Source of the DNA: an uncultured Bacillales bacterium
Lineage (GTDB): Bacteria; Bacillota_I; Bacilli_A; RF39; UBA660
Assembly: GCA_949948745.1 (NCBI GenBank)
Contig: CATLHA010000004.1
Location: 4,261-68,260 of the forward strand
Reading direction: 5' to 3'
DNA: 64,000 nt
The notes below the pieces were generated by a model. It ran no database searches, was not told the origin of the DNA, and saw only the letters and a list, made by a program, of their open reading frames with translations. This document shows positions 1 to 64,000 of the stretch, piece after piece. Positions within the stretch are counted from its first letter, which is position 1; the number at the start of each line of letters is the position of its first letter. A program made the position numbers and the translations under genes.

Positions 1-156
1 TGGTGTAAGGACAAGTTAGTAGAACATAAACAATACATCAGAGAATTTGGAGAAGACCTAGAGGAAATTAGAAATTGGTCATGGAAAAAATCTATGGAAG
101 AAGTAAATCATTGGTCATGGAAAAAAGAAATTGAGAACGAATTAGAAAAAATATAA
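1..156 (+). CDS. xfp: Phosphoketolase (Xfp/Xpk family), 3' end only
   Basis: Frame 1 reads WCKDKLVEHKQYIREFGEDLEEIRNWSW...*, matching the conserved phosphoketolase C-terminus (KLxEHxxYIRExGEDxxEIxxWxW); stop TAA at 154-156. Confidence 0.75.
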   Translation, partial: WCKDKLVEHKQYIREFGEDLEEIRNWSWKKSMEEVNHWSWKKEIENELEKI

Positions 157-160
157 AACA

Positions 161-186
161 AAAAAGAGGTTGAATTCACCTCTTTT
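161..186. terminator. Bidirectional intrinsic terminator
   Basis: aaaaagaggt-tgaattc-acctctttt hairpin between convergent genes. Confidence 0.7.
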
Positions 187-712
187 ATTTTCGTGTATGA
201 AAGCGAAGTCTAATATCATTTTCAAGTAATTGATTAACTTCAGCAAGTCCAGTTTTTCCAGTTGGAATAATAGAATGAAGTTGTTGTTTCCAGCCGTTGC
301 TTTTGGCAAGAAAAGATAACATTGTATGATACATCTCTACATCATCAGCATAATAAATTGATATGATTTCATAGTTATTTTTTAATTCTTTTACATATTC
401 AGTAATTACTTCAGCTTTCGATGAATACTTTTTTTGAACAATACCACTTTCAGTATAATAGCCATTTTGGAAAAATTGTTTTCCATAAGTCACCGTAGAA
501 GTAATAAATGGATGAATAATATTTTGAATATCAGAAACAAAATCCTTATCATCTGTACTAATAAGCGAAAAAATAATTTTATCAACTTGCTCATTTTTCT
601 TAATGTCTGATAGTAAATAACTAAATTGTTGATAATCTTCTTCAATATTGGAGTTTGATAAAATTGTTCCTATAATATCACTAAAATAAACAATAATCCT
701 CTCCATACCCAT
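185..712 (-). CDS. Hypothetical protein, possible HAD-like fold
   Basis: 175-aa ORF with GAGGGGG SD; N-terminal VYFSDIIGTI and later YYADD resemble HAD motifs I and IV. Confidence 0.55.
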   Translation of the reverse strand: MGMERIIVYFSDIIGTILSNSNIEEDYQQFSYLLSDIKKNEQVDKIIFSLISTDDKDFVSDIQNIIHPFITSTVTYGKQFFQNGYYTESGIVQKKYSSKAEVITEYVKELKNNYEIISIYYADDVEMYHTMLSFLAKSNGWKQQLHSIIPTGKTGLAEVNQLLENDIRLRFHTRK

Positions 713-865
713 CTTCCCCCTCTTTTAATAAAGTGTTTCCTCGCTAGGAATTAATCCATAATATACCATAACATTAATAAAAAAACAAATAAATCACTTT
801 TAATAGATTCTACTCAAATAAGAAAAAACATGTTATAATAAGAATGCGTTTTTAAGAGGTGTAAT

Positions 866-1387
866 ATGAGAAGTAAAAGGGATCAAAGAATTTATGAAAA
901 GACCAGAAAGTTTTTAGAAAAAAGGAAAGAAGAAAATATTGATGAAAAAATGAAGCTAATTGATCAAGCGCTTGAAAAAAGTGAAGGAGAGGAACGTTAT
1001 AGTTTTTTATATGATTTAATTTGTAATTATTTAGATGAGGAATTTAGAAAAAAAAACATTTGCGGATTTAAAAATAATTTATGTAAGAGACGCTGTAGCA
1101 TGATGGAAAGAAATGTAAAAAAAGATACTTATGAAAATGGCTGTTGCCATAGTTACTTAGAAGGAAGAGATTGTGAATATTTAAAACCGCCATATGGATG
1201 TCAAATAAAAAATATAGCTTGTAAAACATTTACTTGTTTTTATTTAAGAAAACAAGGATATCGTTATACTTTAGATAAAATTTATTTATCAAAATATTTC
1301 TTCAATCGTAGACAAAAATTTTATATACAAAATACATATTTTGTAGATAAGCCAGTAGTTATGGAAGGAATATTAAAAAGGTCATAA
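866..1387 (+). CDS. Cys-rich hypothetical protein (putative metal/Fe-S binding)
   Basis: GAGGTG SD; extended -10 TGTTATAAT at 831-839; about 10 Cys including GCC and CKTFTC. Confidence 0.7.
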   Translation: MRSKRDQRIYEKTRKFLEKRKEENIDEKMKLIDQALEKSEGEERYSFLYDLICNYLDEEFRKKNICGFKNNLCKRRCSMMERNVKKDTYENGCCHSYLEGRDCEYLKPPYGCQIKNIACKTFTCFYLRKQGYRYTLDKIYLSKYFFNRRQKFYIQNTYFVDKPVVMEGILKRS

Positions 1388-1398
1388 GGAGAATAGGT

Positions 1399-2142
1399 AT
1401 GGATTTTAAAGGAAAAACAGTATGGGTAACAGGAAGCTCTAGAGGAATTGGTGCAGCTTGTATAAAAAAATTCGCTTCTCTTGGTGCCAATGTAATTATC
1501 CACTATAAAAAAGAAAAAGAACAAGCTAATAATTTAAAAGAAGAAGTAGAGAAAAAATATGGTACAAAAGCATTAGTAGTACAAGGAGATATTTCCAAAG
1601 AAGAAGATATCATAGGAATGTTTAAGATTGTTAAAAATACTTTTGAAAAGATTGATGTATTAGTAAATAATGCTGCAATTAGTGAAGATAGTTACATTAC
1701 GGATAAAACGAAAGAAGAATTTGACAAAGTATTATCAGTGAATTTAGTAGGGACTTTTTTAATGACTAAATATGTGATTCAAGAAATGGAAAAACAACAA
1801 GGTGGAAATATCATCATGATTTCATCAACGAATGGAATTGATACAAATAATGTATGGTCTCTTGATTACGATGCATCAAAGGCAGGAGTTATTTCTATGG
1901 CTAGAAACTTTGCAGACCAATATGCACCTAATATTAGGGTAAATGTAGTGGCACCTGGATGGGTAAATACAGAAGATGTATTAGAGATGAATCCTGATAT
2001 AATTGAACAAGAAAAAGAAAAATGTCTATTAAAAAGATTTGCTAGTCCAATGGAAATCGCAAATGTAGTATGTTTTTTAGCATCGAGTGAGGCATCTTAT
2101 ATTAATAAAAGTGTAATTAGAGTAGATGGGGGAATTCAATAA
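1399..2142 (+). CDS. Short-chain dehydrogenase/reductase (FabG-like)
   Basis: TGSSRGIG Rossmann motif, NNA, YDASK catalytic YxxxK, VAPGW. Confidence 0.9.
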   Translation: MDFKGKTVWVTGSSRGIGAACIKKFASLGANVIIHYKKEKEQANNLKEEVEKKYGTKALVVQGDISKEEDIIGMFKIVKNTFEKIDVLVNNAAISEDSYITDKTKEEFDKVLSVNLVGTFLMTKYVIQEMEKQQGGNIIMISSTNGIDTNNVWSLDYDASKAGVISMARNFADQYAPNIRVNVVAPGWVNTEDVLEMNPDIIEQEKEKCLLKRFASPMEIANVVCFLASSEASYINKSVIRVDGGIQ

Positions 2143-2168
2143 TTATACACATAGGGGGAAATAGGAAA

Positions 2169-2681
2169 ATGGTTAGAATCGAAGTTATACCAAATAGAGA
2201 TATATTAAACATAGCAGATTATGAAGATGCTTCTATTTTTGCAGGTCATGGAGAGTTATTTAAAATTTTCTGTAAAAAAAAGAAAGTACCAATTGACCTT
2301 CCTTATATTGGAGGACAATATTGGGCAAAAGAAATCGCACATCTTGGACATATTGCAATTATGGAAGATCATTTTGGAATCTGTGCTTATGCAAACTATA
2401 AACTAGATAGATATCAAAGAAATAAAATAGTAACGAAAAGAGAGTATTGGAGACAAACAAATTTTTCAGGGGTTGTAGTGATGGAAGATGGAACGATAAA
2501 AAATTTTGATAGAGAGTTACTAAAAATGTCTATTCGTCAAAGGATGCCTGAACTGGATGATGATAAAATAATTGTAACAAGTGATGATGTAATTATGAAA
2601 TTCACAGAAGAGCTAACTCCAGTAGTAGAAAGACCAAAAATCAATATTAATACAAGGAGAACTCAATTTAGAAATAGATAG
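2169..2681 (+). CDS. Hypothetical protein
   Basis: 170-aa ORF with purine-rich SD, operon-like spacing. Confidence 0.7.
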   Translation: MVRIEVIPNRDILNIADYEDASIFAGHGELFKIFCKKKKVPIDLPYIGGQYWAKEIAHLGHIAIMEDHFGICAYANYKLDRYQRNKIVTKREYWRQTNFSGVVVMEDGTIKNFDRELLKMSIRQRMPELDDDKIIVTSDDVIMKFTEELTPVVERPKININTRRTQFRNR

Positions 2682-2697
2682 AAAGTAGGGAAAATAA

Positions 2698-3957
2698 ATG
2701 TATCAAGAATTAAGTATCGATAATGAAACTGTGACTCTAATTCAAGAATGTGAACGAGAATTAGAAGAAACCTTTAAAAAAATTGACGAACAATGTGATA
2801 GGAATAGTTTAAGAGTATTAAATGCATTTCATAAACATCAAATTAGTGAAGTACATTTTAATATGACAACAGGATATGGTTATGGAGATATTGGAAGAGA
2901 TACTACAGAAAAAGTTTTTGCAGAAGTATTGAAGGCAGAAGATGCCTTAGTAAGAGGACAATTTATTTCTGGAACTCATGCTTTAACAGTAGCTTTATTT
3001 TCTTATTTAAGACCAGGCGATATGTTACTTAGCATTACTGGGACTCCATATGATACACTTCATGAAGTAATTGGAATTAGAGAAAATAACAGTAGTCTAA
3101 AAAACTTTGGTGTATTATATGATGAAATTGAATTAGTAAGTGACGATTTTGATGATGAGAAAATTTTAGAGTACTTAAAGAACCATAAAGTAAAGATGAT
3201 AGAAATTCAAAGATCAAAAGGATATTCTACTAGAAAAAGTATAACAATTGATAAAGTAGAAAGAATTGTGAAAAAAATAAAAGAACAAAATTCAGATACG
3301 ATTATTATGGTTGATAATTGTTATTGTGAATTTGTAGAAGAAAAAACACCTACAGAAGTAGGCGCAGATGTTATGGTAGGTTCTTTAATCAAAAATTTAG
3401 GTGGAGGAATCGCACCCAATGGAGCATATATCGCTGGAAGACATGATTTAGTAGAACTAGCGGGAGAAAGGCTCACTTGTCCTGGAGAAGGTAGAGAAGT
3501 AGGACCAAGTCTTGGAATCAACAAACAATTTTTACAAGGATTATTCTTTGCTCCAAGTGTCGTTGCTTCTAGTTTAAAAACAGCGATTCTAGCATCTTTC
3601 GCACTAGAAAAATTAGGATACAAAGTAGAACCAAAATGGAATGATAAAAGAGCCGATATCGTACAAAATATAATTTTTGGAAATAGTGAAGATTTGATTC
3701 ATTATTGTCAAGGAATTCAAATGGCTTCTCCAGTTGATTCTAATGCGGTACCAGAACCTTGGGATATGCCAGGATATGAAGATAAAGTCATCATGGCAGC
3801 AGGAGCATTTACACAAGGGTCTTCAATTGAACTTTCATGTGATGGACCAATAAGAGCTCCATATATTGCTTATATGCAAGGAGGACTAACATACTCTTAT
3901 GGAAAATTTGGAGTAATGAAAGCTATTTCTGAAATTTTAAAAAATAAGGTGAACTAA
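2698..3957 (+). CDS. PLP-dependent methionine gamma-lyase family / aluminium-resistance protein (YnbB-like)
   Basis: TGYGYGDIGRD, SGTHA, QRSKGY, VDNCY, GSLIKNLGGG, MAAGAFTQGSSIELSCD motifs. Confidence 0.9.
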   Translation: MYQELSIDNETVTLIQECERELEETFKKIDEQCDRNSLRVLNAFHKHQISEVHFNMTTGYGYGDIGRDTTEKVFAEVLKAEDALVRGQFISGTHALTVALFSYLRPGDMLLSITGTPYDTLHEVIGIRENNSSLKNFGVLYDEIELVSDDFDDEKILEYLKNHKVKMIEIQRSKGYSTRKSITIDKVERIVKKIKEQNSDTIIMVDNCYCEFVEEKTPTEVGADVMVGSLIKNLGGGIAPNGAYIAGRHDLVELAGERLTCPGEGREVGPSLGINKQFLQGLFFAPSVVASSLKTAILASFALEKLGYKVEPKWNDKRADIVQNIIFGNSEDLIHYCQGIQMASPVDSNAVPEPWDMPGYEDKVIMAAGAFTQGSSIELSCDGPIRAPYIAYMQGGLTYSYGKFGVMKAISEILKNKVN

Positions 3958-4434
3958 ATGAAAATGTTATTTAAGCAAAGATTATTTTCTTGGTTTGATA
4001 GTTATGATATTTATGATGAAGAAGGAAATACTTTATATACAGTAAAGGGAGAACTTTCTTGGGGACATCAACTTCGTATTTACGATAATAACAATAACGA
4101 AGTTGGTTTAATAAAGGAAAAAGTATTTACTCTTTTACCTAAATTTATTATGTTTGAACATGGAGTAGAAATAGGAGAAATTAGAAAAGAATTTACATTT
4201 TTTATTCCAAAATTCAATCTAACTTGTAATGATTGGAATGTAACAGGAAATATTTTAGAATGGGATTATAAAGTAGTAGATTCTAGTGATAATTTAATTA
4301 TGAATGCAAGTAAAGAAATATTCCATCTAACAGATACTTATGTGATAGATGTAAAAAATAAAAAAGATGTATTATATTCCCTAATGATAGTACTTGCGAT
4401 AGATGCAGCGAAGTGTAGTAACAATGCAAATTAA
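3958..4434 (+). CDS. LURP-one/scramblase (Tubby C-terminal-like) family protein
   Basis: KQRLFSWFDSYDIYDE N-terminus and IVLAID C-terminus typical of YxjI/LOR family. Confidence 0.85.
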   Translation: MKMLFKQRLFSWFDSYDIYDEEGNTLYTVKGELSWGHQLRIYDNNNNEVGLIKEKVFTLLPKFIMFEHGVEIGEIRKEFTFFIPKFNLTCNDWNVTGNILEWDYKVVDSSDNLIMNASKEIFHLTDTYVIDVKNKKDVLYSLMIVLAIDAAKCSNNAN

Positions 4435-4450
4435 GTTTATATGAATTTGT

Positions 4451-4482
4451 AGAAAGGGCTTTTTAAGTTCCTTTCTTTTTTT
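4451..4482 (+). terminator. Intrinsic terminator
   Basis: agaaagggc...gttcctttct hairpin followed by T-run. Confidence 0.65.
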
Positions 4483-4568
4483 ATGAATTTGTGATTGAAA
4501 TATGTTCAAAATATTCAAGTTACAGAAAAATATAGTATAATATAAATAAAAGAGAAATGGAGGACATT

Positions 4569-6752
4569 ATGATAATAGAAGTTTTAGTAGAATTATCCAC
4601 AAGAAGTGTGGATAAAACATTTGATTATTTAGTTCCTCCTCAGTTTGTAGATAAAATACAATTAGGAATTAGAGTTCTTGTTCCTTTTGGAATGCAAAAA
4701 TTAGAAGGATTTGTTTTAAAAATTAAAAATTTAAACAATAGTAAATATCAAATAGATGAACTGAAAGAAATATTAGATGTAGTAGATGAAGAAGTGATAT
4801 TAAATGAAGAACTCTTAAAATTAGGAAAAAAAATTAGTGAGATGACATTATCTACATTAATTTCTTCTTATCAAGTGATGCTTCCAGAGGCACTAAAAGC
4901 AAGAAAAAAAATCAAAATAAACAAAAAAATAGATATCTATATGGTATTAAATAAAAATATAGAAATTCCTATATTAAAAAATGAAAATCAACAGAAAATA
5001 GTGGATTTATTAAAAAGAAAAAAAAGAATATTAAAACAGGAATTAAATAAAATCTCTTCTAGCAGTGTAAAAACATTAATGAAAAATAATATTTTATTAG
5101 AAGAGCAAGAGGAAAATTATAGATTAAAACAAGAATATGTAAAAAAAGAAAAATACCCATTAACGAAATTACAGAAAAAAATAGTAAATGAAGTACTAGA
5201 ATCCAAAGATCAATCAAAAACATTTTTATTACATGGCGTAACAGGTAGTGGAAAAACCGAAGTATATATGGAATTAATTGAAGAAGCATTGAAAAATGGA
5301 AAGTCGAGTATTGTTTTGGTTCCAGAAATATCTTTAACAGAACAAATTGTATCTAGATTTAGAAGTAGATTTCTAGAAAATATTGCGATACTTCACAGTA
5401 GGCTTAGTAGTGGTGAAAAATATGATGAGTGGAGAAAAATAGCACGCCATGAAGTAAAAATAGTAATTGGTGCGAGAAGCGCGATTTTTGCTCCTTTAGA
5501 AAATCTAGGAATGATTATTATAGATGAAGAACATACATCTTCCTATAAACAGGAGCAAACACCAAAATATAGCGCAATCGATGTTGCGAAATTAAGAAGT
5601 GAATATCATTCTTGTCCATTAATTTTAGGAAGCGCAACTCCAACATTAGAAAGTTATGCAAGAGCGAAAAAAAATGTATACCATCTTTTAGAAATGAAAG
5701 AAAGAGTAAATCAGAAACCGCTACCGGAAGTTACTATTATTGATATGAATCAAGAAGAAAAAAGAAAAAATTCTCATTTTTCCAAAATATTATTAGAAGA
5801 AATTAAAAATAGATTAGAAAAACATGAACAATCCATTCTTTTGTTAAATAGAAGAGGATATGCCTCCTTTGTCTCATGCAAAAATTGTGGATATGTAGAA
5901 AAATGTCCAAATTGTGATATTACTTTAACCTATCATAAGACAAGTGGAATGATTAGATGTCATTATTGTGGATATGCCAAGAAATTATTACCTACTTGTC
6001 CAGAATGTCATGAAGAAGCAATGACAAGTTTAGGAATAGGAACTGAGAAAATTGAGGAAGAATTAATGGAAGTTTTCCCAAGTGCTCAAATACTTCGAAT
6101 GGACTTAGATACTACAACAAAAAAAGGTTCCCATGAAAGAATGATTAAATCATTTCAAAATCACGAGTATGATATACTACTTGGAACTCAAATGATTGCG
6201 AAGGGATTAGATTTCAAGGAAGTTACTTTGGTAGGAGTAATTAATGCGGATACCTCACTCAATATCCCTGATTTTAGGAGCAGTGAAACCACATTTCAAT
6301 TATTAAGTCAAGTAGCTGGAAGAAGTGGTCGAGGCGAAAAAGAGGGAAAAGTATTCATTCAAACATACAACAAAGACCACTATGCAATAGAACTTTCAAG
6401 AACACATGATTATAATTCTTTTTATGAAGAAGAAATGAAAATTAGACATGAATTAAATTATCCACCATATTATTATTTAACTTCTATAAAAATACTTAGT
6501 AGTGATTATGAAATAGCTAGAGTAGAAAGTAATAAAATAGGAGAATACTTAAAAAATAATCTAAAAAACTCCACTATTTTAGGACCATCTATCGCCAGTA
6601 TATTTAGAATCAATAATATTTACAGATTCCAATTAATAATTAAATATAAAAAAGAAGAAAAATTATATGATGTACTATCTCTATTAATAGAACATTATCA
6701 ATCAAATAGTAAAGTAAAACTAGATATCGATTTCAATCCAATTCATATTTAA
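4569..6752 (+). CDS. priA: Primosomal protein N' (replication restart helicase)
   Basis: GVTGSGKT, DEEH, two Zn-knuckle CxxC clusters, QVAGRSGR; start placed at ATG 4569 after GGAGGA SD. Confidence 0.97.
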   Translation: MIIEVLVELSTRSVDKTFDYLVPPQFVDKIQLGIRVLVPFGMQKLEGFVLKIKNLNNSKYQIDELKEILDVVDEEVILNEELLKLGKKISEMTLSTLISSYQVMLPEALKARKKIKINKKIDIYMVLNKNIEIPILKNENQQKIVDLLKRKKRILKQELNKISSSSVKTLMKNNILLEEQEENYRLKQEYVKKEKYPLTKLQKKIVNEVLESKDQSKTFLLHGVTGSGKTEVYMELIEEALKNGKSSIVLVPEISLTEQIVSRFRSRFLENIAILHSRLSSGEKYDEWRKIARHEVKIVIGARSAIFAPLENLGMIIIDEEHTSSYKQEQTPKYSAIDVAKLRSEYHSCPLILGSATPTLESYARAKKNVYHLLEMKERVNQKPLPEVTIIDMNQEEKRKNSHFSKILLEEIKNRLEKHEQSILLLNRRGYASFVSCKNCGYVEKCPNCDITLTYHKTSGMIRCHYCGYAKKLLPTCPECHEEAMTSLGIGTEKIEEELMEVFPSAQILRMDLDTTTKKGSHERMIKSFQNHEYDILLGTQMIAKGLDFKEVTLVGVINADTSLNIPDFRSSETTFQLLSQVAGRSGRGEKEGKVFIQTYNKDHYAIELSRTHDYNSFYEEEMKIRHELNYPPYYYLTSIKILSSDYEIARVESNKIGEYLKNNLKNSTILGPSIASIFRINNIYRFQLIIKYKKEEKLYDVLSLLIEHYQSNSKVKLDIDFNPIHI

Positions 6753-6853
6753 AAAGAAAAATTTTATTAGAATTTCTCTTAGATACAACATGGTAGATTT
6801 TAATAAAACATGGTATAATCATAAATATAAAATTTAAAATAGTAGGTGGAAGT

Positions 6854-7456
6854 ATGGCAGAAAAGTTTAAAAAACTATTAAAAAAAACATTTGTTATAAT
6901 TGGAATAATATTCCTAATTTTTGGAATTATTTTTCTGGTTCTTATGTTCAATGATAATCTCCGTTTTAAATTTGATTATGAAAGTTTAAATAATATCCCA
7001 TATACTAATGGAAAAATAATTAAAGCCAAAGTTCCATGGAAAAATAGTATAAAATACATAGAAGGAAAAGAGGTATTACAAATACTAAAAAATGAAACAG
7101 GGATTGTTTATTTTGGCTATCCAAGTTGTCCATGGTGTAGGAATATAGTAGGACCATTAATTGAAGTAGCAAAGGAAAATGATTTAAAAATATATTATGT
7201 AAATACGCATGAAGCCATAGATGATATAAAAGAAGAATTAAAAAAAGTATTAAAAGATTATTTACGTAAAAATGAAGAGACAAATGAATATGTCATTGCG
7301 GTACCAGATGTCTACTACATTGAATCTGGAAAAATTATAGGACATCACATAGGTACCATAGAGAGTTATAAAAATCCATATAAGAAAATGACAGAAAAGC
7401 AAAAAGAACAATTAAAAGAAAAATATCGGGAATTGATAAAAAGTAAGGAGAGATAA
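6854..7456 (+). CDS. Membrane-anchored thioredoxin-like protein
   Basis: N-terminal TM helix, YFGYPSCPWC redox motif, VP cis-Pro loop; extended -10 TGGTATAAT at 6811-6819. Confidence 0.75.
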   Translation: MAEKFKKLLKKTFVIIGIIFLIFGIIFLVLMFNDNLRFKFDYESLNNIPYTNGKIIKAKVPWKNSIKYIEGKEVLQILKNETGIVYFGYPSCPWCRNIVGPLIEVAKENDLKIYYVNTHEAIDDIKEELKKVLKDYLRKNEETNEYVIAVPDVYYIESGKIIGHHIGTIESYKNPYKKMTEKQKEQLKEKYRELIKSKER

Positions 7457-7457
7457 A

Positions 7458-8405
7458 ATGAAAAAAGACTTAAGAATTATATTTATGGGAACTCCAGAAT
7501 TTAGTGTTCCAGTATTAGAGGGATTAATTGAAAATTATAAAGTAATAGGTGTAGTAACTCAGCCAGATAAAAAAGTAGGTAGAAAACAAGAAATTAAATT
7601 TTCTCCTGTAAAGGAAGTTGCGATTAAAAATCAGATACCAGTATTCCAACCACAAAGAATAAAAAAAGAATACCAAGAAATTCTAGATTTAAAACCAGAT
7701 TTAATTGTAACCTGTGCCTATGGTCAAATTATTCCCAAGATAATTCTTGATCTTCCCAAATATCATTGTATTAATGTGCATGCCTCACTTTTACCAAAGC
7801 TAAGAGGTGGTGCTCCTATACATAAGGCAATTATAAACAATTATCCAAGAACTGGTATTACTATCATGTATATGGTAGAAAAAATGGATGCTGGAGATAT
7901 TTTAGCTCAGAGAGAAACGATAATTAAAAAAGAAGAAAATGTTGGAATGCTACATGATCGTTTGAGTAAAATGGGAAAGGAATTATTACTAGATACAATT
8001 CCAAATTTAATCTATGGAAAAATAACACCAATTAAACAACAAGAAAGTGAAGTTACATATGCTTGGAATATTACAAGAGAAGAAGAAAAAGTAGATTTTT
8101 CAAAGCATACGATAGATATTTACAACCAAATTAGAGGATTAAGTCCACATCCAGGTGCTTATGCTACTTTAGAAGGAAAAATTGTTAAAATTTATGCATC
8201 TAGAATTAGCGAAAGTTTCTTTACAACTAGAAAAGATGGAGAAATTGGAAAAGTCTATGAAGATGGAATTGGTGTAAGTACAAAAGATGGAGAAATTATA
8301 TTAACAGAGATTCAGTTTGAAGGAAAGAAAAAAATGGCTGTAAAAGATTACTTTCATGGTTATAATGGGGAAAAATTAATAGGAAAAATCTTTAACGAGG
8401 AATAG
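7458..8405 (+). CDS. fmt: Methionyl-tRNA formyltransferase
   Basis: IIFMGTPEF, TQPD, INVHASLLP, DAGDI. Confidence 0.97.
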   Translation: MKKDLRIIFMGTPEFSVPVLEGLIENYKVIGVVTQPDKKVGRKQEIKFSPVKEVAIKNQIPVFQPQRIKKEYQEILDLKPDLIVTCAYGQIIPKIILDLPKYHCINVHASLLPKLRGGAPIHKAIINNYPRTGITIMYMVEKMDAGDILAQRETIIKKEENVGMLHDRLSKMGKELLLDTIPNLIYGKITPIKQQESEVTYAWNITREEEKVDFSKHTIDIYNQIRGLSPHPGAYATLEGKIVKIYASRISESFFTTRKDGEIGKVYEDGIGVSTKDGEIILTEIQFEGKKKMAVKDYFHGYNGEKLIGKIFNEE

Positions 8406-8406
8406 T

Positions 8407-9183
8407 ATGAAGAAGGAAGAACTAAAAGAACTATTAAAGAAGTGTTTTGGAAAAGAGAAAGATGAGCAACTAAATGCAATCGTAATGTTAACAATTATGA
8501 TGATATTTATAGTGATTCTAGTAATCATTGTAAGAGTTGGAACAGATAAAGAAAAAAGCAATCTGACAAATAATCCAGCCCAAATGTCAGTACCAACAGA
8601 AAATACAATAAAACCAATAGAAGATACGGAAAAAGATCTATTAAATGAAGAGGGAAAACAAACTGGAAATTACGAAATAAACTATAGCTATTTATATACG
8701 TTTACTCTAAATGGAAAACAAGAAATTATTACAGGAAAAAAATTAGATAATAAAGAAATATTCACAATAGTAAATGAAGAGGGAAGCAAAGACTATGCTA
8801 AATTAAGCAATAATTACTTAATTAAAAACAAGAATTCATATAATTTAACTACTGTTCCAAGCGCTAATCTTCAATATGCATCCATAGATGATTTAGCTGA
8901 TATATTAGGACTGTATACTCCAAATATAGAACAGAATCAATATACGTATTATATTTCCAATAAGGACCTAATTAGTATCTACAAACCAGAATTAGAAAAT
9001 ACACAAATAGAAGAAAAATATAATCCAGTTACACTTACAATAAATAATGATAGAATAGAAAAAATGGTAATGGATTATTCCAATCTTTATGAAGTTATCA
9101 ATAAAACTCCAGGTACTTATCTCATTAGTTTAGAGTTTAATAATATTGGAACAACAGAAGATTTTACAATCCGAATAGATTGA
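8407..9183 (+). CDS. Hypothetical protein with N-terminal TM anchor
   Basis: Hydrophobic stretch AIVMLTIMMIFIVILVIIV then polar domain; translationally coupled to fmt. Confidence 0.7.
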   Translation: MKKEELKELLKKCFGKEKDEQLNAIVMLTIMMIFIVILVIIVRVGTDKEKSNLTNNPAQMSVPTENTIKPIEDTEKDLLNEEGKQTGNYEINYSYLYTFTLNGKQEIITGKKLDNKEIFTIVNEEGSKDYAKLSNNYLIKNKNSYNLTTVPSANLQYASIDDLADILGLYTPNIEQNQYTYYISNKDLISIYKPELENTQIEEKYNPVTLTINNDRIEKMVMDYSNLYEVINKTPGTYLISLEFNNIGTTEDFTIRID

Positions 9184-9261
9184 CAGTAAATAAAAATAAT
9201 GAGATAATAAACATAATAGAGAATAGATAAAAGGAATCATCAAATAAAAAGGGGAAACAAT

Positions 9262-9696
9262 ATGGATTTAGATCAAGAGAAAAATGAAAAATTTTTAGAA
9301 CTAGTTCAAAAGTATCAAAATTATTTTGATGACATGAATTATGAATTCTATGATTTAGATACACCAAATTTAAGAGGAAAAATAGAAAGTACAACATTCA
9401 TTTTAGAAGTATTAAGAATCAATCATTTATTAGAAAGTAATACCAAAATAGAAAATGTCAAAGAATATCAAGCTTCCCTATTTAAAGAGGGTGTTGTAGA
9501 TGGTTTTACTTTTATAAAAGACAATGTTCCTTTTTATATTGGATTTACAGAAGTAATCCCACCAGAGGAATATAAAATAATCTCTTTTGGACGATCAGAA
9601 AAAAAGGAAATGCAAGAAGAAGAAAACAAGTTAATAGAAATTTTTGAGCTTTTTAGAAATGGTGAAAGTTTAAGAAAATTATATCACTATGAATAA
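9262..9696 (+). CDS. Hypothetical protein
   Basis: 144-aa ORF with AAGGGG SD. Confidence 0.65.
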   Translation: MDLDQEKNEKFLELVQKYQNYFDDMNYEFYDLDTPNLRGKIESTTFILEVLRINHLLESNTKIENVKEYQASLFKEGVVDGFTFIKDNVPFYIGFTEVIPPEEYKIISFGRSEKKEMQEEENKLIEIFELFRNGESLRKLYHYE

Positions 9697-9714
9697 TAGA
9701 AAGAAGGAATAAAG

Positions 9715-10020
9715 ATGGAACAAGAAGAATTAATGAATGAAGAAATTGAAAATGATGATTTTCCTTCTGTTTTTGTACGTCTTCCTAAAAGACAAGAAGA
9801 TATTGAATTAAAAGAAATGAAAACAGATGTAATCCCACAAAGTGCAATTGAAGAAATGAATCATTCAACTATAGAATTACCAGAAATCAAAGAAGAAGAG
9901 GTAACTATGCCAGAAGTTGAAAAAACAAGTGAGAGTGGATTCTCTGGAATGTATATTCTAATGTCTCTTCTTATGATTGGAATCGTAGGAATTTCAATTG
10001 CGGAAATCATCTTATCATAA
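9715..10020 (+). CDS. Acidic tail-anchored small protein
   Basis: Glu-rich N-terminal part and C-terminal hydrophobic helix preceded by SGF; AAGGA SD. Confidence 0.65.
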   Translation: MEQEELMNEEIENDDFPSVFVRLPKRQEDIELKEMKTDVIPQSAIEEMNHSTIELPEIKEEEVTMPEVEKTSESGFSGMYILMSLLMIGIVGISIAEIILS

Positions 10021-10047
10021 TTATTAAAAAATTAGAAAATAAAGTCC

Positions 10048-10075
10048 AAAACTCATCCCATAAGAGATGAGTTTT
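10048..10075 (+). terminator. Intrinsic terminator
   Basis: aaaactcatc-ccataaga-gatgagtttt hairpin. Confidence 0.65.
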
Positions 10076-10171
10076 CGTTATAAAAAATATTTCTTAACTT
10101 TACGTAAACCTTAGATAATCTAACTAAGTCTCCTTTTTTTCATGCTATAATAGATATGTGGAAGTGGGACT

Positions 10172-11230
10172 ATGCAAAATATATATAACTTAACATTAAA
10201 AGATTTAGAAAACTACTTTGTAGAACAAGGAGATAAAAAGTTTCGAGGAACTCAAGTTTTTGAATGGTTGTATCGTAAAAAGGTAAAATCATTTAAAGAA
10301 ATGACAAATTTAAAAAAAGAGTTGTTAGAAAAATTTGAGCAAAATTTTGAAATGAAAACTATTCAGATTACAAAGGTAGAAAGAGATATCGATGTAGAAA
10401 AATATTTGTTTGAACTAAAAGATCATGAAAAAGTCGAAGCTGTTTTGATGAATCATGACTATGGAAATAGTGTCTGTATATCAACTCAAGTAGGATGTAA
10501 TATGGGATGCAAATTCTGTGAGAGTGGCAGATTAAAAAAAATTAGAAATCTAGAAACCCATGAGATGATAGAACAGATTCTTACGATAGAAGAAGAATGT
10601 GGAAAAAGAATTAGTCATGTTGTAGTTATGGGAATTGGAGAACCATTTGATAACTATGACAATCTAGTAAGATTCATTGAAATTATCAATAATGATCATG
10701 GAATAGCATTAGGAAGTAGACACATTACAGTATCTACTTGTGGAGTTGTTCCTAAAATTATAGAATTTTCTAACCTTCCATACCAAGTAAATTTAGCGAT
10801 TAGTCTTCATGCACCAAATAATGAACTTAGAAATCAAATTATGCCAATTAATAAAGCATATCCATTAGAAATACTAATAGATACTTTAAAAAAATATATA
10901 GAAAAGACTAATCGAAGAGTAACATTTGAATATATATTACTGAAGGATGTAAATGATCAAAAACAACAAGCAAAGGAATTAGCAGAACTAGTTCGAGGAA
11001 TGAATTGTTATATCAATTTAATTCCATATAATGAAACAAATAATATTGCATTTAAAAGAAGTAAACAAGAGACGATTTTAGAATTTTATGATATACTAAA
11101 GAAAAATAGGATAAACGTAACAATTCGTAGAGAATTTGGTTCCAAAATCAGTGCAGCATGTGGACAACTAAGGAGTAAAAAGGAGGACGAAGATGAAATC
11201 ATTTTGCATGACAGACACAGGGAAAGTTAG
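10172..11230 (+). CDS. rlmN: Dual-specificity 23S rRNA/tRNA m2A methyltransferase (radical SAM)
   Basis: CNMGCKFC CxxxCxxC, MGIGEP, SLHA, AACGQL. Confidence 0.96.
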   Translation: MQNIYNLTLKDLENYFVEQGDKKFRGTQVFEWLYRKKVKSFKEMTNLKKELLEKFEQNFEMKTIQITKVERDIDVEKYLFELKDHEKVEAVLMNHDYGNSVCISTQVGCNMGCKFCESGRLKKIRNLETHEMIEQILTIEEECGKRISHVVVMGIGEPFDNYDNLVRFIEIINNDHGIALGSRHITVSTCGVVPKIIEFSNLPYQVNLAISLHAPNNELRNQIMPINKAYPLEILIDTLKKYIEKTNRRVTFEYILLKDVNDQKQQAKELAELVRGMNCYINLIPYNETNNIAFKRSKQETILEFYDILKKNRINVTIRREFGSKISAACGQLRSKKEDEDEIILHDRHRES

Positions 11231-11939
11231 AGAACATAATGAAGATAGCGTAATTGTAGTTAGAAATAAAAATAATGATTATTTATTAGCAGTTGCAGAT
11301 GGAATGGGTGGACACTCTGCAGGAGAAGTAGCTTCATCTATCGCAATTAGTTATTTAGGAAAACATTTCCAAGAAACATTTATCGATATGGATAAAGATA
11401 AAGCAATTGAATGGCTTAGAAATTCAGCAACTGAAATCAATCGGATGATTCTAAATTACGCAGATGAACATCCAGAAAGTAAAGGAATGGGTTCTACTTT
11501 AGTTGTTGGAATCTGTACAAAATACTACATTCTATTTGGAAATATTGGAGATTCCAGCGGATTTGCGATGAAAAATAATAAATTACATAAAGTAACTTAT
11601 GACCATACACTAGTAAATTTACTAGTTACAGCTGGAGAGTTAACCAAAGAAGAAGCAAAAAATCACCCAAAGAAGAATGTTTTAATGAAAGCATTAGGTG
11701 CGACAACCTCAATTGATATTGATATTTTTGATTGTGATATGGATGTAAGTGAAATTTTTCTATGCAGTGATGGATTAACCAATATGTTAGAGGAAGATCA
11801 AATACAAAAAGTATTATTAAGTGATGAAACTATAGAAGATAAAGTAAATAGATTAATATCAAAAGCAAATAACAGAGGAGGATTAGACAATATTTCTATT
11901 GCGTATCTAATTAGAAATAAAGAAGGTGAAGAGGAATGA
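11193..11939 (+). CDS. prpC: PP2C-type Ser/Thr phosphatase (Stp1/PrpC)
   Basis: NED, VADGMGGH, GDS, LCSDGL, GGLDNI. Confidence 0.95.
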   Translation: MKSFCMTDTGKVREHNEDSVIVVRNKNNDYLLAVADGMGGHSAGEVASSIAISYLGKHFQETFIDMDKDKAIEWLRNSATEINRMILNYADEHPESKGMGSTLVVGICTKYYILFGNIGDSSGFAMKNNKLHKVTYDHTLVNLLVTAGELTKEEAKNHPKKNVLMKALGATTSIDIDIFDCDMDVSEIFLCSDGLTNMLEEDQIQKVLLSDETIEDKVNRLISKANNRGGLDNISIAYLIRNKEGEEE

Positions 11940-13744
11940 TAGAAAAGGGGCAGAAAATTAATGATCGTTATGAAATCATTAAAAATATTGGTGAAGGTGG
12001 TATGGCCAATGTTTATCTAGCCTATGATACTATTCTAGATCGTCGTGTTGCGATTAAAGTATTACGTGGAGATTTATCAAATGATGAAAAATTTGTTCGT
12101 CGTTTTCAGCGTGAAGCTTTATCTGCTTCTTCTCTTTCTCATCCTAATATTGTAGAAATGTATGATGTGGGAGAAGACGATGGGATTTATTATATTGTAA
12201 TGGAGTATATTGAAGGAAAAACTCTAAAACAATTAATAAAGAAAAGAGGAAGTATTACAATTAGTGAAGCAATTGATATCATGCTTCAATTAACAGATGG
12301 AATTTCTCATGCTCATGATAGTTATATTATTCATAGGGATTTAAAACCACAAAACATCCTAATTAAAGAAGACGGAACAATTAAAATTACAGATTTTGGA
12401 ATTGCTATGGCTTTAAATAGTACACAATTAACACAAACAAATTCTGTCATGGGTTCTGTACATTATCTACCTCCAGAGCAAGCAAGCGGAAAAGGTTCAA
12501 CAATTCGTAGTGATATATATTCTATGGGAATTTTATTTTATGAGCTACTAACAGGTAGCTTACCATTTAAAGGGGATAATGCTGTAGAAATCGCTTTAAA
12601 ACAAATGAGAGATGATATTCCAAGTATTAGAAAGAAAAATCCAGTAATTCCACAAAGTGTAGAAAATGTAGTGTTAAAGGCAACAGCGAAAAATCCTAAA
12701 AATCGTTATACGGATGCAAAAGAAATGCATGCGGATTTATTAACTGTTTTAAATGACGAAAGAATGGAAGAAAAAAGGATTGAATTCAAATACCCAGAAC
12801 ACGAAGTTGATGATAATACAAGAAACATTACTACTGTAAAAAAGAAAACAGAAGAAAAAATAAAAGAAAAGCCAAAAGAAGAAGAGGAACCAAAAGAAGA
12901 GTTAGAAGATACAGAAGAAAGCGAAGAAATTATAGAAGAAGACCAAATGGTAAAAAGAACAAATATCATCATTTGGGTACTAACAGGAATCTTTTCAGTA
13001 GCAGTAATTGCGATTGTTAGTATTTTCTTAATCATCCCTTATTTTACAAAGACTCCAGATATAGAAATTCCAGATGTTTCGACTTTAACTGTAGTAGAGG
13101 CCGAAACTAAATTAAAAGAAAAAGGTTTTGAAGTAGCTTTAGAAACAGAGAAAGAAGAAAGTAGTACAATTGAAAAAGGCTCTGTAATAAAGACTTCTCC
13201 AGTAGCTGGAAGAAAAGTAAAAAAAGGAAGTACAATTACAATTTATGAATCTACTGGTCAAATTTCATACGTAGTAGAAGATTATACTGGAAAAAATTAT
13301 ATTGAAGTAAAGACAGAACTAGAGAAAGTTTACAAACTAGTTGTAGAAATTAAAGAAAAAGACAGTGATAATGAAGAGTACAAAGAACAACAAATTATTG
13401 ATCAAAGTGTAGAACCAGGTACTACTTTGGTAAAAGGCGATTCCATTACATTATATATTCCAACTGCAGATGAAGGATATCCAAATATGGTAGATGATGG
13501 ATGGACATTAGATGATGTAAAAGCATTCTGTGATAAGTATAATATTAAATTAACAGTGGATTATTCACCAACAACACAATATCCAGAAGGTACATTACTT
13601 TCCCAATCTAGAACACCAAAAACACCAATTGTAGAAAATAGTACATTGAAAGTAACAATCGCACAAGAACCAACGACGACACCAACACCAAGTCCAAGTC
13701 AAACACCAGAACCATCGGATAATAGTTCAAGTACAAATGAGTAA
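11936..13744 (+). CDS. prkC: PASTA-domain Ser/Thr kinase (Stk1/PrkC)
   Basis: GEGGMA, VAIK, HRDLKPQN, DFG, TM helix, three PASTA-like repeats, TP-rich tail. Confidence 0.96.
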   Translation: MIEKGQKINDRYEIIKNIGEGGMANVYLAYDTILDRRVAIKVLRGDLSNDEKFVRRFQREALSASSLSHPNIVEMYDVGEDDGIYYIVMEYIEGKTLKQLIKKRGSITISEAIDIMLQLTDGISHAHDSYIIHRDLKPQNILIKEDGTIKITDFGIAMALNSTQLTQTNSVMGSVHYLPPEQASGKGSTIRSDIYSMGILFYELLTGSLPFKGDNAVEIALKQMRDDIPSIRKKNPVIPQSVENVVLKATAKNPKNRYTDAKEMHADLLTVLNDERMEEKRIEFKYPEHEVDDNTRNITTVKKKTEEKIKEKPKEEEEPKEELEDTEESEEIIEEDQMVKRTNIIIWVLTGIFSVAVIAIVSIFLIIPYFTKTPDIEIPDVSTLTVVEAETKLKEKGFEVALETEKEESSTIEKGSVIKTSPVAGRKVKKGSTITIYESTGQISYVVEDYTGKNYIEVKTELEKVYKLVVEIKEKDSDNEEYKEQQIIDQSVEPGTTLVKGDSITLYIPTADEGYPNMVDDGWTLDDVKAFCDKYNIKLTVDYSPTTQYPEGTLLSQSRTPKTPIVENSTLKVTIAQEPTTTPTPSPSQTPEPSDNSSSTNE

Positions 13745-13764
13745 AAAATATACATGGGGGTCTT

Positions 13765-14595
13765 ATGCAAGGACAAATTGTAAAAATATTAAGTAATTTA
13801 TATACAGTTTCTAGTGAAAAGGGGAGTTTTGAATGTCATTCTAGAGGAAAATTTAGAAATGACAAGATTACTCCCCTTGTTGGGGACTATGTCAAATTTG
13901 ATGAAAAAAATTGTTATATTCTAGAAATCCTACCAAGAAAAAATTCACTAGTTAGACCACTGGTCAGTAATGTTGATCAGGGGCTAATCGTAAGTAGTGT
14001 AAAACATCCTGATTTTTCATCAAATTTATTAGATAAATTGATTACAACACTAGAGTATCACAGTATTGAACCAATTTTGTGTTTTACAAAATGGGATTTA
14101 TTAAATGAAGAAGAAACAAAAAAAATGGAAAATATCTGTAATTATTATGAAAAAATAGGATATACCGTTGTAAAAAATATAGAAATAGAAAAAATTAAAA
14201 ATTTATTAAACGGGAAGACGACAGTATTTACTGGACAAACAGGTGCAGGAAAATCAAGTTTGATGAATAAATTGGATGAAAATTTACATTTAGAAACTGG
14301 TGAAATTTCCGAAGCTCTTGGCAGAGGAAAGCACACAACAAGACATGTAGAACTCTTAGAAATGTATGGTGGAAAAGTATTAGATACTCCAGGTTTTTCT
14401 TCCATTGATTTTAGTGATTTAACAAAAGAAGATATTAGAAATACATTTATTGAGTTCTTCGAATATCCTTGCCCATTTCGTGATTGCATGCATCAAAATG
14501 AAAAAGAATGTGAAGTTAAAAAAAATGTGGAAAATGGGAATATCTTAAAGTCTAGATATGAAAATTATATTAAATTTATAAATCCAAAACGTTAA
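13765..14595 (+). CDS. rsgA: Ribosome small subunit-dependent GTPase
   Basis: TKWD, GQTGAGKS, GKHTT, DTPG, C-terminal CPFRDCMH...C Zn finger. Confidence 0.96.
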   Translation: MQGQIVKILSNLYTVSSEKGSFECHSRGKFRNDKITPLVGDYVKFDEKNCYILEILPRKNSLVRPLVSNVDQGLIVSSVKHPDFSSNLLDKLITTLEYHSIEPILCFTKWDLLNEEETKKMENICNYYEKIGYTVVKNIEIEKIKNLLNGKTTVFTGQTGAGKSSLMNKLDENLHLETGEISEALGRGKHTTRHVELLEMYGGKVLDTPGFSSIDFSDLTKEDIRNTFIEFFEYPCPFRDCMHQNEKECEVKKNVENGNILKSRYENYIKFINPKR

Positions 14596-14607
14596 GGAGG
14601 AATTTCA

Positions 14608-15246
14608 ATGAAAATAGCGGCTTCTTTTCTTTCATGCCCTAAAATAAAACCTGCGATAGAAAAATTATCTTTAACAGATGTTGAATACATCCATATAGAT
14701 TTAGTAGATGGAACATTAAACAAAGGAAGAAAAATACCACTTAGAAAGCTAAAAAAGATATATAAATATACCAGTAAACCACTAGATGTACATTTAATGG
14801 TTAAAAAGCCAAAAAAATATATTAAAACTTTTGCATCCTTAAATACAGAAACAATTACATTTCCAATAGAAATAGAAAATGGGATAGAAGCAAATATTGA
14901 TTTAATTCATAGTTATGGAATAAAATGTGGTATTGCGATAAACCATGATACAGAGATATCAAGATTAAAACCATTTTTAGATAAAATAGATTCAGTTCTT
15001 GTAATGTCAATCATTCCTGGATATGGTGGACAAAAGTTTATTGAAGAAACTCCTAAGAAAATATCTACACTTCAAAATATGATTAAGAAAATGAAATTAA
15101 ATATTTCAGTTTGTGTAGATGGAGGAATTAACAACGAGACAGTAAAATTAATAAAAAATGTAAATATGATTGTGGTAGGTAGTTATATAACAAATAGTAA
15201 TGATTATCAAAAACAAGTAGATATGATAAGGAAAAGTATAAAGTAA
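14608..15246 (+). CDS. rpe: Ribulose-phosphate 3-epimerase
   Basis: HIDLVDG, DVHLMV, PGYGGQKF, VDGGIN; conserved position after rsgA. Confidence 0.9.
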   Translation: MKIAASFLSCPKIKPAIEKLSLTDVEYIHIDLVDGTLNKGRKIPLRKLKKIYKYTSKPLDVHLMVKKPKKYIKTFASLNTETITFPIEIENGIEANIDLIHSYGIKCGIAINHDTEISRLKPFLDKIDSVLVMSIIPGYGGQKFIEETPKKISTLQNMIKKMKLNISVCVDGGINNETVKLIKNVNMIVVGSYITNSNDYQKQVDMIRKSIK

Positions 15247-15279
15247 AAGGAGAGAATTCATCATGAATCTCTCCTTTTT
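15245..15279. terminator. Bidirectional intrinsic terminator between rpe and rpmB
   Basis: aaaaggagaga...tctctcctttt inverted repeat. Confidence 0.75.
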
Positions 15280-15310
15280 AATAATCTGTTTATAAAAAAA
15301 TAAGTGATTA

Positions 15311-15535
15311 TTATTCACTTACTTCTGTTTGTACTTCTACTTCTGTTTGTACTTCCTCAGCTACTTTTTGATTTTTTCTAGAAGTTCTGATTTCTCTAGC
15401 ACTAAGTCTTACTTTAGTACCATCTTCTAAAGTAACAACTTGAAGATTAACTCCTTGTTTTTTCTTAGTAGTATTTAAAGCATGAGAACGTTTATTTCCA
15501 AATAAAGGTTTTTTATTAGATACTTTAACTGGCAT
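15311..15535 (-). CDS. rpmB: 50S ribosomal protein L28 (Cys-free type, acidic C-terminal extension)
   Basis: GNKRSHALNTTKKKQGVNLQ; start MPVKV after AAGGAGG SD; convergent after rpe as in Bacillus. Confidence 0.9.
   Translation of the reverse strand: MPVKVSNKKPLFGNKRSHALNTTKKKQGVNLQVVTLEDGTKVRLSAREIRTSRKNQKVAEEVQTEVEVQTEVSE
15320..15355. repeat. Perfect 18-bp tandem repeat (2 copies) encoding EVQTEV x2 in the L28 tail
   Basis: tacttctgtttgtacttc at 15320-15337 and 15338-15355. Confidence 0.9.
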
Positions 15536-15649
15536 TTGTAATTCCTCCTTTTTTAATCCATAATTAACTTGCGCTTTTAACTTTATCATAGTTTCTATGT
15601 AATGTCAAATGAATTAAAAGAAAATCCTAAAAATAAGGGCATTTTTATA

Positions 15650-16432
15650 CTATTTTATTACTTTGTCTAACATCTTTTGGCTAGTTTCTTCTTGTCTTTT
15701 CCAATAATCAAGAAATAAATCAGAATAAGAAAAATAATATCTTTCTTTAATTGAATTAATCATCTTCATAAGATTGATTTCTTTTACTTGGCGAAGATAA
15801 ACTAAAAACTCAGGGTAGTTTTCTAAAAAGTTAGGGAAATTTTTATGGTCTAGGTTATAAAATGGATTTTCATAGGTAAAAAATAAAGTAGAATCACCTT
15901 CATGAAAAGAATCAGAATAATCATACATAGGAGAGAAATATAAATCCTTATTTTCCTTTAATAACATGCAATTACAATCAGCACGATCTTTTTGCCTCAT
16001 ATAAAGATCAATTGCGAAGGTCTGATATAAATCTACTAAAAATTTCTTTTTTGCTTCCTTACTTTTTGATTGATTTAAAAAAAAGGGAATAAAGTCAGAG
16101 GTATTCGTATATCTCTTTCCTTTCCTATAAAGAATATTCCATTTAAAATCATTAGGATAACATTCTCCATCTATATCAAAAGAATAAGAACCTAGAAAAT
16201 CACAATTATCCTTTTTTGTTAAAAAGTAGTGAATACTCTCTCTGCCCATAAAAGTTGCAATTTCTTCCCCTAATAGTTCTTGAAATCTAAAGGGTTTTGT
16301 GTGGATATTTTTATCAATTAGGTTAAATATATGTATAGGTGTATCCACTGTTTTAATATCGGATAATGATGTATAGTAAATAAGATTAGGCATATTTAAA
16401 GAAACAAAGCCACCTTCAGTCATGATTTTCAT
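15650..16432 (-). CDS. HipA/CtkA-like atypical kinase
   Basis: K...ELLGEEIA (beta3 Lys / helix-C Glu), IDLYMRQKDRADCN catalytic loop, FSPMYDYS; GGGGG SD and TGGTATAAT promoter. Confidence 0.65.
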   Translation of the reverse strand: MKIMTEGGFVSLNMPNLIYYTSLSDIKTVDTPIHIFNLIDKNIHTKPFRFQELLGEEIATFMGRESIHYFLTKKDNCDFLGSYSFDIDGECYPNDFKWNILYRKGKRYTNTSDFIPFFLNQSKSKEAKKKFLVDLYQTFAIDLYMRQKDRADCNCMLLKENKDLYFSPMYDYSDSFHEGDSTLFFTYENPFYNLDHKNFPNFLENYPEFLVYLRQVKEINLMKMINSIKERYYFSYSDLFLDYWKRQEETSQKMLDKVIK

Positions 16433-16528
16433 ATGATTCATCCCCCAAAATAATGTGCCTATTATACCATAAATTTATAGAGAAGTACATATTTTTATGG
16501 TAATATATAAATAGAAGGAGGAGATAAA

Positions 16529-19483
16529 ATGTATACACCACTTTATGTAAAGACGAATTATTCATTGCTTTCAAGTTTAATTAAAATTGATGACTTGATT
16601 GAATTTTGTCTCCAACATAATATAAAATCCATTGCTATCACGGATTCTAATCTTTTTGGTATGATGGAATTTTATAAAAAATGTAATAAAAATAGTATTC
16701 ACCCAGTGATCGGATTAGAAATAACTTTAGAAAATAGTATAATCTTATTATATGCGAAAAATTATAAGGGATATCAAAGTTTAATTAAACTATCTACCAT
16801 TCAAAGTGAAAGACAAGTAACAATAGACGATATTAAGAACAACAGCCAAGAAATATTATGTATTATTCCATTTGAATATAAAGAGTTATTAAATACAATT
16901 AGAAATATTGTTTCAGAAATATATTTGGGATATAAAAATAAAGAAGAAGAACGTATTGTAAGATTAGATACCAAAAATGTAGTGTTCTTAAGAGAAGTAC
17001 AATATATTAAGAAAGAAGAGGAGCCATATCTAAAATATCTATTTATGATTAGAGATGGAAAAACAATCGCAGATTTTATAGAATACGATACAGAGAATAA
17101 AGAATTAGAGCTTGATAATATTTATAACTATTCTAGTAATGAAGGTCTCTTTGAAACAACAGAATTTTCTAGAAAATGTAATTTTGAATTTCCGAAATCA
17201 GAATTATTATTACCAATTTTTGATACAAAGGATAAAGGAACCCCTATTGAATATTTAACATCTCTTACACAAACAGGATTACTAAAAAGATTAAATAATC
17301 AAGTTCCAAAAGAATATCAAACAAGACTAGCTTATGAACTTGAGATTATTGAAAAAATGGGATTTTCAAATTATTTTTTAGTGGTATATGATTTTATAAA
17401 ATACGCAAAGAAAAACAAAATATTAGTTGGCCCTGGAAGAGGGAGTGGAGCAGGATCTTTGGTGTGTTATTCGATTGGAATTACAGACTTAGATCCAATT
17501 AAATATGATCTTTTATTTGAAAGATTTTTAAATCCAGAAAGAATCAGTATGCCAGATATAGATACCGACTTTCCAGATATTTATAGGGATCAAGTAATTG
17601 AATATGTAACAAATAAGTATGGGAGTAAGAAAGTATCGGGAATTGTCACTTTTGGGACACTTGCAGCAAAACAAGCAATTAGAGATGTTTCTAGAGTACT
17701 CAATGTACCAGGATATCAAGTGGATCAAGTGTCAAAAAGAATACCATCTTTTACAAAGAAAAAACTTATGGACTTTTATCAAGAAGATCCAGAATTCAAA
17801 AGATTAATTACATCTGATGAAAAATTAAAGCAGATGTTAAAAATTGCAAATATCATCGAGGGATTTCCAAGACATACATCTTCTCATGCAGCAGGAATTG
17901 TCATGTGTCAAAAAGATTTAGACGAAGTAGTTCCATTAACCAAAAATGATGGAATTTATTTAACAGGATTTACGATGGAATACTTAGAAGAATTAGGCCT
18001 ATTAAAAATGGACTTTTTGGGACTTAGAACTTTGACAACCATCATGAGAATTATAAATGACATCAAAGAAGGAGAAGGAAAAGAAATTGATTTTAATACT
18101 ATTCCACTAGATGATCAAAATGTGCTAGAGATATTTAGAAAAGCAGATACAACAGGAATCTTTCAATTTGAAAGTGATGGTATGAGAAGTTTTTTAAGAA
18201 GATTAGAACCCTCTACTTTTGAAGATATCTTTGCGGCAATTGCATTATTTAGACCGGGACCTGCAATTAACATAGATTCTTATATTCGAAGAAAAAATAA
18301 TCAGGAAGAAATCACTTACTTAGATAAATCCTTAGAACCAATTTTAAAAAGTACCAAAGGAATTATTATTTATCAGGAACAAATTATGCAAATTGCATCA
18401 AGTTTTGCAGGATATACCTTAGGAGAAGCAGATATTTTAAGGCGCGCAATGAGTAAGAAAAAAATGGATGTCTTAAAAAGTGAAGAAGAAAGATTTATGG
18501 AACGTAGCATCAAACGGGGACACAGCGAAGAAACTTCTAAGAAAATATTTGATTTAATTTTGAATTTTGCCAATTATGGTTTTAATCGTTCCCATTCTGT
18601 TGCTTATTCTTTAATTGCATATAAAATGGCTTACTTAAAATATTATTATCCAAAATATTTTTATAGTAATTTACTAACTTCTGTGATAGGAAGTGAAACA
18701 AAAACAAAAGAATATATCAACGAAATAAAATCTCTTGGAATAGAAATATTAAAGCCATGTATTAATCGTAGTAATAAAACTTATATTGTAGAAAAAGATG
18801 GAATTCGTTACCCACTTTCTGCAATTAAAAATATTGGAGTAGTCAGCGTAGAAGCAATTCTAAAAAATAGACAGGAACCATATCAGGATATTTTCGATTT
18901 TCTATCAAGAACAGCAAGTCGTGGAATTACAAGAAAAGTAATAGAATCTTTAATTGATGCAGGATGCTTAGACTTATTTGGATATAATCATCAGACATTA
19001 CAACATAATCTAGATAGTATTATGACTTATGCAGATTTAACCAAAGACTTAGACCCTGAATTCGTTTTAAAACCAGAAATAGAAGTTATAGAGGAATATC
19101 CAAAAGATTATTTAATTCAAAAAGAAAAAGAATTATTTGGTTTATATTTAAGTAATCATCCAGTAACAAACTATAAAGCGAAATATAAAGATATTATTTC
19201 TCTAAATCAAATTAAAGATTTCTTTAATAAAAGAATAAATACAATTATTATGGTAGATAAAATAAAGACAATCAAGACAAGGAGCGGTACAGATATGATG
19301 TTTATTACAGGTAGTGATGAATATCAATCTTTAGACTTTACTGTATTTCCAAGAGTATATAACCGTTATATGGATTTAAATATCCAAAATGGTATGATTT
19401 TAAAAATTACAGGAATCGTAGAAAAAAGATATAATGATTTTCAAGTAGTAGTTGATGTCATAGAATCGCTAAATAAAAATTAG
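16529..19483 (+). CDS. dnaE: DNA polymerase III alpha subunit (DnaE)
   Basis: PGRGSGAGS, PDIDTD, KMDFLGL, YGFNRSHS, C-terminal OB fold. Confidence 0.97.
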   Translation: MYTPLYVKTNYSLLSSLIKIDDLIEFCLQHNIKSIAITDSNLFGMMEFYKKCNKNSIHPVIGLEITLENSIILLYAKNYKGYQSLIKLSTIQSERQVTIDDIKNNSQEILCIIPFEYKELLNTIRNIVSEIYLGYKNKEEERIVRLDTKNVVFLREVQYIKKEEEPYLKYLFMIRDGKTIADFIEYDTENKELELDNIYNYSSNEGLFETTEFSRKCNFEFPKSELLLPIFDTKDKGTPIEYLTSLTQTGLLKRLNNQVPKEYQTRLAYELEIIEKMGFSNYFLVVYDFIKYAKKNKILVGPGRGSGAGSLVCYSIGITDLDPIKYDLLFERFLNPERISMPDIDTDFPDIYRDQVIEYVTNKYGSKKVSGIVTFGTLAAKQAIRDVSRVLNVPGYQVDQVSKRIPSFTKKKLMDFYQEDPEFKRLITSDEKLKQMLKIANIIEGFPRHTSSHAAGIVMCQKDLDEVVPLTKNDGIYLTGFTMEYLEELGLLKMDFLGLRTLTTIMRIINDIKEGEGKEIDFNTIPLDDQNVLEIFRKADTTGIFQFESDGMRSFLRRLEPSTFEDIFAAIALFRPGPAINIDSYIRRKNNQEEITYLDKSLEPILKSTKGIIIYQEQIMQIASSFAGYTLGEADILRRAMSKKKMDVLKSEEERFMERSIKRGHSEETSKKIFDLILNFANYGFNRSHSVAYSLIAYKMAYLKYYYPKYFYSNLLTSVIGSETKTKEYINEIKSLGIEILKPCINRSNKTYIVEKDGIRYPLSAIKNIGVVSVEAILKNRQEPYQDIFDFLSRTASRGITRKVIESLIDAGCLDLFGYNHQTLQHNLDSIMTYADLTKDLDPEFVLKPEIEVIEEYPKDYLIQKEKELFGLYLSNHPVTNYKAKYKDIISLNQIKDFFNKRINTIIMVDKIKTIKTRSGTDMMFITGSDEYQSLDFTVFPRVYNRYMDLNIQNGMILKITGIVEKRYNDFQVVVDVIESLNKN

Positions 19484-19567
19484 TGGGGAAAATTAACAAG
19501 GATTATTTTCAAAAAAATATAAGTATGGTATATTTATATTATATAGGTAAATCGAGGGAGGGAACAT

Positions 19568-20410
19568 ATGAAATTAGAATTTCAAGTCAACGATTATTTA
19601 TTAACTTGGACACTATTATATGGAGCATCTATCTCTCAAAGAATTCATACATTTAAGCAAAAACTTTGGACGACATATAAAAAACAATATAATAGAAGCA
19701 CTAATGATAAAGATGAAATGCTAATGGATATAAAAAACTATCTGCCTAATGATGATATTTTATATAATTTAGTATTAGAGACAGAAATTTTCGAACAGTT
19801 AAAGGAAGAAACAGAAAAACATAGATTAGCGCTTATGAAAGTATGGGATCAAAATAAAAAAGAAGTTGTCAAAAATATTAATGATATTATAAGATTTCCA
19901 TTAAAAGCAAAATATGATATTGTTGTTCTTCATCCTAAGATGGATACTTATCTTTTATCAAATGAATGTAAATCAACAATTGGTTGGGGATTTAAAAATG
20001 ATTTAGAAGATGAATTAATGACCTTAACTAATATTGTTTATACAATTATAAAAACAGAAATGAGTGACTTTGAAAAAGAGTATAAAAAATATAAAGAAAT
20101 TATACAAGCTATTTTAGAATTAGCTATTCATAATGAGTTATATACAAGACTAAGTAAAAAATCAAACTACCTAGATGGGGACCCAACTTTAACATTCTTA
20201 AAAAGACAAATTTATCCATATTGGTTAATGTATCTTGGGTGTGAAAGGGAAGATATGACCCATTATATGATGCGTGATAAAGTAGCTTTTGATATTGAAA
20301 ACTATGTGGTAGAAACGCAACTAAAAAAAATAAACTTATATGAGTTTATAAAATTCTGTATTAAAAATCAGAAATATATTATTAGAATTAATAGCTTAGA
20401 AATAATATAA
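19568..20410 (+). CDS. Hypothetical protein between dnaE and polC
   Basis: 280-aa ORF, GAGGGAGG SD, TGGTATATT extended -10. Confidence 0.8.
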   Translation: MKLEFQVNDYLLTWTLLYGASISQRIHTFKQKLWTTYKKQYNRSTNDKDEMLMDIKNYLPNDDILYNLVLETEIFEQLKEETEKHRLALMKVWDQNKKEVVKNINDIIRFPLKAKYDIVVLHPKMDTYLLSNECKSTIGWGFKNDLEDELMTLTNIVYTIIKTEMSDFEKEYKKYKEIIQAILELAIHNELYTRLSKKSNYLDGDPTLTFLKRQIYPYWLMYLGCEREDMTHYMMRDKVAFDIENYVVETQLKKINLYEFIKFCIKNQKYIIRINSLEII

Positions 20411-20462
20411 CTAATAGATTTCAAATTTGAAATCTTTTTCATTCATGCAGGGGGAGTAGTAC

Positions 20463-23400
20463 ATGGAAAAAGAAAAAATACAAATCTTATTTGATCAAAT
20501 CGGTTTAACAGAAGAAGAGAGGGAAAGGTTTCAAGATTTATCTTTAGTAAAAGTAAAGGTAAATGAAAAAAATAGTAGTTGGACCTTTGTTTTAGAAAGT
20601 AATGATGTTTTAGAATTAGAAGAATATCAATTATTAGAAAAAAAGGCTACTACTGCATTTTCTAATATCAAGAAAGTAAGATTTGAAATTACTCCAAAAC
20701 ATAAAAACTTTTCACATCTACAAGAGTATTATGAATATGCATTAGAACAAGTGAAAAAAATACTAGTGTATGCACCAATCTTTAAAGATTGTCTTTTAGA
20801 AATGGATGGAAAATATGTAATAGAATCGACAAACCAAGAAGAAGAAAAACAAGTAAAGGAAATTTTACCAAAATTAAACTATCTTCTTGGACTTTTCGGA
20901 TTCGAAATAGAAGTAGGGACTTACCTTAATTTAGAAAAAGAACATCAATTTAGGGAAGAAATAAATAATGAAATAAAAGCATCATCTAGTAACATTAAAC
21001 CATTAGAAGTGAAAGAGGAAGTGAAACCTAGTAAAACTTATAATACATATCCTAAAAAAGAAGATGGAAAAACCCAATACCGTAGACAGCCAAAAGAAGA
21101 TAATCCAGATGTAATTCTTGGTAGAAGTATTAAAGATACTCCAATTCAAATGAAATCTATTATAGGGGAAGCAGATAATGTTACAGTAGAAGGATATGTC
21201 TTTGGAGTAGATTACTTCGAATCTAGTAAAACAGATTTTAAGATTATAACTCTAAAAATGACAGATTATAGTGATAGTATCTATTGTAAAGTATTCGCAC
21301 GAGGAGACGAAGACTATGGTCGTTTAAGTAAGGCACTAAAAGCAGGAAACTGGTTTATTATTCGTGGTTATACAAAAAATGATACATTTTCAAAAGAACT
21401 TGTATTAAATGCAAGAGATATTATGAAAGTCGAAAAGGTAGGAAATATAATCGAAGATAAAGCTGAGGTAAAAAGAGTAGAACTTCATGCGCATACCATG
21501 ATGAGTCAAATGGATGGAATTACAAAACTAGACCTTGGGAAACATACTTGCGAACTTGTAGAAAGAACCATCAAAATGGGATATAAGGGGGTCGCAATTA
21601 CCGACCATAATGGATGTCAGGCTTTTCCTATTTCCTTTGGTATCATTAAAGGACATAATAAATCTATCCGAAAAAAAATCAAAGAAAAAATAGAAAATTT
21701 AGAACAAGAAATAGAAAAAGCAGAAGAGGAAGAAAAGAAAAAATCATTATTAGCAGAATTAGAACAAGCAAAAGAAGAACAAAAAAATCCTCCAATATTT
21801 AAAGGACTTTATGGAACAGAACTTACACTAGTTGATGATACAGTAAATATTGTAGTACGTCCAACTGATGATGATTTACTTCATAATACCTATGTTGTAT
21901 TCGATACAGAAACGACAGGATTTAATGCTGGTGGAGCCGATCAAATGATTGAAATTGGAGCGGTTAAAATTAAGGATGGAGAAATTATTTCCCGTTTCGA
22001 TGAATTAATCGATCCAAAAAGACATATTCCAGATAAAATTACAGAATTAACATGTATTACGGATGATATGGTTAGAGGTAGAAAGTCAGAAGAAGAAGTT
22101 ACTAAGATGTTCTTAGAATGGGCAGGAGATTTACCGATGGTTGCCCATAATGCAAAATTCGATATATCCTTTGTTGAAATGGCTATGAAAAAATACAACT
22201 TAGGAGAGTTTAAAAATACAGTAATCGACACCTTGGAACTATCTAGAACATTAGATCAAGGATATGCAAGACACTCTCTATCTGCATTAGTAAAAAGATA
22301 TGATGTTCCATGGGAAGAAGATGCCCACCATAGAGCAGATTATGATGCAGAGGGTACAGCATATGTCTTTAGTAAAATGTTAAAGAAATTGGAAATGCAA
22401 AAATATGAAAAAATTAGTGATTTAGATAGATTAATTTCTAAAGACGAAATTCATAAATTTGGTAGAACATTTCATTTTAATGCGATTGCTTTAAATAAAA
22501 CAGGACTGAAAAATTTATTTACAATCATATCTTTAGCTAATACAGTTTACTTGTATAAAACACCAAGAATCTTAAGAAGTAAACTAAATGAACTTAGAGA
22601 AGGGTTGCTAATTGGTAGTGGTTGTTATGAATCTGAGGTATTTAATGAAGCAAGAAGTAAAGATGGAGAAGAATTAACAAATATTATTAACTTTTATGAC
22701 TATGTAGAAGTTCAACCACCAGAAGTATATGATCATTTAATTCAGCTTGGTGATTTTAAGGATGAAGAGGAGCTTAAAATACATATCAAAAAAGTGATTC
22801 ATGCTGTTAGAGATTCAGGAAAAATCATTGTTGCAACAGGAGATGTACATCATTTTGAAAGAGATGATAAAGTTTATAGAGAAATCATTGTAAATCAAAA
22901 GGTTCCTGGTGGCGGAAGACATCCACTAGCGAAAAAAGATATTACGGAAATTCCATCTCAACATTTTAGAACAACAGAAGAAATGCTTCAAGATTTTTCA
23001 TTTTTAGAAGATGATTTAGCTTATGAGATTGTTGTTACCAATACAAATAAAGTATTAGATATGGTAGAAGAAATTGAAGTAATACCAGATACTGGAGGGA
23101 CTCCATTTTCACCACGTGTAAAAAGTGATGATGAACAAAGCTATTTAGATTGTCCAAGGGTAGTAACAGATTTAGTATATACAAAGGCAAATGATTGGTA
23201 TGGAGATCCTCTCCCATATTCAATTGAAGAAAGATTAGGAACCGAGCTTTATGGGGATGTCGTTTTAACATCAATTAAATATGACTTATCTTCGTTAGAA
23301 GGAAAAGAATTAGAAAAAGAATCATTTAAACGTCTACATGAAGTAATCGTTAGTGGAAGAGATTCTGTTTTTGAACAGGTTAGAAATTATTTGAAAAAGA

Positions 23401-25268
23401 CAAGTGAAGAAGAATTAACAGAAGATGCCTTAGAGAAAAAATTAAAAAGCTCTCTAGGAGGAGTTATTGGTGCCGGATTTGATCCAATTTATCTAATCGC
23501 TCAAAGATTAGTAAAACATTCGAATGATGAAGGATATTTAGTAGGGTCTCGTGGTTCTGTGGGTTCTAGTTTCGTTGCGACTATGATGGGAATTACAGAA
23601 GTAAATCCGCTTTCTGCTCATTATCGTTGTAGTAATTGTAAATTAAGTATTTTTGAAGATGAAGAAGGAAATCCATTAGGAGCTACCTATTCTTCAGGAT
23701 TTGATTTACCTGATAAAATGTGCCCACATTGCAATATTCCATTAATTAAAGATGGACAAGATATGCCATTTGCGACATTCTTAGGATTTAATGCAGACAA
23801 AGTACCAGATATCGATTTAAACTTTTCAGATTTAAATCAAGCAAGTACGCATGCCTATACAAAAGTATTGTTTGGTAGTGATAATGTTTACCGTGCTGGA
23901 ACCATCGGTACCGTTGCCGATAAGACAGCATTTGGATATGTAAAAGGATATTTTGAGGATAGGGGAATTGAAAATGTTCGTACAGCAGAAGTAGAACGTC
24001 TAGCGATTGGATGTACTGGAGTAAAAAGGACAACAGGACAGCATCCAGGAGGAATTGTAGTTATACCAGATTATATGGATTGTTTTGACTTTACACCATT
24101 CCAATTTCCTGCAGAGGATCCAACTTCTGCTTGGAGAACGACACACTTTGATTACCACTCTATTGAAGAATGTGTATTAAAACTAGATATTTTAGGACAT
24201 TCTGATCCAACCCAATTAAGACTAATTCAACTACAATCAGGAACGGATATTATGAAAGTTCCTTTAGACGATAAAGAAACAATGAGTATATTTACTTCTA
24301 CTGAAGCACTAGGAGTTACAAAAGAACAAATTATGTGTAATACAGGTACCTTGGGAATTCCAGAATTTGGAACTCCATTTACTATTCAATTAGTAGAAGA
24401 TACCAAACCAACATCCTTTGCCGAACTTGTAAAAATATCTGGACTTTCTCATGGAACCGATGTTTGGCTTGGAAATGCAAAAGATTTGTGTACACCAGAT
24501 GAAAATGGAAAAATTCAAGTACCATTTAAAGAAACCATTGGCTGCCGTGATGATATTATGGTTTATTTAATGTATCGTGGAGTAAAACCGATTAAGGCAT
24601 TTAAAATCATGGAATTTGTTCGTAAAGGAAAAGCCAGCAAGGATCCAGAAACTTGGGCAGGACATAAACAAACAATGATTGATGCCAATATTCCAACTTG
24701 GTTTATTGATTCATGTCAAAAGATTAAGTACATGTTCCCAAAAGCTCATGCCGCAGCCTATGTAATAAGTGCTTTTAGAATCGCCTGGTATAAGGTTCAT
24801 ATGCCAGTATATTTCTATGCTTCCTGGTATTCATCAAAAGCAACAGACGTAGATGTAGAAGCAATGATAGGTGGATATACCCCAATTAAAAACAGAATTA
24901 TAGATATTCAAAATAAAGGATATGAAGCAACGAATAAGGAAAACGGACAACTTGAAAGTTTAAAAATTGCTTTAGAAGCAACGGCCAGAGGAATGAAGTT
25001 CTTAAATGTAGATTTATATAAGAGTGATGCTACCGTTTGGAAAGCAGTTAGTGATACAGAGATTTATCCACCATTTAACTCGATTGATGGACTTGGAGAT
25101 ACAGTAGCGCAAAATATTGTTACAGAACGTGAACAAAAAGAATTTTTAAGTATTGAGGATTTACAAAAACGTGCAAAAATATCCCAAACATTAATTGATA
25201 AAATGAAGATTATGGGAATTCTAAAAGATTTACCAGAATCGAGTCAAATGACTTTGTTTGAAATATAA
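20463..25268 (+). CDS. polC: PolC-type DNA polymerase III
   Basis: OB fold, PHP (HAHTMMSQMDG), DEDDh exonuclease (FDTETTG, HNAKFD, HRADYD), GSRGSVGSS, PDIDLN, KLDILGH. Confidence 0.98.
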   Translation: MEKEKIQILFDQIGLTEEERERFQDLSLVKVKVNEKNSSWTFVLESNDVLELEEYQLLEKKATTAFSNIKKVRFEITPKHKNFSHLQEYYEYALEQVKKILVYAPIFKDCLLEMDGKYVIESTNQEEEKQVKEILPKLNYLLGLFGFEIEVGTYLNLEKEHQFREEINNEIKASSSNIKPLEVKEEVKPSKTYNTYPKKEDGKTQYRRQPKEDNPDVILGRSIKDTPIQMKSIIGEADNVTVEGYVFGVDYFESSKTDFKIITLKMTDYSDSIYCKVFARGDEDYGRLSKALKAGNWFIIRGYTKNDTFSKELVLNARDIMKVEKVGNIIEDKAEVKRVELHAHTMMSQMDGITKLDLGKHTCELVERTIKMGYKGVAITDHNGCQAFPISFGIIKGHNKSIRKKIKEKIENLEQEIEKAEEEEKKKSLLAELEQAKEEQKNPPIFKGLYGTELTLVDDTVNIVVRPTDDDLLHNTYVVFDTETTGFNAGGADQMIEIGAVKIKDGEIISRFDELIDPKRHIPDKITELTCITDDMVRGRKSEEEVTKMFLEWAGDLPMVAHNAKFDISFVEMAMKKYNLGEFKNTVIDTLELSRTLDQGYARHSLSALVKRYDVPWEEDAHHRADYDAEGTAYVFSKMLKKLEMQKYEKISDLDRLISKDEIHKFGRTFHFNAIALNKTGLKNLFTIISLANTVYLYKTPRILRSKLNELREGLLIGSGCYESEVFNEARSKDGEELTNIINFYDYVEVQPPEVYDHLIQLGDFKDEEELKIHIKKVIHAVRDSGKIIVATGDVHHFERDDKVYREIIVNQKVPGGGRHPLAKKDITEIPSQHFRTTEEMLQDFSFLEDDLAYEIVVTNTNKVLDMVEEIEVIPDTGGTPFSPRVKSDDEQSYLDCPRVVTDLVYTKANDWYGDPLPYSIEERLGTELYGDVVLTSIKYDLSSLEGKELEKESFKRLHEVIVSGRDSVFEQVRNYLKKTSEEELTEDALEKKLKSSLGGVIGAGFDPIYLIAQRLVKHSNDEGYLVGSRGSVGSSFVATMMGITEVNPLSAHYRCSNCKLSIFEDEEGNPLGATYSSGFDLPDKMCPHCNIPLIKDGQDMPFATFLGFNADKVPDIDLNFSDLNQASTHAYTKVLFGSDNVYRAGTIGTVADKTAFGYVKGYFEDRGIENVRTAEVERLAIGCTGVKRTTGQHPGGIVVIPDYMDCFDFTPFQFPAEDPTSAWRTTHFDYHSIEECVLKLDILGHSDPTQLRLIQLQSGTDIMKVPLDDKETMSIFTSTEALGVTKEQIMCNTGTLGIPEFGTPFTIQLVEDTKPTSFAELVKISGLSHGTDVWLGNAKDLCTPDENGKIQVPFKETIGCRDDIMVYLMYRGVKPIKAFKIMEFVRKGKASKDPETWAGHKQTMIDANIPTWFIDSCQKIKYMFPKAHAAAYVISAFRIAWYKVHMPVYFYASWYSSKATDVDVEAMIGGYTPIKNRIIDIQNKGYEATNKENGQLESLKIALEATARGMKFLNVDLYKSDATVWKAVSDTEIYPPFNSIDGLGDTVAQNIVTEREQKEFLSIEDLQKRAKISQTLIDKMKIMGILKDLPESSQMTLFEI

Positions 25269-25379
25269 ATTGATAAGAAGAAAATTAAAATAGAAAAGAT
25301 TTTCTTCTTTTTCTATGGAGAAATATGTATAAAATACTAGAAAAAGGTGTTATAATAAGGCAAGAAATGTGGTGATATT

Positions 25380-26465
25380 ATGACAATAGAACAATATATA
25401 GAACGTCATGGAAATGATACAATGAGTGAATTACCATTTACAGAAATAGATAGTCTTCTACTAACATCACTTGTGTATCTAAATTTAGATAAAATTATGC
25501 CAAAGGATAAAAATGAGATGATGTCTCTATCAAAAATTTCCTCTTTGTTTTTTAAAAAAAATGATGAACAAACGATAAAAAAAATGAGACCATCGTTTAT
25601 TCCACACGTAATCTCCATTCTTCGTTTAATGGCTCAGAAAAAAAGATATAAAAACATTTTATTCTATAACTATATTAACGAGGTAACAGACATAACTCAG
25701 TTTTGTGCGATAACTGCAAAGTTAGAAGATCATACAAACTACATTGCATTTTCAGGAACAGACGATTCTGTTATTGGATGGAAAGAAGATTTTCAAATGT
25801 CCTATGTCTTTCCAGTTCCAGCACAAGAAAAAGCTTTAAATTACTTAAAAAATACAATTTCTATTTTTGGGCCTAAATATAGAGTAGGTGGGCATTCAAA
25901 AGGTGGAAATCTTGCGATGACCAGTTATATGCTTAATAATTTTTTAATTCAGCATAAGATAATAGAAGTATATAATTTTGATGGCCCAGGATTTAGAAAA
26001 AGGGAATTTGAATCTAAAAAATTTAAAGTGATGGAAAGAAAACTAAAGATGTATATTCCAGAAAAAAGTTTAATAGGAAGATTATTTAGAAGCTCAGAGA
26101 ACTATGAGGTAATCAAAAGCAGTTCTAATGTTTTCTTTCAGCATGATGGAACAAGATGGATTGTAGATGATTTAAAGTTTAAAAGAGGAGAATTTTCTAA
26201 ACAAAGTAAAAAGTTAGAAAAAAGGGTATTTGATTGGATTAATAGTTACCAGGATGAAGATAGAAAAAAAATAGTAGATATCATATTTTCTGTTCTAGAA
26301 AAAGGCGGAATTACAGAACTTAGTCAATTACGTGTTTCTAAGTTACAAAAAGTCTATATTTTAATTAAGGAAAATAAAGATATGGATAAGGAATCTAGAA
26401 AATTAATTCTAGATGCGATTAAAAAATTAATATTACAAAAGGAAAATAAAAAAACAAGTAATTAA
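25380..26465 (+). CDS. DUF2974/Mbeg1-like alpha/beta hydrolase (lipase class 3-like)
   Basis: AFSGTDDS.IGWKEDF, GHSKGG nucleophile elbow, FDGPGF, QHD. Confidence 0.85.
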   Translation: MTIEQYIERHGNDTMSELPFTEIDSLLLTSLVYLNLDKIMPKDKNEMMSLSKISSLFFKKNDEQTIKKMRPSFIPHVISILRLMAQKKRYKNILFYNYINEVTDITQFCAITAKLEDHTNYIAFSGTDDSVIGWKEDFQMSYVFPVPAQEKALNYLKNTISIFGPKYRVGGHSKGGNLAMTSYMLNNFLIQHKIIEVYNFDGPGFRKREFESKKFKVMERKLKMYIPEKSLIGRLFRSSENYEVIKSSSNVFFQHDGTRWIVDDLKFKRGEFSKQSKKLEKRVFDWINSYQDEDRKKIVDIIFSVLEKGGITELSQLRVSKLQKVYILIKENKDMDKESRKLILDAIKKLILQKENKKTSN

Positions 26466-26558
26466 CAATCTGAAAAAAGGTGAAATTGAAAAAAAGATAT
26501 GTTGTCACTAAATAAAACATGGTATACTATAAATGAAGAATAGATAGGAGGAATATCA

Positions 26559-29372
26559 ATGAACGGTGAAGAGCTAGCTAAAAAATCTGGTATAGAAGAT
26601 AAAAATCGTTTCTTTTTTTCTGATGATTATTATGATGAAATACCAGAGGTTCCAGAAAAAAATAACTTTGATCCATTTCAACCTCCTAAGAAAAATGAGA
26701 ATACTACATCAAATTTAAGTAGTAGTACCAATAACTTTTTTAATAATGATTTATTGTCAAGTTCTACTACTAGAAATAACAATATAGGAATTCAGCAAGC
26801 AAGTAGCTTAGATCAAGTAATTGGAAATAATTATCAAACTGAATCAGAAGGTGCCTCTGAGAACGTTTTTAACTTTTTTGCACATCGCACAAATACTGAA
26901 ATAAATGAGCAGGTGCCTAAAGAGATTCAGGAAGAATCACAAGAAAAAATTGTAGAAAAAGAAGAACCAAAACCAAGAGAAAGTTTTTTAGGTAATCTTA
27001 CAGGAAAAAGAAAAAAACAAAAGGAATTAGAAGTAGTTCATGTGGGAACAGATATTGTTTCTGATATAGATAACAATTTATATTCTGAAAATGCAAGCCA
27101 GTTAGGAGAAGTAAAGCCAGAAGAAAATCCTTTTAATTTAAATACAGTAGAAAATAAAGTTTCATTCCAACAAGAAAATCAATTTTCGTTTGCACCAAAT
27201 CAAGAACAGAATAACCAATTGAATCAGAATATGAGTTCTATAGGGAATGAATCTTCAGAACTAACAGGACGGTTTTCATTTCTTTCAGAGCCTAGTCAGG
27301 AACAAGGTAGTTCATTTGATTTACCCAAACAAGATATAGATTCAGCAGAAAGTGCATTACCAAAAACACAAACAGGAGGATTCTCATTTACTAATGAACC
27401 AATAAAGGAAGAAGCAAAAGAAGTTCAAAATACTTGGAATTCACCATCTATAAATAATGATTATTATAAACCAAATGAAAGTGAAAGCAATAATTTCTTT
27501 TTTGGAGCACCTTCAGGTCCACTTTCTGATATCGAAAGGGCTAAAAGTGATATTTCAGCTACAGAAAATAATTATTTTGGAACAAAAGAAGAAAATATCA
27601 CAAATGATATTGATTTTATTGCTAAATTAAAAAATCAGGAAACATCAGATAATAAAAATAAAGAAAGAGATATGTTTGCTCCTCGATTTGGAACAGATGC
27701 TAAAGAAGAGGAAAGGAAAGATTTCTTATTAGAAAGAAAAATTGAGACTCCAATAGAAGATATAGAAGTCCCAGAAAGAAAATTACAATATGGGAATTAT
27801 TATAATGGAGAACTTCCGAAAGAAGAAAACAAATTCATTATGAATGATGATAGTAGTGTTCCAGTAAATGATAAACCTAGAGAGTTGCCAAAGACAATAA
27901 TTCCAGATTTCATGTCTGGTTCTATTGGAACGCAAAACTTTAATATAGAAACTGGTATTAATCATGAACTAGAAGCAGAACTAATGAAACAAAGAGCAGA
28001 GGAAGAAGCTAGAATCAGGGCATTAAATCCAGAATTACAAGCGTATGATTTAACCGCCAAAAAGTCAAAAAAGCAAATGGTTTACAAAGCCGGTGGAAAA
28101 AGTTATATTCGTGATGTTGTAGAAAAACCAAAAACTAGACCAAAAAAGAAAATAGAAGAGCCAAAGATAGAGGTAGACAAGGAAACGGTAATTGAGCCTC
28201 CTCCAGCTAAAGAACCAAAATCATTAGAAGAATTAATTGAAAGTATTGTAGGAGTTCCAGGATTAGAAAATCTTGAAGTAAAATTAAATCCATATGAAAA
28301 TCCAGGAGTAAGATTTGGTTTTAAAGAAAAGCAAGATAAAAAAGTAGTAGTGGAAGACCAACCTACGAATGTATATGATGAGAAAAAAGATAACTTTGAT
28401 TATGATCAGAATTTTGAAAATGTAGAAATTATTAAATCTACAATATTAGATGAATTAGCCGAAAAGGCAAAAAATGAAAACAAAATAAGTATCTTAGCGC
28501 GTTATGGAGAAGATTTCTGTGCTAGAGATTATATTACCAATCCAGCAATTGGTCGTGCAGAAGAAATAAAACAATTAATTTTAATTTTATTAACACCTGA
28601 GAAGTCAGGAATACTAATTGGTAAACCAGGTATTGGTAAAACATCTATTGTAGAAGGACTTGCTTATCAATTACAAAGAAATAATGTTCCAGATGCTTTA
28701 AAAGGATATTGTATTGTTAGTGTTAAAACACCATCCCTACTTGGTACATTACCAACTGGAGAAACTAGATTACAAACTTTAGTAGATGAACTAAAAGATT
28801 TAGATAAGATTATTCTATTTATTGATGAAATTCATATGCTAATAGGAGCAACAAACGATTCTGCGATGGACTTTGCGAATATGTTTAAGGAAAGTCTTGG
28901 ACGTGGTACAATTAAAGTTATCGGTGCTACAACAACAGAAGAATATGAAAGATATATTTTACGTGATAAAGCATTTGTACGTCGTTTCCAAAAAGTAGAA
29001 GTAGAAGAGCCAAGTAGAGAGCATACAATTAAAATTTTGATGGGAACATTACCTAAAATTGAAAAATCAACAGGTGCTAAATTAAAATATACAGAATTTA
29101 TGCAAACAGAAATTATGGCATTTATCGTAGATATCACTACAGAATATAAACGAATTTATGGAATTGGTTCTAGGTATCCAGATATTTGTTTAACATTACT
29201 TTCTCAAGCATTTTCACAAGCTGTTTTTGCAAATAGAAAAGAAGTAAATATTAATGACGTTCGTAAAGCAATAGAAAATTCTAAAAATATTTATCCTGAT
29301 GTGATTAAAAAAGAATTATTAAATTTTGATAGAAAATTTAAAGACTTAATTCGTGAAGAGTCAGTTGAATAG
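26559..29372 (+). CDS. Clp/Hsp100-related AAA+ ATPase with a single NBD and a long disordered N-terminus
   Basis: PAIGRAEEI, Walker A GKPGIGKT, Walker B ILFIDEIH, GATT, DKAFVRRF Arg finger in the last ~300 aa; AGGAGG SD. Confidence 0.85.
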   Translation: MNGEELAKKSGIEDKNRFFFSDDYYDEIPEVPEKNNFDPFQPPKKNENTTSNLSSSTNNFFNNDLLSSSTTRNNNIGIQQASSLDQVIGNNYQTESEGASENVFNFFAHRTNTEINEQVPKEIQEESQEKIVEKEEPKPRESFLGNLTGKRKKQKELEVVHVGTDIVSDIDNNLYSENASQLGEVKPEENPFNLNTVENKVSFQQENQFSFAPNQEQNNQLNQNMSSIGNESSELTGRFSFLSEPSQEQGSSFDLPKQDIDSAESALPKTQTGGFSFTNEPIKEEAKEVQNTWNSPSINNDYYKPNESESNNFFFGAPSGPLSDIERAKSDISATENNYFGTKEENITNDIDFIAKLKNQETSDNKNKERDMFAPRFGTDAKEEERKDFLLERKIETPIEDIEVPERKLQYGNYYNGELPKEENKFIMNDDSSVPVNDKPRELPKTIIPDFMSGSIGTQNFNIETGINHELEAELMKQRAEEEARIRALNPELQAYDLTAKKSKKQMVYKAGGKSYIRDVVEKPKTRPKKKIEEPKIEVDKETVIEPPPAKEPKSLEELIESIVGVPGLENLEVKLNPYENPGVRFGFKEKQDKKVVVEDQPTNVYDEKKDNFDYDQNFENVEIIKSTILDELAEKAKNENKISILARYGEDFCARDYITNPAIGRAEEIKQLILILLTPEKSGILIGKPGIGKTSIVEGLAYQLQRNNVPDALKGYCIVSVKTPSLLGTLPTGETRLQTLVDELKDLDKIILFIDEIHMLIGATNDSAMDFANMFKESLGRGTIKVIGATTTEEYERYILRDKAFVRRFQKVEVEEPSREHTIKILMGTLPKIEKSTGAKLKYTEFMQTEIMAFIVDITTEYKRIYGIGSRYPDICLTLLSQAFSQAVFANRKEVNINDVRKAIENSKNIYPDVIKKELLNFDRKFKDLIREESVE

Positions 29373-29405
29373 AAAAATGTTAAGAGAGAATTCTTAACAT
29401 TTTTT
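29373..29405 (+). terminator. Intrinsic terminator after the AAA+ gene
   Basis: aaaaatgttaaga...tcttaacattttt. Confidence 0.75.
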
Positions 29406-29440
29406 GATTATGATTGACTCTATAGTCAAATATAATTAAA

Positions 29441-29464
29441 AAATCCTAGCAAAAGCTAGGATTT
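29441..29464 (-). terminator. Terminator downstream of tRNA-His
   Basis: aaatcctagc-aaaa-gctaggattt hairpin with A-run on + strand. Confidence 0.7.
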
Positions 29465-29474
29465 GTTTTATAAG

Positions 29475-29551
29475 TGGGGCGAAATATGGGGATCGAACCC
29501 ATGCATACCGGAGCCACAATCCGGCGTGTTAACCACTTCACCAATTCCGCC
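29475..29551 (-). tRNA. tRNA-His (GUG), CCA encoded, with G-1
   Basis: Reverse complement GGCGGAATTGGTGAAGTGGTTAACACGCCGGATTGTGGCTCCGGTATGCATGGGTTCGATCCCCATATTTCGCCCCA folds as a cloverleaf with anticodon GTG. Confidence 0.97.
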
Positions 29552-29717
29552 ATCTCAAAAATACACTCTTATTTTATCAATAAATTTGTATTTTTGCAAG
29601 TTTATTTTATATATTTATCAAAAAAATATTTTTATTACATGCCTCCTATTAGTATTATTTCCATTTTTTACTAATTCGGTAGAATTTTTTAAAAAATTTT
29701 AAAAATATAGGCATTCG

Positions 29718-29748
29718 CCCATACTCAATATATGATAACTCATATTTT
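29718..29748 (+). promoter_or_regulatory. Putative sigma-E (mother-cell) promoter for cotJ
   Basis: cATAct-N-CATAtttT with 17 bp between ATA and CATA, upstream of the AAAGGAG SD; cotJ is sigma-E controlled in Bacillus. Confidence 0.45.
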
Positions 29749-29769
29749 GATAGTAAAGGAGAAGAGAAC

Positions 29770-30213
29770 ATGAATAATAACTTTAGATATGACTCTTATA
29801 GAAATCCAAACATGCCTATGCTAAATCAGAATCAAATTTTACCGACTCCAAGTGTACCATCCAATAACAATTTAGCAGAACCATATCAAGGATTTTTACA
29901 AGGAAACTTATTTAATAACCTTTATGTAGGTTATAAAAATTATCGTCCTGCTAGAATTGTTCCAAATAATGAACAGGCAGAACTTCTACTAAATGTAGAT
30001 CAATTATCATTTGCAGCTCATGAATTAAACTTATATTTGGATGTACATCCAAGTGACTCCAATATGATAGCATTATTTAACAAATATCAAGCAATGGTTA
30101 ACGATGCCGTAAATGAATATGAAAGAAGATATGGCCCTTTATCTATTACATTCCCATCAGATAGAAACCAATTTAGCTGGGAAGCATATTCATGGCCATG
30201 GGAGGTGGATTAA
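29770..30213 (+). CDS. cotJB: Spore coat protein CotJB with N-terminal CotJA-like segment
   Basis: FAAHELNLYLDVHP, YERRYGPL, WPWE end; N-terminal EPYQGFLQGNLFNNLY. Confidence 0.88.
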   Translation: MNNNFRYDSYRNPNMPMLNQNQILPTPSVPSNNNLAEPYQGFLQGNLFNNLYVGYKNYRPARIVPNNEQAELLLNVDQLSFAAHELNLYLDVHPSDSNMIALFNKYQAMVNDAVNEYERRYGPLSITFPSDRNQFSWEAYSWPWEVD

Positions 30214-30214
30214 G

Positions 30215-30790
30215 ATGTGGAAATATGAAAAAAGATTACAATATCCAGTATCTATTAGAAAAAAAGATTTAGCTTTTGCTAAACAATTAATTACACAATA
30301 TGGTGGTTTTGCTGGTGAATTAGCTGCTGCATTAAGATATTTAAATCAAAGATATACAATGCCAGATAATAGAGGAAAAGCCCTACTTACAGATATTGGA
30401 ACAGAGGAACTTGCCCATGTGGAAATTTTATCAACAATGTTATACCAATTGATGAAAGATGCAACACCAGAAGAAATGAAAGCAGCAGGACTTGCTAGTC
30501 ATTATGCAGAACATAGAAATGCGATTTATCCACTAGATGCAAATGGAGTACCTTTCACAGTAACTTATTTTGCTACTACGGGTGATCCACTAGCAGATTT
30601 AAGTGAAGATATGGCAGCAGAAGAAAAAGCAAGAGCAGTGTATGAAAGTTTAATCGATTTAACAGATAATCCAGATATTATCGGACCACTTCTTTGGTTA
30701 AGACAAAGAGAAATTGTACACTTCAATCGATTTAAAGAGCTTTATGATGATTACAAAAAAAATATGAATGCAATTCAGCCTAGATCATAA
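30215..30790 (+). CDS. cotJC: Spore coat manganese catalase-like protein CotJC
   Basis: Start MWKYEKRLQYPV 1 nt after the cotJB stop; QYGG.GEL, DIGTEELAH, EDMAAE, REIVHF. Confidence 0.93.
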   Translation: MWKYEKRLQYPVSIRKKDLAFAKQLITQYGGFAGELAAALRYLNQRYTMPDNRGKALLTDIGTEELAHVEILSTMLYQLMKDATPEEMKAAGLASHYAEHRNAIYPLDANGVPFTVTYFATTGDPLADLSEDMAAEEKARAVYESLIDLTDNPDIIGPLLWLRQREIVHFNRFKELYDDYKKNMNAIQPRS

Positions 30791-30802
30791 AAAATAAAAA
30801 TC

Positions 30803-32467
30803 CTAAGAGATATGATATTTTTCTCTTAAGATTTTTTTTACTTTCTTATTATTTTCTTCAGGAAAAGGAAGAGGCATAGGGCCATAATAATTAACTTCCA
30901 TTTCATCATATATACTTTGAAGCATATCTAATTGGAAATAGTATTCCTGAACAAAAGGAGATTGATCATCCTTTTCCCTAAGTAATTGTTTTAAATTATT
31001 TCTTTTAATTAAATCGGCTATGACATTTACAATTTCACTAATTTCTTCTAATAAATTTGCAGGAATATTTTCGAGTAAGGAATCTTTGTCATGATCCATC
31101 AAATATTTTTTAATAACACGATTAAATTTATAATGGAGAGGTAAGATTAAATTTTTGACTAATAAGTCAGAATTATAACTATAAACATCTTCATTTACAA
31201 TTCTTTCATCCTCTAATAAATAAGTAAATTCATGTAGGATATCACGAATTGCGATTCCATGTAAATCAGTAATAGTTTCATTAAAATTCTCATGAATAAA
31301 TAATTTATCATCGTATGGATTTTTCATTTCATTATAAACTTGAAAACCTAAAACCATCCCATATAAAACATCTAAAGCTGCACCATTTGTGTGAACCAAT
31401 TCATGAAATAAAGCATAATCTAATTTTCCACAAATACTAGAATCAAGATAAAAAAGAATGATATTTGTATAACCATACATATTTTCCTTGAAATAAGTTA
31501 ATACAGATTGAGAACATAATTTCTTCTTTCTCATTGCATCCAGTAGGTTATTCACACTACAATATTTTAAATCTCTGATATTAGAAATACGATTTATATT
31601 AATTATATTCTCAGTTACAAATTCACCTTCTAATTCTTTAAGGACCTCTTCTTTAATCTTTACAAATCTTTTTACTAAAGAAACATCTGGAACAATTCTT
31701 TGAATAGATTCATCTTCTAATAATTTTTTATAAGCATCTCTTGCATTACCACTAGGAATCTGAACACCAAAAGCTTCAAAATATTTTAATCTAGAGTACA
31801 AATTTTCTAAAGAAAGAGAATCAACGTCAGTATCGGTATCAAAAAATTCAATAGGATAAAAATAATTTCCAGTTTCTGGTAATAATCGATTTACTAAATG
31901 AATTTCTCTATGAAAAGTAATAATATCATATGGAAGAAATCCAAGTATTCTATGTAATATTAAATCTCTTTTCTTTGAACAAAAACTATGATAAGAATCC
32001 AATTGTTGTTTTGCAAAATCTTTTAAGTATGAGTAACGGCTTAAGGTCTTTTCATATTGCTCAAGAACTTCATAATACAAAGATACTTCCTTTTCTGTTG
32101 CTCCTTCGTTTGATAAAATACTATTTTCTTCGTCCTCAAAGTAGGATTCTCCAAAATAATAGGAACAGATTTCTTGAGTTTTTTCATCCATTCTAGAACT
32201 ATTATTCCAATCTTTATTAAAAGAAATTTCTAATTTTGATAAATATTCTAAAGCAAAGTAATTTTGCAATTTTCTTTTCAAATTTTTGTAATAACCATCT
32301 AATGAGGTAGGATGAATATAGTTAAGAAAATTAAAATCTTTTAATCGAAAAGATACAATATCACGATATTCTTCTCCATAAAAGCAAACAAACAATTCAA
32401 TAAATAAATCTATATAATCGTTAATCTTAATATCTGTCAAATCAATTTGAAAGTCTGTTAAACCCAT
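30803..32467 (-). CDS. Hypothetical protein with gluzincin-type metallopeptidase motif
   Basis: FHELVH plus downstream FNETITD; start moved to MGLTDF after AGGTGGTG SD. Confidence 0.65.
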   Translation of the reverse strand: MGLTDFQIDLTDIKINDYIDLFIELFVCFYGEEYRDIVSFRLKDFNFLNYIHPTSLDGYYKNLKRKLQNYFALEYLSKLEISFNKDWNNSSRMDEKTQEICSYYFGESYFEDEENSILSNEGATEKEVSLYYEVLEQYEKTLSRYSYLKDFAKQQLDSYHSFCSKKRDLILHRILGFLPYDIITFHREIHLVNRLLPETGNYFYPIEFFDTDTDVDSLSLENLYSRLKYFEAFGVQIPSGNARDAYKKLLEDESIQRIVPDVSLVKRFVKIKEEVLKELEGEFVTENIININRISNIRDLKYCSVNNLLDAMRKKKLCSQSVLTYFKENMYGYTNIILFYLDSSICGKLDYALFHELVHTNGAALDVLYGMVLGFQVYNEMKNPYDDKLFIHENFNETITDLHGIAIRDILHEFTYLLEDERIVNEDVYSYNSDLLVKNLILPLHYKFNRVIKKYLMDHDKDSLLENIPANLLEEISEIVNVIADLIKRNNLKQLLREKDDQSPFVQEYYFQLDMLQSIYDEMEVNYYGPMPLPFPEENNKKVKKILREKYHIS

Positions 32468-32569
32468 AATTTCACCACCTAAAAAGTAAATATTATTATA
32501 TGTTATAAAAGATAAAATGTATATAAATAATGGTATATTTATGTTAAAATATTTGAAGAAGGTGATGAT

Positions 32570-33367
32570 ATGGAGAAAATTATTATGCTTGGAGTAGGAC
32601 ATGGAGCGACACTTGATTTATATAATACTTGTTTTGTAATCCAAAATGAAGGTGGAAATTTTTTAATAGATACAGGAGGAAGTATAGAAATCGTAAAAAG
32701 ATTAAATCAAATGAATATTGAACTTTCTTCTATTAAAGATATTTTTGTTTCTCATTCTCATACAGATCATTTATTAGGATTAATATGGATGTTTAAGAGA
32801 ATGGCAACTCTAAAACTAGACTCTAATCATAAAGTGAATTTATATTGTAATGATTTAACATATGATGCGATAATAAAGGTAGCAGAACAAGTTTTATCAG
32901 AAGGACTAATTAAAAAGGTATTCAGTAACTTTAATATTCAAATATTAACAGATGGAAATAAAAAAATAATTCATAATATAGAATATACTTTCTTTGATAT
33001 TAGGGCAAAAGGACCAAAACAATATGGTTTTGAATGTACCTTAAATAATAAAAAATTAGTATTTTTAGGGGACGAACCACTAAATAAAGAATTATTTGAT
33101 AGAGTAAAAAATAGCGATTATGTAATGCACGAAGCTTTTTGTCTAGATAGTGAACAAGATATTTTTCATCCATATGAAAAAAATCATTCAACCGCAAAAA
33201 GTGCCTGCGAAGTGATGAATGAATTAAATGTAAAAAATATTATTTTATATCATACAGAGGAAAGTCATAAAGAAAAAAGAAAAGAATTATATATAGAAGA
33301 AGGAAAAAAATATTTTAATGGAAATGTTTTAGTTCCAAACGATTTAGAAATCCTAGAATTAAAATAA
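32570..33367 (+). CDS. MBL-fold metallohydrolase (RNase Z/BN-like)
   Basis: LIDTG, SHSHTDH, FLGD, HEA, NHST, LYH. Confidence 0.88.
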   Translation: MEKIIMLGVGHGATLDLYNTCFVIQNEGGNFLIDTGGSIEIVKRLNQMNIELSSIKDIFVSHSHTDHLLGLIWMFKRMATLKLDSNHKVNLYCNDLTYDAIIKVAEQVLSEGLIKKVFSNFNIQILTDGNKKIIHNIEYTFFDIRAKGPKQYGFECTLNNKKLVFLGDEPLNKELFDRVKNSDYVMHEAFCLDSEQDIFHPYEKNHSTAKSACEVMNELNVKNIILYHTEESHKEKRKELYIEEGKKYFNGNVLVPNDLEILELK

Positions 33368-33517
33368 GTATGAATCAGATAATTAGTGTAACAGGTGGGA
33401 AAGTGAATTAGAAAACAAATTAGTAAAATATTAATGAAAAATACCTTAATATGGTATTTTTTTCTTGAACTAAAATATTGAAATGCTAGAATAAGTCAAA
33501 TACAAGGGGGAGAAATT

Positions 33518-34114
33518 ATGAGAGTATATCGAATTATATCCACAAGAGAAATTACAAATATGTATAAAGGTATTAATGAAAAACATGCAGTAGTACAGGG
33601 AGAAAATACTCACCAATATGAGAAAAACACTTCCTATATTCATTTCTTTCGATATTATGAATCCGCAGAATATTATTTTAAAAGATATCGTGTATCCATG
33701 AATAAATTAGATAAATATGTCCTATATATGACTGCAAATATTCCAAACGAAATTTTAAGAAAAAGAATTGGATATGGATTTTATAATATAGAAGAAAGGC
33801 CTTTTGATTGTTATAATATTCCAATCCCAGAATATGCATTAAAAGAAGAAGAAATGAGTCCAGAGTATATTATAGAAGTAAACAATTTTGTAAAGTATGA
33901 ATATAAAAATCCAAAAGAAGAATATTTAAAATATTTGGAATTAATGAGAAGACTTTCCAAACAATATGATTATGATTTTCATAAAATAGCGACATATCTA
34001 GTGCAAAACAATTTAGAAGAATTATTAGGGGTAACAGATGATAATAGAACAGAGTCACAAATATTTGATGAGAAGTTAAAACAATTATCCAAAATATTTC
34101 CATTATATGACTAA
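33518..34114 (+). CDS. Hypothetical protein, possible ADP-ribosyltransferase-like fold
   Basis: 198-aa ORF with AGGGGG SD and TGCTAGAAT -10; VYR...E, YIHFF...A..Y, PEY pattern. Confidence 0.6.
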   Translation: MRVYRIISTREITNMYKGINEKHAVVQGENTHQYEKNTSYIHFFRYYESAEYYFKRYRVSMNKLDKYVLYMTANIPNEILRKRIGYGFYNIEERPFDCYNIPIPEYALKEEEMSPEYIIEVNNFVKYEYKNPKEEYLKYLELMRRLSKQYDYDFHKIATYLVQNNLEELLGVTDDNRTESQIFDEKLKQLSKIFPLYD

Positions 34115-34213
34115 ATAAAATTAATTAGGGTCTTCCATAGAAAATGGTTTCTATGTTATGATTATAGTGTAAAGAAAATATAATAAGAATCAACGAGATA
34201 GGGGGAGTGTTCG

Positions 34214-34504
34214 TTGGAAGGAAGTAGTTATTATAGAGTTTACATTATGTATCATGATAAAATGCTTGGAATAACCGAGAAATTAAGTGAAGTAGTTGAA
34301 ATGATAGAAGATAGTATGAGAGAAATTAAGAATGGTCGATATATGATTATTCAACATTTCAACGAATTAAATATGGACAATCCATTTGGAACAATTTCTA
34401 ATCCGCAAGAACTTTTAAAATTAAAAGAAAAGGCAACTTTAGAGGAACAAACAACAGAGGGAAAAAAAGACGATGTATCCAGAAGAGTTAAAGTTCTTCA
34501 TTGA
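34214..34504 (+). CDS. Small hypothetical protein (TTG start)
   Basis: AGGGGGAG SD upstream. Confidence 0.55.
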   Translation: MEGSSYYRVYIMYHDKMLGITEKLSEVVEMIEDSMREIKNGRYMIIQHFNELNMDNPFGTISNPQELLKLKEKATLEEQTTEGKKDDVSRRVKVLH

Positions 34505-34715
34505 AGGAAGAAAATGTAAAATAGGCGGAGAAGATTTATTAAGAGTAATATCAGTGAGTGAAAATCCACAATTAAGCCATATTAACTATAATGTAGGAGA
34601 AAATAAATACAGGATGTGGGATAGATATGGAAACTATTATGAATTTGAACCGATACCATATGAAGAAGTGGAAAAAGCAAAAAAATTAATCAAAAAGAAG
34701 AAAATTATTAATTGA
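34473..34715 (+). CDS. Small hypothetical protein
   Basis: GAGGG SD inside the upstream ORF, 32-nt overlap. Confidence 0.6.
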   Translation: MYPEELKFFIEGRKCKIGGEDLLRVISVSENPQLSHINYNVGENKYRMWDRYGNYYEFEPIPYEEVEKAKKLIKKKKIIN

Positions 34716-34920
34716 TTTTCTTCTTTTTTCTGTGATAAAAATTCCTCTGTTCGCTAGGAAAGTAAAAGGAAATATGTTATATTAAATACGAATTAAAAGA
34801 GCGAAAAATTTAGAATAATAAAAATTAATTAATAAATAAGATTGACATTCTAACCAATAATAATCTTCATCTAACTATAATTATTTTTATTATTATATTA
34901 GATAGGGGGGGAAGGAGTCT

Positions 34921-36645
34921 ATGCTTTCAAAAGAAGAAACTTTAGAAAAGATAAATATATCATTACCGAGTTATGCAGCAGAAAAAATAAGTTATGCATC
35001 AGACTCAAAATTTCAAGAAAAAGAAGAAATACTAAACAAAATTTTAAAAATGCGTAGAATTGCATCTAGTAGTTATTATGATCCATCATTTAGAAACGTA
35101 GACTATTTTAAAATTAGAAGTTATATATTCCTACAACAAGCAAAGTTAATGGAAGATGTAGTTGATAATTATGATAGGGTAGTTACTCCAGAATATTCTT
35201 ACTTTTGGAATTATGAATCTTTAGAAATTCCAGAACTTCGTACCTATTTTACTTGGAGAACTAAAATTAGAAAAGGGGAATATCCAAAAGTTCCAACAGG
35301 ATATATTTTAATATATTTGAGTGAATTAATTAATTTGGTTGGAGTATCAAGTACAGAAGAGGCATTCAATAAAATTGCAGAATTAGTAAACTTTTATTAT
35401 GATGATATACCCGAAATATTCTTTCAAAGGATATTTGAAAAATTACCAAAAGACTTTGTAATTAATTATGGTCTTTCCATAGAAAAATTACAAAAAGTAA
35501 AAATAAAAGAAGATTTTACAAATCATTATGGATTATCTATATATCGAGAAGAAAACATAAAAAAAGAATCAAAAGAGGATACGGATAATTATTATAAATC
35601 CATGTTAAAAGTGTATAAAAAAGATTACACAGATATTTTAAAATACTTAGCTAAAAACTCAAATTATAAAATACTAAATAGTAAATTTTATGAGACAAAA
35701 TATGGATTTTTAATAGAAAAGATAATTCCAGATGTGTTTAATGCTTTAGATACTTATTTTAAAGAAAAAGATTTAGATTTTGCAACTACAGTATTAGGAA
35801 AAAAAGAAAAAAATTCAAAGTATCAATTATTTCAAAATCTTCCATATTATGAAACTAGAGAAAAAGTAAATTTTTTAACTGTAATATCAGAAATAGAAGA
35901 ATATCATCTCCAAGATAAAGAATGTATTGCACGTATTTATATGACAAATCCAAATACAAGAATATTTCTTGGAATTATCCTAAAACAGATTGAAGCAAGA
36001 CTACGCGAAAAAACAAGATATAAGAGAAAGATTGGGGTAAATCTAGAAGATTTAGAAAAATTACCGATAAAAAGAAATGTTCTTTGCAAGAAGATAAAAG
36101 AAGAAAGATTTCTAGAAGTCATTAATCAAGCAGTGGACAATTTCTTAATTGAAAAACAAAAAGAGTTAAAAAAAGAAATGATAGATCGTAGGAAAAGTGA
36201 AATTTTAATCGATGCATCAACTTTTGATTCTATTCGTGAATCTACTCTTCGTATTCAAGAAAAATTAATAACAGAAGAAGAAAAACAAGAAGATTTAGAT
36301 ATAGAGGAACAATCTATAGAAGAGGCATTCGAAAATAAAATAAAAATAGAAGAAATTCCAGAACAGGAAACAATCATTGAAATGGGAACTTTAGGATTTT
36401 TAAAAAGTCTTACAAACTTAGAATTCGACATTCTAAATAAAATCATTCATAACACTACAAGAAATGAATTAGAACAGCTGGCAAAGAAAAATACATTACT
36501 GCTTGAAGTTTTAATTGAAAATATTAATTTAAAGGCACTAGATTATATGGGAGATAACTTAATAGAAGATGTAATTGATAGGATAGATATTTATGAAGAT
36601 TATATAGATGAAATAAAAACAGAAATAGAAAAAATGGAGGTTTAA
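34921..36645 (+). CDS. sngA: TerB N-terminal / TerB-C domain protein (Shango SngA-like)
   Basis: FLQQAKLMED, LRTYFTWRTKIRKG, YILIYLSELINLVG (TerB_N); C-terminal LIENIN...GDNLIE...IYEDY (TerB_C). Confidence 0.8.
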   Translation: MLSKEETLEKINISLPSYAAEKISYASDSKFQEKEEILNKILKMRRIASSSYYDPSFRNVDYFKIRSYIFLQQAKLMEDVVDNYDRVVTPEYSYFWNYESLEIPELRTYFTWRTKIRKGEYPKVPTGYILIYLSELINLVGVSSTEEAFNKIAELVNFYYDDIPEIFFQRIFEKLPKDFVINYGLSIEKLQKVKIKEDFTNHYGLSIYREENIKKESKEDTDNYYKSMLKVYKKDYTDILKYLAKNSNYKILNSKFYETKYGFLIEKIIPDVFNALDTYFKEKDLDFATTVLGKKEKNSKYQLFQNLPYYETREKVNFLTVISEIEEYHLQDKECIARIYMTNPNTRIFLGIILKQIEARLREKTRYKRKIGVNLEDLEKLPIKRNVLCKKIKEERFLEVINQAVDNFLIEKQKELKKEMIDRRKSEILIDASTFDSIRESTLRIQEKLITEEEKQEDLDIEEQSIEEAFENKIKIEEIPEQETIIEMGTLGFLKSLTNLEFDILNKIIHNTTRNELEQLAKKNTLLLEVLIENINLKALDYMGDNLIEDVIDRIDIYEDYIDEIKTEIEKMEV

Positions 36646-36646
36646 T

Positions 36647-37969
36647 ATGGGACAAAAGATACCAAGAAGAATAGCAACAATACTTTTAAATTCTCTAAAA
36701 GGAGGAGTAGTTCCAAGAACTGGACTTGGATATATCGCAGTAGGAAGAGAAAAAGAAATTAATGCGTTATTAAATGATGTTAAAATTATAGAAGATGGCG
36801 GTGCAACATTTCGCTTTATTGTAGGAAAATATGGAAGTGGAAAAAGTTTCTTACTTCAAACAATTAGAAATCATGTGATGGATCAAGGTTTTGTTGTATT
36901 AGATGGAGATCTTTCACCAGAAAGAAGATTAACAGGAACTAAGGGACAAGGATTAGCTACTTATAGAGAATTAATTTCCAATATGTCAACCAAGACTAAA
37001 CCAGATGGAGGAGCTTTACCATTAATTTTAGAAAAATGGATTTCTTCCATTCAAAGTGAAGTTATGACAACTTTAAATATTTCTCCATCAGATGAAATGT
37101 TCCAAAAACAGGTAGAAATCAAAATATATGAAGTAGTCAATAAAATTGAAGGAATGGTTCATGGATTTGATTTTGCGAAAGTAATTAGTAAATACTGGAT
37201 TGGATATAAAAACGGGGATGATGAAAAGAAAAATAATGCTTTAAAATGGTTACGTGGAGAGTATCAAACAAAAACAGAATGTAAGCAAGATTTAGATGTG
37301 AATATTATTATTACTGATGATAATTGGTATGACTATATCAAAATATTAGCGGTATTTATGGTAGGAGCTGGATATAAGGGAATGCTTCTTTTAATTGATG
37401 AGTTAGTAAATCTTTATAAAATTCCAACATCAGTTACAAGACAATATAATTATGAAAAAATACTAACTATGTATAACGATACACTTCAGGGAAAAGCAAA
37501 ATATTTAGGAATTATTATGGGTGGTACTCCACAATGTGTAGAAGACGAAAGACGTGGAATTTTTAGCTATGAAGCATTAAAATCAAGGTTAGAAGATAGT
37601 AGATTTGCTAATGATGAAGAAAGAGATTTTCTAGCACCTATTATTCGTCTAAAACCATTAACACCATCTGAAATGACCATTTTAGTAGAAAAATTAACAA
37701 ATATTCATGCAGATTTGTATGAGTATGAAAGAAAAATTACAGAACAAGAATTGATTGAATTTATTAAAATAGAATTTAGTAGAATAGGTGCAACTACTAA
37801 TATTACACCACGAGAGATTATTCGTGATTTTATAGAGTTATTGAATACGTTATATCAATATCCTGAAAAGACACTTTTATCAATCATTCAAAGTGATAGT
37901 TTTACTTATGCGACAGGAGAAAATTCTGAAGAAGAAATAACGGAAGAATTTGCAAGTTTTGAGTTATGA
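36647..37969 (+). CDS. sngB: DUF2791 / BrxD-like P-loop ATPase (Shango SngB-like)
   Basis: SLKGGVVPRTGL, GKYGSGKSF, LSPERRL, LLIDE, SYEALKSRL, TPRE. Confidence 0.85.
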   Translation: MGQKIPRRIATILLNSLKGGVVPRTGLGYIAVGREKEINALLNDVKIIEDGGATFRFIVGKYGSGKSFLLQTIRNHVMDQGFVVLDGDLSPERRLTGTKGQGLATYRELISNMSTKTKPDGGALPLILEKWISSIQSEVMTTLNISPSDEMFQKQVEIKIYEVVNKIEGMVHGFDFAKVISKYWIGYKNGDDEKKNNALKWLRGEYQTKTECKQDLDVNIIITDDNWYDYIKILAVFMVGAGYKGMLLLIDELVNLYKIPTSVTRQYNYEKILTMYNDTLQGKAKYLGIIMGGTPQCVEDERRGIFSYEALKSRLEDSRFANDEERDFLAPIIRLKPLTPSEMTILVEKLTNIHADLYEYERKITEQELIEFIKIEFSRIGATTNITPREIIRDFIELLNTLYQYPEKTLLSIIQSDSFTYATGENSEEEITEEFASFEL

Positions 37970-40107
37970 GTGCATTTGATGAATTAGCACCATTTATTAG
38001 AGATTATATTTATAGAAATCGTTGGGAAAATTTAAGAAATATTCAGGTTGCAGCGATTGACGTGATTTTACATACAGATGAAAATTTACTACTCTCAACA
38101 GGAACAGCAAGTGGAAAAACAGAAGCAGCGTTTTTACCAATCTTAACAGATCTTTATAATAATCCATCTACTTCTGTTGGAGTACTCTATATCAGTCCAT
38201 TAAAGGCCTTAATCAATGATCAATTTGAGCGTTTAACAGATTTATTAATCGAAGCGGATTTTCCAGTATATAAGTGGCATGGAGATGTTTCAGATAGTCA
38301 CAAAAACAAATTGAGAAAAAATCCAAGAGGTCTTTTACAAATTACTCCAGAGTCATTAGAATCCATGCTAACTTATCGAAAACAGGAAGCGATTGCCTTA
38401 TTTTCGGATTTAAGATATATCGTAATTGATGAGGTTCATTATTTTATGGGAGAAAATAGAGGAATTCAATTACTTTGTTTACTAGAAAGACTATCTAGAT
38501 TAACAAACATGAATCCGAGAAGAATTGGATTAAGTGCAACCGTTGGAAATAAAGTAGAAGTAGCAAAATGGTTGTCAGAAGGTAGTAATAGAGATTGTGT
38601 AGTCCCACAAGTAGAAAACGATAAAAGAACAGTTCATTTAATGATAGATGGAGCAGTAACAGAGGCAGATTATTATGATAAGCTATATCAAATATCCTTT
38701 GGTAAAAGAAGTATCATCTTTTCAAATAGTAGAAGTGAAGTAGAATTAAATATTGCCAATCTAAAATTATTAGCATCTAAGAAAAAAACACCAGATTTAT
38801 ATCTTGCGCATCATGGAAATGTATCAGGTGGATTAAGAGAATATGCAGAACAAAAAATGAAAACAAGTGACATGAAGACAGTTGTTGGTGCCACTGTAAC
38901 TTTAGAACTTGGGATTGACGTAGGGGACTTAGAGAGAATTATTGAAACAGGAACTCCTTATAGTGCTTCTAGTTTTGTACAACGACTTGGAAGAAGTGGA
39001 AGAAAATCAGGAATTAGTGAAATGATGTTTCTATTCAATAAAAAAGACCAAGATGATACAGAACAAAAAAATAAAGAATTCTACCAACAAATCGATTGGG
39101 ACATGGTTTTTTGCATTGCAATTATAGAATTATATTTAAAGGAAAAATGGGTAGAGCCATTGATTCAAGCCGAGCTTCCATATCCACTTCTATATCATCA
39201 AACAATGTGTCACTTAACCTCCCGTGGAAGTATGTTACCAAAAGAACTAGCCCAATATATGTTAACGCTTTCTCCATTTAAAAAAATTAGTAAAGAAGAT
39301 TATAAAGAGATGCTTTCTTATCTGATTAAAATAAATCAATTAGAACTTGATGAAGAGGGAAACTTACTAATTGGAGAAAAAGGAGAAAGAACTGTTTCCA
39401 GATATCAATTTTTAACAGTCTTTGAAAATGAGATTGAATATTCAGTGCGCTATGAGAGCAAAGAAATAGGAACTATTAATACCTTAGTACCTGTTGGGGA
39501 AACTCTAATTCTAGCTGGAAGTAGTTGGAAAGTATCTGAAATTAATTCAGAAAAAAGGCAAATTTTTGTAAAACCAATTAAAGGAATTTCTAAAAGTTAT
39601 TGGGAGGGTCCTGATGAAATTATTGTTCATACAAAAATTTTAAAAAAGATAAAAGAAATATTAACAACAGAAGAATCATATCCTTATTTAAGACAAAGTG
39701 CAAAAGATTTGCTAGAAAAAAGCAGACAAATATTAAAAAATGCTACGTTAGATCAAGAACATATTGTTATGACTTCCAATCATACATATGCAGTATTTCC
39801 TTATTTAGGAACAAAATCTTTAGTAACACTAAGATATGCTCTTGCCCACTATGGAGTCATATCGCATATCGTGAATATTTATAGAATTCCAGTTTTCCTA
39901 CAAATAGATCAAGAAATATCTAAGGAAGAATTAGAAGATATTTTATTTAAAATTAGAAATTATGAATTAAAAGAAGAGGACTTAGCAGTAGGGGAAGAAG
40001 TAATAAAAGAAAAAAATGTTCAATTTGTTCCTAAAGAACTATCCAAAAAACATTATTTGAAAGATTATATAGAAATTGATATAATGAAAGAAAATTTAGA
40101 ATATTAA
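37966..40107 (+). CDS. sngC: Lhr-like DEAD/DEAH-box SF2 helicase (Shango SngC-like)
   Basis: TASGKTEAA, SPLKALIND, ITPESLE, DEVH, SAT, HHG, TLELGID, QRLGRSGR; ATGA overlap with the ATPase gene. Confidence 0.85.
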   Translation: MSAFDELAPFIRDYIYRNRWENLRNIQVAAIDVILHTDENLLLSTGTASGKTEAAFLPILTDLYNNPSTSVGVLYISPLKALINDQFERLTDLLIEADFPVYKWHGDVSDSHKNKLRKNPRGLLQITPESLESMLTYRKQEAIALFSDLRYIVIDEVHYFMGENRGIQLLCLLERLSRLTNMNPRRIGLSATVGNKVEVAKWLSEGSNRDCVVPQVENDKRTVHLMIDGAVTEADYYDKLYQISFGKRSIIFSNSRSEVELNIANLKLLASKKKTPDLYLAHHGNVSGGLREYAEQKMKTSDMKTVVGATVTLELGIDVGDLERIIETGTPYSASSFVQRLGRSGRKSGISEMMFLFNKKDQDDTEQKNKEFYQQIDWDMVFCIAIIELYLKEKWVEPLIQAELPYPLLYHQTMCHLTSRGSMLPKELAQYMLTLSPFKKISKEDYKEMLSYLIKINQLELDEEGNLLIGEKGERTVSRYQFLTVFENEIEYSVRYESKEIGTINTLVPVGETLILAGSSWKVSEINSEKRQIFVKPIKGISKSYWEGPDEIIVHTKILKKIKEILTTEESYPYLRQSAKDLLEKSRQILKNATLDQEHIVMTSNHTYAVFPYLGTKSLVTLRYALAHYGVISHIVNIYRIPVFLQIDQEISKEELEDILFKIRNYELKEEDLAVGEEVIKEKNVQFVPKELSKKHYLKDYIEIDIMKENLEY

Positions 40108-40120
40108 GGAGAGATATTAC

Positions 40121-40660
40121 ATGGAGGATAAAGAATTATTGGAAGTCGTTAATGAAGAAGGAATTCCGACAGGTATAATCTTATCTAGAAAAGAAATTCA
40201 TCAAAAAAATCTACTACATAATGAAATTGCTGTTTTCATCATAAATAAAGATGGAAAACTACTACTTCAAAAAAGATCCAAATGGAAAAAAAGTAAACCA
40301 TTATGCTGGGGTGCTTCTTGTGCTGGACATGTAGATATTCATGAGAAGGTTACAGATGCTGCTTTAAGAGAATTGAAAGAAGAATTAGGACTTGCAATAG
40401 AAGAACAAGAATTAAATCCATTAATCTTAAATAGACTAAGAAGGGGAAATAAAAATTCCCATATTCGTTCTTGGTATTATGTAGAAACTTCTTATGATAT
40501 CTATGATTTTGTTTTACAAAAAGAAGAAGTAGAAGAAGTACGTTGGTTTGATATCGATGAAGTAATAAAAAATATTGGAAATAGTGAGTTTACATTCAAA
40601 GAAGATAGTATGGAGCCTTTAATTAGATTAAAGGAAATCATAGAAGAAAAATTAATATAG
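40121..40660 (+). CDS. NUDIX hydrolase (IDI/YfcD-like)
   Basis: LLLQKRS, AGHV...AALRELKEELG Nudix box, EVEEVRW. Confidence 0.88.
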   Translation: MEDKELLEVVNEEGIPTGIILSRKEIHQKNLLHNEIAVFIINKDGKLLLQKRSKWKKSKPLCWGASCAGHVDIHEKVTDAALRELKEELGLAIEEQELNPLILNRLRRGNKNSHIRSWYYVETSYDIYDFVLQKEEVEEVRWFDIDEVIKNIGNSEFTFKEDSMEPLIRLKEIIEEKLI

Positions 40661-40673
40661 AAGGAGACAAAAA

Positions 40674-41078
40674 ATGAAAGAAACATATGAATTTTTAAAA
40701 ATTAAAACACAAGTAAATTATGTTGCAACAATAGATGGAGACCGTCCAAGTAATCGCCCTTTTGGTGATCCAGTTTTATTTGATAATAAGATTTATGTAT
40801 TGACAAACAAACAGAAGAATGTATCAAAACAATTAGGAATTAATAACCACGCTTGCATTGTAGCCTATGATGGAGAAAATTTTATTCGTATTCATTGTAG
40901 ATTAGTAGATGATAGTAATAATCTAGAAGCAAAACAAGCTATTATTGATGAATTTGATTGGGCAATAGAAGCCGGATATACATTAGATAATCCAGACTTT
41001 CAAGCTTTATATATTGCGGATGCTACTTCAGAAATTATTGATTCTGATGGTAATGTATTAGAAAGATATGAATTTTAA
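40674..41078 (+). CDS. Pyridoxamine 5'-phosphate oxidase-like FMN-binding split-barrel protein
   Basis: YVATIDGDRPSNRPFG, TNKQKNVSKQL..N. Confidence 0.8.
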   Translation: MKETYEFLKIKTQVNYVATIDGDRPSNRPFGDPVLFDNKIYVLTNKQKNVSKQLGINNHACIVAYDGENFIRIHCRLVDDSNNLEAKQAIIDEFDWAIEAGYTLDNPDFQALYIADATSEIIDSDGNVLERYEF

Positions 41079-41119
41079 AAAGACCAGAGTTTTACTTTTC
41101 TGACCTTTTCTATTTATAA

Positions 41120-42415
41120 CTAATTTTCTTTAGGCATTAATCTATAAATAATAGAATTAATGTCTTTTTTTAACTTTTCCTCATCAATTGGTAAAGTTAA
41201 TTGATGATTTTCCATCAATACGCATCCGTTCACAATCGTTGTATCAATATTAGAACTTTCTACATTATGAACAATTTGGTTAATTAAATCAACAGTAGGA
41301 TAAACCTCAGTATTATGTAAATCTAAAATAATAATATCTGCTTTTTTTCCTTCTTCAATAGAACCAATTTTATCTTCTAAGCCTAATGCCCTTGCACCAT
41401 AAATTGTAGCCATTTTTAATACTTCATAAGAGTTAAATACAGTAGGATCTTGGTACTTTGCTTTTTGTAATTGATCAACAACAGACATATGGTAGAACAT
41501 ATTTAGTGTGTTACCACTTCCTTGCCCATCGGTACCTAAACAAATATTAAGACCATTTTTCTTATATTGTACTAAATCAGCGATTCCACACCCTAAATTT
41601 AAATTACTAATAGGGTTAGTTGCAATAGAGACATCATGGGATGCTAGAAGTTTTTGATCTTCTTCTGAAATAAAGGTTCCATGCGCTAAAATTAATTTAT
41701 GATTCAAATATCCTACCTTTTCTAAAGCTTTTGCAGGAGAAGTTTTATAATCATTTCTAATTCCTTCTACTTCTTTTTCATTTTCTGAATAGTGAATATG
41801 AATAGGTAAATGAAGTTCAGTAGCAACTTTTTCACATTCCATTAAATATTCCTCATTACAAGTATACATAGAATGTGGCGTAACTGTAAAAGTTAACAAT
41901 TCTTTTCCTTGATTTTCATTTACCAATTTTTTAAATTCTTCAATTCTTTCCAAAGAATCTGAATCCATATTACCCATTAAACATCTAGAAAATACACTAC
42001 GTACTTTGGCTTCTTCAATCGCTTTTAAACTTCCATTTACACCAAAATACATATCATTTGAAGTTGTAGTTCCAGTTTTAATCATCTCCAAACAAGAAAG
42101 AAGAGTTGTATAATAAATATCTTCATCAGTCATATGGTCTTCAATTGGCCATATTTTTTTAGTTAACCAATCCTGTAAAGGATAGTCATCGTTTGTAGCG
42201 CGAAAAATACTCATTCCTAAGTGAGTATGACAATTGATTAGTCCAGGAAGAACTATCTTTCCACTAGCATCGATTAATTTATCATATGTTCCAGTATACG
42301 AATCCGTAATTTTATCAATTGTATCATCCTTAATTACAATATCTAATTTCTCATATTTTTTTTGTCTTTTTTCATCCATGGTAACAACAGTACCATTTTT
42401 TATTACTTGAATCAT
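41120..42415 (-). CDS. Amidohydrolase (MTA/SAH deaminase, MtaD-like)
   Basis: PGLINCHTH, PHS.Y, HIHYSE, AH, LGTDG, GSIEEGKKAD. Confidence 0.88.
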   Translation of the reverse strand: MIQVIKNGTVVTMDEKRQKKYEKLDIVIKDDTIDKITDSYTGTYDKLIDASGKIVLPGLINCHTHLGMSIFRATNDDYPLQDWLTKKIWPIEDHMTDEDIYYTTLLSCLEMIKTGTTTSNDMYFGVNGSLKAIEEAKVRSVFSRCLMGNMDSDSLERIEEFKKLVNENQGKELLTFTVTPHSMYTCNEEYLMECEKVATELHLPIHIHYSENEKEVEGIRNDYKTSPAKALEKVGYLNHKLILAHGTFISEEDQKLLASHDVSIATNPISNLNLGCGIADLVQYKKNGLNICLGTDGQGSGNTLNMFYHMSVVDQLQKAKYQDPTVFNSYEVLKMATIYGARALGLEDKIGSIEEGKKADIIILDLHNTEVYPTVDLINQIVHNVESSNIDTTIVNGCVLMENHQLTLPIDEEKLKKDINSIIYRLMPKEN

Positions 42416-42530
42416 TTTTTCCTCCTAATATCATTTCTATAACCATTATAACTGATTATTTTAAAAAAATTTAAACTTTTTCGGTCGAGTGTCCATTTTT
42501 TGTAAATAATGATAAGTATAGGAGGGTTTT

Positions 42531-44993
42531 ATGAAATATTTAAAATATTTATTATTAATTGGAATAATAGGTATGTTATTCGCAGTAAAAGAAGTACAAG
42601 CGATGAGTGATTCTTTTTATGAAGGAGAAAAAGTTACAGAAGCATATTTAAAAAAATTTAAGCCGGGATCATCCACTGGAAAATATGAACAAATGAGAAT
42701 GTTTAGAAGAACAAGTGACAACAAGGCAGCTTATTGTATCGAATTATGGGAAACATTATCTACTGATACAATGGTAGGATATGATAAAGACTATGTAAAA
42801 AATGCAAATATAACAGAAGAGCAATGGGAAAGAATTCAATTAATCGCCTATTATGGATATAATTACAAGAATCATACAACAGATAATTGGTATGCTGCAA
42901 GTCAATTTTTAATTTGGAAAACACTAGAACCAGAAAGTACCATTTATTTTACAGATACATTAAATGGAAATAGAGTAGAAAAATTTGTATCAGAAATAAA
43001 TGAAATAGAAAATTTAATAAAAGAACATTATATTTTACCAAGTTATGCGAATATGACTTTTACTCTAAAGTATGGAGCCAAAACAGAAATTGCAGATTAT
43101 AATCATGTAACCAAAAATTATAAAGTATTATCTGATAAAAGAATAGAAACAACAACTGGAATGAATGGTCTTACAGTAGAACCTACTTTATTAGAAGAAA
43201 CTACATTAAGACTAGTAAAAGAAGAATTAGAAGAAAAGACGATTCTGTATGTTACGAATAAAGGACAAAATCTAATTGTAAGAGGAAATTATCCAAAAGT
43301 AGAAACCACAGTGAAAATAAAAATAAATACAGGTACAGTAAGATTTCAAAAAGTAGATGATAAAACAGAGATAAGTATTCCAGAAGGAGAAGCATCTTTT
43401 GACGAAACTATTTATGAAGTTTATGATAAATATCATCATTTAATAACAACAATTACCTTTACAGATCAAAATCCAGTAGTAATAGAAAAGTTGCCCTATG
43501 GGGAATTATTCATTAAAGAAATAAAGAGTGGGAAAGGATATCAACTAGATGAAACTATTCATGAAATAGTAATAAATGATAATACTAAAATAATAGACTA
43601 TATTTTAAAAGATAAAGTTTATGATGGAAAGGTTATAATTCAAAAATACTATGAGAAAGGAAATAAACTAGTAAAAGAACAAGGAGCAGAATTTGAAATT
43701 TACAATTCTAAGAAAGAATTAATTAAGACCATAGTAACAGATGAAAATGGAAAAGTAGAAGTTATATTACCCTATGGAAACTATAAATTTCATCAAATAA
43801 AAGGGCAAAAGGGACATGAATTAGTAGAAGATTTCGTAATAGAAATTAAAGAAGAAAAAGAACAAAATATAGAATTGATTCTAAATGATTCTAAACTAAA
43901 AAGATATTTAAAAGTAATAAAAAAAGATCAAGATACGAAAAAAGAAATTGTAATAGGAAATGCCACTTTTAAGATAAAAAATTTGGATACAGGGGAATAT
44001 ATAAAGCAGAAAGTATCTTACCCAAAAGAAGAAATAATTGAATTATTTAGTACGAATAGTGAAGGATTCTTTTTAACACCAGAACCATTAGAAAAGGGAA
44101 ATTATCAATTAGAAGAAGTAACTGCACCAAATGGATATAAGAAAATAGATACACCAATTCAATTTGTAGTAGATCAGGATTCTGAAACAATAGTAGATGA
44201 AGTTTACGGAAAAATAATGATACTAGAGGTTTATAATGAAAGTTTAAAAGGTGAGTTAAATATCATAAAAAAAGGAGAAAATTTTCAAGTAGAAACAGAT
44301 AAATACTATTATGAATATCATCCATTAGAAAATATTTCATTCAATATTTATGCAGAAGAAGATATCTTAATGGGAGATGGCACTAAATTATATTCAAAAG
44401 ATGAATTAGTTAGTGAAAAAACGACTGATAAAGAGGGATATATTTCAATAAATCTACCATTAGGTAAATATTATGTAATAGAAACTGCATTTTTAGATGG
44501 ATATATCGAAAATACAAAAAAATATTCTGTCGAATTGACAAATGACAACCTAAAACAAGATTTAAGAATTTATAATTATTTAAAAAAAGGAAGCATTAAA
44601 ATATATAAAAAAGATGCAAGTACAAAAATACCAATTAGTGATACTTATTTTTCTGTTTATAAAGAAGATGGAAAATTGTTAAAAACGATTGTAACAGATG
44701 AAAATGGAGAGGCAATTATCGACTTTTTACCATTAGGAAAATACAAGATAGAGGAAATAAAAAGTAATCCAGATTATAAAATAGATCATACAAAAATAGA
44801 AGTAGAATTAACAGAAGAACAAGTAGTTGTTCCACTAGAAATAGAAAATGAAAAATTAGAAATTATGCCACCACATACAGAGGTACATAAGACCGTAATA
44901 AAAAAATGCTTACTAATTGAATGTGGATTAGAAATAATCATGGCATTTATAATAATCAATAATAAGAAAAGAATGATATTAACAAAAGAATAA
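42531..44993 (+). CDS. Surface adhesin: thioester domain plus SpaA/Cna-B isopeptide repeats
   Basis: Signal peptide, AYCIE and SQFLIW (Cys-Gln thioester motifs), repeated K.D...F....LP.G.Y...E...GY units, C-terminal PPHTE + hydrophobic + KKR. Confidence 0.85.
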   Translation: MKYLKYLLLIGIIGMLFAVKEVQAMSDSFYEGEKVTEAYLKKFKPGSSTGKYEQMRMFRRTSDNKAAYCIELWETLSTDTMVGYDKDYVKNANITEEQWERIQLIAYYGYNYKNHTTDNWYAASQFLIWKTLEPESTIYFTDTLNGNRVEKFVSEINEIENLIKEHYILPSYANMTFTLKYGAKTEIADYNHVTKNYKVLSDKRIETTTGMNGLTVEPTLLEETTLRLVKEELEEKTILYVTNKGQNLIVRGNYPKVETTVKIKINTGTVRFQKVDDKTEISIPEGEASFDETIYEVYDKYHHLITTITFTDQNPVVIEKLPYGELFIKEIKSGKGYQLDETIHEIVINDNTKIIDYILKDKVYDGKVIIQKYYEKGNKLVKEQGAEFEIYNSKKELIKTIVTDENGKVEVILPYGNYKFHQIKGQKGHELVEDFVIEIKEEKEQNIELILNDSKLKRYLKVIKKDQDTKKEIVIGNATFKIKNLDTGEYIKQKVSYPKEEIIELFSTNSEGFFLTPEPLEKGNYQLEEVTAPNGYKKIDTPIQFVVDQDSETIVDEVYGKIMILEVYNESLKGELNIIKKGENFQVETDKYYYEYHPLENISFNIYAEEDILMGDGTKLYSKDELVSEKTTDKEGYISINLPLGKYYVIETAFLDGYIENTKKYSVELTNDNLKQDLRIYNYLKKGSIKIYKKDASTKIPISDTYFSVYKEDGKLLKTIVTDENGEAIIDFLPLGKYKIEEIKSNPDYKIDHTKIEVELTEEQVVVPLEIENEKLEIMPPHTEVHKTVIKKCLLIECGLEIIMAFIIINNKKRMILTKE

Positions 44994-45135
44994 GAAAATG
45001 AGACTTTAAATGAAAGCTTTTAGATTTTTCTAAAAGTTTTTATTTTAATTAAAAAATAAGGACAAACAATAGGAAATATGGGACTTTTCTTTACTTTGAT
45101 AATAAAATTATTATATAATGATACTAGGTGATAAA

Positions 45136-46281
45136 ATGAAAAAGATAAGCATTTTAGCTCTTCATTTAGGTTATGGTGGAATCGAAAAAAGTATTATAAA
45201 TTTGGCAAATTTAATTTGCGATGAATATAAAGTGGAAATAATTTCTACTTATCGACTAGAAGAACAACCTGCATTTACAATTGATGAAAGAGTAAATGTC
45301 CGATATTTAATAGAAAAATATAAACCAAATAGAGAAGAATGGAAACAATCTATAAAAAAATTAAAACCGATTACTTTCTTAAAAGAATCCTATAAATCAC
45401 TAGTTGTTTTACTACTTAGAAGAAGAAAAACAATCACTGCGATTAAAGATAGTGATAGTGATATTATCATATCAACACGTGTATTGTTTAATAAATGGTT
45501 AGGAAATCATGGAAAGAAAAAAACATATAAGATTGGATGGGAACATAATCACCATCATCAAGATGTGAAGTATATAGAGTCTGTAGTATCATCTAGCAAA
45601 AAATTAGATAGATTAGTTTTAGTTTCTGATTCTCTAAGATCTTTTTATAAAAAGGAATTCAAAAAGTCAGAAATAAAATGCAAATGTGTCTATATTCCAA
45701 ATATGATTGATAAAATTCCAAAATCGTCTTCTACTTTAAAAAATCATACACTAATTTCAATTGGACGTTTTTCAAGAGAAAAAGGATTTGTTGACTTAAT
45801 TGAGGTATTTCATAAAATTCATGAAAAAGAACCAAGCTGGAAATTATGTTTAATTGGAGATGGTGCTGAAAGAAATAAAATCGTAGATAGAATTTATCAG
45901 TATCAATTAACAGATGCTGTAGAGCTTCACGGATATTTAAAAAGAGACAAAATAGATGCATTATTACATGAATCGTCTATCTATTTAATGACATCATATA
46001 CAGAATCTTTTGGAATCGTTTTAATAGAAGCAATGTCTCATGGAGTTCCTTGTATTGCTTTTTCCTCTGCAGAAGGAGCAAATGATTTAATTACGAATGG
46101 TAAAAATGGATATTTAATCGATAATCGTGATTTTGATAAGATGGCAGATAAAGTAATTGAATTAATAAATAACCAAAAACTAAGAAAAGAGTTAGGAACA
46201 GAAGCAAAACAAATAAGTTCCAATTATACACAAAAAGAAGTAAAAGATAATTGGTTAAAACTTCTAAAAAAAAGGGGATAA
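45136..46281 (+). CDS. Glycosyltransferase family 4
   Basis: GYGGIE, WEH, GRFSREKG, ESFGIVLIEAM (Ex7E). Confidence 0.9.
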   Translation: MKKISILALHLGYGGIEKSIINLANLICDEYKVEIISTYRLEEQPAFTIDERVNVRYLIEKYKPNREEWKQSIKKLKPITFLKESYKSLVVLLLRRRKTITAIKDSDSDIIISTRVLFNKWLGNHGKKKTYKIGWEHNHHHQDVKYIESVVSSSKKLDRLVLVSDSLRSFYKKEFKKSEIKCKCVYIPNMIDKIPKSSSTLKNHTLISIGRFSREKGFVDLIEVFHKIHEKEPSWKLCLIGDGAERNKIVDRIYQYQLTDAVELHGYLKRDKIDALLHESSIYLMTSYTESFGIVLIEAMSHGVPCIAFSSAEGANDLITNGKNGYLIDNRDFDKMADKVIELINNQKLRKELGTEAKQISSNYTQKEVKDNWLKLLKKRG

Positions 46282-46282
46282 T

Positions 46283-46759
46283 ATGAAAAAAAAGAAAGTA
46301 TTATTTATTTCTAGTACAGGTGGACATCTAACTGAAATGATGAGACTAGAATCATTATTTAAAGAATATGATTTCAGAATTATTACAGAAAAAACAACTT
46401 CCAGTACTTATTTAGAAGAAAAATATAAAGACAAATTAAGTTATATGTTTTATGGAACTAAAGACCATATGGCAACGTATCCATTTAAATTATTAGGAAA
46501 TTGTTGTAAGAGTTTATATTATTATATTAAATTTAGACCAAAATATATTGTTACAACAGGAGCTCATACAGCAGGGCCAATTTGTTGTATTGGAAAGTTA
46601 TTCGGAACTAAAATTATTTATATTGAGTCTTTTGCTAATATTAAGACAAAAACAATTACAGGAAGATTGCTTTATCATTTTGCTGATTTATTTATTGTAC
46701 AGTGGGAAAGTATGTTAAAACTATATCCAAAGGCAACGTACGGTGGTTGGATTTATTAG
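46283..46759 (+). CDS. PssD/Cps14F (Alg14-like) glycosyltransferase subunit
   Basis: SSTGGHL, TTGA, IYIESFA, FIVQW. Confidence 0.9.
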   Translation: MKKKKVLFISSTGGHLTEMMRLESLFKEYDFRIITEKTTSSTYLEEKYKDKLSYMFYGTKDHMATYPFKLLGNCCKSLYYYIKFRPKYIVTTGAHTAGPICCIGKLFGTKIIYIESFANIKTKTITGRLLYHFADLFIVQWESMLKLYPKATYGGWIY

Positions 46760-46853
46760 AAATAAAGCTTCTAGGTTGAGAGTAGTCATAATAAGATAAA
46801 AAATAACATTGAAATTTTCTTTTGTTTAAGAAAGTAAACGAGGTGATGATAAA

Positions 46854-47714
46854 ATGATTTTAGTAACCTTAGGTACACAAGATAAAAGCTTTGAAAGATT
46901 ATTAATAGAAATTGAAAAATTAATCGATAAAAAAATAATTGAAGAAGAAGTAATCGTTCAAGCAGGATATACAAATTATTCTAGTGATAAAATGAAAGTA
47001 TTTGATTATTTACCAAAAAATGAATTTGAAAAAATGATTAAAAAATGTAACTACATTATTACACATGGTGGAGTAGGAACAATATTTGATGGACTTTCTT
47101 ATGATAAAAAAATAATTGCCGTTCCAAGACTTTCTGAATATAAAGAACATAATAATGATCATCAAATACAAGTAGTAGAAGAACTTGGAAAAGAAGAATA
47201 TATTATTCCTTGTATGGAACTAAAAGACTTAGAAAAAAGTATAAAAATGATAAAAAAATTCCATCCTAAAAAATATAATGGAAATCATGATAAGATGACT
47301 GAAACTATAAAAAAATTTATAGAAGATGAACAAAAACTATCACCTAAAATAACAAAATATCTGGTATCCAGTGCTTTCTTTTTATTAACTTTTGTATTAA
47401 TTAACTATTTAGTTTCAATTTATCATAATAATTTAATAATTCATTTATCTTGCTGGTTAATTTCTTATATCTTAATTTTAATTTCTTATTTTATATGGAA
47501 TAGAATAAAACCAACATATAATAAAAAAATTTTCCTATTTAGTTTCGTTTGCTTTACAATAGATCAAATTATATTCTTTCTATTATCCCTTCAGTTTTCA
47601 CAGATATTTGCGCTAATAAATAGCTACATAATTACATTCATAATTAGCTATACTATTTTTATGCTAATCATAGGAAATAGTAATTTACTTGACAGTGAAA
47701 CAAAAGAGGAGTAG
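46854..47714 (+). CDS. PssE/Cps14G (GT28-C, Alg13-like) glycosyltransferase fused to a 4-TM GtrA-like domain
   Basis: MILVTLGTQ, THGGVGT, VPRL..Y.EH.NDHQ; C-terminal ~120 aa with four hydrophobic helices. Confidence 0.8.
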   Translation: MILVTLGTQDKSFERLLIEIEKLIDKKIIEEEVIVQAGYTNYSSDKMKVFDYLPKNEFEKMIKKCNYIITHGGVGTIFDGLSYDKKIIAVPRLSEYKEHNNDHQIQVVEELGKEEYIIPCMELKDLEKSIKMIKKFHPKKYNGNHDKMTETIKKFIEDEQKLSPKITKYLVSSAFFLLTFVLINYLVSIYHNNLIIHLSCWLISYILILISYFIWNRIKPTYNKKIFLFSFVCFTIDQIIFFLLSLQFSQIFALINSYIITFIISYTIFMLIIGNSNLLDSETKEE

Positions 47715-47763
47715 TTACAAATGTTTTTATTTATGATATTATAAGCGTAATGGAGGAAGTAGT

Positions 47764-48714
47764 ATGAAAAAAATATCAATTATTGTTCCTTGTCATAATG
47801 AAGAAGGATCTGTACCACTTTTTTATAAAGAAGTAAATAAAATCAGTGAAGAAATGAAAAAGGACGCTGAATTTGAATTTGTTTTTGTAAATGATGGATC
47901 TAAAGATAAAACATTACAAGTACTAAGAGAATTATCCGATAAAGATGAAAGAGTAAGATATATTTCATTTTCTAGAAATTTTGGAAAAGAGTCTGCCATG
48001 TTTGCAGGATTAGAAGCATCAACTGGAGATTACATTACAACAATGGATGCCGATTTACAAGATCCACCAGCTTTATTAAAAGAAATGTTTGCAATTTTAG
48101 AAGAAGGAGAATACGATTGTGTTGCGACAAAAAGTACCAACCGTAAAGGATATTCTTTCTTGAGAAAAATATTTACAAAATGGTTTTATAGCTTAATTGG
48201 AAAAATTTCAGAAACAGAAATGATTCCAGGAGCTAGAGACTTTAGATTGATGACAAGACAAATGGTAGATGCAGTAATATCTATGAAAGAGTATAATCGT
48301 TATTCTAAAGGATTATTCAGTTTTGTTGGATTTGATACAAAATGGATTGAATTTGAGTTAGAAGAAAGAGTAGCTGGAAAAACAAACTTTAATTTTAAAA
48401 AATTATTTTCATATGCGGTAGAAGGAATTGTTGCTTTTTCAACAACGCCATTAGTGTTCGCAGCATTAGTAGGAATTATTTTCTGTTTAATCGCAGCGAT
48501 ATTAATTATTGTAATTATTTCTAAAACATTAATTTGGGGAGATCCAGTAGGTGGATGGCCAAGTACTGCTTGTATTATCTTTTTAGTTGGTGGATTACAA
48601 TTATTTTGTACTGGAATTATTGGGGAATATTTAGCTAAAACATATCTTGAAACAAAAAATAGACCAATTTATATAGTGAAAGAAACAGAAAAAAGTAAGA
48701 AGAAGAAAAAATAG
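47764..48714 (+). CDS. GT2 polyprenyl-phosphate glycosyltransferase (GtrB/CsbB/YkoT-like)
   Basis: VPCHNEE, VNDGS, SRNFGKE, DADLQDPP, DFRLM, two C-terminal TMs, GEYL..Y.E.K.RP.Y. Confidence 0.9.
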   Translation: MKKISIIVPCHNEEGSVPLFYKEVNKISEEMKKDAEFEFVFVNDGSKDKTLQVLRELSDKDERVRYISFSRNFGKESAMFAGLEASTGDYITTMDADLQDPPALLKEMFAILEEGEYDCVATKSTNRKGYSFLRKIFTKWFYSLIGKISETEMIPGARDFRLMTRQMVDAVISMKEYNRYSKGLFSFVGFDTKWIEFELEERVAGKTNFNFKKLFSYAVEGIVAFSTTPLVFAALVGIIFCLIAAILIIVIISKTLIWGDPVGGWPSTACIIFLVGGLQLFCTGIIGEYLAKTYLETKNRPIYIVKETEKSKKKKK

Positions 48715-48752
48715 TTCTTACTTTTTCGTTTTGTAAATAAGGAGGAGAATGA

Positions 48753-49757
48753 ATGAAAATATTAGTAACAGGTGGATGTGGATATATTGGAAGTCACACA
48801 GTAGTAGAATTGTTAGAAAATGATTGCGAAGTGGTAATTATTGATGATTTATCAAATTCAGATAAAATAGTACTAAATCATATTCAAAAAATAACTGGAA
48901 AAATGCCAATCTTTTATGAAGGAGACATGAAAAATTTTGATTTATTAAGAAAAATATTTCAGGAACATACTTTTGATGCAGTTATTCATTTTGCGGGATA
49001 TAAAGCAGTAGGAGAATCTGTTCAAAAGCCATTAATGTATTATGAAAATAATTTAGAATCAACAATACATTTATGTGAAGTAATGAATGAATTTCATTGT
49101 AAAAAATTAGTTTTCTCATCTTCTGCAACTGTATATGGAAGTCCAGAAAAATTACCAATTAAAGAAGATGCAAAACTATCGACGACAAATCCATATGGAA
49201 CAACTAAACTAATGATTGAACATATTTTAAGGGATTTAGTAGTATCAGATTCTAATTGGAGTATCGCACTACTAAGATATTTTAATCCAATTGGAGCACA
49301 TACTTCAGGTTTACTTGGAGAAAATCCAAAAGGAATTCCAAATAATTTAATGCCATATATTATAAAAGTAGCAACAAAAGAATTGCCACAACTAAATGTA
49401 TTTGGAAATGACTATGATACAAAAGATGGTACTGGAGTAAGAGATTATATTCACGTAGTAGATTTAGCTCATGGACATCTTTGCGCTGTAAATAAAATTA
49501 TAAATAGTACTGGAATTGATGCCTATAATTTAGGAACAGGAAAAGGATATAGTGTATTAGAATTAGTAAGTACATTTGAAAGAGTAAATAACATTAAAAT
49601 TCCATATGAAATATGTCCAAGAAGAAGTGGAGATATTGCAGAGTGTTATGCAGATCCAAGTTATGCAAAAGAAAAATTAAACTGGGAAGCAACCAAAAAT
49701 TTAGAAGAGATGTGTAGGGATTCCTACAATTATGTTTCCAATATAAATAACAAATAA
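48753..49757 (+). CDS. galE: UDP-glucose 4-epimerase
   Basis: TGGCGYIGSH, HFAGYKAVGES, FSSSATVYG, YGTTK, LRYFNP, RDYIHV. Confidence 0.95.
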   Translation: MKILVTGGCGYIGSHTVVELLENDCEVVIIDDLSNSDKIVLNHIQKITGKMPIFYEGDMKNFDLLRKIFQEHTFDAVIHFAGYKAVGESVQKPLMYYENNLESTIHLCEVMNEFHCKKLVFSSSATVYGSPEKLPIKEDAKLSTTNPYGTTKLMIEHILRDLVVSDSNWSIALLRYFNPIGAHTSGLLGENPKGIPNNLMPYIIKVATKELPQLNVFGNDYDTKDGTGVRDYIHVVDLAHGHLCAVNKIINSTGIDAYNLGTGKGYSVLELVSTFERVNNIKIPYEICPRRSGDIAECYADPSYAKEKLNWEATKNLEEMCRDSYNYVSNINNK

Positions 49758-49769
49758 AATAAAAAATTA

Positions 49770-50612
49770 CTACTGTAACTTGGTAGTAATTTTTCTTTTT
49801 TGAAATTCTTTTTGAAATTCCTCTTGATAAATTTTAACATCACTTGAAATCTTATTAATTTCAGAGTCATCTAAATTTTTACCTAATCTTTGATATAATT
49901 GATAAGCTTTATAGTATTCACTGATATTAATTAAAGCAGTTGTTAAATTAGTAATCATTGGAACAAACAGTTTGATATCAGATAAATTCCCATCTTCATC
50001 CTGTTTATAATTAACTCCATAAAATAATAAAGCATTTTCATCTTCTTCATTCAAATCATAAATTCTAAAACTATCCTGCTTTATATATTTCATAAATTCT
50101 CTTGGTAATTTTAAAAATTTAATAATATCTTTTTTATTTAATGTTCCTTGAAGCATATCCTCAATCAATGAATCATCTTCTACGATTGTTTCAAAATCTC
50201 TTGGCATTCTTTTCGCGCGATATTCTTCATGCATTTGACAAGCTACTTCCATATCTTCAAGCACTTGTATATAATATTCATCAGTTTCCTCAGTTAATTC
50301 ATCCAAGTCATCTAAAAATCCATCTACAGAAAATGTGGAATAATCGATATCACGTTTTCTTTTAGATAAATAATTAAAAATCTTTCTTTCTTGTCTTATA
50401 ATACTAAAATATTCATTCCATACTGCGAAAATATCTTTTGAGATTGAACTATCAGAACCAAAAGCCAACACACTCTTAATATACATTTCAATAGAAAATA
50501 GTAGCATAAAGCACCCTCTTGATGTGTTCTTCTTTCTCATACAATAAATTTTATAATCTGTATCACGAATATCTTCTAATCGATTTTTATCAATTTTAAA
50601 CATGCAATTCAT
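49770..50612 (-). CDS. Hypothetical protein
   Basis: 280-aa ORF with own TTGACA-17-TAAAAT promoter. Confidence 0.7.
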   Translation of the reverse strand: MNCMFKIDKNRLEDIRDTDYKIYCMRKKNTSRGCFMLLFSIEMYIKSVLAFGSDSSISKDIFAVWNEYFSIIRQERKIFNYLSKRKRDIDYSTFSVDGFLDDLDELTEETDEYYIQVLEDMEVACQMHEEYRAKRMPRDFETIVEDDSLIEDMLQGTLNKKDIIKFLKLPREFMKYIKQDSFRIYDLNEEDENALLFYGVNYKQDEDGNLSDIKLFVPMITNLTTALINISEYYKAYQLYQRLGKNLDDSEINKISSDVKIYQEEFQKEFQKRKITTKLQ

Positions 50613-50632
50613 CTCTTTTCTAATAGTTTAAT

Positions 50633-50726
50633 ATTTTATTATTTTATGTATATCTTGTCAATCTAAACTGCTTTTACACTATCGAAAAATCAAAAATTTG
50701 ACAAGATAAGAAAATACGAGTATAAT
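50633..50726. promoter_or_regulatory. Back-to-back divergent sigma-A promoters
   Basis: + strand TTGACA 50698-50703 / TATAAT 50721-50726; - strand TTGACA 50661-50656 / TAAAAT 50638-50633; both with 17-bp spacers. Confidence 0.75.
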
Positions 50727-50759
50727 ATTGAACTATCCCGTGTATAAGAGGTGTTATAG

Positions 50760-51455
50760 ATGTTTTATGATGAAGCAAAAACGATGAAAGCAGTGGAGGA
50801 AGATCCATCCCTGATATTTGATCTTATTAAGGAAGGCTTTACAGAATTCGTTGATAAATTGCTAAAAAAGAAAATAGTAAATATTAACACTTGCGATGAT
50901 GCAGGTAATAGTGTTTTAATGAGATTATTAAAACATGGCGATTATGATTTAGTACTTTCACATATGGGAAATAAAGATTGGGATATCAACCATCAAAATC
51001 AAGATGGAAATACATTTGCCCATTTCTTAGTTTCAATCAATTATGTAAATGTAATGGAAATCATATCAAAATTAAAAAAGAATAAAAAATTTCTTCCTAA
51101 TATTAAGAATAATAAAGGAGAAACAATTCTAGATAAGTCAATTAATGACCATTATATTTATACAACAGTAAAGATTCTAGAAGATGAAAGATTCAATAAT
51201 ATTGATATATTATCTTTCAAAAATTTGTACAATACTTATATTAAAAGTAATAAATACGGGAAATATTCAAAACTTACAAATTTAGAGATAATTATCGACA
51301 ATCTTGAAGATAAGAAATTACGTCCAAGAATGGAAAAATTAGTTTTATTCATTAGAAGTAATTATGATATCATCAAAGAAGAAGTATTAACGAGTCAAAA
51401 ATTTACTTGTATGGATAATATTATTGACAATGCACTAAGAGAAAATAATGCTTAA
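50760..51455 (+). CDS. Ankyrin-repeat protein
   Basis: NINTCDDAGNSVLM, DINHQNQDGNTFAH, NIKNNKGETILD. Confidence 0.75.
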   Translation: MFYDEAKTMKAVEEDPSLIFDLIKEGFTEFVDKLLKKKIVNINTCDDAGNSVLMRLLKHGDYDLVLSHMGNKDWDINHQNQDGNTFAHFLVSINYVNVMEIISKLKKNKKFLPNIKNNKGETILDKSINDHYIYTTVKILEDERFNNIDILSFKNLYNTYIKSNKYGKYSKLTNLEIIIDNLEDKKLRPRMEKLVLFIRSNYDIIKEEVLTSQKFTCMDNIIDNALRENNA

Positions 51456-51523
51456 TTGTATTATTTTCTTTTATTTTATACTATTTCATGCTATAATATG
51501 AACATTTTATAGGGGTGAAGTTG

Positions 51524-52516
51524 ATGAAAGAGATGAGTATAGTAGTTCCTGTTTACAATAAAGTAAAAAACTTAGAAATATCTTTAGACAGCCTACTAGC
51601 CGCAAAAAATGGAAATATAGAATTTTTAGTAATTGATGACAAATCAACAGATGGAAGTTTAGATATTTTAAAAAAATATACAGAAAAAGATAGTCGTATT
51701 CGATTATTAGAAAATATGGAAAATTGTGGAGTAAGTTATACAAGAAACAAAGGAATTAGAGAAGCAACTGGAGAGTATATCGGTTTTTTTGATGCGGATG
51801 ATACAATTGATTATGGATTTTATCAATCATTATATCAAAAGGCAATGAGGAAAAGAAAAAAGCCAGAGATAGTGATTGGAGATTTTCGAATTAAAAATGA
51901 TAATTCTTATAGAGCAGCAGAAGAAAGATTAAAACCATGGATTCCTTTTTCTTTCCAAAGATCCTTTTTTATTAATGAAGAAGTTATCTCATGTTGTAAT
52001 AAGATTTATCATCATGAGTTTATAGAAGATAAAAGCTTTCCCGATTATATAAAAGAAGATTGTTATTTTTATATGTGGACAATGAGAGAAGCAAAAAGAG
52101 TTGAAGAAAACTTGAAATTAAGTTATTACTATCATCTTGATAATTCAGAGCGTAATATTGACTATTTCATCAAGCCAACTGGAAAATTTGTAGAATTAAT
52201 TGAAGCACACAACTGGATGATTCAAAAAATAGGAGATTCTAAAAAATTAAGGTCTGTATTTGGTTTATTGGAAACATATTCTTATGTTGATTTATTAAGA
52301 GCATGCATTGATTGGAATATTCCACCACAAGAAAAGAAAGAACTAGTGACAACCATTATCGACTTCTGTATCGAAACCTATCCAAATATAGATAAAACAT
52401 TATTTGGTAGAAATGTTTTACTATTTTACGATGATGAAATAAAAAATAAAAATCAAAAAGTAAAATCTCTAGAACAAAAGGTTCGTATGTTAGGATCTAT
52501 TTATAAAAAATACTAA
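51524..52516 (+). CDS. Glycosyltransferase family 2
   Basis: SIVVPVYN, IDDKSTD, RNKG, FFDADD, ED. Confidence 0.88.
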   Translation: MKEMSIVVPVYNKVKNLEISLDSLLAAKNGNIEFLVIDDKSTDGSLDILKKYTEKDSRIRLLENMENCGVSYTRNKGIREATGEYIGFFDADDTIDYGFYQSLYQKAMRKRKKPEIVIGDFRIKNDNSYRAAEERLKPWIPFSFQRSFFINEEVISCCNKIYHHEFIEDKSFPDYIKEDCYFYMWTMREAKRVEENLKLSYYYHLDNSERNIDYFIKPTGKFVELIEAHNWMIQKIGDSKKLRSVFGLLETYSYVDLLRACIDWNIPPQEKKELVTTIIDFCIETYPNIDKTLFGRNVLLFYDDEIKNKNQKVKSLEQKVRMLGSIYKKY

Positions 52517-52574
52517 AAAATTATCAAGATATAAAAATCATGTTATAATGTTTAAGGAAAAGAGGGTGATTATC

Positions 52575-53990
52575 ATGAAATTACCTAGTTATAAAGAGGC
52601 TAGAAGTAGAAAAAAAGAAAAAGTAGTTATTGAAGAATACAAAATGCCAAAAAGTATAAATAAAATGGGGCACAATAAAACATATTATGTAAAGACTTAT
52701 GGATGTCAAATGAATGAACATGATAGTGAAAATATTAAAGCAATGCTTGAGGAATTAGGATTTATTGAAAGTTTAGATATGGAGTCATCAGATTTAATTA
52801 TTTTAAATACTTGTTCTATCCGTGAAAATGCTCATAATAAAGCCTTTGGAATGCTCGGAAGATTAAAACATTTAAAGGAAACAAGAAAAGATTTAATTGT
52901 TGGATTATGTGGATGTATGGCGCAAGAAGAAGGAGTAGTAGATGAAATACTACATAAATATCGCCAAGTGGATTTTGTTTTTGGAACACACAATTTGCAT
53001 AGACTTCCAATTGTATTAAAAAATTATTTAGATAATAAAAAACAAGAAATAGAGGTCTTAAGTGTCGAAGGAAACTTAATTGAAGGAATGCCAGTAAAAA
53101 GAGCTAGTAAGCATAAAGCATATGTAAATATTATGTATGGTTGTGATAAATTCTGTACATACTGTATTGTTCCTTACACAAGAGGAAAACAAAGAAGTAG
53201 ACATAAAGAGGATATTTTAAAGGAAGTAAAAGAATTAGTCCGTGATGGATATCAAGAGGTTACATTACTAGGACAAAATGTAAATGCCTATGGAAAAGAT
53301 TTTGATAGTAATTATAAAATGGAAAATCTTCTAGAAGATGTAGCCAAAACCAATATTCCAAGAGTTCGTTTTATGACAAGTCATCCATGGGATTTCACAG
53401 ATCAAATGATAGAAGTAATTGCAAAATATCCAAATATTATGCCATCAATTCATCTTCCAGTACAATCAGGAAGTAGTAGAATCTTAAAGCTAATGGGAAG
53501 ACGTTATACGAAAGAAGAATATTTAGAACTTTTTGATAAAATTAAAGAAAAAATTCCGAATGTTAGTATTTCAACAGATATTATTGTAGGATTTCCAGGA
53601 GAAACAGAAGAAGATTTTGAAGATACTTTAGAATTAGCAGAACATTGTAAATATGACAATGCTTTTACATTTATCTATTCACCACGAGAAAATACTGCAG
53701 CTTGTAGATTAAAGGATGAGACATCACTAAAGGAAAAAGAAAAACGATTATACAAATTGAATACAATCGTAAATAAATATTTTCTAGAAAACAACCAAAA
53801 ACTAGTAGGAAAGACAGTAAAGGTATTAGTAGATGGTCATAATGAAAATGGAAAAACAGAACTATTTGGATATACAGATACCAATAAATTAATTAATTTT
53901 AATGGAGACGAGTCGCTAATTGGAAAAATTATTTCAGTAAAAGTAACCGATGCAAAAACTTGGAGTTTAGATGGAGAATATGTTGAGTAA
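52575..53990 (+). CDS. miaB: tRNA-2-methylthio-N6-dimethylallyladenosine synthase
   Basis: TYGCQMNEHDSE, NTCSIRE, GCDKFCTYC, STDIIVGFPGE, C-terminal TRAM. Confidence 0.96.
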   Translation: MKLPSYKEARSRKKEKVVIEEYKMPKSINKMGHNKTYYVKTYGCQMNEHDSENIKAMLEELGFIESLDMESSDLIILNTCSIRENAHNKAFGMLGRLKHLKETRKDLIVGLCGCMAQEEGVVDEILHKYRQVDFVFGTHNLHRLPIVLKNYLDNKKQEIEVLSVEGNLIEGMPVKRASKHKAYVNIMYGCDKFCTYCIVPYTRGKQRSRHKEDILKEVKELVRDGYQEVTLLGQNVNAYGKDFDSNYKMENLLEDVAKTNIPRVRFMTSHPWDFTDQMIEVIAKYPNIMPSIHLPVQSGSSRILKLMGRRYTKEEYLELFDKIKEKIPNVSISTDIIVGFPGETEEDFEDTLELAEHCKYDNAFTFIYSPRENTAACRLKDETSLKEKEKRLYKLNTIVNKYFLENNQKLVGKTVKVLVDGHNENGKTELFGYTDTNKLINFNGDESLIGKIISVKVTDAKTWSLDGEYVE

Positions 53991-54312
53991 AGAAATAAAA
54001 ATAAAGGTAGAAGAAATTGTTGAAATAATAAAAAATTCTTCCGAATATAAAGAATATCTACTATTAGAAGAAAAAATGAAAAATCATTCAAGAATTCCTA
54101 AATTGATCGAAGAAATTAAAAAAAGTCAAAAAGAATTAGTCAGATTACAGACAGAGGGAAAAAATATAGAAGAAAAAGAAAAGGTACTTAGTACTTTAGA
54201 AAAAGAATTGTTAGAAATTCCTTTATATAATGATTTTATCGATGCACAAAAAAAATTAAATGAAGTATTCTCATTAATTAAGGAAACAATGGATAATATC
54301 TTTCAATTATAA
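53980..54312 (+). CDS. YlbF/YmcA (RicA-like) family protein
   Basis: Helical IKNSSEYKEY...PLYNDFIDAQ pattern; lies between miaB and cotE as ymcA does in Bacillus. Confidence 0.7.
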   Translation: MLSKEIKIKVEEIVEIIKNSSEYKEYLLLEEKMKNHSRIPKLIEEIKKSQKELVRLQTEGKNIEEKEKVLSTLEKELLEIPLYNDFIDAQKKLNEVFSLIKETMDNIFQL

Positions 54313-54337
54313 GAAAGTCAGCTTGACTTTCTTTTTT
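54311..54337 (+). terminator. Intrinsic terminator
   Basis: aagaaagtca-gct-tgactttctt followed by T-run. Confidence 0.75.
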
Positions 54338-54387
54338 CTATCAACAATTAAAATCTCTCGCATAAATTAAATTAGAGGAGGGATATT

Positions 54388-54933
54388 ATGGCAAATACCA
54401 GAGAAATTGTTACAAAAGCAGTAATTGGAAAAGGAAAAAAAACATTTGTAACAACAGATGTAGTAACCCCAGAAATTGTGCCTACAACTATCCTTGGTGC
54501 TTGGGTTATTAACCATAACTTTTCTGGAAGTAAAAATCTAGACAAAGTAATAATAACAGGTAGTTACGATGTAAACATTTGGTACTCTTGCATGGATGAT
54601 AGTAAAACAGAAGTAGTTAAGAAAAATATTAGGTATCAAGAAGTAGTAACTGTACCAAAAAAATCTGAGAAGGCTTTGTCCAATGAAGAAGTTGTCATTC
54701 GTAGTTTAAAACAACCAACATGTACCAGAGCTGAAATCGTAAATGGAAAAATAGAATTTGCAGTAGAAAAACAATTAGGAATAGAAATTGTTGGAGATAC
54801 AAAAGTTAAAATTAGTTATGATGAAGAAGAAGATCCATGGGAAGATATAGAAGATGATCAAGTAGAAGTACAAATAGAAGAAGCAGAAAAACAAATAGAT
54901 CAAGAAATAAAAGAAGAGTTTTTAGATGAATAA
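54388..54933 (+). CDS. cotE: Outer spore coat morphogenetic protein CotE
   Basis: REIVTKAVIGKG, PTTILGAWVINH, G.YDVNIWYS, acidic tail; conserved miaB-ymcA-cotE order. Confidence 0.92.
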   Translation: MANTREIVTKAVIGKGKKTFVTTDVVTPEIVPTTILGAWVINHNFSGSKNLDKVIITGSYDVNIWYSCMDDSKTEVVKKNIRYQEVVTVPKKSEKALSNEEVVIRSLKQPTCTRAEIVNGKIEFAVEKQLGIEIVGDTKVKISYDEEEDPWEDIEDDQVEVQIEEAEKQIDQEIKEEFLDE

Positions 54934-54957
54934 AGTATCTGCCAGATACTTTATTTT
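54931..54957 (+). terminator. Intrinsic terminator
   Basis: taaagtatct-gcc-agatacttta + T-run. Confidence 0.7.
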
Positions 54958-54997
54958 CCTTTCTAAAGGTCAAAAATAAAGTGTTAACAAAAAATGC

Positions 54998-55026
54998 TTG
55001 ACAGTACGAACAAATACTATTATAAT
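54998..55026 (+). promoter_or_regulatory. Consensus sigma-A promoter of rpsP
   Basis: TTGACA-17 bp-TATAAT. Confidence 0.8.
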
Positions 55027-55057
55027 GAATATATAGAAAGAAATGGAGGAGAGAAAA

Positions 55058-55324
55058 ATGGCAGTAAAAATTAGACTTACTCGTATGGGTGCAAAGAAAA
55101 GACCAAGTTACCGTATCGTAGCTAGCGATTCTAGAGTAAAAAGAGATGGAAAATATCTTGAATTAATTGGAACTCATGATCCAATTCAAAAAGAAACAAA
55201 AATCAATGAAGAAATCGCTTTAAAATGGTTAGAATGTGGAGCTCAACCTTCAGATACTGTAAGAAGTTTATTTAGTAAAGCAGGAATCATGAAGAAATAC
55301 GCTGAAAAGAAACAAGGAAAGTAA
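55058..55324 (+). CDS. rpsP: 30S ribosomal protein S16
   Basis: [29 protein letters not shown]; GGAGG SD. Confidence 0.97.
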
Positions 55325-55326
55325 TT

Positions 55327-55575
55327 ATGAATTTAGTAGAATTAACAGAATTTATTGTAAAATCACTAGTTATAAATACTGAGGAAGTTTCTGTAAAAGA
55401 ATTTGAAAGTGATGAAGAAAATACAATTTTAATTCAAGTTTTAGTAAGCGAAGATGATATGGGTAGAGTAATTGGAAAAGGTGGAAAAATTGCGAATGCA
55501 GTAAGAACCTTAGTACAAGCGAGCAGCTATATCCAAGAGAATAAAAAAATAAAAATTAATATCGATAGTTTTTAG
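55327..55575 (+). CDS. khpA: KH-domain RNA-binding protein
   Basis: DMGRVIGKGG GxxG loop; follows rpsP. Confidence 0.9.
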   Translation: MNLVELTEFIVKSLVINTEEVSVKEFESDEENTILIQVLVSEDDMGRVIGKGGKIANAVRTLVQASSYIQENKKIKINIDSF

Positions 55576-55600
55576 AATCAGAAGTGGTTCTTTTTTTTTA

Positions 55601-56095
55601 CTAAAAATTGATGACCCTGTTATTAATCGTTAATAAAATATCTAATATGAATAATCCAAGCAAAATATAAGAAATGAATTTTGGTATTTTATTACTATAT
55701 TTGATACAAAGAGGTTCTATAAAAATAGAAATGATAAGACTAGAAACTCCCCAAACCAAACCCATTTCTAAAGAAGTATATAAACCAATATTAAATTTAT
55801 GTTTTTTATAATTCCAAAAAACTTTATGGAAAATTTGCTGAATAAGATAACCGCTTAAATATTCTATAATGCAGAGTAAAAGAAAAGAAGAAAAAAATAA
55901 AAAAATATATCTTAAAGGCTTTGATTTAATTTTCTTTTTAAAAAAATTATTTAATAAAAGGATAATAATAATTCCAACACCATAGATAGGAGTCCAATAT
56001 CCATAAAGAATTCCACTAGTATAATTAGTTGTAAAAATATTCTCTACCAAATGACCTAAAATAGAAAAAAAGAAAAATATATTTAAATAGTTCAT
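55601..56095 (-). CDS. Membrane protein, DUF1113/TMEM229 (putative ABC transporter permease) family
   Basis: SILGHLVE, G.W.PIYG.G, EY..G, WNY....FN. Confidence 0.75.
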   Translation of the reverse strand: MNYLNIFFFFSILGHLVENIFTTNYTSGILYGYWTPIYGVGIIIILLLNNFFKKKIKSKPLRYIFLFFSSFLLLCIIEYLSGYLIQQIFHKVFWNYKKHKFNIGLYTSLEMGLVWGVSSLIISIFIEPLCIKYSNKIPKFISYILLGLFILDILLTINNRVINF

Positions 56096-56232
56096 AAAAT
56101 CACCATTATTATAATTGCCAATTATAGGAAAAATATGATGAAAATAAGAAGAGTAGTGAAAACTATATTGTAGTTATATCAAAATTGTATTATAATTAAC
56201 ACTAGGATTTATATACTATAAGGAGGTATAAA

Positions 56233-57045
56233 ATGAAACAAAGAGCTTTAGGAGCAGCGCTTATTTTAGTAATATTTTTACCATTATTATTTATAGGAAA
56301 TGAATGGTTTGCATTTTTTATTACAATTATCGGTGTATTAGGATTTAAAGAATTATGGGATAGTAGATTTAAAAAAAGAAACAAGAATAATCAATTACCA
56401 TGGGTTTTAAAACTATTATCTTATGGATGTTTAATCTTTTTAATATTAAATAATTGGAGTTCAAATGAATTTCAAATTATATTAGACTATCGTATATTAA
56501 GCTTATTTTTAATTGTTTTTTTCATTCCAATTATCATTTTGTGTGATGAAAAGAAATATAATTTAGAAGATGCCATGTATACACTAGGAAGTGTAATTTT
56601 CTTGGGGTTATCGTTTAACTTAATCATACTAACAAGAAATTATTCGCTTGAATATATTTTATATTTATTTTTAATCACAACAATGACAGATACTTTTGCC
56701 TTATTTATTGGAAAATTAATTGGAAAACACAAATTAGCAGAACAAATTTCACCAAATAAGACAATTGAAGGATTGATAGGTGGTACAGTAATGGGGGTAT
56801 TTATTGCATGTGCATATTATCTGACTGTAATAAATCCAGAAATAGAAATAGTAAACTTATTAATTGCTACAACGACCTTATCATTAATGGGGCAACTTGG
56901 TGATTTAGTATTTTCCTCAATCAAGAGACATTATGACATCAAAGATTTCTCAAAATTAATTCCAGGGCATGGTGGAATTTTAGATCGTTTTGATAGTATT
57001 ATATTTGTCGTAATTACGGCAATCTTATTTAAGACAATTATATAG
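56233..57045 (+). CDS. cdsA: Phosphatidate cytidylyltransferase
   Basis: DTFA, SPNKTIEG, GDL..S.IKR...IKD...LIPGHGGILDRFDS. Confidence 0.95.
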   Translation: MKQRALGAALILVIFLPLLFIGNEWFAFFITIIGVLGFKELWDSRFKKRNKNNQLPWVLKLLSYGCLIFLILNNWSSNEFQIILDYRILSLFLIVFFIPIIILCDEKKYNLEDAMYTLGSVIFLGLSFNLIILTRNYSLEYILYLFLITTMTDTFALFIGKLIGKHKLAEQISPNKTIEGLIGGTVMGVFIACAYYLTVINPEIEIVNLLIATTTLSLMGQLGDLVFSSIKRHYDIKDFSKLIPGHGGILDRFDSIIFVVITAILFKTII

Positions 57046-57053
57046 GAGGAACT

Positions 57054-58097
57054 ATGATATTAAATATTATTTATTTTGTTCTTGTATTAGGAGTTATTGT
57101 CCTAGTTCATGAATCCGGGCACTTTCTATTCGCCAAATTATTTGGAGTTTATGTATATGAATTTTCAATTGGAATGGGTCCTAAATTATTTTCTAAAAAA
57201 GATAAAAAAGGGGAAACAGAATACTGTATTCGCTTAATTCCAATCGGAGGATTTGTCTCACTTGCTGGAGAAGAGGTAGATGATGATAAAAAAATTCCAA
57301 AAGAAAGAAAATTATATTCAAAAAAGGCTTGGCAAAGATTTTTAGTAATGTTCTTTGGTGCAGGATTTAACTTTATTTTTGCAGTATTATTATTATTCTT
57401 TCTAGCTCTTGGAACAGGTGCTACAAACACAAAACCAATTATAGCTGAAGTAGTCAAAGATAATCCGGCAGAAAAAGCAGGATTAAAAAAAGGAGATAGA
57501 GTTTTAGCAATTAATGGGCATAAAGTTAAAACATCAGATGATATTTCCTTATATTTACAAATTGAAAGTAAAGAAAAAAATATCGAATTTAAAATAAAAA
57601 GAGATGGAAAAGAATATACTTTAAAAGTAAAACCAATAACAGAAGAAATTGAAGGACAAAAAGTATACAGAATCGGTGTAATGATTAATAATGAAAAAAG
57701 ACATGGACTAATACCAGCTGTAGAATATGCCTTTGGAAAAACACAAGCCCTATTCCGTCAAATGTTTATTACATTTGGAAGTTTATTTAATGGAAAAGTA
57801 ACTGTGGATCAATTCTCAGGTCCAGTTGGAATCTACAATGTTGTTGGCACACAAGCAAAAGCAGGACTTGCTAATATCATTTTATTAATAGCGTTACTTA
57901 GTATTAACGTTGGATTTATTAACTTAATTCCATTCCCAGCCTTTGATGGTGGAAGAATTCTATTTTTGGTAATAGAAAAAATAAAGGGAAGTCCAGTAAA
58001 ACCAGAAACTGAAAATATGATACATAATATTGGTTTCATACTACTAATGATTTTAATGGTATATATTACATTTAACGATATTATAAGATTCTTTTAG
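57054..58097 (+). CDS. rseP: RIP metalloprotease RseP (M50, PDZ)
   Basis: HESGH, IGMGP, PIGGFV, PDZ, NLIPFPAFDGG. Confidence 0.95.
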   Translation: MILNIIYFVLVLGVIVLVHESGHFLFAKLFGVYVYEFSIGMGPKLFSKKDKKGETEYCIRLIPIGGFVSLAGEEVDDDKKIPKERKLYSKKAWQRFLVMFFGAGFNFIFAVLLLFFLALGTGATNTKPIIAEVVKDNPAEKAGLKKGDRVLAINGHKVKTSDDISLYLQIESKEKNIEFKIKRDGKEYTLKVKPITEEIEGQKVYRIGVMINNEKRHGLIPAVEYAFGKTQALFRQMFITFGSLFNGKVTVDQFSGPVGIYNVVGTQAKAGLANIILLIALLSINVGFINLIPFPAFDGGRILFLVIEKIKGSPVKPETENMIHNIGFILLMILMVYITFNDIIRFF

Positions 58098-58104
58098 AAC
58101 ATGG

Positions 58105-58131
58105 AAAAAGTCACTATGAAAGTGACTTTTT
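58105..58131 (+). terminator. Intrinsic terminator
   Basis: aaaaagtcact-atgaa-agtgacttttt. Confidence 0.75.
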
Positions 58132-58327
58132 AATATTAATAAGATTTTTCATATTTAAAGAAATTAAGATTATAATTGAATAATAAATAATATTGTCTAA
58201 TAAAGTGATGTTAAAACAAAAAGAAATTAATAAGAAAAAAATATAACTTAAAATAACTATTGGAAACTTGCAAGAAAAATCTCCTTATGGTATTCTAAAA
58301 TGGAATTTAAAAATAGGTTGTGAAAAA

Positions 58328-58606
58328 ATGAAAGAAATGAAAGAAAATTTTGAAATAGAAAAATTAATTCCTAATAACTTAAGGACTTATGTAAGTGAAA
58401 AAAGAACAAATGGGATGTTTTTATCAGATTACCAAATAGAAATATTAAAAAGAAATGGATTTTACTATGAAAAATATGCAAATGTGAAAGAATTATTATT
58501 TGATGTGGAAGATTATCTAAATCAAGAATCATTCATGGACGATGAATTAGAAAATATTGCATCAGAATTAGCAGAAAGAGAATATTATTCTCATACAAAT
58601 CAATAG
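58328..58606 (+). CDS. Small acidic hypothetical protein
   Basis: ATG at 58328 downstream of TTGCAA-17-TATTCT promoter (the track's TTG start is the -35 box). Confidence 0.65.
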   Translation: MKEMKENFEIEKLIPNNLRTYVSEKRTNGMFLSDYQIEILKRNGFYYEKYANVKELLFDVEDYLNQESFMDDELENIASELAEREYYSHTNQ

Positions 58607-58649
58607 AAAAAAGAAAAAAAATAGTGTATACTAAAAGTGGTGATATAAA

Positions 58650-59258
58650 ATGAATAAATACATGATAAAAAGAATAATCAAATATGGATTTTTGTTCTTA
58701 ATTTTAGTTGTTTTAACTCAAATTGTTTATAACTTTGGAAAAGATTCTTATAATCAGTACATTGATTCTCATGAAAATGATTTGGAATGGGTAGAGAAGA
58801 ACATTGTATTAGAGGATGATTATAAAATAGGAAGTCAAGTAAAAGTTGTACATATGCCAGAAAATCTAAGTGTTTCTGAAGAAGATTATAAAAATATTAT
58901 TAATAAAAAAATAAAATCATTATTAGTAAATCGCTATTCCATAGAAAGTCCTTTACTAATCTATAATCCGTTTAAGGAAGAAAATAGTTTATATATCTAC
59001 TTTCATACAGGAGAAAAATATTATGCAGAATACTACACAACCACAGAAAGTATCGCTATCAAAGGAGTAGAAGAATTGAAATATCAACCGTTTTTAAATG
59101 AAAACGGAAAACAGGTAATGACAAGTAGTCATTACTATGTAATTGATTCATTAGTACCAAAGAAAAAAAATAATATTATTATAAGAATATTAGATGAAAA
59201 TGGGGAAGTAATAGAGGCTGATAATTTTATTGTAAATATACCAAATACAAAAAAATAA
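58650..59258 (+). CDS. Membrane-anchored protein with arylsulfotransferase N-terminal-like Ig domain
   Basis: N-terminal TM; YSIESPLLIYNPF...SLYIYFHT and HYYVIDSLVP...N pattern. Confidence 0.55.
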   Translation: MNKYMIKRIIKYGFLFLILVVLTQIVYNFGKDSYNQYIDSHENDLEWVEKNIVLEDDYKIGSQVKVVHMPENLSVSEEDYKNIINKKIKSLLVNRYSIESPLLIYNPFKEENSLYIYFHTGEKYYAEYYTTTESIAIKGVEELKYQPFLNENGKQVMTSSHYYVIDSLVPKKKNNIIIRILDENGEVIEADNFIVNIPNTKK

Positions 59259-59331
59259 GAGCAAAAGCTCTTTTTTCTTTTAATAAAATTCTCCAGTATG
59301 ATATAATGATTAAGATGAAGAGAGTGATATT

Positions 59332-59946
59332 ATGTTTATAGGTTATTATAATAGATCAGTAATTTTAACATATTTAGGAGTATGTTTCAGCATTTTTGGA
59401 ATAAATTTAGCTTTTAGTGGGCACATTTCTTATGCTTTTTTATGTTTACTTGGAGCGGGTATTTGTGATATATTTGATGGACCAATTGCTAGAAAAACAA
59501 AAAGAAATAAAAAAGAAAAAATGTTTGGAGTAGAGATTGATTCCCTATCAGATATTGTGAATTTTGTAATCTTCCCAATTGTTATTTTTCATTGTATGGG
59601 ATATGAAAATTGGTATCAAAATATTATTTATACAATGTTTGCTTTAGGAGGAGTAATAAGACTTGGTTTCTTTAATGTAGAAGCTTTATCCTTTCATGTA
59701 ACAGGCCCAGTAAAATATTATCATGGTCTACCAGTAACAACAACATCCTTTATTTTACCAATCGTATATCTATTATCTTTTGTTTTAAAAGCAAATGTAT
59801 TTGAAACAGTAATGACGATTACAACACTTGTTATTGCCTTCTTATTCACATTTGACTTTAAAGTAAAGAAAATTACAGGAAAAGTTCTTTACTTGCTTCC
59901 ACTTTTAGCCCTTATCATTGCTGTCGTAATATTGTCGCTCCTATAA
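59332..59946 (+). CDS. pssA: CDP-alcohol phosphatidyltransferase (phosphatidylserine synthase)
   Basis: DIFDGPIAR...G.EIDSLSD signature; adjacent to psd. Confidence 0.82.
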   Translation: MFIGYYNRSVILTYLGVCFSIFGINLAFSGHISYAFLCLLGAGICDIFDGPIARKTKRNKKEKMFGVEIDSLSDIVNFVIFPIVIFHCMGYENWYQNIIYTMFALGGVIRLGFFNVEALSFHVTGPVKYYHGLPVTTTSFILPIVYLLSFVLKANVFETVMTITTLVIAFLFTFDFKVKKITGKVLYLLPLLALIIAVVILSLL

Positions 59947-60824
59947 TGCAAGTACTAAATTATAAAACTAAAAAAGAGATTGAAGTAAAGGATCATAATC
60001 AAAAAAGTTTATCTTTCCTATATGAGACAGCAATAGGAAGAGGAATTTTAAAAATTCTTGTATATCCTTGGATAACAAAATTATATGGAAAATATAATGA
60101 TAGTAAATTATCTACTAGAAAAATAAAATCTTTCATTAAAAATAATCATATTCCAATGGAAGAATATGAAAAGCAAGAGTATAAAAGCTTTAATGACTTT
60201 TTTACAAGAAAAATTAATTTAGAATATAGAAATATCTCAAGAAAAGAAGAAGATTTTATTTCGTGTTGTGATAATAAATTAAGAGTCTATCCAGTAAATA
60301 AGGATTTAATCTTTAAAGTAAAAGGAAGCAACTATAGTGTGGAATCCATCTTACAAGATAATCTTCTTGCAAAAAAATATGAAGATGGATTATGTTTAGT
60401 ATTTAGACTATGTGTCGATGATTACCATAGATATATATTTTTTGATGATGGTGAGATTTTAAAAACAAGCAAAATACCAGGAAAATTTCATACAGTAAAT
60501 CCAATTGCCTATGAAAACTTTCAAGTATTTAGAGAGAATAATAGGGAATTAACTGTATTAGAAACAAAAAATTTTGGTACTGTAACCCAAGTAGAAGTAG
60601 GAGCCTTAATGGTTGGAAAAATAGTCAATCATCCAGTAAAAAAATTTACTAGAGGAGAAGAAAAAGGATATTTTAAATTTGGTGGAAGTACCATTATATT
60701 ATTTTTAGAAAAAGATAAATTAGAAATAGACCCATTAATTTTGGAATACTCAAGTAGGGGAATAGAAACAAAATTACAAATGGGAGAAGTTATAGGTAAA
60801 AAGACAAAAACCAAGGGAAGATGA
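59946..60824 (+). CDS. psd: Phosphatidylserine decarboxylase proenzyme
   Basis: SFNDFFTR, DYHRY, EVGALMVG, GYFKFGGST self-cleavage motif. Confidence 0.92.
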   Translation: MQVLNYKTKKEIEVKDHNQKSLSFLYETAIGRGILKILVYPWITKLYGKYNDSKLSTRKIKSFIKNNHIPMEEYEKQEYKSFNDFFTRKINLEYRNISRKEEDFISCCDNKLRVYPVNKDLIFKVKGSNYSVESILQDNLLAKKYEDGLCLVFRLCVDDYHRYIFFDDGEILKTSKIPGKFHTVNPIAYENFQVFRENNRELTVLETKNFGTVTQVEVGALMVGKIVNHPVKKFTRGEEKGYFKFGGSTIILFLEKDKLEIDPLILEYSSRGIETKLQMGEVIGKKTKTKGR

Positions 60825-60957
60825 TTTTTATATTATTTTCTCTTTTTATTTTGATATTTATAAAATATGTAAATTATTTTACACTTTTTGAGCTATGCTA
60901 TTTATTGTAAAAGAAAAAATTTAATGATATACTTTAATTAATAAAGTGGGTGGTTAT

Positions 60958-61872
60958 ATGAGATGCAAAAAGTGTAATGCAGAGTTAGAAGAAAATGCAA
61001 AATTTTGTTCCTATTGTGGAGAAAAAGTAGAAGATGAGATATTAGAAACAAAAGAGGATTATGTAGATCCATTTGAACAATATAGACAGAATCAATCTCA
61101 TGAAGGACAGTTCGAATATCAACAAAATTACAGTAAACAAGATGAATCAAAAGAAAAAGCAGAAACATTAGAACAAGAAGGATTCTTTTCAAAGAAAAAT
61201 TATAGTTTATTTGGAATTATACTAGCAATCCTAGCGATATTTGGAACTGTAGAAAAAGTAGCTTTAGGAGTTATTTTAATTGTTTTATCCTTTGCACTTG
61301 TAGTTATTGGATTTAAACATACGAAATTAGGTATGAAAATTATGTCTATTGTTTCGCTAATTTTGTCTACTATTTTAGTTATCATAATTTCAATTACAAT
61401 ATGGATTCTTAACTTAGAAATAAGATTTCCAAATGGTATGGTATTTACTCAAAAAGAGTACTTTATTAGTGAAATGAACAATAATCAAAATTCAGATAAA
61501 ATATATGGAATGTGGAAAACTAATTCTGGTGAAGTATTGGACTTAACCGCAGGATTTTCATATACAATATATGACAAAAAAGGGCAAGAAAAATTTGAAA
61601 ATGAATTTACAAAGATAGATGGATACGAAATCGTTGCAAATGAATTTATCTATTCAGATAAAGACTATTATTTTTATGAACTAAGAGAATCAGAACAAAA
61701 GCTAACGAAGGATACTAAAATTATTTTATGTCTAGATAAAGATGATTTTAATCGAATGGTAATTTATATGCCTAAAAAAGAAATTACGATTGAAACTAAA
61801 AGAATAAAATCACTTAGAGAAAATAATTTTAATGATGATATAGATGATGATTATAAAGAAATAATTGGTTAA
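60958..61872 (+). CDS. Zinc-ribbon membrane protein
   Basis: CKKC...FCSYCG ribbon, polar linker, three TM helices, C-terminal soluble domain. Confidence 0.8.
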   Translation: MRCKKCNAELEENAKFCSYCGEKVEDEILETKEDYVDPFEQYRQNQSHEGQFEYQQNYSKQDESKEKAETLEQEGFFSKKNYSLFGIILAILAIFGTVEKVALGVILIVLSFALVVIGFKHTKLGMKIMSIVSLILSTILVIIISITIWILNLEIRFPNGMVFTQKEYFISEMNNNQNSDKIYGMWKTNSGEVLDLTAGFSYTIYDKKGQEKFENEFTKIDGYEIVANEFIYSDKDYYFYELRESEQKLTKDTKIILCLDKDDFNRMVIYMPKKEITIETKRIKSLRENNFNDDIDDDYKEIIG

Positions 61873-61898
61873 TAATTTTATTTTGGGGGAAACAAAAC

Positions 61899-62825
61899 AT
61901 GAAATACTGGTGGTTAGAAAAATATCAAAACATGGAAGTAAGATTATTACCACAATTATTTTCTGAAATAGAATATTTTTTAACTATGCCAAAAAATTAT
62001 ATAAAAATATATAACCAATTAAGAGAAATTCCAATAGAAGAGTTAAATGAGGAAGAATTATGTATTATTTTATATAGAATTGCGATTACAAAAAATGTAA
62101 GTGATGAAACCTTAAGAAAAGTAATTGATAGACTGTTAAAAATTCCAGATGCATCCCTTCCAATTAGTGATTATACTTTTAATGAAATCATAGAAGAAAT
62201 CAAAAACTTGAAGTTAAAAAAGCCAATAGTAGAAAAGTTAGAAACTAACAATGTAGCGGCATGTTATAATTGTTTGAACATTTTCTATGTGGATAAAATA
62301 AAAAAAGCAAATAAAAAAGGATTGTGTCTTTGTCCATTTTGTGAGAAAGATAAACTTTATTTTGATAATGATTTAGTACCTATGAATTATAGCTTTCTAT
62401 ATTTAAGTAAAATATATTATGGAATTTCTAGTTTAGGATGTGACTTTTCTAAAATAAAGAAGTTAATTAAAAAGGGATTATTGATTAAAGAAAATAGTGA
62501 TGAACAAAAGGATGTTTGTGACTTAAATTTTTTAGAAAAGTATAAGATGGAAAAAATCAGGTGTGAAGATGAACAAAATATTATAAAAGATTTAGATGAT
62601 GAAATAAGAAGTGGAGAAAGTTTAGGACTTTATGAAAAGACGATAGTGATAGATTGGAATACTAATAAGAATATATTAGAATTATCCAACTTATTAATCA
62701 TAAGCTCTATTCAATCTTTATCCAATTCGTTTTATTTAAAAAAAATTAACTTGATTATAAACAATAAAGAAATAAGAAATTGTGTAAATAATATTTTACA
62801 TATATTAACAAAAAGAAATGTATAA
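61899..62825 (+). CDS. Hypothetical protein with central Zn-ribbon
   Basis: CYNC...CPFC; GGGGG SD. Confidence 0.7.
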   Translation: MKYWWLEKYQNMEVRLLPQLFSEIEYFLTMPKNYIKIYNQLREIPIEELNEEELCIILYRIAITKNVSDETLRKVIDRLLKIPDASLPISDYTFNEIIEEIKNLKLKKPIVEKLETNNVAACYNCLNIFYVDKIKKANKKGLCLCPFCEKDKLYFDNDLVPMNYSFLYLSKIYYGISSLGCDFSKIKKLIKKGLLIKENSDEQKDVCDLNFLEKYKMEKIRCEDEQNIIKDLDDEIRSGESLGLYEKTIVIDWNTNKNILELSNLLIISSIQSLSNSFYLKKINLIINNKEIRNCVNNILHILTKRNV

Positions 62826-62942
62826 AAATAGTAAAGAGAATATACTTTTATTTGACAAAATGTGACAAGTAAAAGTATATTTTTTGCATGAATAAAAAAA
62901 CTATGATATTCTTAAACTATAAGAATAGGAGCGTGAACATTC

Positions 62943-63245
62943 ATGGAAGATTATAGCTTAAGTTATGAACAAATCAATGAGACAATAACTTCAATTAATT
63001 CAAAGGCTGATGAGCTAGATCAAAAATTAGAAAAAATTGATACTATTTCAAATATGTTAGAGGAATTATGGAAAGGTAGCGATGCAGAACAATATGTAAC
63101 TGAAATTAGAATTTTTAAACCACAAATTAAGCAACTAGTATCTACTTACAAAATCGCAATGATTACACTACAATCCCAAGCAAATGTTATGCATGAAAGT
63201 CAAGACACAAACATAACAATGATAAATAGTGAACTTTCAATATAA
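62943..63245 (+). CDS. WXG100 (ESAT-6-like) type VII secretion substrate
   Basis: 100 aa, helical, central WKG, C-terminal HESQD (HxxxD). Confidence 0.85.
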   Translation: MEDYSLSYEQINETITSINSKADELDQKLEKIDTISNMLEELWKGSDAEQYVTEIRIFKPQIKQLVSTYKIAMITLQSQANVMHESQDTNITMINSELSI

Positions 63246-63255
63246 GGGTGATAAA

Positions 63256-64000
63256 ATGGCACAACAGACAGTATTAAATATTGAAGGAATCAATAATAGT
63301 AGTAATGAACTTAAAACCCTTTCAGCAGATGTAGCAGAGTTATGTAAGACAATGTATGATGAAATTAAAGCACTAAAAGAAACAAAAGAATTTAAAACTA
63401 TGAATGCATCAGAATTGTATTTTCAAACAATAGATAACTTAAATGGGGTAATTCCCAAATATACAGATGATGTTTTAAAATTTTCTGAATTTTTATCTAA
63501 TTATGTATTAACGAATTATGAGGAAACAGATCAAGAAGCTAAGGCTGAAATAGAAAATGATCTTGAAGAATCACTAGAACAATTAGAAAATGTAAATGAA
63601 TTAGGTAATGGAGTAAATCTTGATAAAATATCAGCAAGTGCACAAGGAGCATTAAATGGAGACTTTATTGATAGTTCTAAACTTAAAAAAAGTATGTTTG
63701 AAGATGGAGAACTAGAATTTAAAGTAAGAGAAGATGGATCAGTTCAAATTGTAAAGAATGGAACAGTTTTGGGATATACAACTCAAGATGGAATAACAAA
63801 CGGAAGTGTAAGTACTCAAACAGAAGCATCTGTAACACAGACAGCACCAACAGAACAAACACCAAGTGCTAATCCAGTTACTGAGGCAAGTACGGCAGCA
63901 AGTATAGGTATTGCAACAGCAACTACAGCAAATCAAATAGCACCAACAATTAATCCGGGTACAGTATCTTCTGGATATTCAGGTTCATTGCATACAAAAG
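63256..64000 (+). CDS. WXG100/LXG-like N-terminal protein, 5' partial (runs off window)
   Basis: Open from ATG 63256 (AAGGGTG SD) to the end with no stop; helical first ~110 aa with YEETD (YxxxD), then T/S/A/P-rich linker; absent from the ORF track because it is unterminated. Confidence 0.75.
   Translation, partial: MAQQTVLNIEGINNSSNELKTLSADVAELCKTMYDEIKALKETKEFKTMNASELYFQTIDNLNGVIPKYTDDVLKFSEFLSNYVLTNYEETDQEAKAEIENDLEESLEQLENVNELGNGVNLDKISASAQGALNGDFIDSSKLKKSMFEDGELEFKVREDGSVQIVKNGTVLGYTTQDGITNGSVSTQTEASVTQTAPTEQTPSANPVTEASTAASIGIATATTANQIAPTINPGTVSSGYSGSLHTK

Follow-up and report, generated by a model that had tools for sequence, protein, structure and literature searches.

The 64,000-nucleotide stretch of DNA analyzed in this study (the window) contains an open reading frame of 937 codons plus stop, in which a long N-terminal region precedes an AAA+ module of the Clp/Hsp100 D1 type. 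Its coordinates, which are the same as in a previous sequence-only reading of this DNA, are listed together with those of the associated features in Table 1. In the protein database, another 937-aa protein with 99% identity to it represents 12 member sequences on 5 contigs. Additionally, the region 26400–29500 was covered by single contigs from three runs of three studies with 7 substitutions and no gaps. A mis-assembly or truncation is ruled out by the near-identical protein on five contigs and these gap-free independent contigs.

The gene had been credited with its own promoter and terminator, for which matches at the consensus level were found. The promoter match is weak because such sites are fewer in the region (19) than expected (23.7). 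The terminator-like hairpin was read by eye; the scanner missed it, as three G-C pairs are required and the stem has too few.

Table 1. Position of the open reading frame and of its features in the window
Feature	Residues	Position	Strand	Description and basis
Promoter match, sigma-70-like		26502..26530	+	TTGTCA-17-TACTAT; 9/12 consensus positions, weak
Alternative TG-extended -10		26520-26528	+	Sequence reading
Shine-Dalgarno sequence		26546..26551	+	AGGAGG, 7 nt 5' of ATG; sequence reading
Whole ORF	1-937	26559..29372	+	937 aa plus stop, ATG start
Acidic-aromatic motif	16-27	26604..26639	+	NRFFFSDDYYDE; conserved in clade A
Hypervariable disordered region	28-465	26640..27953	+	pLDDT <50; length and sequence differ between orthologues
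Semi-conserved linker module	466-620	27954..28418	+	AF2 secondary structure and orthologue alignment
Clp/Hsp100 D1-type AAA+ module	625-937	28431..29369	+	Large and small sub-domains and two C-terminal helices
Walker A	688-695	28620..28643	+	GKPGIGKT; K694/T695 in 67/67 family members
Pore-1 loop position	729-737	28743..28769	+	GTLPTGETR, non-aromatic; alignment to ClpB
Walker B	752-757	28812..28829	+	ILFIDE; D756/E757 in 67/67 family members
Arg-finger pair	808-809	28980..28985	+	R808 R809 in AFVRRFQ, aligned to ClpB ALERRFQ; 67/67
Terminator-like hairpin		29377..29405	+	9-bp stem, 6-nt loop, T5; 5 nt past stop; sequence reading

The D1-type module and its family

Searches with the protein against Pfam revealed a generic AAA domain only (residues 685–809) and no match to Clp_N, AAA_2, AAA_lid_9, or ClpB_D2-small. 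The NCBIfam models of ClpB, ClpA, and ClpV aligned through their D1 part only (residues 626–907, E ~1e-50) and reached ~170 bits, compared to cut-offs of 885–1232; over the NCBIfam matches as a whole, scores were 124–174 bits and cut-offs 885–1900. Solved D1 modules matched the protein at E values from 1e-34 to 1e-41, with ClpB1 (9ip0, residues 155–371, E 1.4e-41) as the top sequence match in the PDB, and a Foldseek search with the AF2 model returned the D1 modules of ClpC1, ClpC, ClpA, and ClpB (E ~1e-17). Since residues 185–432 of ClpA aligned to residues 660–907, both D1 sub-domains, the large and the small one, are present. The chain stops approximately 30 residues past the small sub-domain. 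A search of PHROGs gave only a generic 'ATP-dependent protease' family and no sign of a phage role, and PADLOC returned only weak generic AAA matches (IetA, TRIP13) and no sign of a defence role.

The Walker A lysine, the Walker B Asp-Glu pair, sensor-1 (T791/T792 in IGATT), and the Arg finger are present and conserved in all 67 family members, which places the protein among the AAA+ ATPases. As in class-I Clp/Hsp100 proteins, its D1 is homologous to that of ClpB, ClpA, and ClpC. It departs from that class in having one Walker A and one Walker B motif instead of two AAA+ modules, neither a Clp N-domain nor the coiled-coil M-domain of ClpB and ClpC (no Clp_N match), and no aromatic residue in the pore-1 loop, where GTLPTGETR replaces GAKYRGEFEER. 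In the alignment, the loop reads LLGTLPTGETRL compared to L[VL]AGAKYRGEFEERL in ClpB, and is two residues shorter and devoid of Tyr. The sequence-only reading had described an NBD1-like module of the ClpA/B/C type with intact motifs, a lost pore-loop Tyr, and no Clp N-domain, M-domain, or NBD2; all of this agrees with the profile, structure, and alignment results. The protein is not a truncated form of an ordinary two-NBD Clp protein: it is a genuine single-D1 protein, and the other members of its family likewise have a single module.

The D1 gene was matched (E ≤ 1e-60) in 115 of the 121 genomes of the host's bacterial family, and in 93 of the 97 of high quality, with one match per genome except for one genome with two. 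Most of these open frames comprise 300–350 aa, as the protein is usually a bare module of ~320 aa. With a class-wide profile, the gene was detected in 20/22 genomes of the family and in 0/177 genomes from 27 other families. Because genomes within a family are related by descent, counts across them are not independent. In this family, a large group of uncultured gut Bacilli with small genomes, the core D1 module is near-universal and encoded in a single copy.

Residues K694, T695, D756, E757, T791, T792, R808, R809, and R872 were found in 67/67 members; R872, located in SRYPD, is variable in the outgroup. The pore-loop aromatic residue was found in none of the 67 members compared to 12 of 13 outgroup D1 modules. 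In a quick maximum-likelihood tree search, supported by SH-aLRT values only, this Tyr-less family forms a clade of 67 rows (support 100). Within it, an N-extended clade (clade A; 25 rows, 100) and a C-extended clade (clade B; 18 rows, 95) form a sister pair (96) embedded among the stand-alone forms. The protein in the window belongs to the Tyr-less family by its single D1, the absent pore aromatic, R872, and its placement in the tree. Full-text searches for literature on this family found none.

The N-terminal extension and its phenylalanines

The first 620 residues are rich in Glu (83), Asn (65), Lys (58), Ser (49), Pro (39), and Asp (36), with 119 acidic and 77 basic residues in total. No segment resembling a transmembrane helix was found (the maximum hydropathy over 19 residues, 1.2, lies inside the AAA core). 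In the AF2 model, based on an alignment of 22 sequences, the pLDDT was below 50 across nearly all of residues 1–467. The region had been called acidic and disordered from the sequence, and these values agree with both terms.

Between the disordered region and the ATPase, the linker module comprises a helix with TG[IV]NxELExEL (residues 469–497, pLDDT ~72), a hairpin with VYKAGGKSY (504–520), a second helix with ELIESI (556–564), and the elements NPGVxFG and DNFDYDQNF. Y509 and A511 are invariant among orthologues, and G466 and L471 nearly so. No Pfam family matched the linker module, and a protein atlas search with residues 440–640 gave no usable match.

Extended orthologues were found in 15 of the 18 genomes of the genus, with N-terminal parts of 250–732 aa. 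The orthologue in L003 contains a tandem duplication (81-bp x2), and tandem repeats of note are absent from the disordered region in the window. Most family members (modules of ~300–350 aa) have no extension, which therefore cannot carry the core function of the family. The long extension is lineage-specific, being restricted to the genus, fast-evolving, variable in length, and predicted to be disordered.

The sequence-only reading listed ten aromatic clusters in this region, all of which are found in the translation, and regarded them as phenylalanine stickers separated by disordered spacers. Accordingly worded, a condensate scaffold would use the Phe clusters to drive phase separation, while the ATPase ring would provide valency and ATP control. 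The predicted disorder over a long region is consistent with this idea, and valency would multiply in a hexamer. Furthermore, 19 phenylalanines have another Phe within two residues, compared to 7.1 ± 3.1 in shuffled sequences, and only 4 of 5000 shuffles reached this number. However, aromatic residues are not both enriched and conserved among orthologues, as expected for stickers. The 35 Phe in the first 620 residues (5.6%) do not exceed the proteome value of 4.59% (binomial p = 0.12). Clustering was weaker in the N-terminal regions of 15 orthologues, where between 2 and 533 of 1000 shuffles matched the observed value, and came largely from two conserved islands. Orthologues lack most of the listed clusters: widespread recurrence was seen for the N-terminal motif and the NVFNFF island only, and [DN][FY]FFG is confined to the closest relatives. 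The tether also varies about threefold in length and is missing from most family members. As a conserved property, the Phe-sticker pattern does not hold, and a condensate scaffold, to which disorder and the clustering in this one protein still point, seems distinctly unlikely.

The terminal motif in two clades and in a coupling protein

The strongly conserved part of the extension lies at its beginning. In clade A, 27 proteins have a complete N-terminus; of these, 23 carry the motif NRF[IF]FSD[DS][FY]Y[DE] in its strict form and 26 in a loose form, starting at residues 8–24. In the orthologue alignment, F18 is invariant and R17 and Y25 are nearly invariant. Clade B shows the opposite layout: the AAA module occupies residues 9–304 and is followed by a disordered tail of 160–680 aa. 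In 16 of 17 proteins, this tail has an acidic-aromatic end, FFDDF[FY][DE], among its final 14 residues.

AF2 monomer models placed neither terminal motif on the ATPase; the pLDDT was 43–52 for residues 1–30 of the protein in the window and ~37 for the clade-B tail. A complex prediction of the AAA module (residues 622–937) with the N-terminal 36 residues, both given as alignments, scored 0.02, with the mark at 0.32, which speaks neither for nor against binding. No significant BLASTP similarity was detected between the disordered region of the protein and those of two clade-B proteins (best E 0.17), and the alignment of motif to motif alone between the two clades had an E value of 1.1. The motif shared by the clades could therefore be convergent or compositional.

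Elsewhere among the ORFs of the genome, a terminal DD[FY][FY][DE] occurs only once, at the end of the disordered tail of a type IV coupling protein of 840 aa. The corresponding search in the 121 family genomes gave 45 pattern matches, 38 of which are C-termini of coupling proteins, 1–6 residues before the stop. The remaining seven comprise one clade-B tail, four N-termini of small ORFs resembling small heat-shock proteins, and two spurious matches. Of 29 coupling-protein tails, 24 have a hydrophobic-x-hydrophobic element 4–20 residues upstream of the motif (background 0.15), as do all 14 clade-B tails analyzed (background 0.31). The tail common to clade B and the coupling protein suggests that they bind in the same way or to the same partner.

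A secretion-associated ATPase had been considered in the sequence-only reading, and the shared tail is a hint in the direction of the type IV coupling protein. The protein might be recruited to the coupling protein, compete with it, or service it through the same docking tail. In addition to the bipartite tail common to both proteins, the FFDDFF pattern was found in 10/13 genomes with a D1 frame of ≥400 aa compared to 31/108 others, and at least 9 of these 10 matches are coupling-protein tails. The extended forms are monophyletic, however, so that this co-distribution may reflect shared ancestry. Moreover, the D1 gene and the coupling-protein gene lie on different contigs (C4 and C17), and the exact coupling-protein tail was seen in under half of the genomes, compared to 115/121 for the D1 gene. 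We consider a role as accessory of type IV secretion very unlikely.

For type VII secretion, phylogenetic profiling showed no coupling. EssC is encoded ~38 kb downstream of the D1 gene on the same contig, but was present in only 42 of 121 family genomes compared to the 115 with the D1 gene, and in 6 of the 13 genomes with extended forms.

Profiling against sporulation genes, proposed along with that against the secretion system, likewise revealed no coupling, given the mismatch of SpoIVA and the D1 gene. A sporulation or spore-coat morphogenetic ATPase is hinted at by neighbouring cotJ genes: homologues of cotJB and cotJC lie downstream in 19 of the 46 loci examined, including the window, and Spo0A and SpoIVA were detected above the cut-offs in the genome. 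Yet the orientation of cotJ relative to the D1 gene varies (opposite strand in 12–13 loci, same strand in 6–7), and in the window a tRNA-His gene lies in between. The D1 gene is present without a SpoIVA match in five high-quality genomes of the family, and it is absent from 48 SpoIVA-positive genomes of other families. A role in sporulation is thus highly improbable.

The small ORFs found with the tail pattern bring in a possible chaperone function. The acidic-aromatic, Phe-rich region might bind non-native proteins like the N-terminus of a small heat-shock protein, with the ring remodelling or handing over clients without classical threading, or docking on small heat-shock protein assemblies. 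The module descends from the D1 rings of disaggregases and unfoldases. The FFDDFF-type motif occurs N-terminally in ORFs of ~140 aa that run into an alpha-crystallin-like start, at 6 of the 12 loci from outside the family and in 4 of the 45 matches inside. The genome's own HSP20 has a related F/D-rich stretch at its start and IEIK at its end, and the hydrophobic-x-hydrophobic element of the tails is presumably similar to the IxI motif that serves as an anchor in small heat-shock proteins. Against such a function, the pore-loop aromatic residue is lost in 67/67 members, most of which have no extension, and no heat-shock operator was found: CtsR- and CIRCE-like consensus sequences gave two weak matches in 37 upstream regions. 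We regard a chaperone role as unlikely.

Proposed function and comparison with known systems

Clp/Hsp100 motors are two-ring threading machines driven by tyrosines. The family described here retains the first ring with all of its ATPase residues, but not the tyrosine that grips the substrate. The single-D1 architecture, the family-wide loss of the pore aromatic (0/67), and the disordered N-terminus make a non-threading role reasonable, and the earlier suggestion of a role other than that of a protease unfoldase stands on these grounds.

The gene is best read as a genus-specific, N-extended member of an unnamed single-module AAA+ family probably derived from the D1 ring of class-I Clp/Hsp100 proteins. 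Judging by the conserved residues only, the module would assemble as an ATP-dependent ring like other D1 rings, and this ring is probably not a canonical tyrosine-driven unfoldase. The disordered region would act as a flexible tether presenting a docking peptide on each subunit, and hence as many as six on a ring, and the protein would constitute a nucleotide-controlled multivalent hub or adaptor. In the sister clade, the putative tether would extend from the opposite end and carry the motif at its extreme C-terminus. The coupling-protein tail seems to be bipartite in the same manner, with a hydrophobic-x-hydrophobic element, an acidic spacer, and FFDDFF. A ring that displays tethered docking peptides in an ATP-dependent manner, as a hub or adaptor rather than a classical unfoldase, is the best overall explanation, to which we assign about an even chance.

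A bolder version appears quite improbable: the bipartite tail might be a lineage-wide docking code common to the Tyr-less D1 ATPase, the type IV coupling protein, and the N-termini of small heat-shock proteins, with the Tyr-less D1 ring or the alpha-crystallin domain of HSP20 as the receptor. If so, the tether-bearing forms would be ATP-regulated assemblies with self- or hetero-multivalency, and a Clp-derived ring would be linked to a secretion ATPase or to small heat-shock depots, a new use of the D1 ring.

New elements are the lineage-specific disordered extension, the conserved N-terminal motif, the permuted sister clade, and the likeness to the coupling-protein tail. The ring thereby gains new connectivity through a fast-evolving tether with a putative docking peptide, N-terminal in one clade and C-terminal in its sister. 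Residues 16–27 and the coupling-protein tail offer a handle on the partner, and hence on the function of the whole family.

Compared to ClpB, ClpC/ClpC1, ClpA, and Hsp104, the protein shares ~35–44% identity across the whole large and small D1 sub-domains, and the Walker A and B motifs, sensor-1, the Arg-finger pair, and the fold are alike. It differs from these proteins in having no N-domain, M-domain, or D2 ring and no ClpP-docking part that could be found, and in the gain of a 620-aa disordered N-terminal region and two C-terminal helices.

The F-like coupling protein TraD is a second point of comparison. Its acidic tail, which contains aromatic residues, binds to a groove in TraM, and several weak contacts of this kind together provide avidity (PMC3159463). 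The likeness to the arrangement proposed here lies in a short acidic-aromatic tail that a hexameric ATPase carries on a flexible linker and that docks weakly and gains strength through avidity. TraD belongs to a different ATPase family, and in the window's protein the motif is N-terminal and docking is putative. A motif at the extreme C-terminus, as in TraD, was found in the sister clade (16/17) and in the coupling proteins, whereas that of the window's protein is at residues 16–27. As it lies 15 residues from the N-terminal start, it cannot work by any mechanism that depends on a free carboxylate at the C-terminus.

Bacterial HSP20 proteins have in common with the protein an F/D-rich motif in the first ~30 residues, and the same DNA pattern is found in relatives; the functional likeness is putative, and the protein has no alpha-crystallin domain detectable by Pfam.

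Further single-module relatives are the proteins of clade C (e.g., P0053, P0061, and P0065; 420–700 aa, with a folded N-domain), which also have a single D1 and no D2 and show 37–47% identity. They branch outside the Tyr-less family and, unlike it, mostly retain the pore-loop Tyr/Phe; they carry an N-terminal region of ~200 aa and a C-terminal tail of the K[IV]IxFP type. The bare Tyr-less D1 members (~300–350 aa) have the same module and the same loss of the pore-loop aromatic residue, to which the protein in the window adds a tether of 620 aa that bears a conserved motif near its free end.

Module architecture and gene context

The D1 gene encodes a protein in which a disordered N-terminal region, here called the tether, precedes an ATPase module related to D1, the first ring module of class-I Clp/Hsp100 ATPases. 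Pfam returned generic AAA alone (residues 685–809), with no match for Clp_N, AAA_2, AAA_lid_9, or ClpB_D2-small. The NCBIfam models of ClpB, ClpA, and ClpV aligned with their D1 part only (residues 626–907), scoring ~160–174 bits versus cut-offs of 885–1232. The best solved-structure matches were D1 of ClpB, ClpC, Hsp104, and ClpA (E 1e-34 to 1e-41). Since ClpA 185–432 aligned to residues 660–907, both D1 sub-domains are present. Residues 625–937 were folded in an AF2 model based on a 22-sequence alignment (block pLDDT 63–90), with which Foldseek retrieved D1 of ClpC1, ClpC, ClpA, and ClpB.

Walker A, Walker B, IGATT, and an RR pair were seen in the alignment to solved D1 structures. The pore-1 loop reads LLGTLPTGETRL, compared to AGAKYRGEFEERL in ClpB, and is thus two residues shorter and devoid of the Tyr. 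When 67 members of the D1 family were aligned with 13 outgroup modules, K694, T695, D756, E757, T791, T792, R808, and R809 were invariant (80/80), whereas R872 was invariant in the D1 family only (67/67). The pore-loop position is aromatic in none of the 67 members, but in 12 of the 13 outgroup modules. Judged by these alignments, the module is complete, strongly constrained, and without the threading aromatic. The sequence-only reading had described a single Clp D1 module lacking the pore-loop Tyr, which Pfam, NCBIfam, and the structure alignment confirmed, and was right in regarding it as something other than a classical unfoldase. The same genome (1.8 Mb, 96 contigs, roughly 28% G+C) also encodes a pair of conventional two-ring Clp paralogues, both on contig C5, and a ClpP of 303.8 bits, slightly below the cut-off of 308.6.

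The window corresponds to G000:C4:4261–68260, and the location of the features is summarized in the table. The gene lies 3' of polC and a gene for an Mbeg1-like protein, and is followed by tRNA-His on the opposite strand, cotJB, and cotJC. The gene had been credited with its own promoter and terminator. The hairpin with T-run is present, but the promoter is a mere consensus match, as the region holds fewer sigma-70-like sites than its shuffles (19 versus 23.7). Heat-shock operators, sought upstream of D1 genes by consensus sequence, were not seen.

An Mbeg1-like gene likewise lies 5' of the orthologue in two other loci (L003 and L007); the remaining orthologues have different upstream neighbours. 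The PolC ORF contains a Lys/Glu-rich stretch, and its length seems large for PolC. The cotJB and cotJC ORFs as listed overlap, so that cotJC as listed probably begins at an internal Met.

An assembly artefact was ruled out for the D1 gene: a near-identical (99%) 937-aa protein represents 12 sequences on 5 contigs, and the region 26400–29500 is spanned by single contigs in three runs from three studies, with 7 substitutions and no gaps.

Features of the D1 locus and of related loci (coordinates of the window unless a contig or locus is given; G000, source genome; C, contig; L, locus)
Feature	Position	Strand	Remarks
PolC ORF	20463-25268		1601 aa
Mbeg1-like gene (PF11187)	25380-26465		directly 5' of D1 gene
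Sigma-70-like promoter match	26502-26530		weak; promoter scan
Shine-Dalgarno AGGAGG	26546-26551		5' of D1 gene
D1-gene ORF	26559..29372	+	937 aa; single long ORF
9-bp hairpin and T-run	29377-29405		3' of D1 gene; read from sequence
cotJB and cotJC (Mn-catalase family)	29770-30790
599-aa ORF	30803-32602	-	no Pfam match at E <= 0.01
EssC (T7SS ATPase)	G000:C4:71272-75174		about 3 kb beyond right end of window; 1048.8 bits, above curated cut-off
Type IV coupling protein	G000 C17:26650-29169 (L021)		840 aa; outside window; T4SS-DNA_transf, TraG-D_C, TrwB_AAD_bind matches
HSP20 of G000	G000:C41, L184:1357-1821		related F/D-rich N-terminus; IEIK C-terminus
FFDDFF in N-terminal region of ~140-aa small-HSP-like ORFs	L081, L082, L086-L089		other families
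FFDDFF in N-terminal region of ~140-aa small-HSP-like ORFs	L173-L175, L177		host's family
Tandem duplication, disordered region of orthologue	L003:2088-2247		81 bp x2; 93% matches

Distribution of the module

An orthologue was found in 15 of the 18 genomes of the genus. Completeness of the three others is 92%, 89%, and 76%; in one of these, an N-terminal fragment sits at the edge of a contig. The ATPase modules of these orthologues are 72–86% identical. The close relatives are uncultured gut Bacilli/"Tenericutes" MAGs, among them Candidatus Scybalousia intestinigallinarum, the module of which is 91% identical.

With residues 600–937 as query, an exhaustive HMMER search matched 18,611 proteins (E ≤ 1e-3). 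The best 150 were sorted into three groups: N-extended forms like the window protein; proteins with a 69–73% identical module at residues 9–304, followed by 160–680 more residues; and proteins of 420–700 aa with a folded N-domain, 37–47% identical, most of which keep the pore-loop Tyr/Phe. The matches listed also included short forms (329–441 aa). The single-D1 proteins of 420–700 aa (P0053, P0061, P0065, P0067, P0076, P0082, and many others) form a large and separate group, most of its members having the pore-loop Tyr/Phe, a ~200-aa N-terminal region, and often a K[IV]IxFP-like tail.

Of 121 genomes in the host's family, 115 have the module at E ≤ 1e-60, as do 93 of the 97 of high quality; nearly all have one copy, and the open frames are mostly 300–350 aa long. 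The single-module architecture is kept in relatives and does not reflect a truncated two-ring Clp. Among 200 genomes sampled from the class, the module was present in 20 of the 22 belonging to this family, as opposed to none of 177 from 27 other families; a stand-alone form of 318 aa (53% identity) occurs in one genome from a different family within the order. The D1 module is a core gene of one bacterial family.

In a quick maximum-likelihood tree, the topology of which is provisional, the D1 family formed one clade (SH-aLRT 100). The N-extended (25 rows, 100) and C-extended clades (18 rows, 95) were sisters (96), nested among stand-alone forms. The window protein is a new architectural variant of the stand-alone, Tyr-less D1 family, to which a lineage-specific tether has been added. 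The sister clade has the mirror-image architecture, with the ATPase first and a disordered tail last.

Phylogenetic profiles did not support the proposed links to sporulation and T7SS. Spo0A and SpoIVA are above cut-off in the source genome, and 19 of 46 D1 loci have cotJB/cotJC on their 3' side, in varying orientation. Of the 200 class genomes, 65 from many families have SpoIVA, including 16 of 22 of the host's. In five genomes of the host's family, the D1 gene is present and SpoIVA gave no match; 48 genomes of other families have SpoIVA without the D1 gene. EssC, encoded about 38 kb 3' of the D1 gene on the same contig, occurs in 42 of the 121 genomes of the family; of the 13 with extended D1 genes, 6 have it.

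The tether and its terminal motif

As the sequence-only reading had supposed, the N-terminal region is disordered, with nearly all of residues 1–467 below pLDDT 50. AF2 elements before the ATPase are a helix (469–497, pLDDT about 72), a hairpin (504–520), and a short helix (556–564). Residues 1–620 comprise E 83, N 65, K 58, S 49, P 39, D 36, and F 35. Acidic residues outnumber basic ones (119 versus 77), and membrane-like segments are absent. Of the Phe-sticker pattern ascribed to them, the clustering stood: 19 Phe have a Phe neighbour within two residues, compared to 7.1 ± 3.1 in shuffles, a value reached in just 4 of 5000. This weakly supports a condensate-forming protein; however, Phe is not enriched over the ORFs of the genome (5.6% versus 4.59%, p = 0.12).

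The N-terminal parts of the orthologues span 250 to 732 aa and are poorly alignable. Conserved islands are the N-terminal motif, QASSxDQ..NVFNFF, TG[IV]NxELExEL, VY[KR]A, ELIESI, NPGVxFG, and DNFDYDQNF. The duplication in the L003 orthologue shows the manner in which the tether grows.

The motif F[IF]F[STA][DN][DSAE][FY]Y was present in the first 45 residues of 23 of 27 N-extended proteins; a looser form, starting at residues 8–24, in 26. An acidic-aromatic tail lay within the last 14 residues of 16 of 17 C-extended proteins (e.g., ..FFDDFYDE, ..DDFFE). BLASTP between the disordered regions of both clades gave no significant similarity (best E 0.17; motif to motif, E 1.1), so the link between the motifs rests on position and composition rather than on alignment statistics. 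A hydrophobic-x-hydrophobic element lies 4–20 residues upstream of the motif in all 14 C-extended tails analysed (background 0.31), and the window protein has a compressed counterpart, F-x-F directly followed by SDDYYD. Neither terminal motif was docked onto the ATPase in AF2 models.

A tail in common with a type IV coupling protein

DD[FY][FY][DE] occurs five times among the ORFs of at least 50 aa in the source genome, twice terminally: in the D1-gene protein and in the last residues of the coupling protein on contig C17. The latter has two N-terminal hydrophobic segments, a Walker A, and a low-complexity/disordered tail of ~250 aa, including a GM-rich repeat and ending in FFDDFFDD. The ORFs next to its gene (18595–26630) resemble a type IV secretion cluster of Gram-positive type, after which comes a pseudopilin-like gene that has an N_methyl motif.

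In the host's small-genome family, many genera have coupling-protein homologues that end in this tail. Across the 121 family genomes, the back-translated FFDDFF pattern matched 45 times, in 41 of them, versus about 24 times for a reversed-pattern control. All 45 were examined: 38 are C-termini of coupling-protein homologues, 1–6 residues before the stop, one belongs to a C-extended D1 protein, four are N-termini of small HSP-like ORFs, and two are spurious. The upstream hydrophobic-x-hydrophobic element was found in 24 of 29 coupling-protein tails (background 0.15 of windows further upstream). Outside the family, none of 12 loci examined with the pattern was a coupling-protein tail; six of these loci have it in the N-terminal region of roughly 140-aa ORFs resembling small heat-shock proteins. 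The tail type is common to extended D1 proteins and the coupling protein. Genomes with extended D1 genes have the pattern more often (10/13 versus 31/108), which is not independent evidence, as the extended forms are one clade.

The D1 modules may assemble into a ring and turn over ATP, canonical threading presumably being lost. The tether would present docking peptides, making the assembly a multivalent, nucleotide-regulated hub. From the earlier interpretation, disorder and the departure from classical unfoldases were retained and condensate formation drew weak support, while sporulation and T7SS dropped out. A conserved terminal motif, a putative docking peptide, common to the D1-gene protein and a secretion ATPase is a useful lead.

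Searches of the non-subscription full-text literature turned up neither a described Clp-derived family that consists of D1 alone and lacks the Tyr nor an FFDDFF-type tail on Gram-positive coupling proteins. The ClpI paper (PMC10149685) concerns double-ringed enzymes. A possible precedent for the tether motif is TraD-TraM (PMC3159463): acidic, aromatic-containing tails on hexameric ATPases can be weak docking peptides, their binding being strengthened by avidity through multiple contacts.
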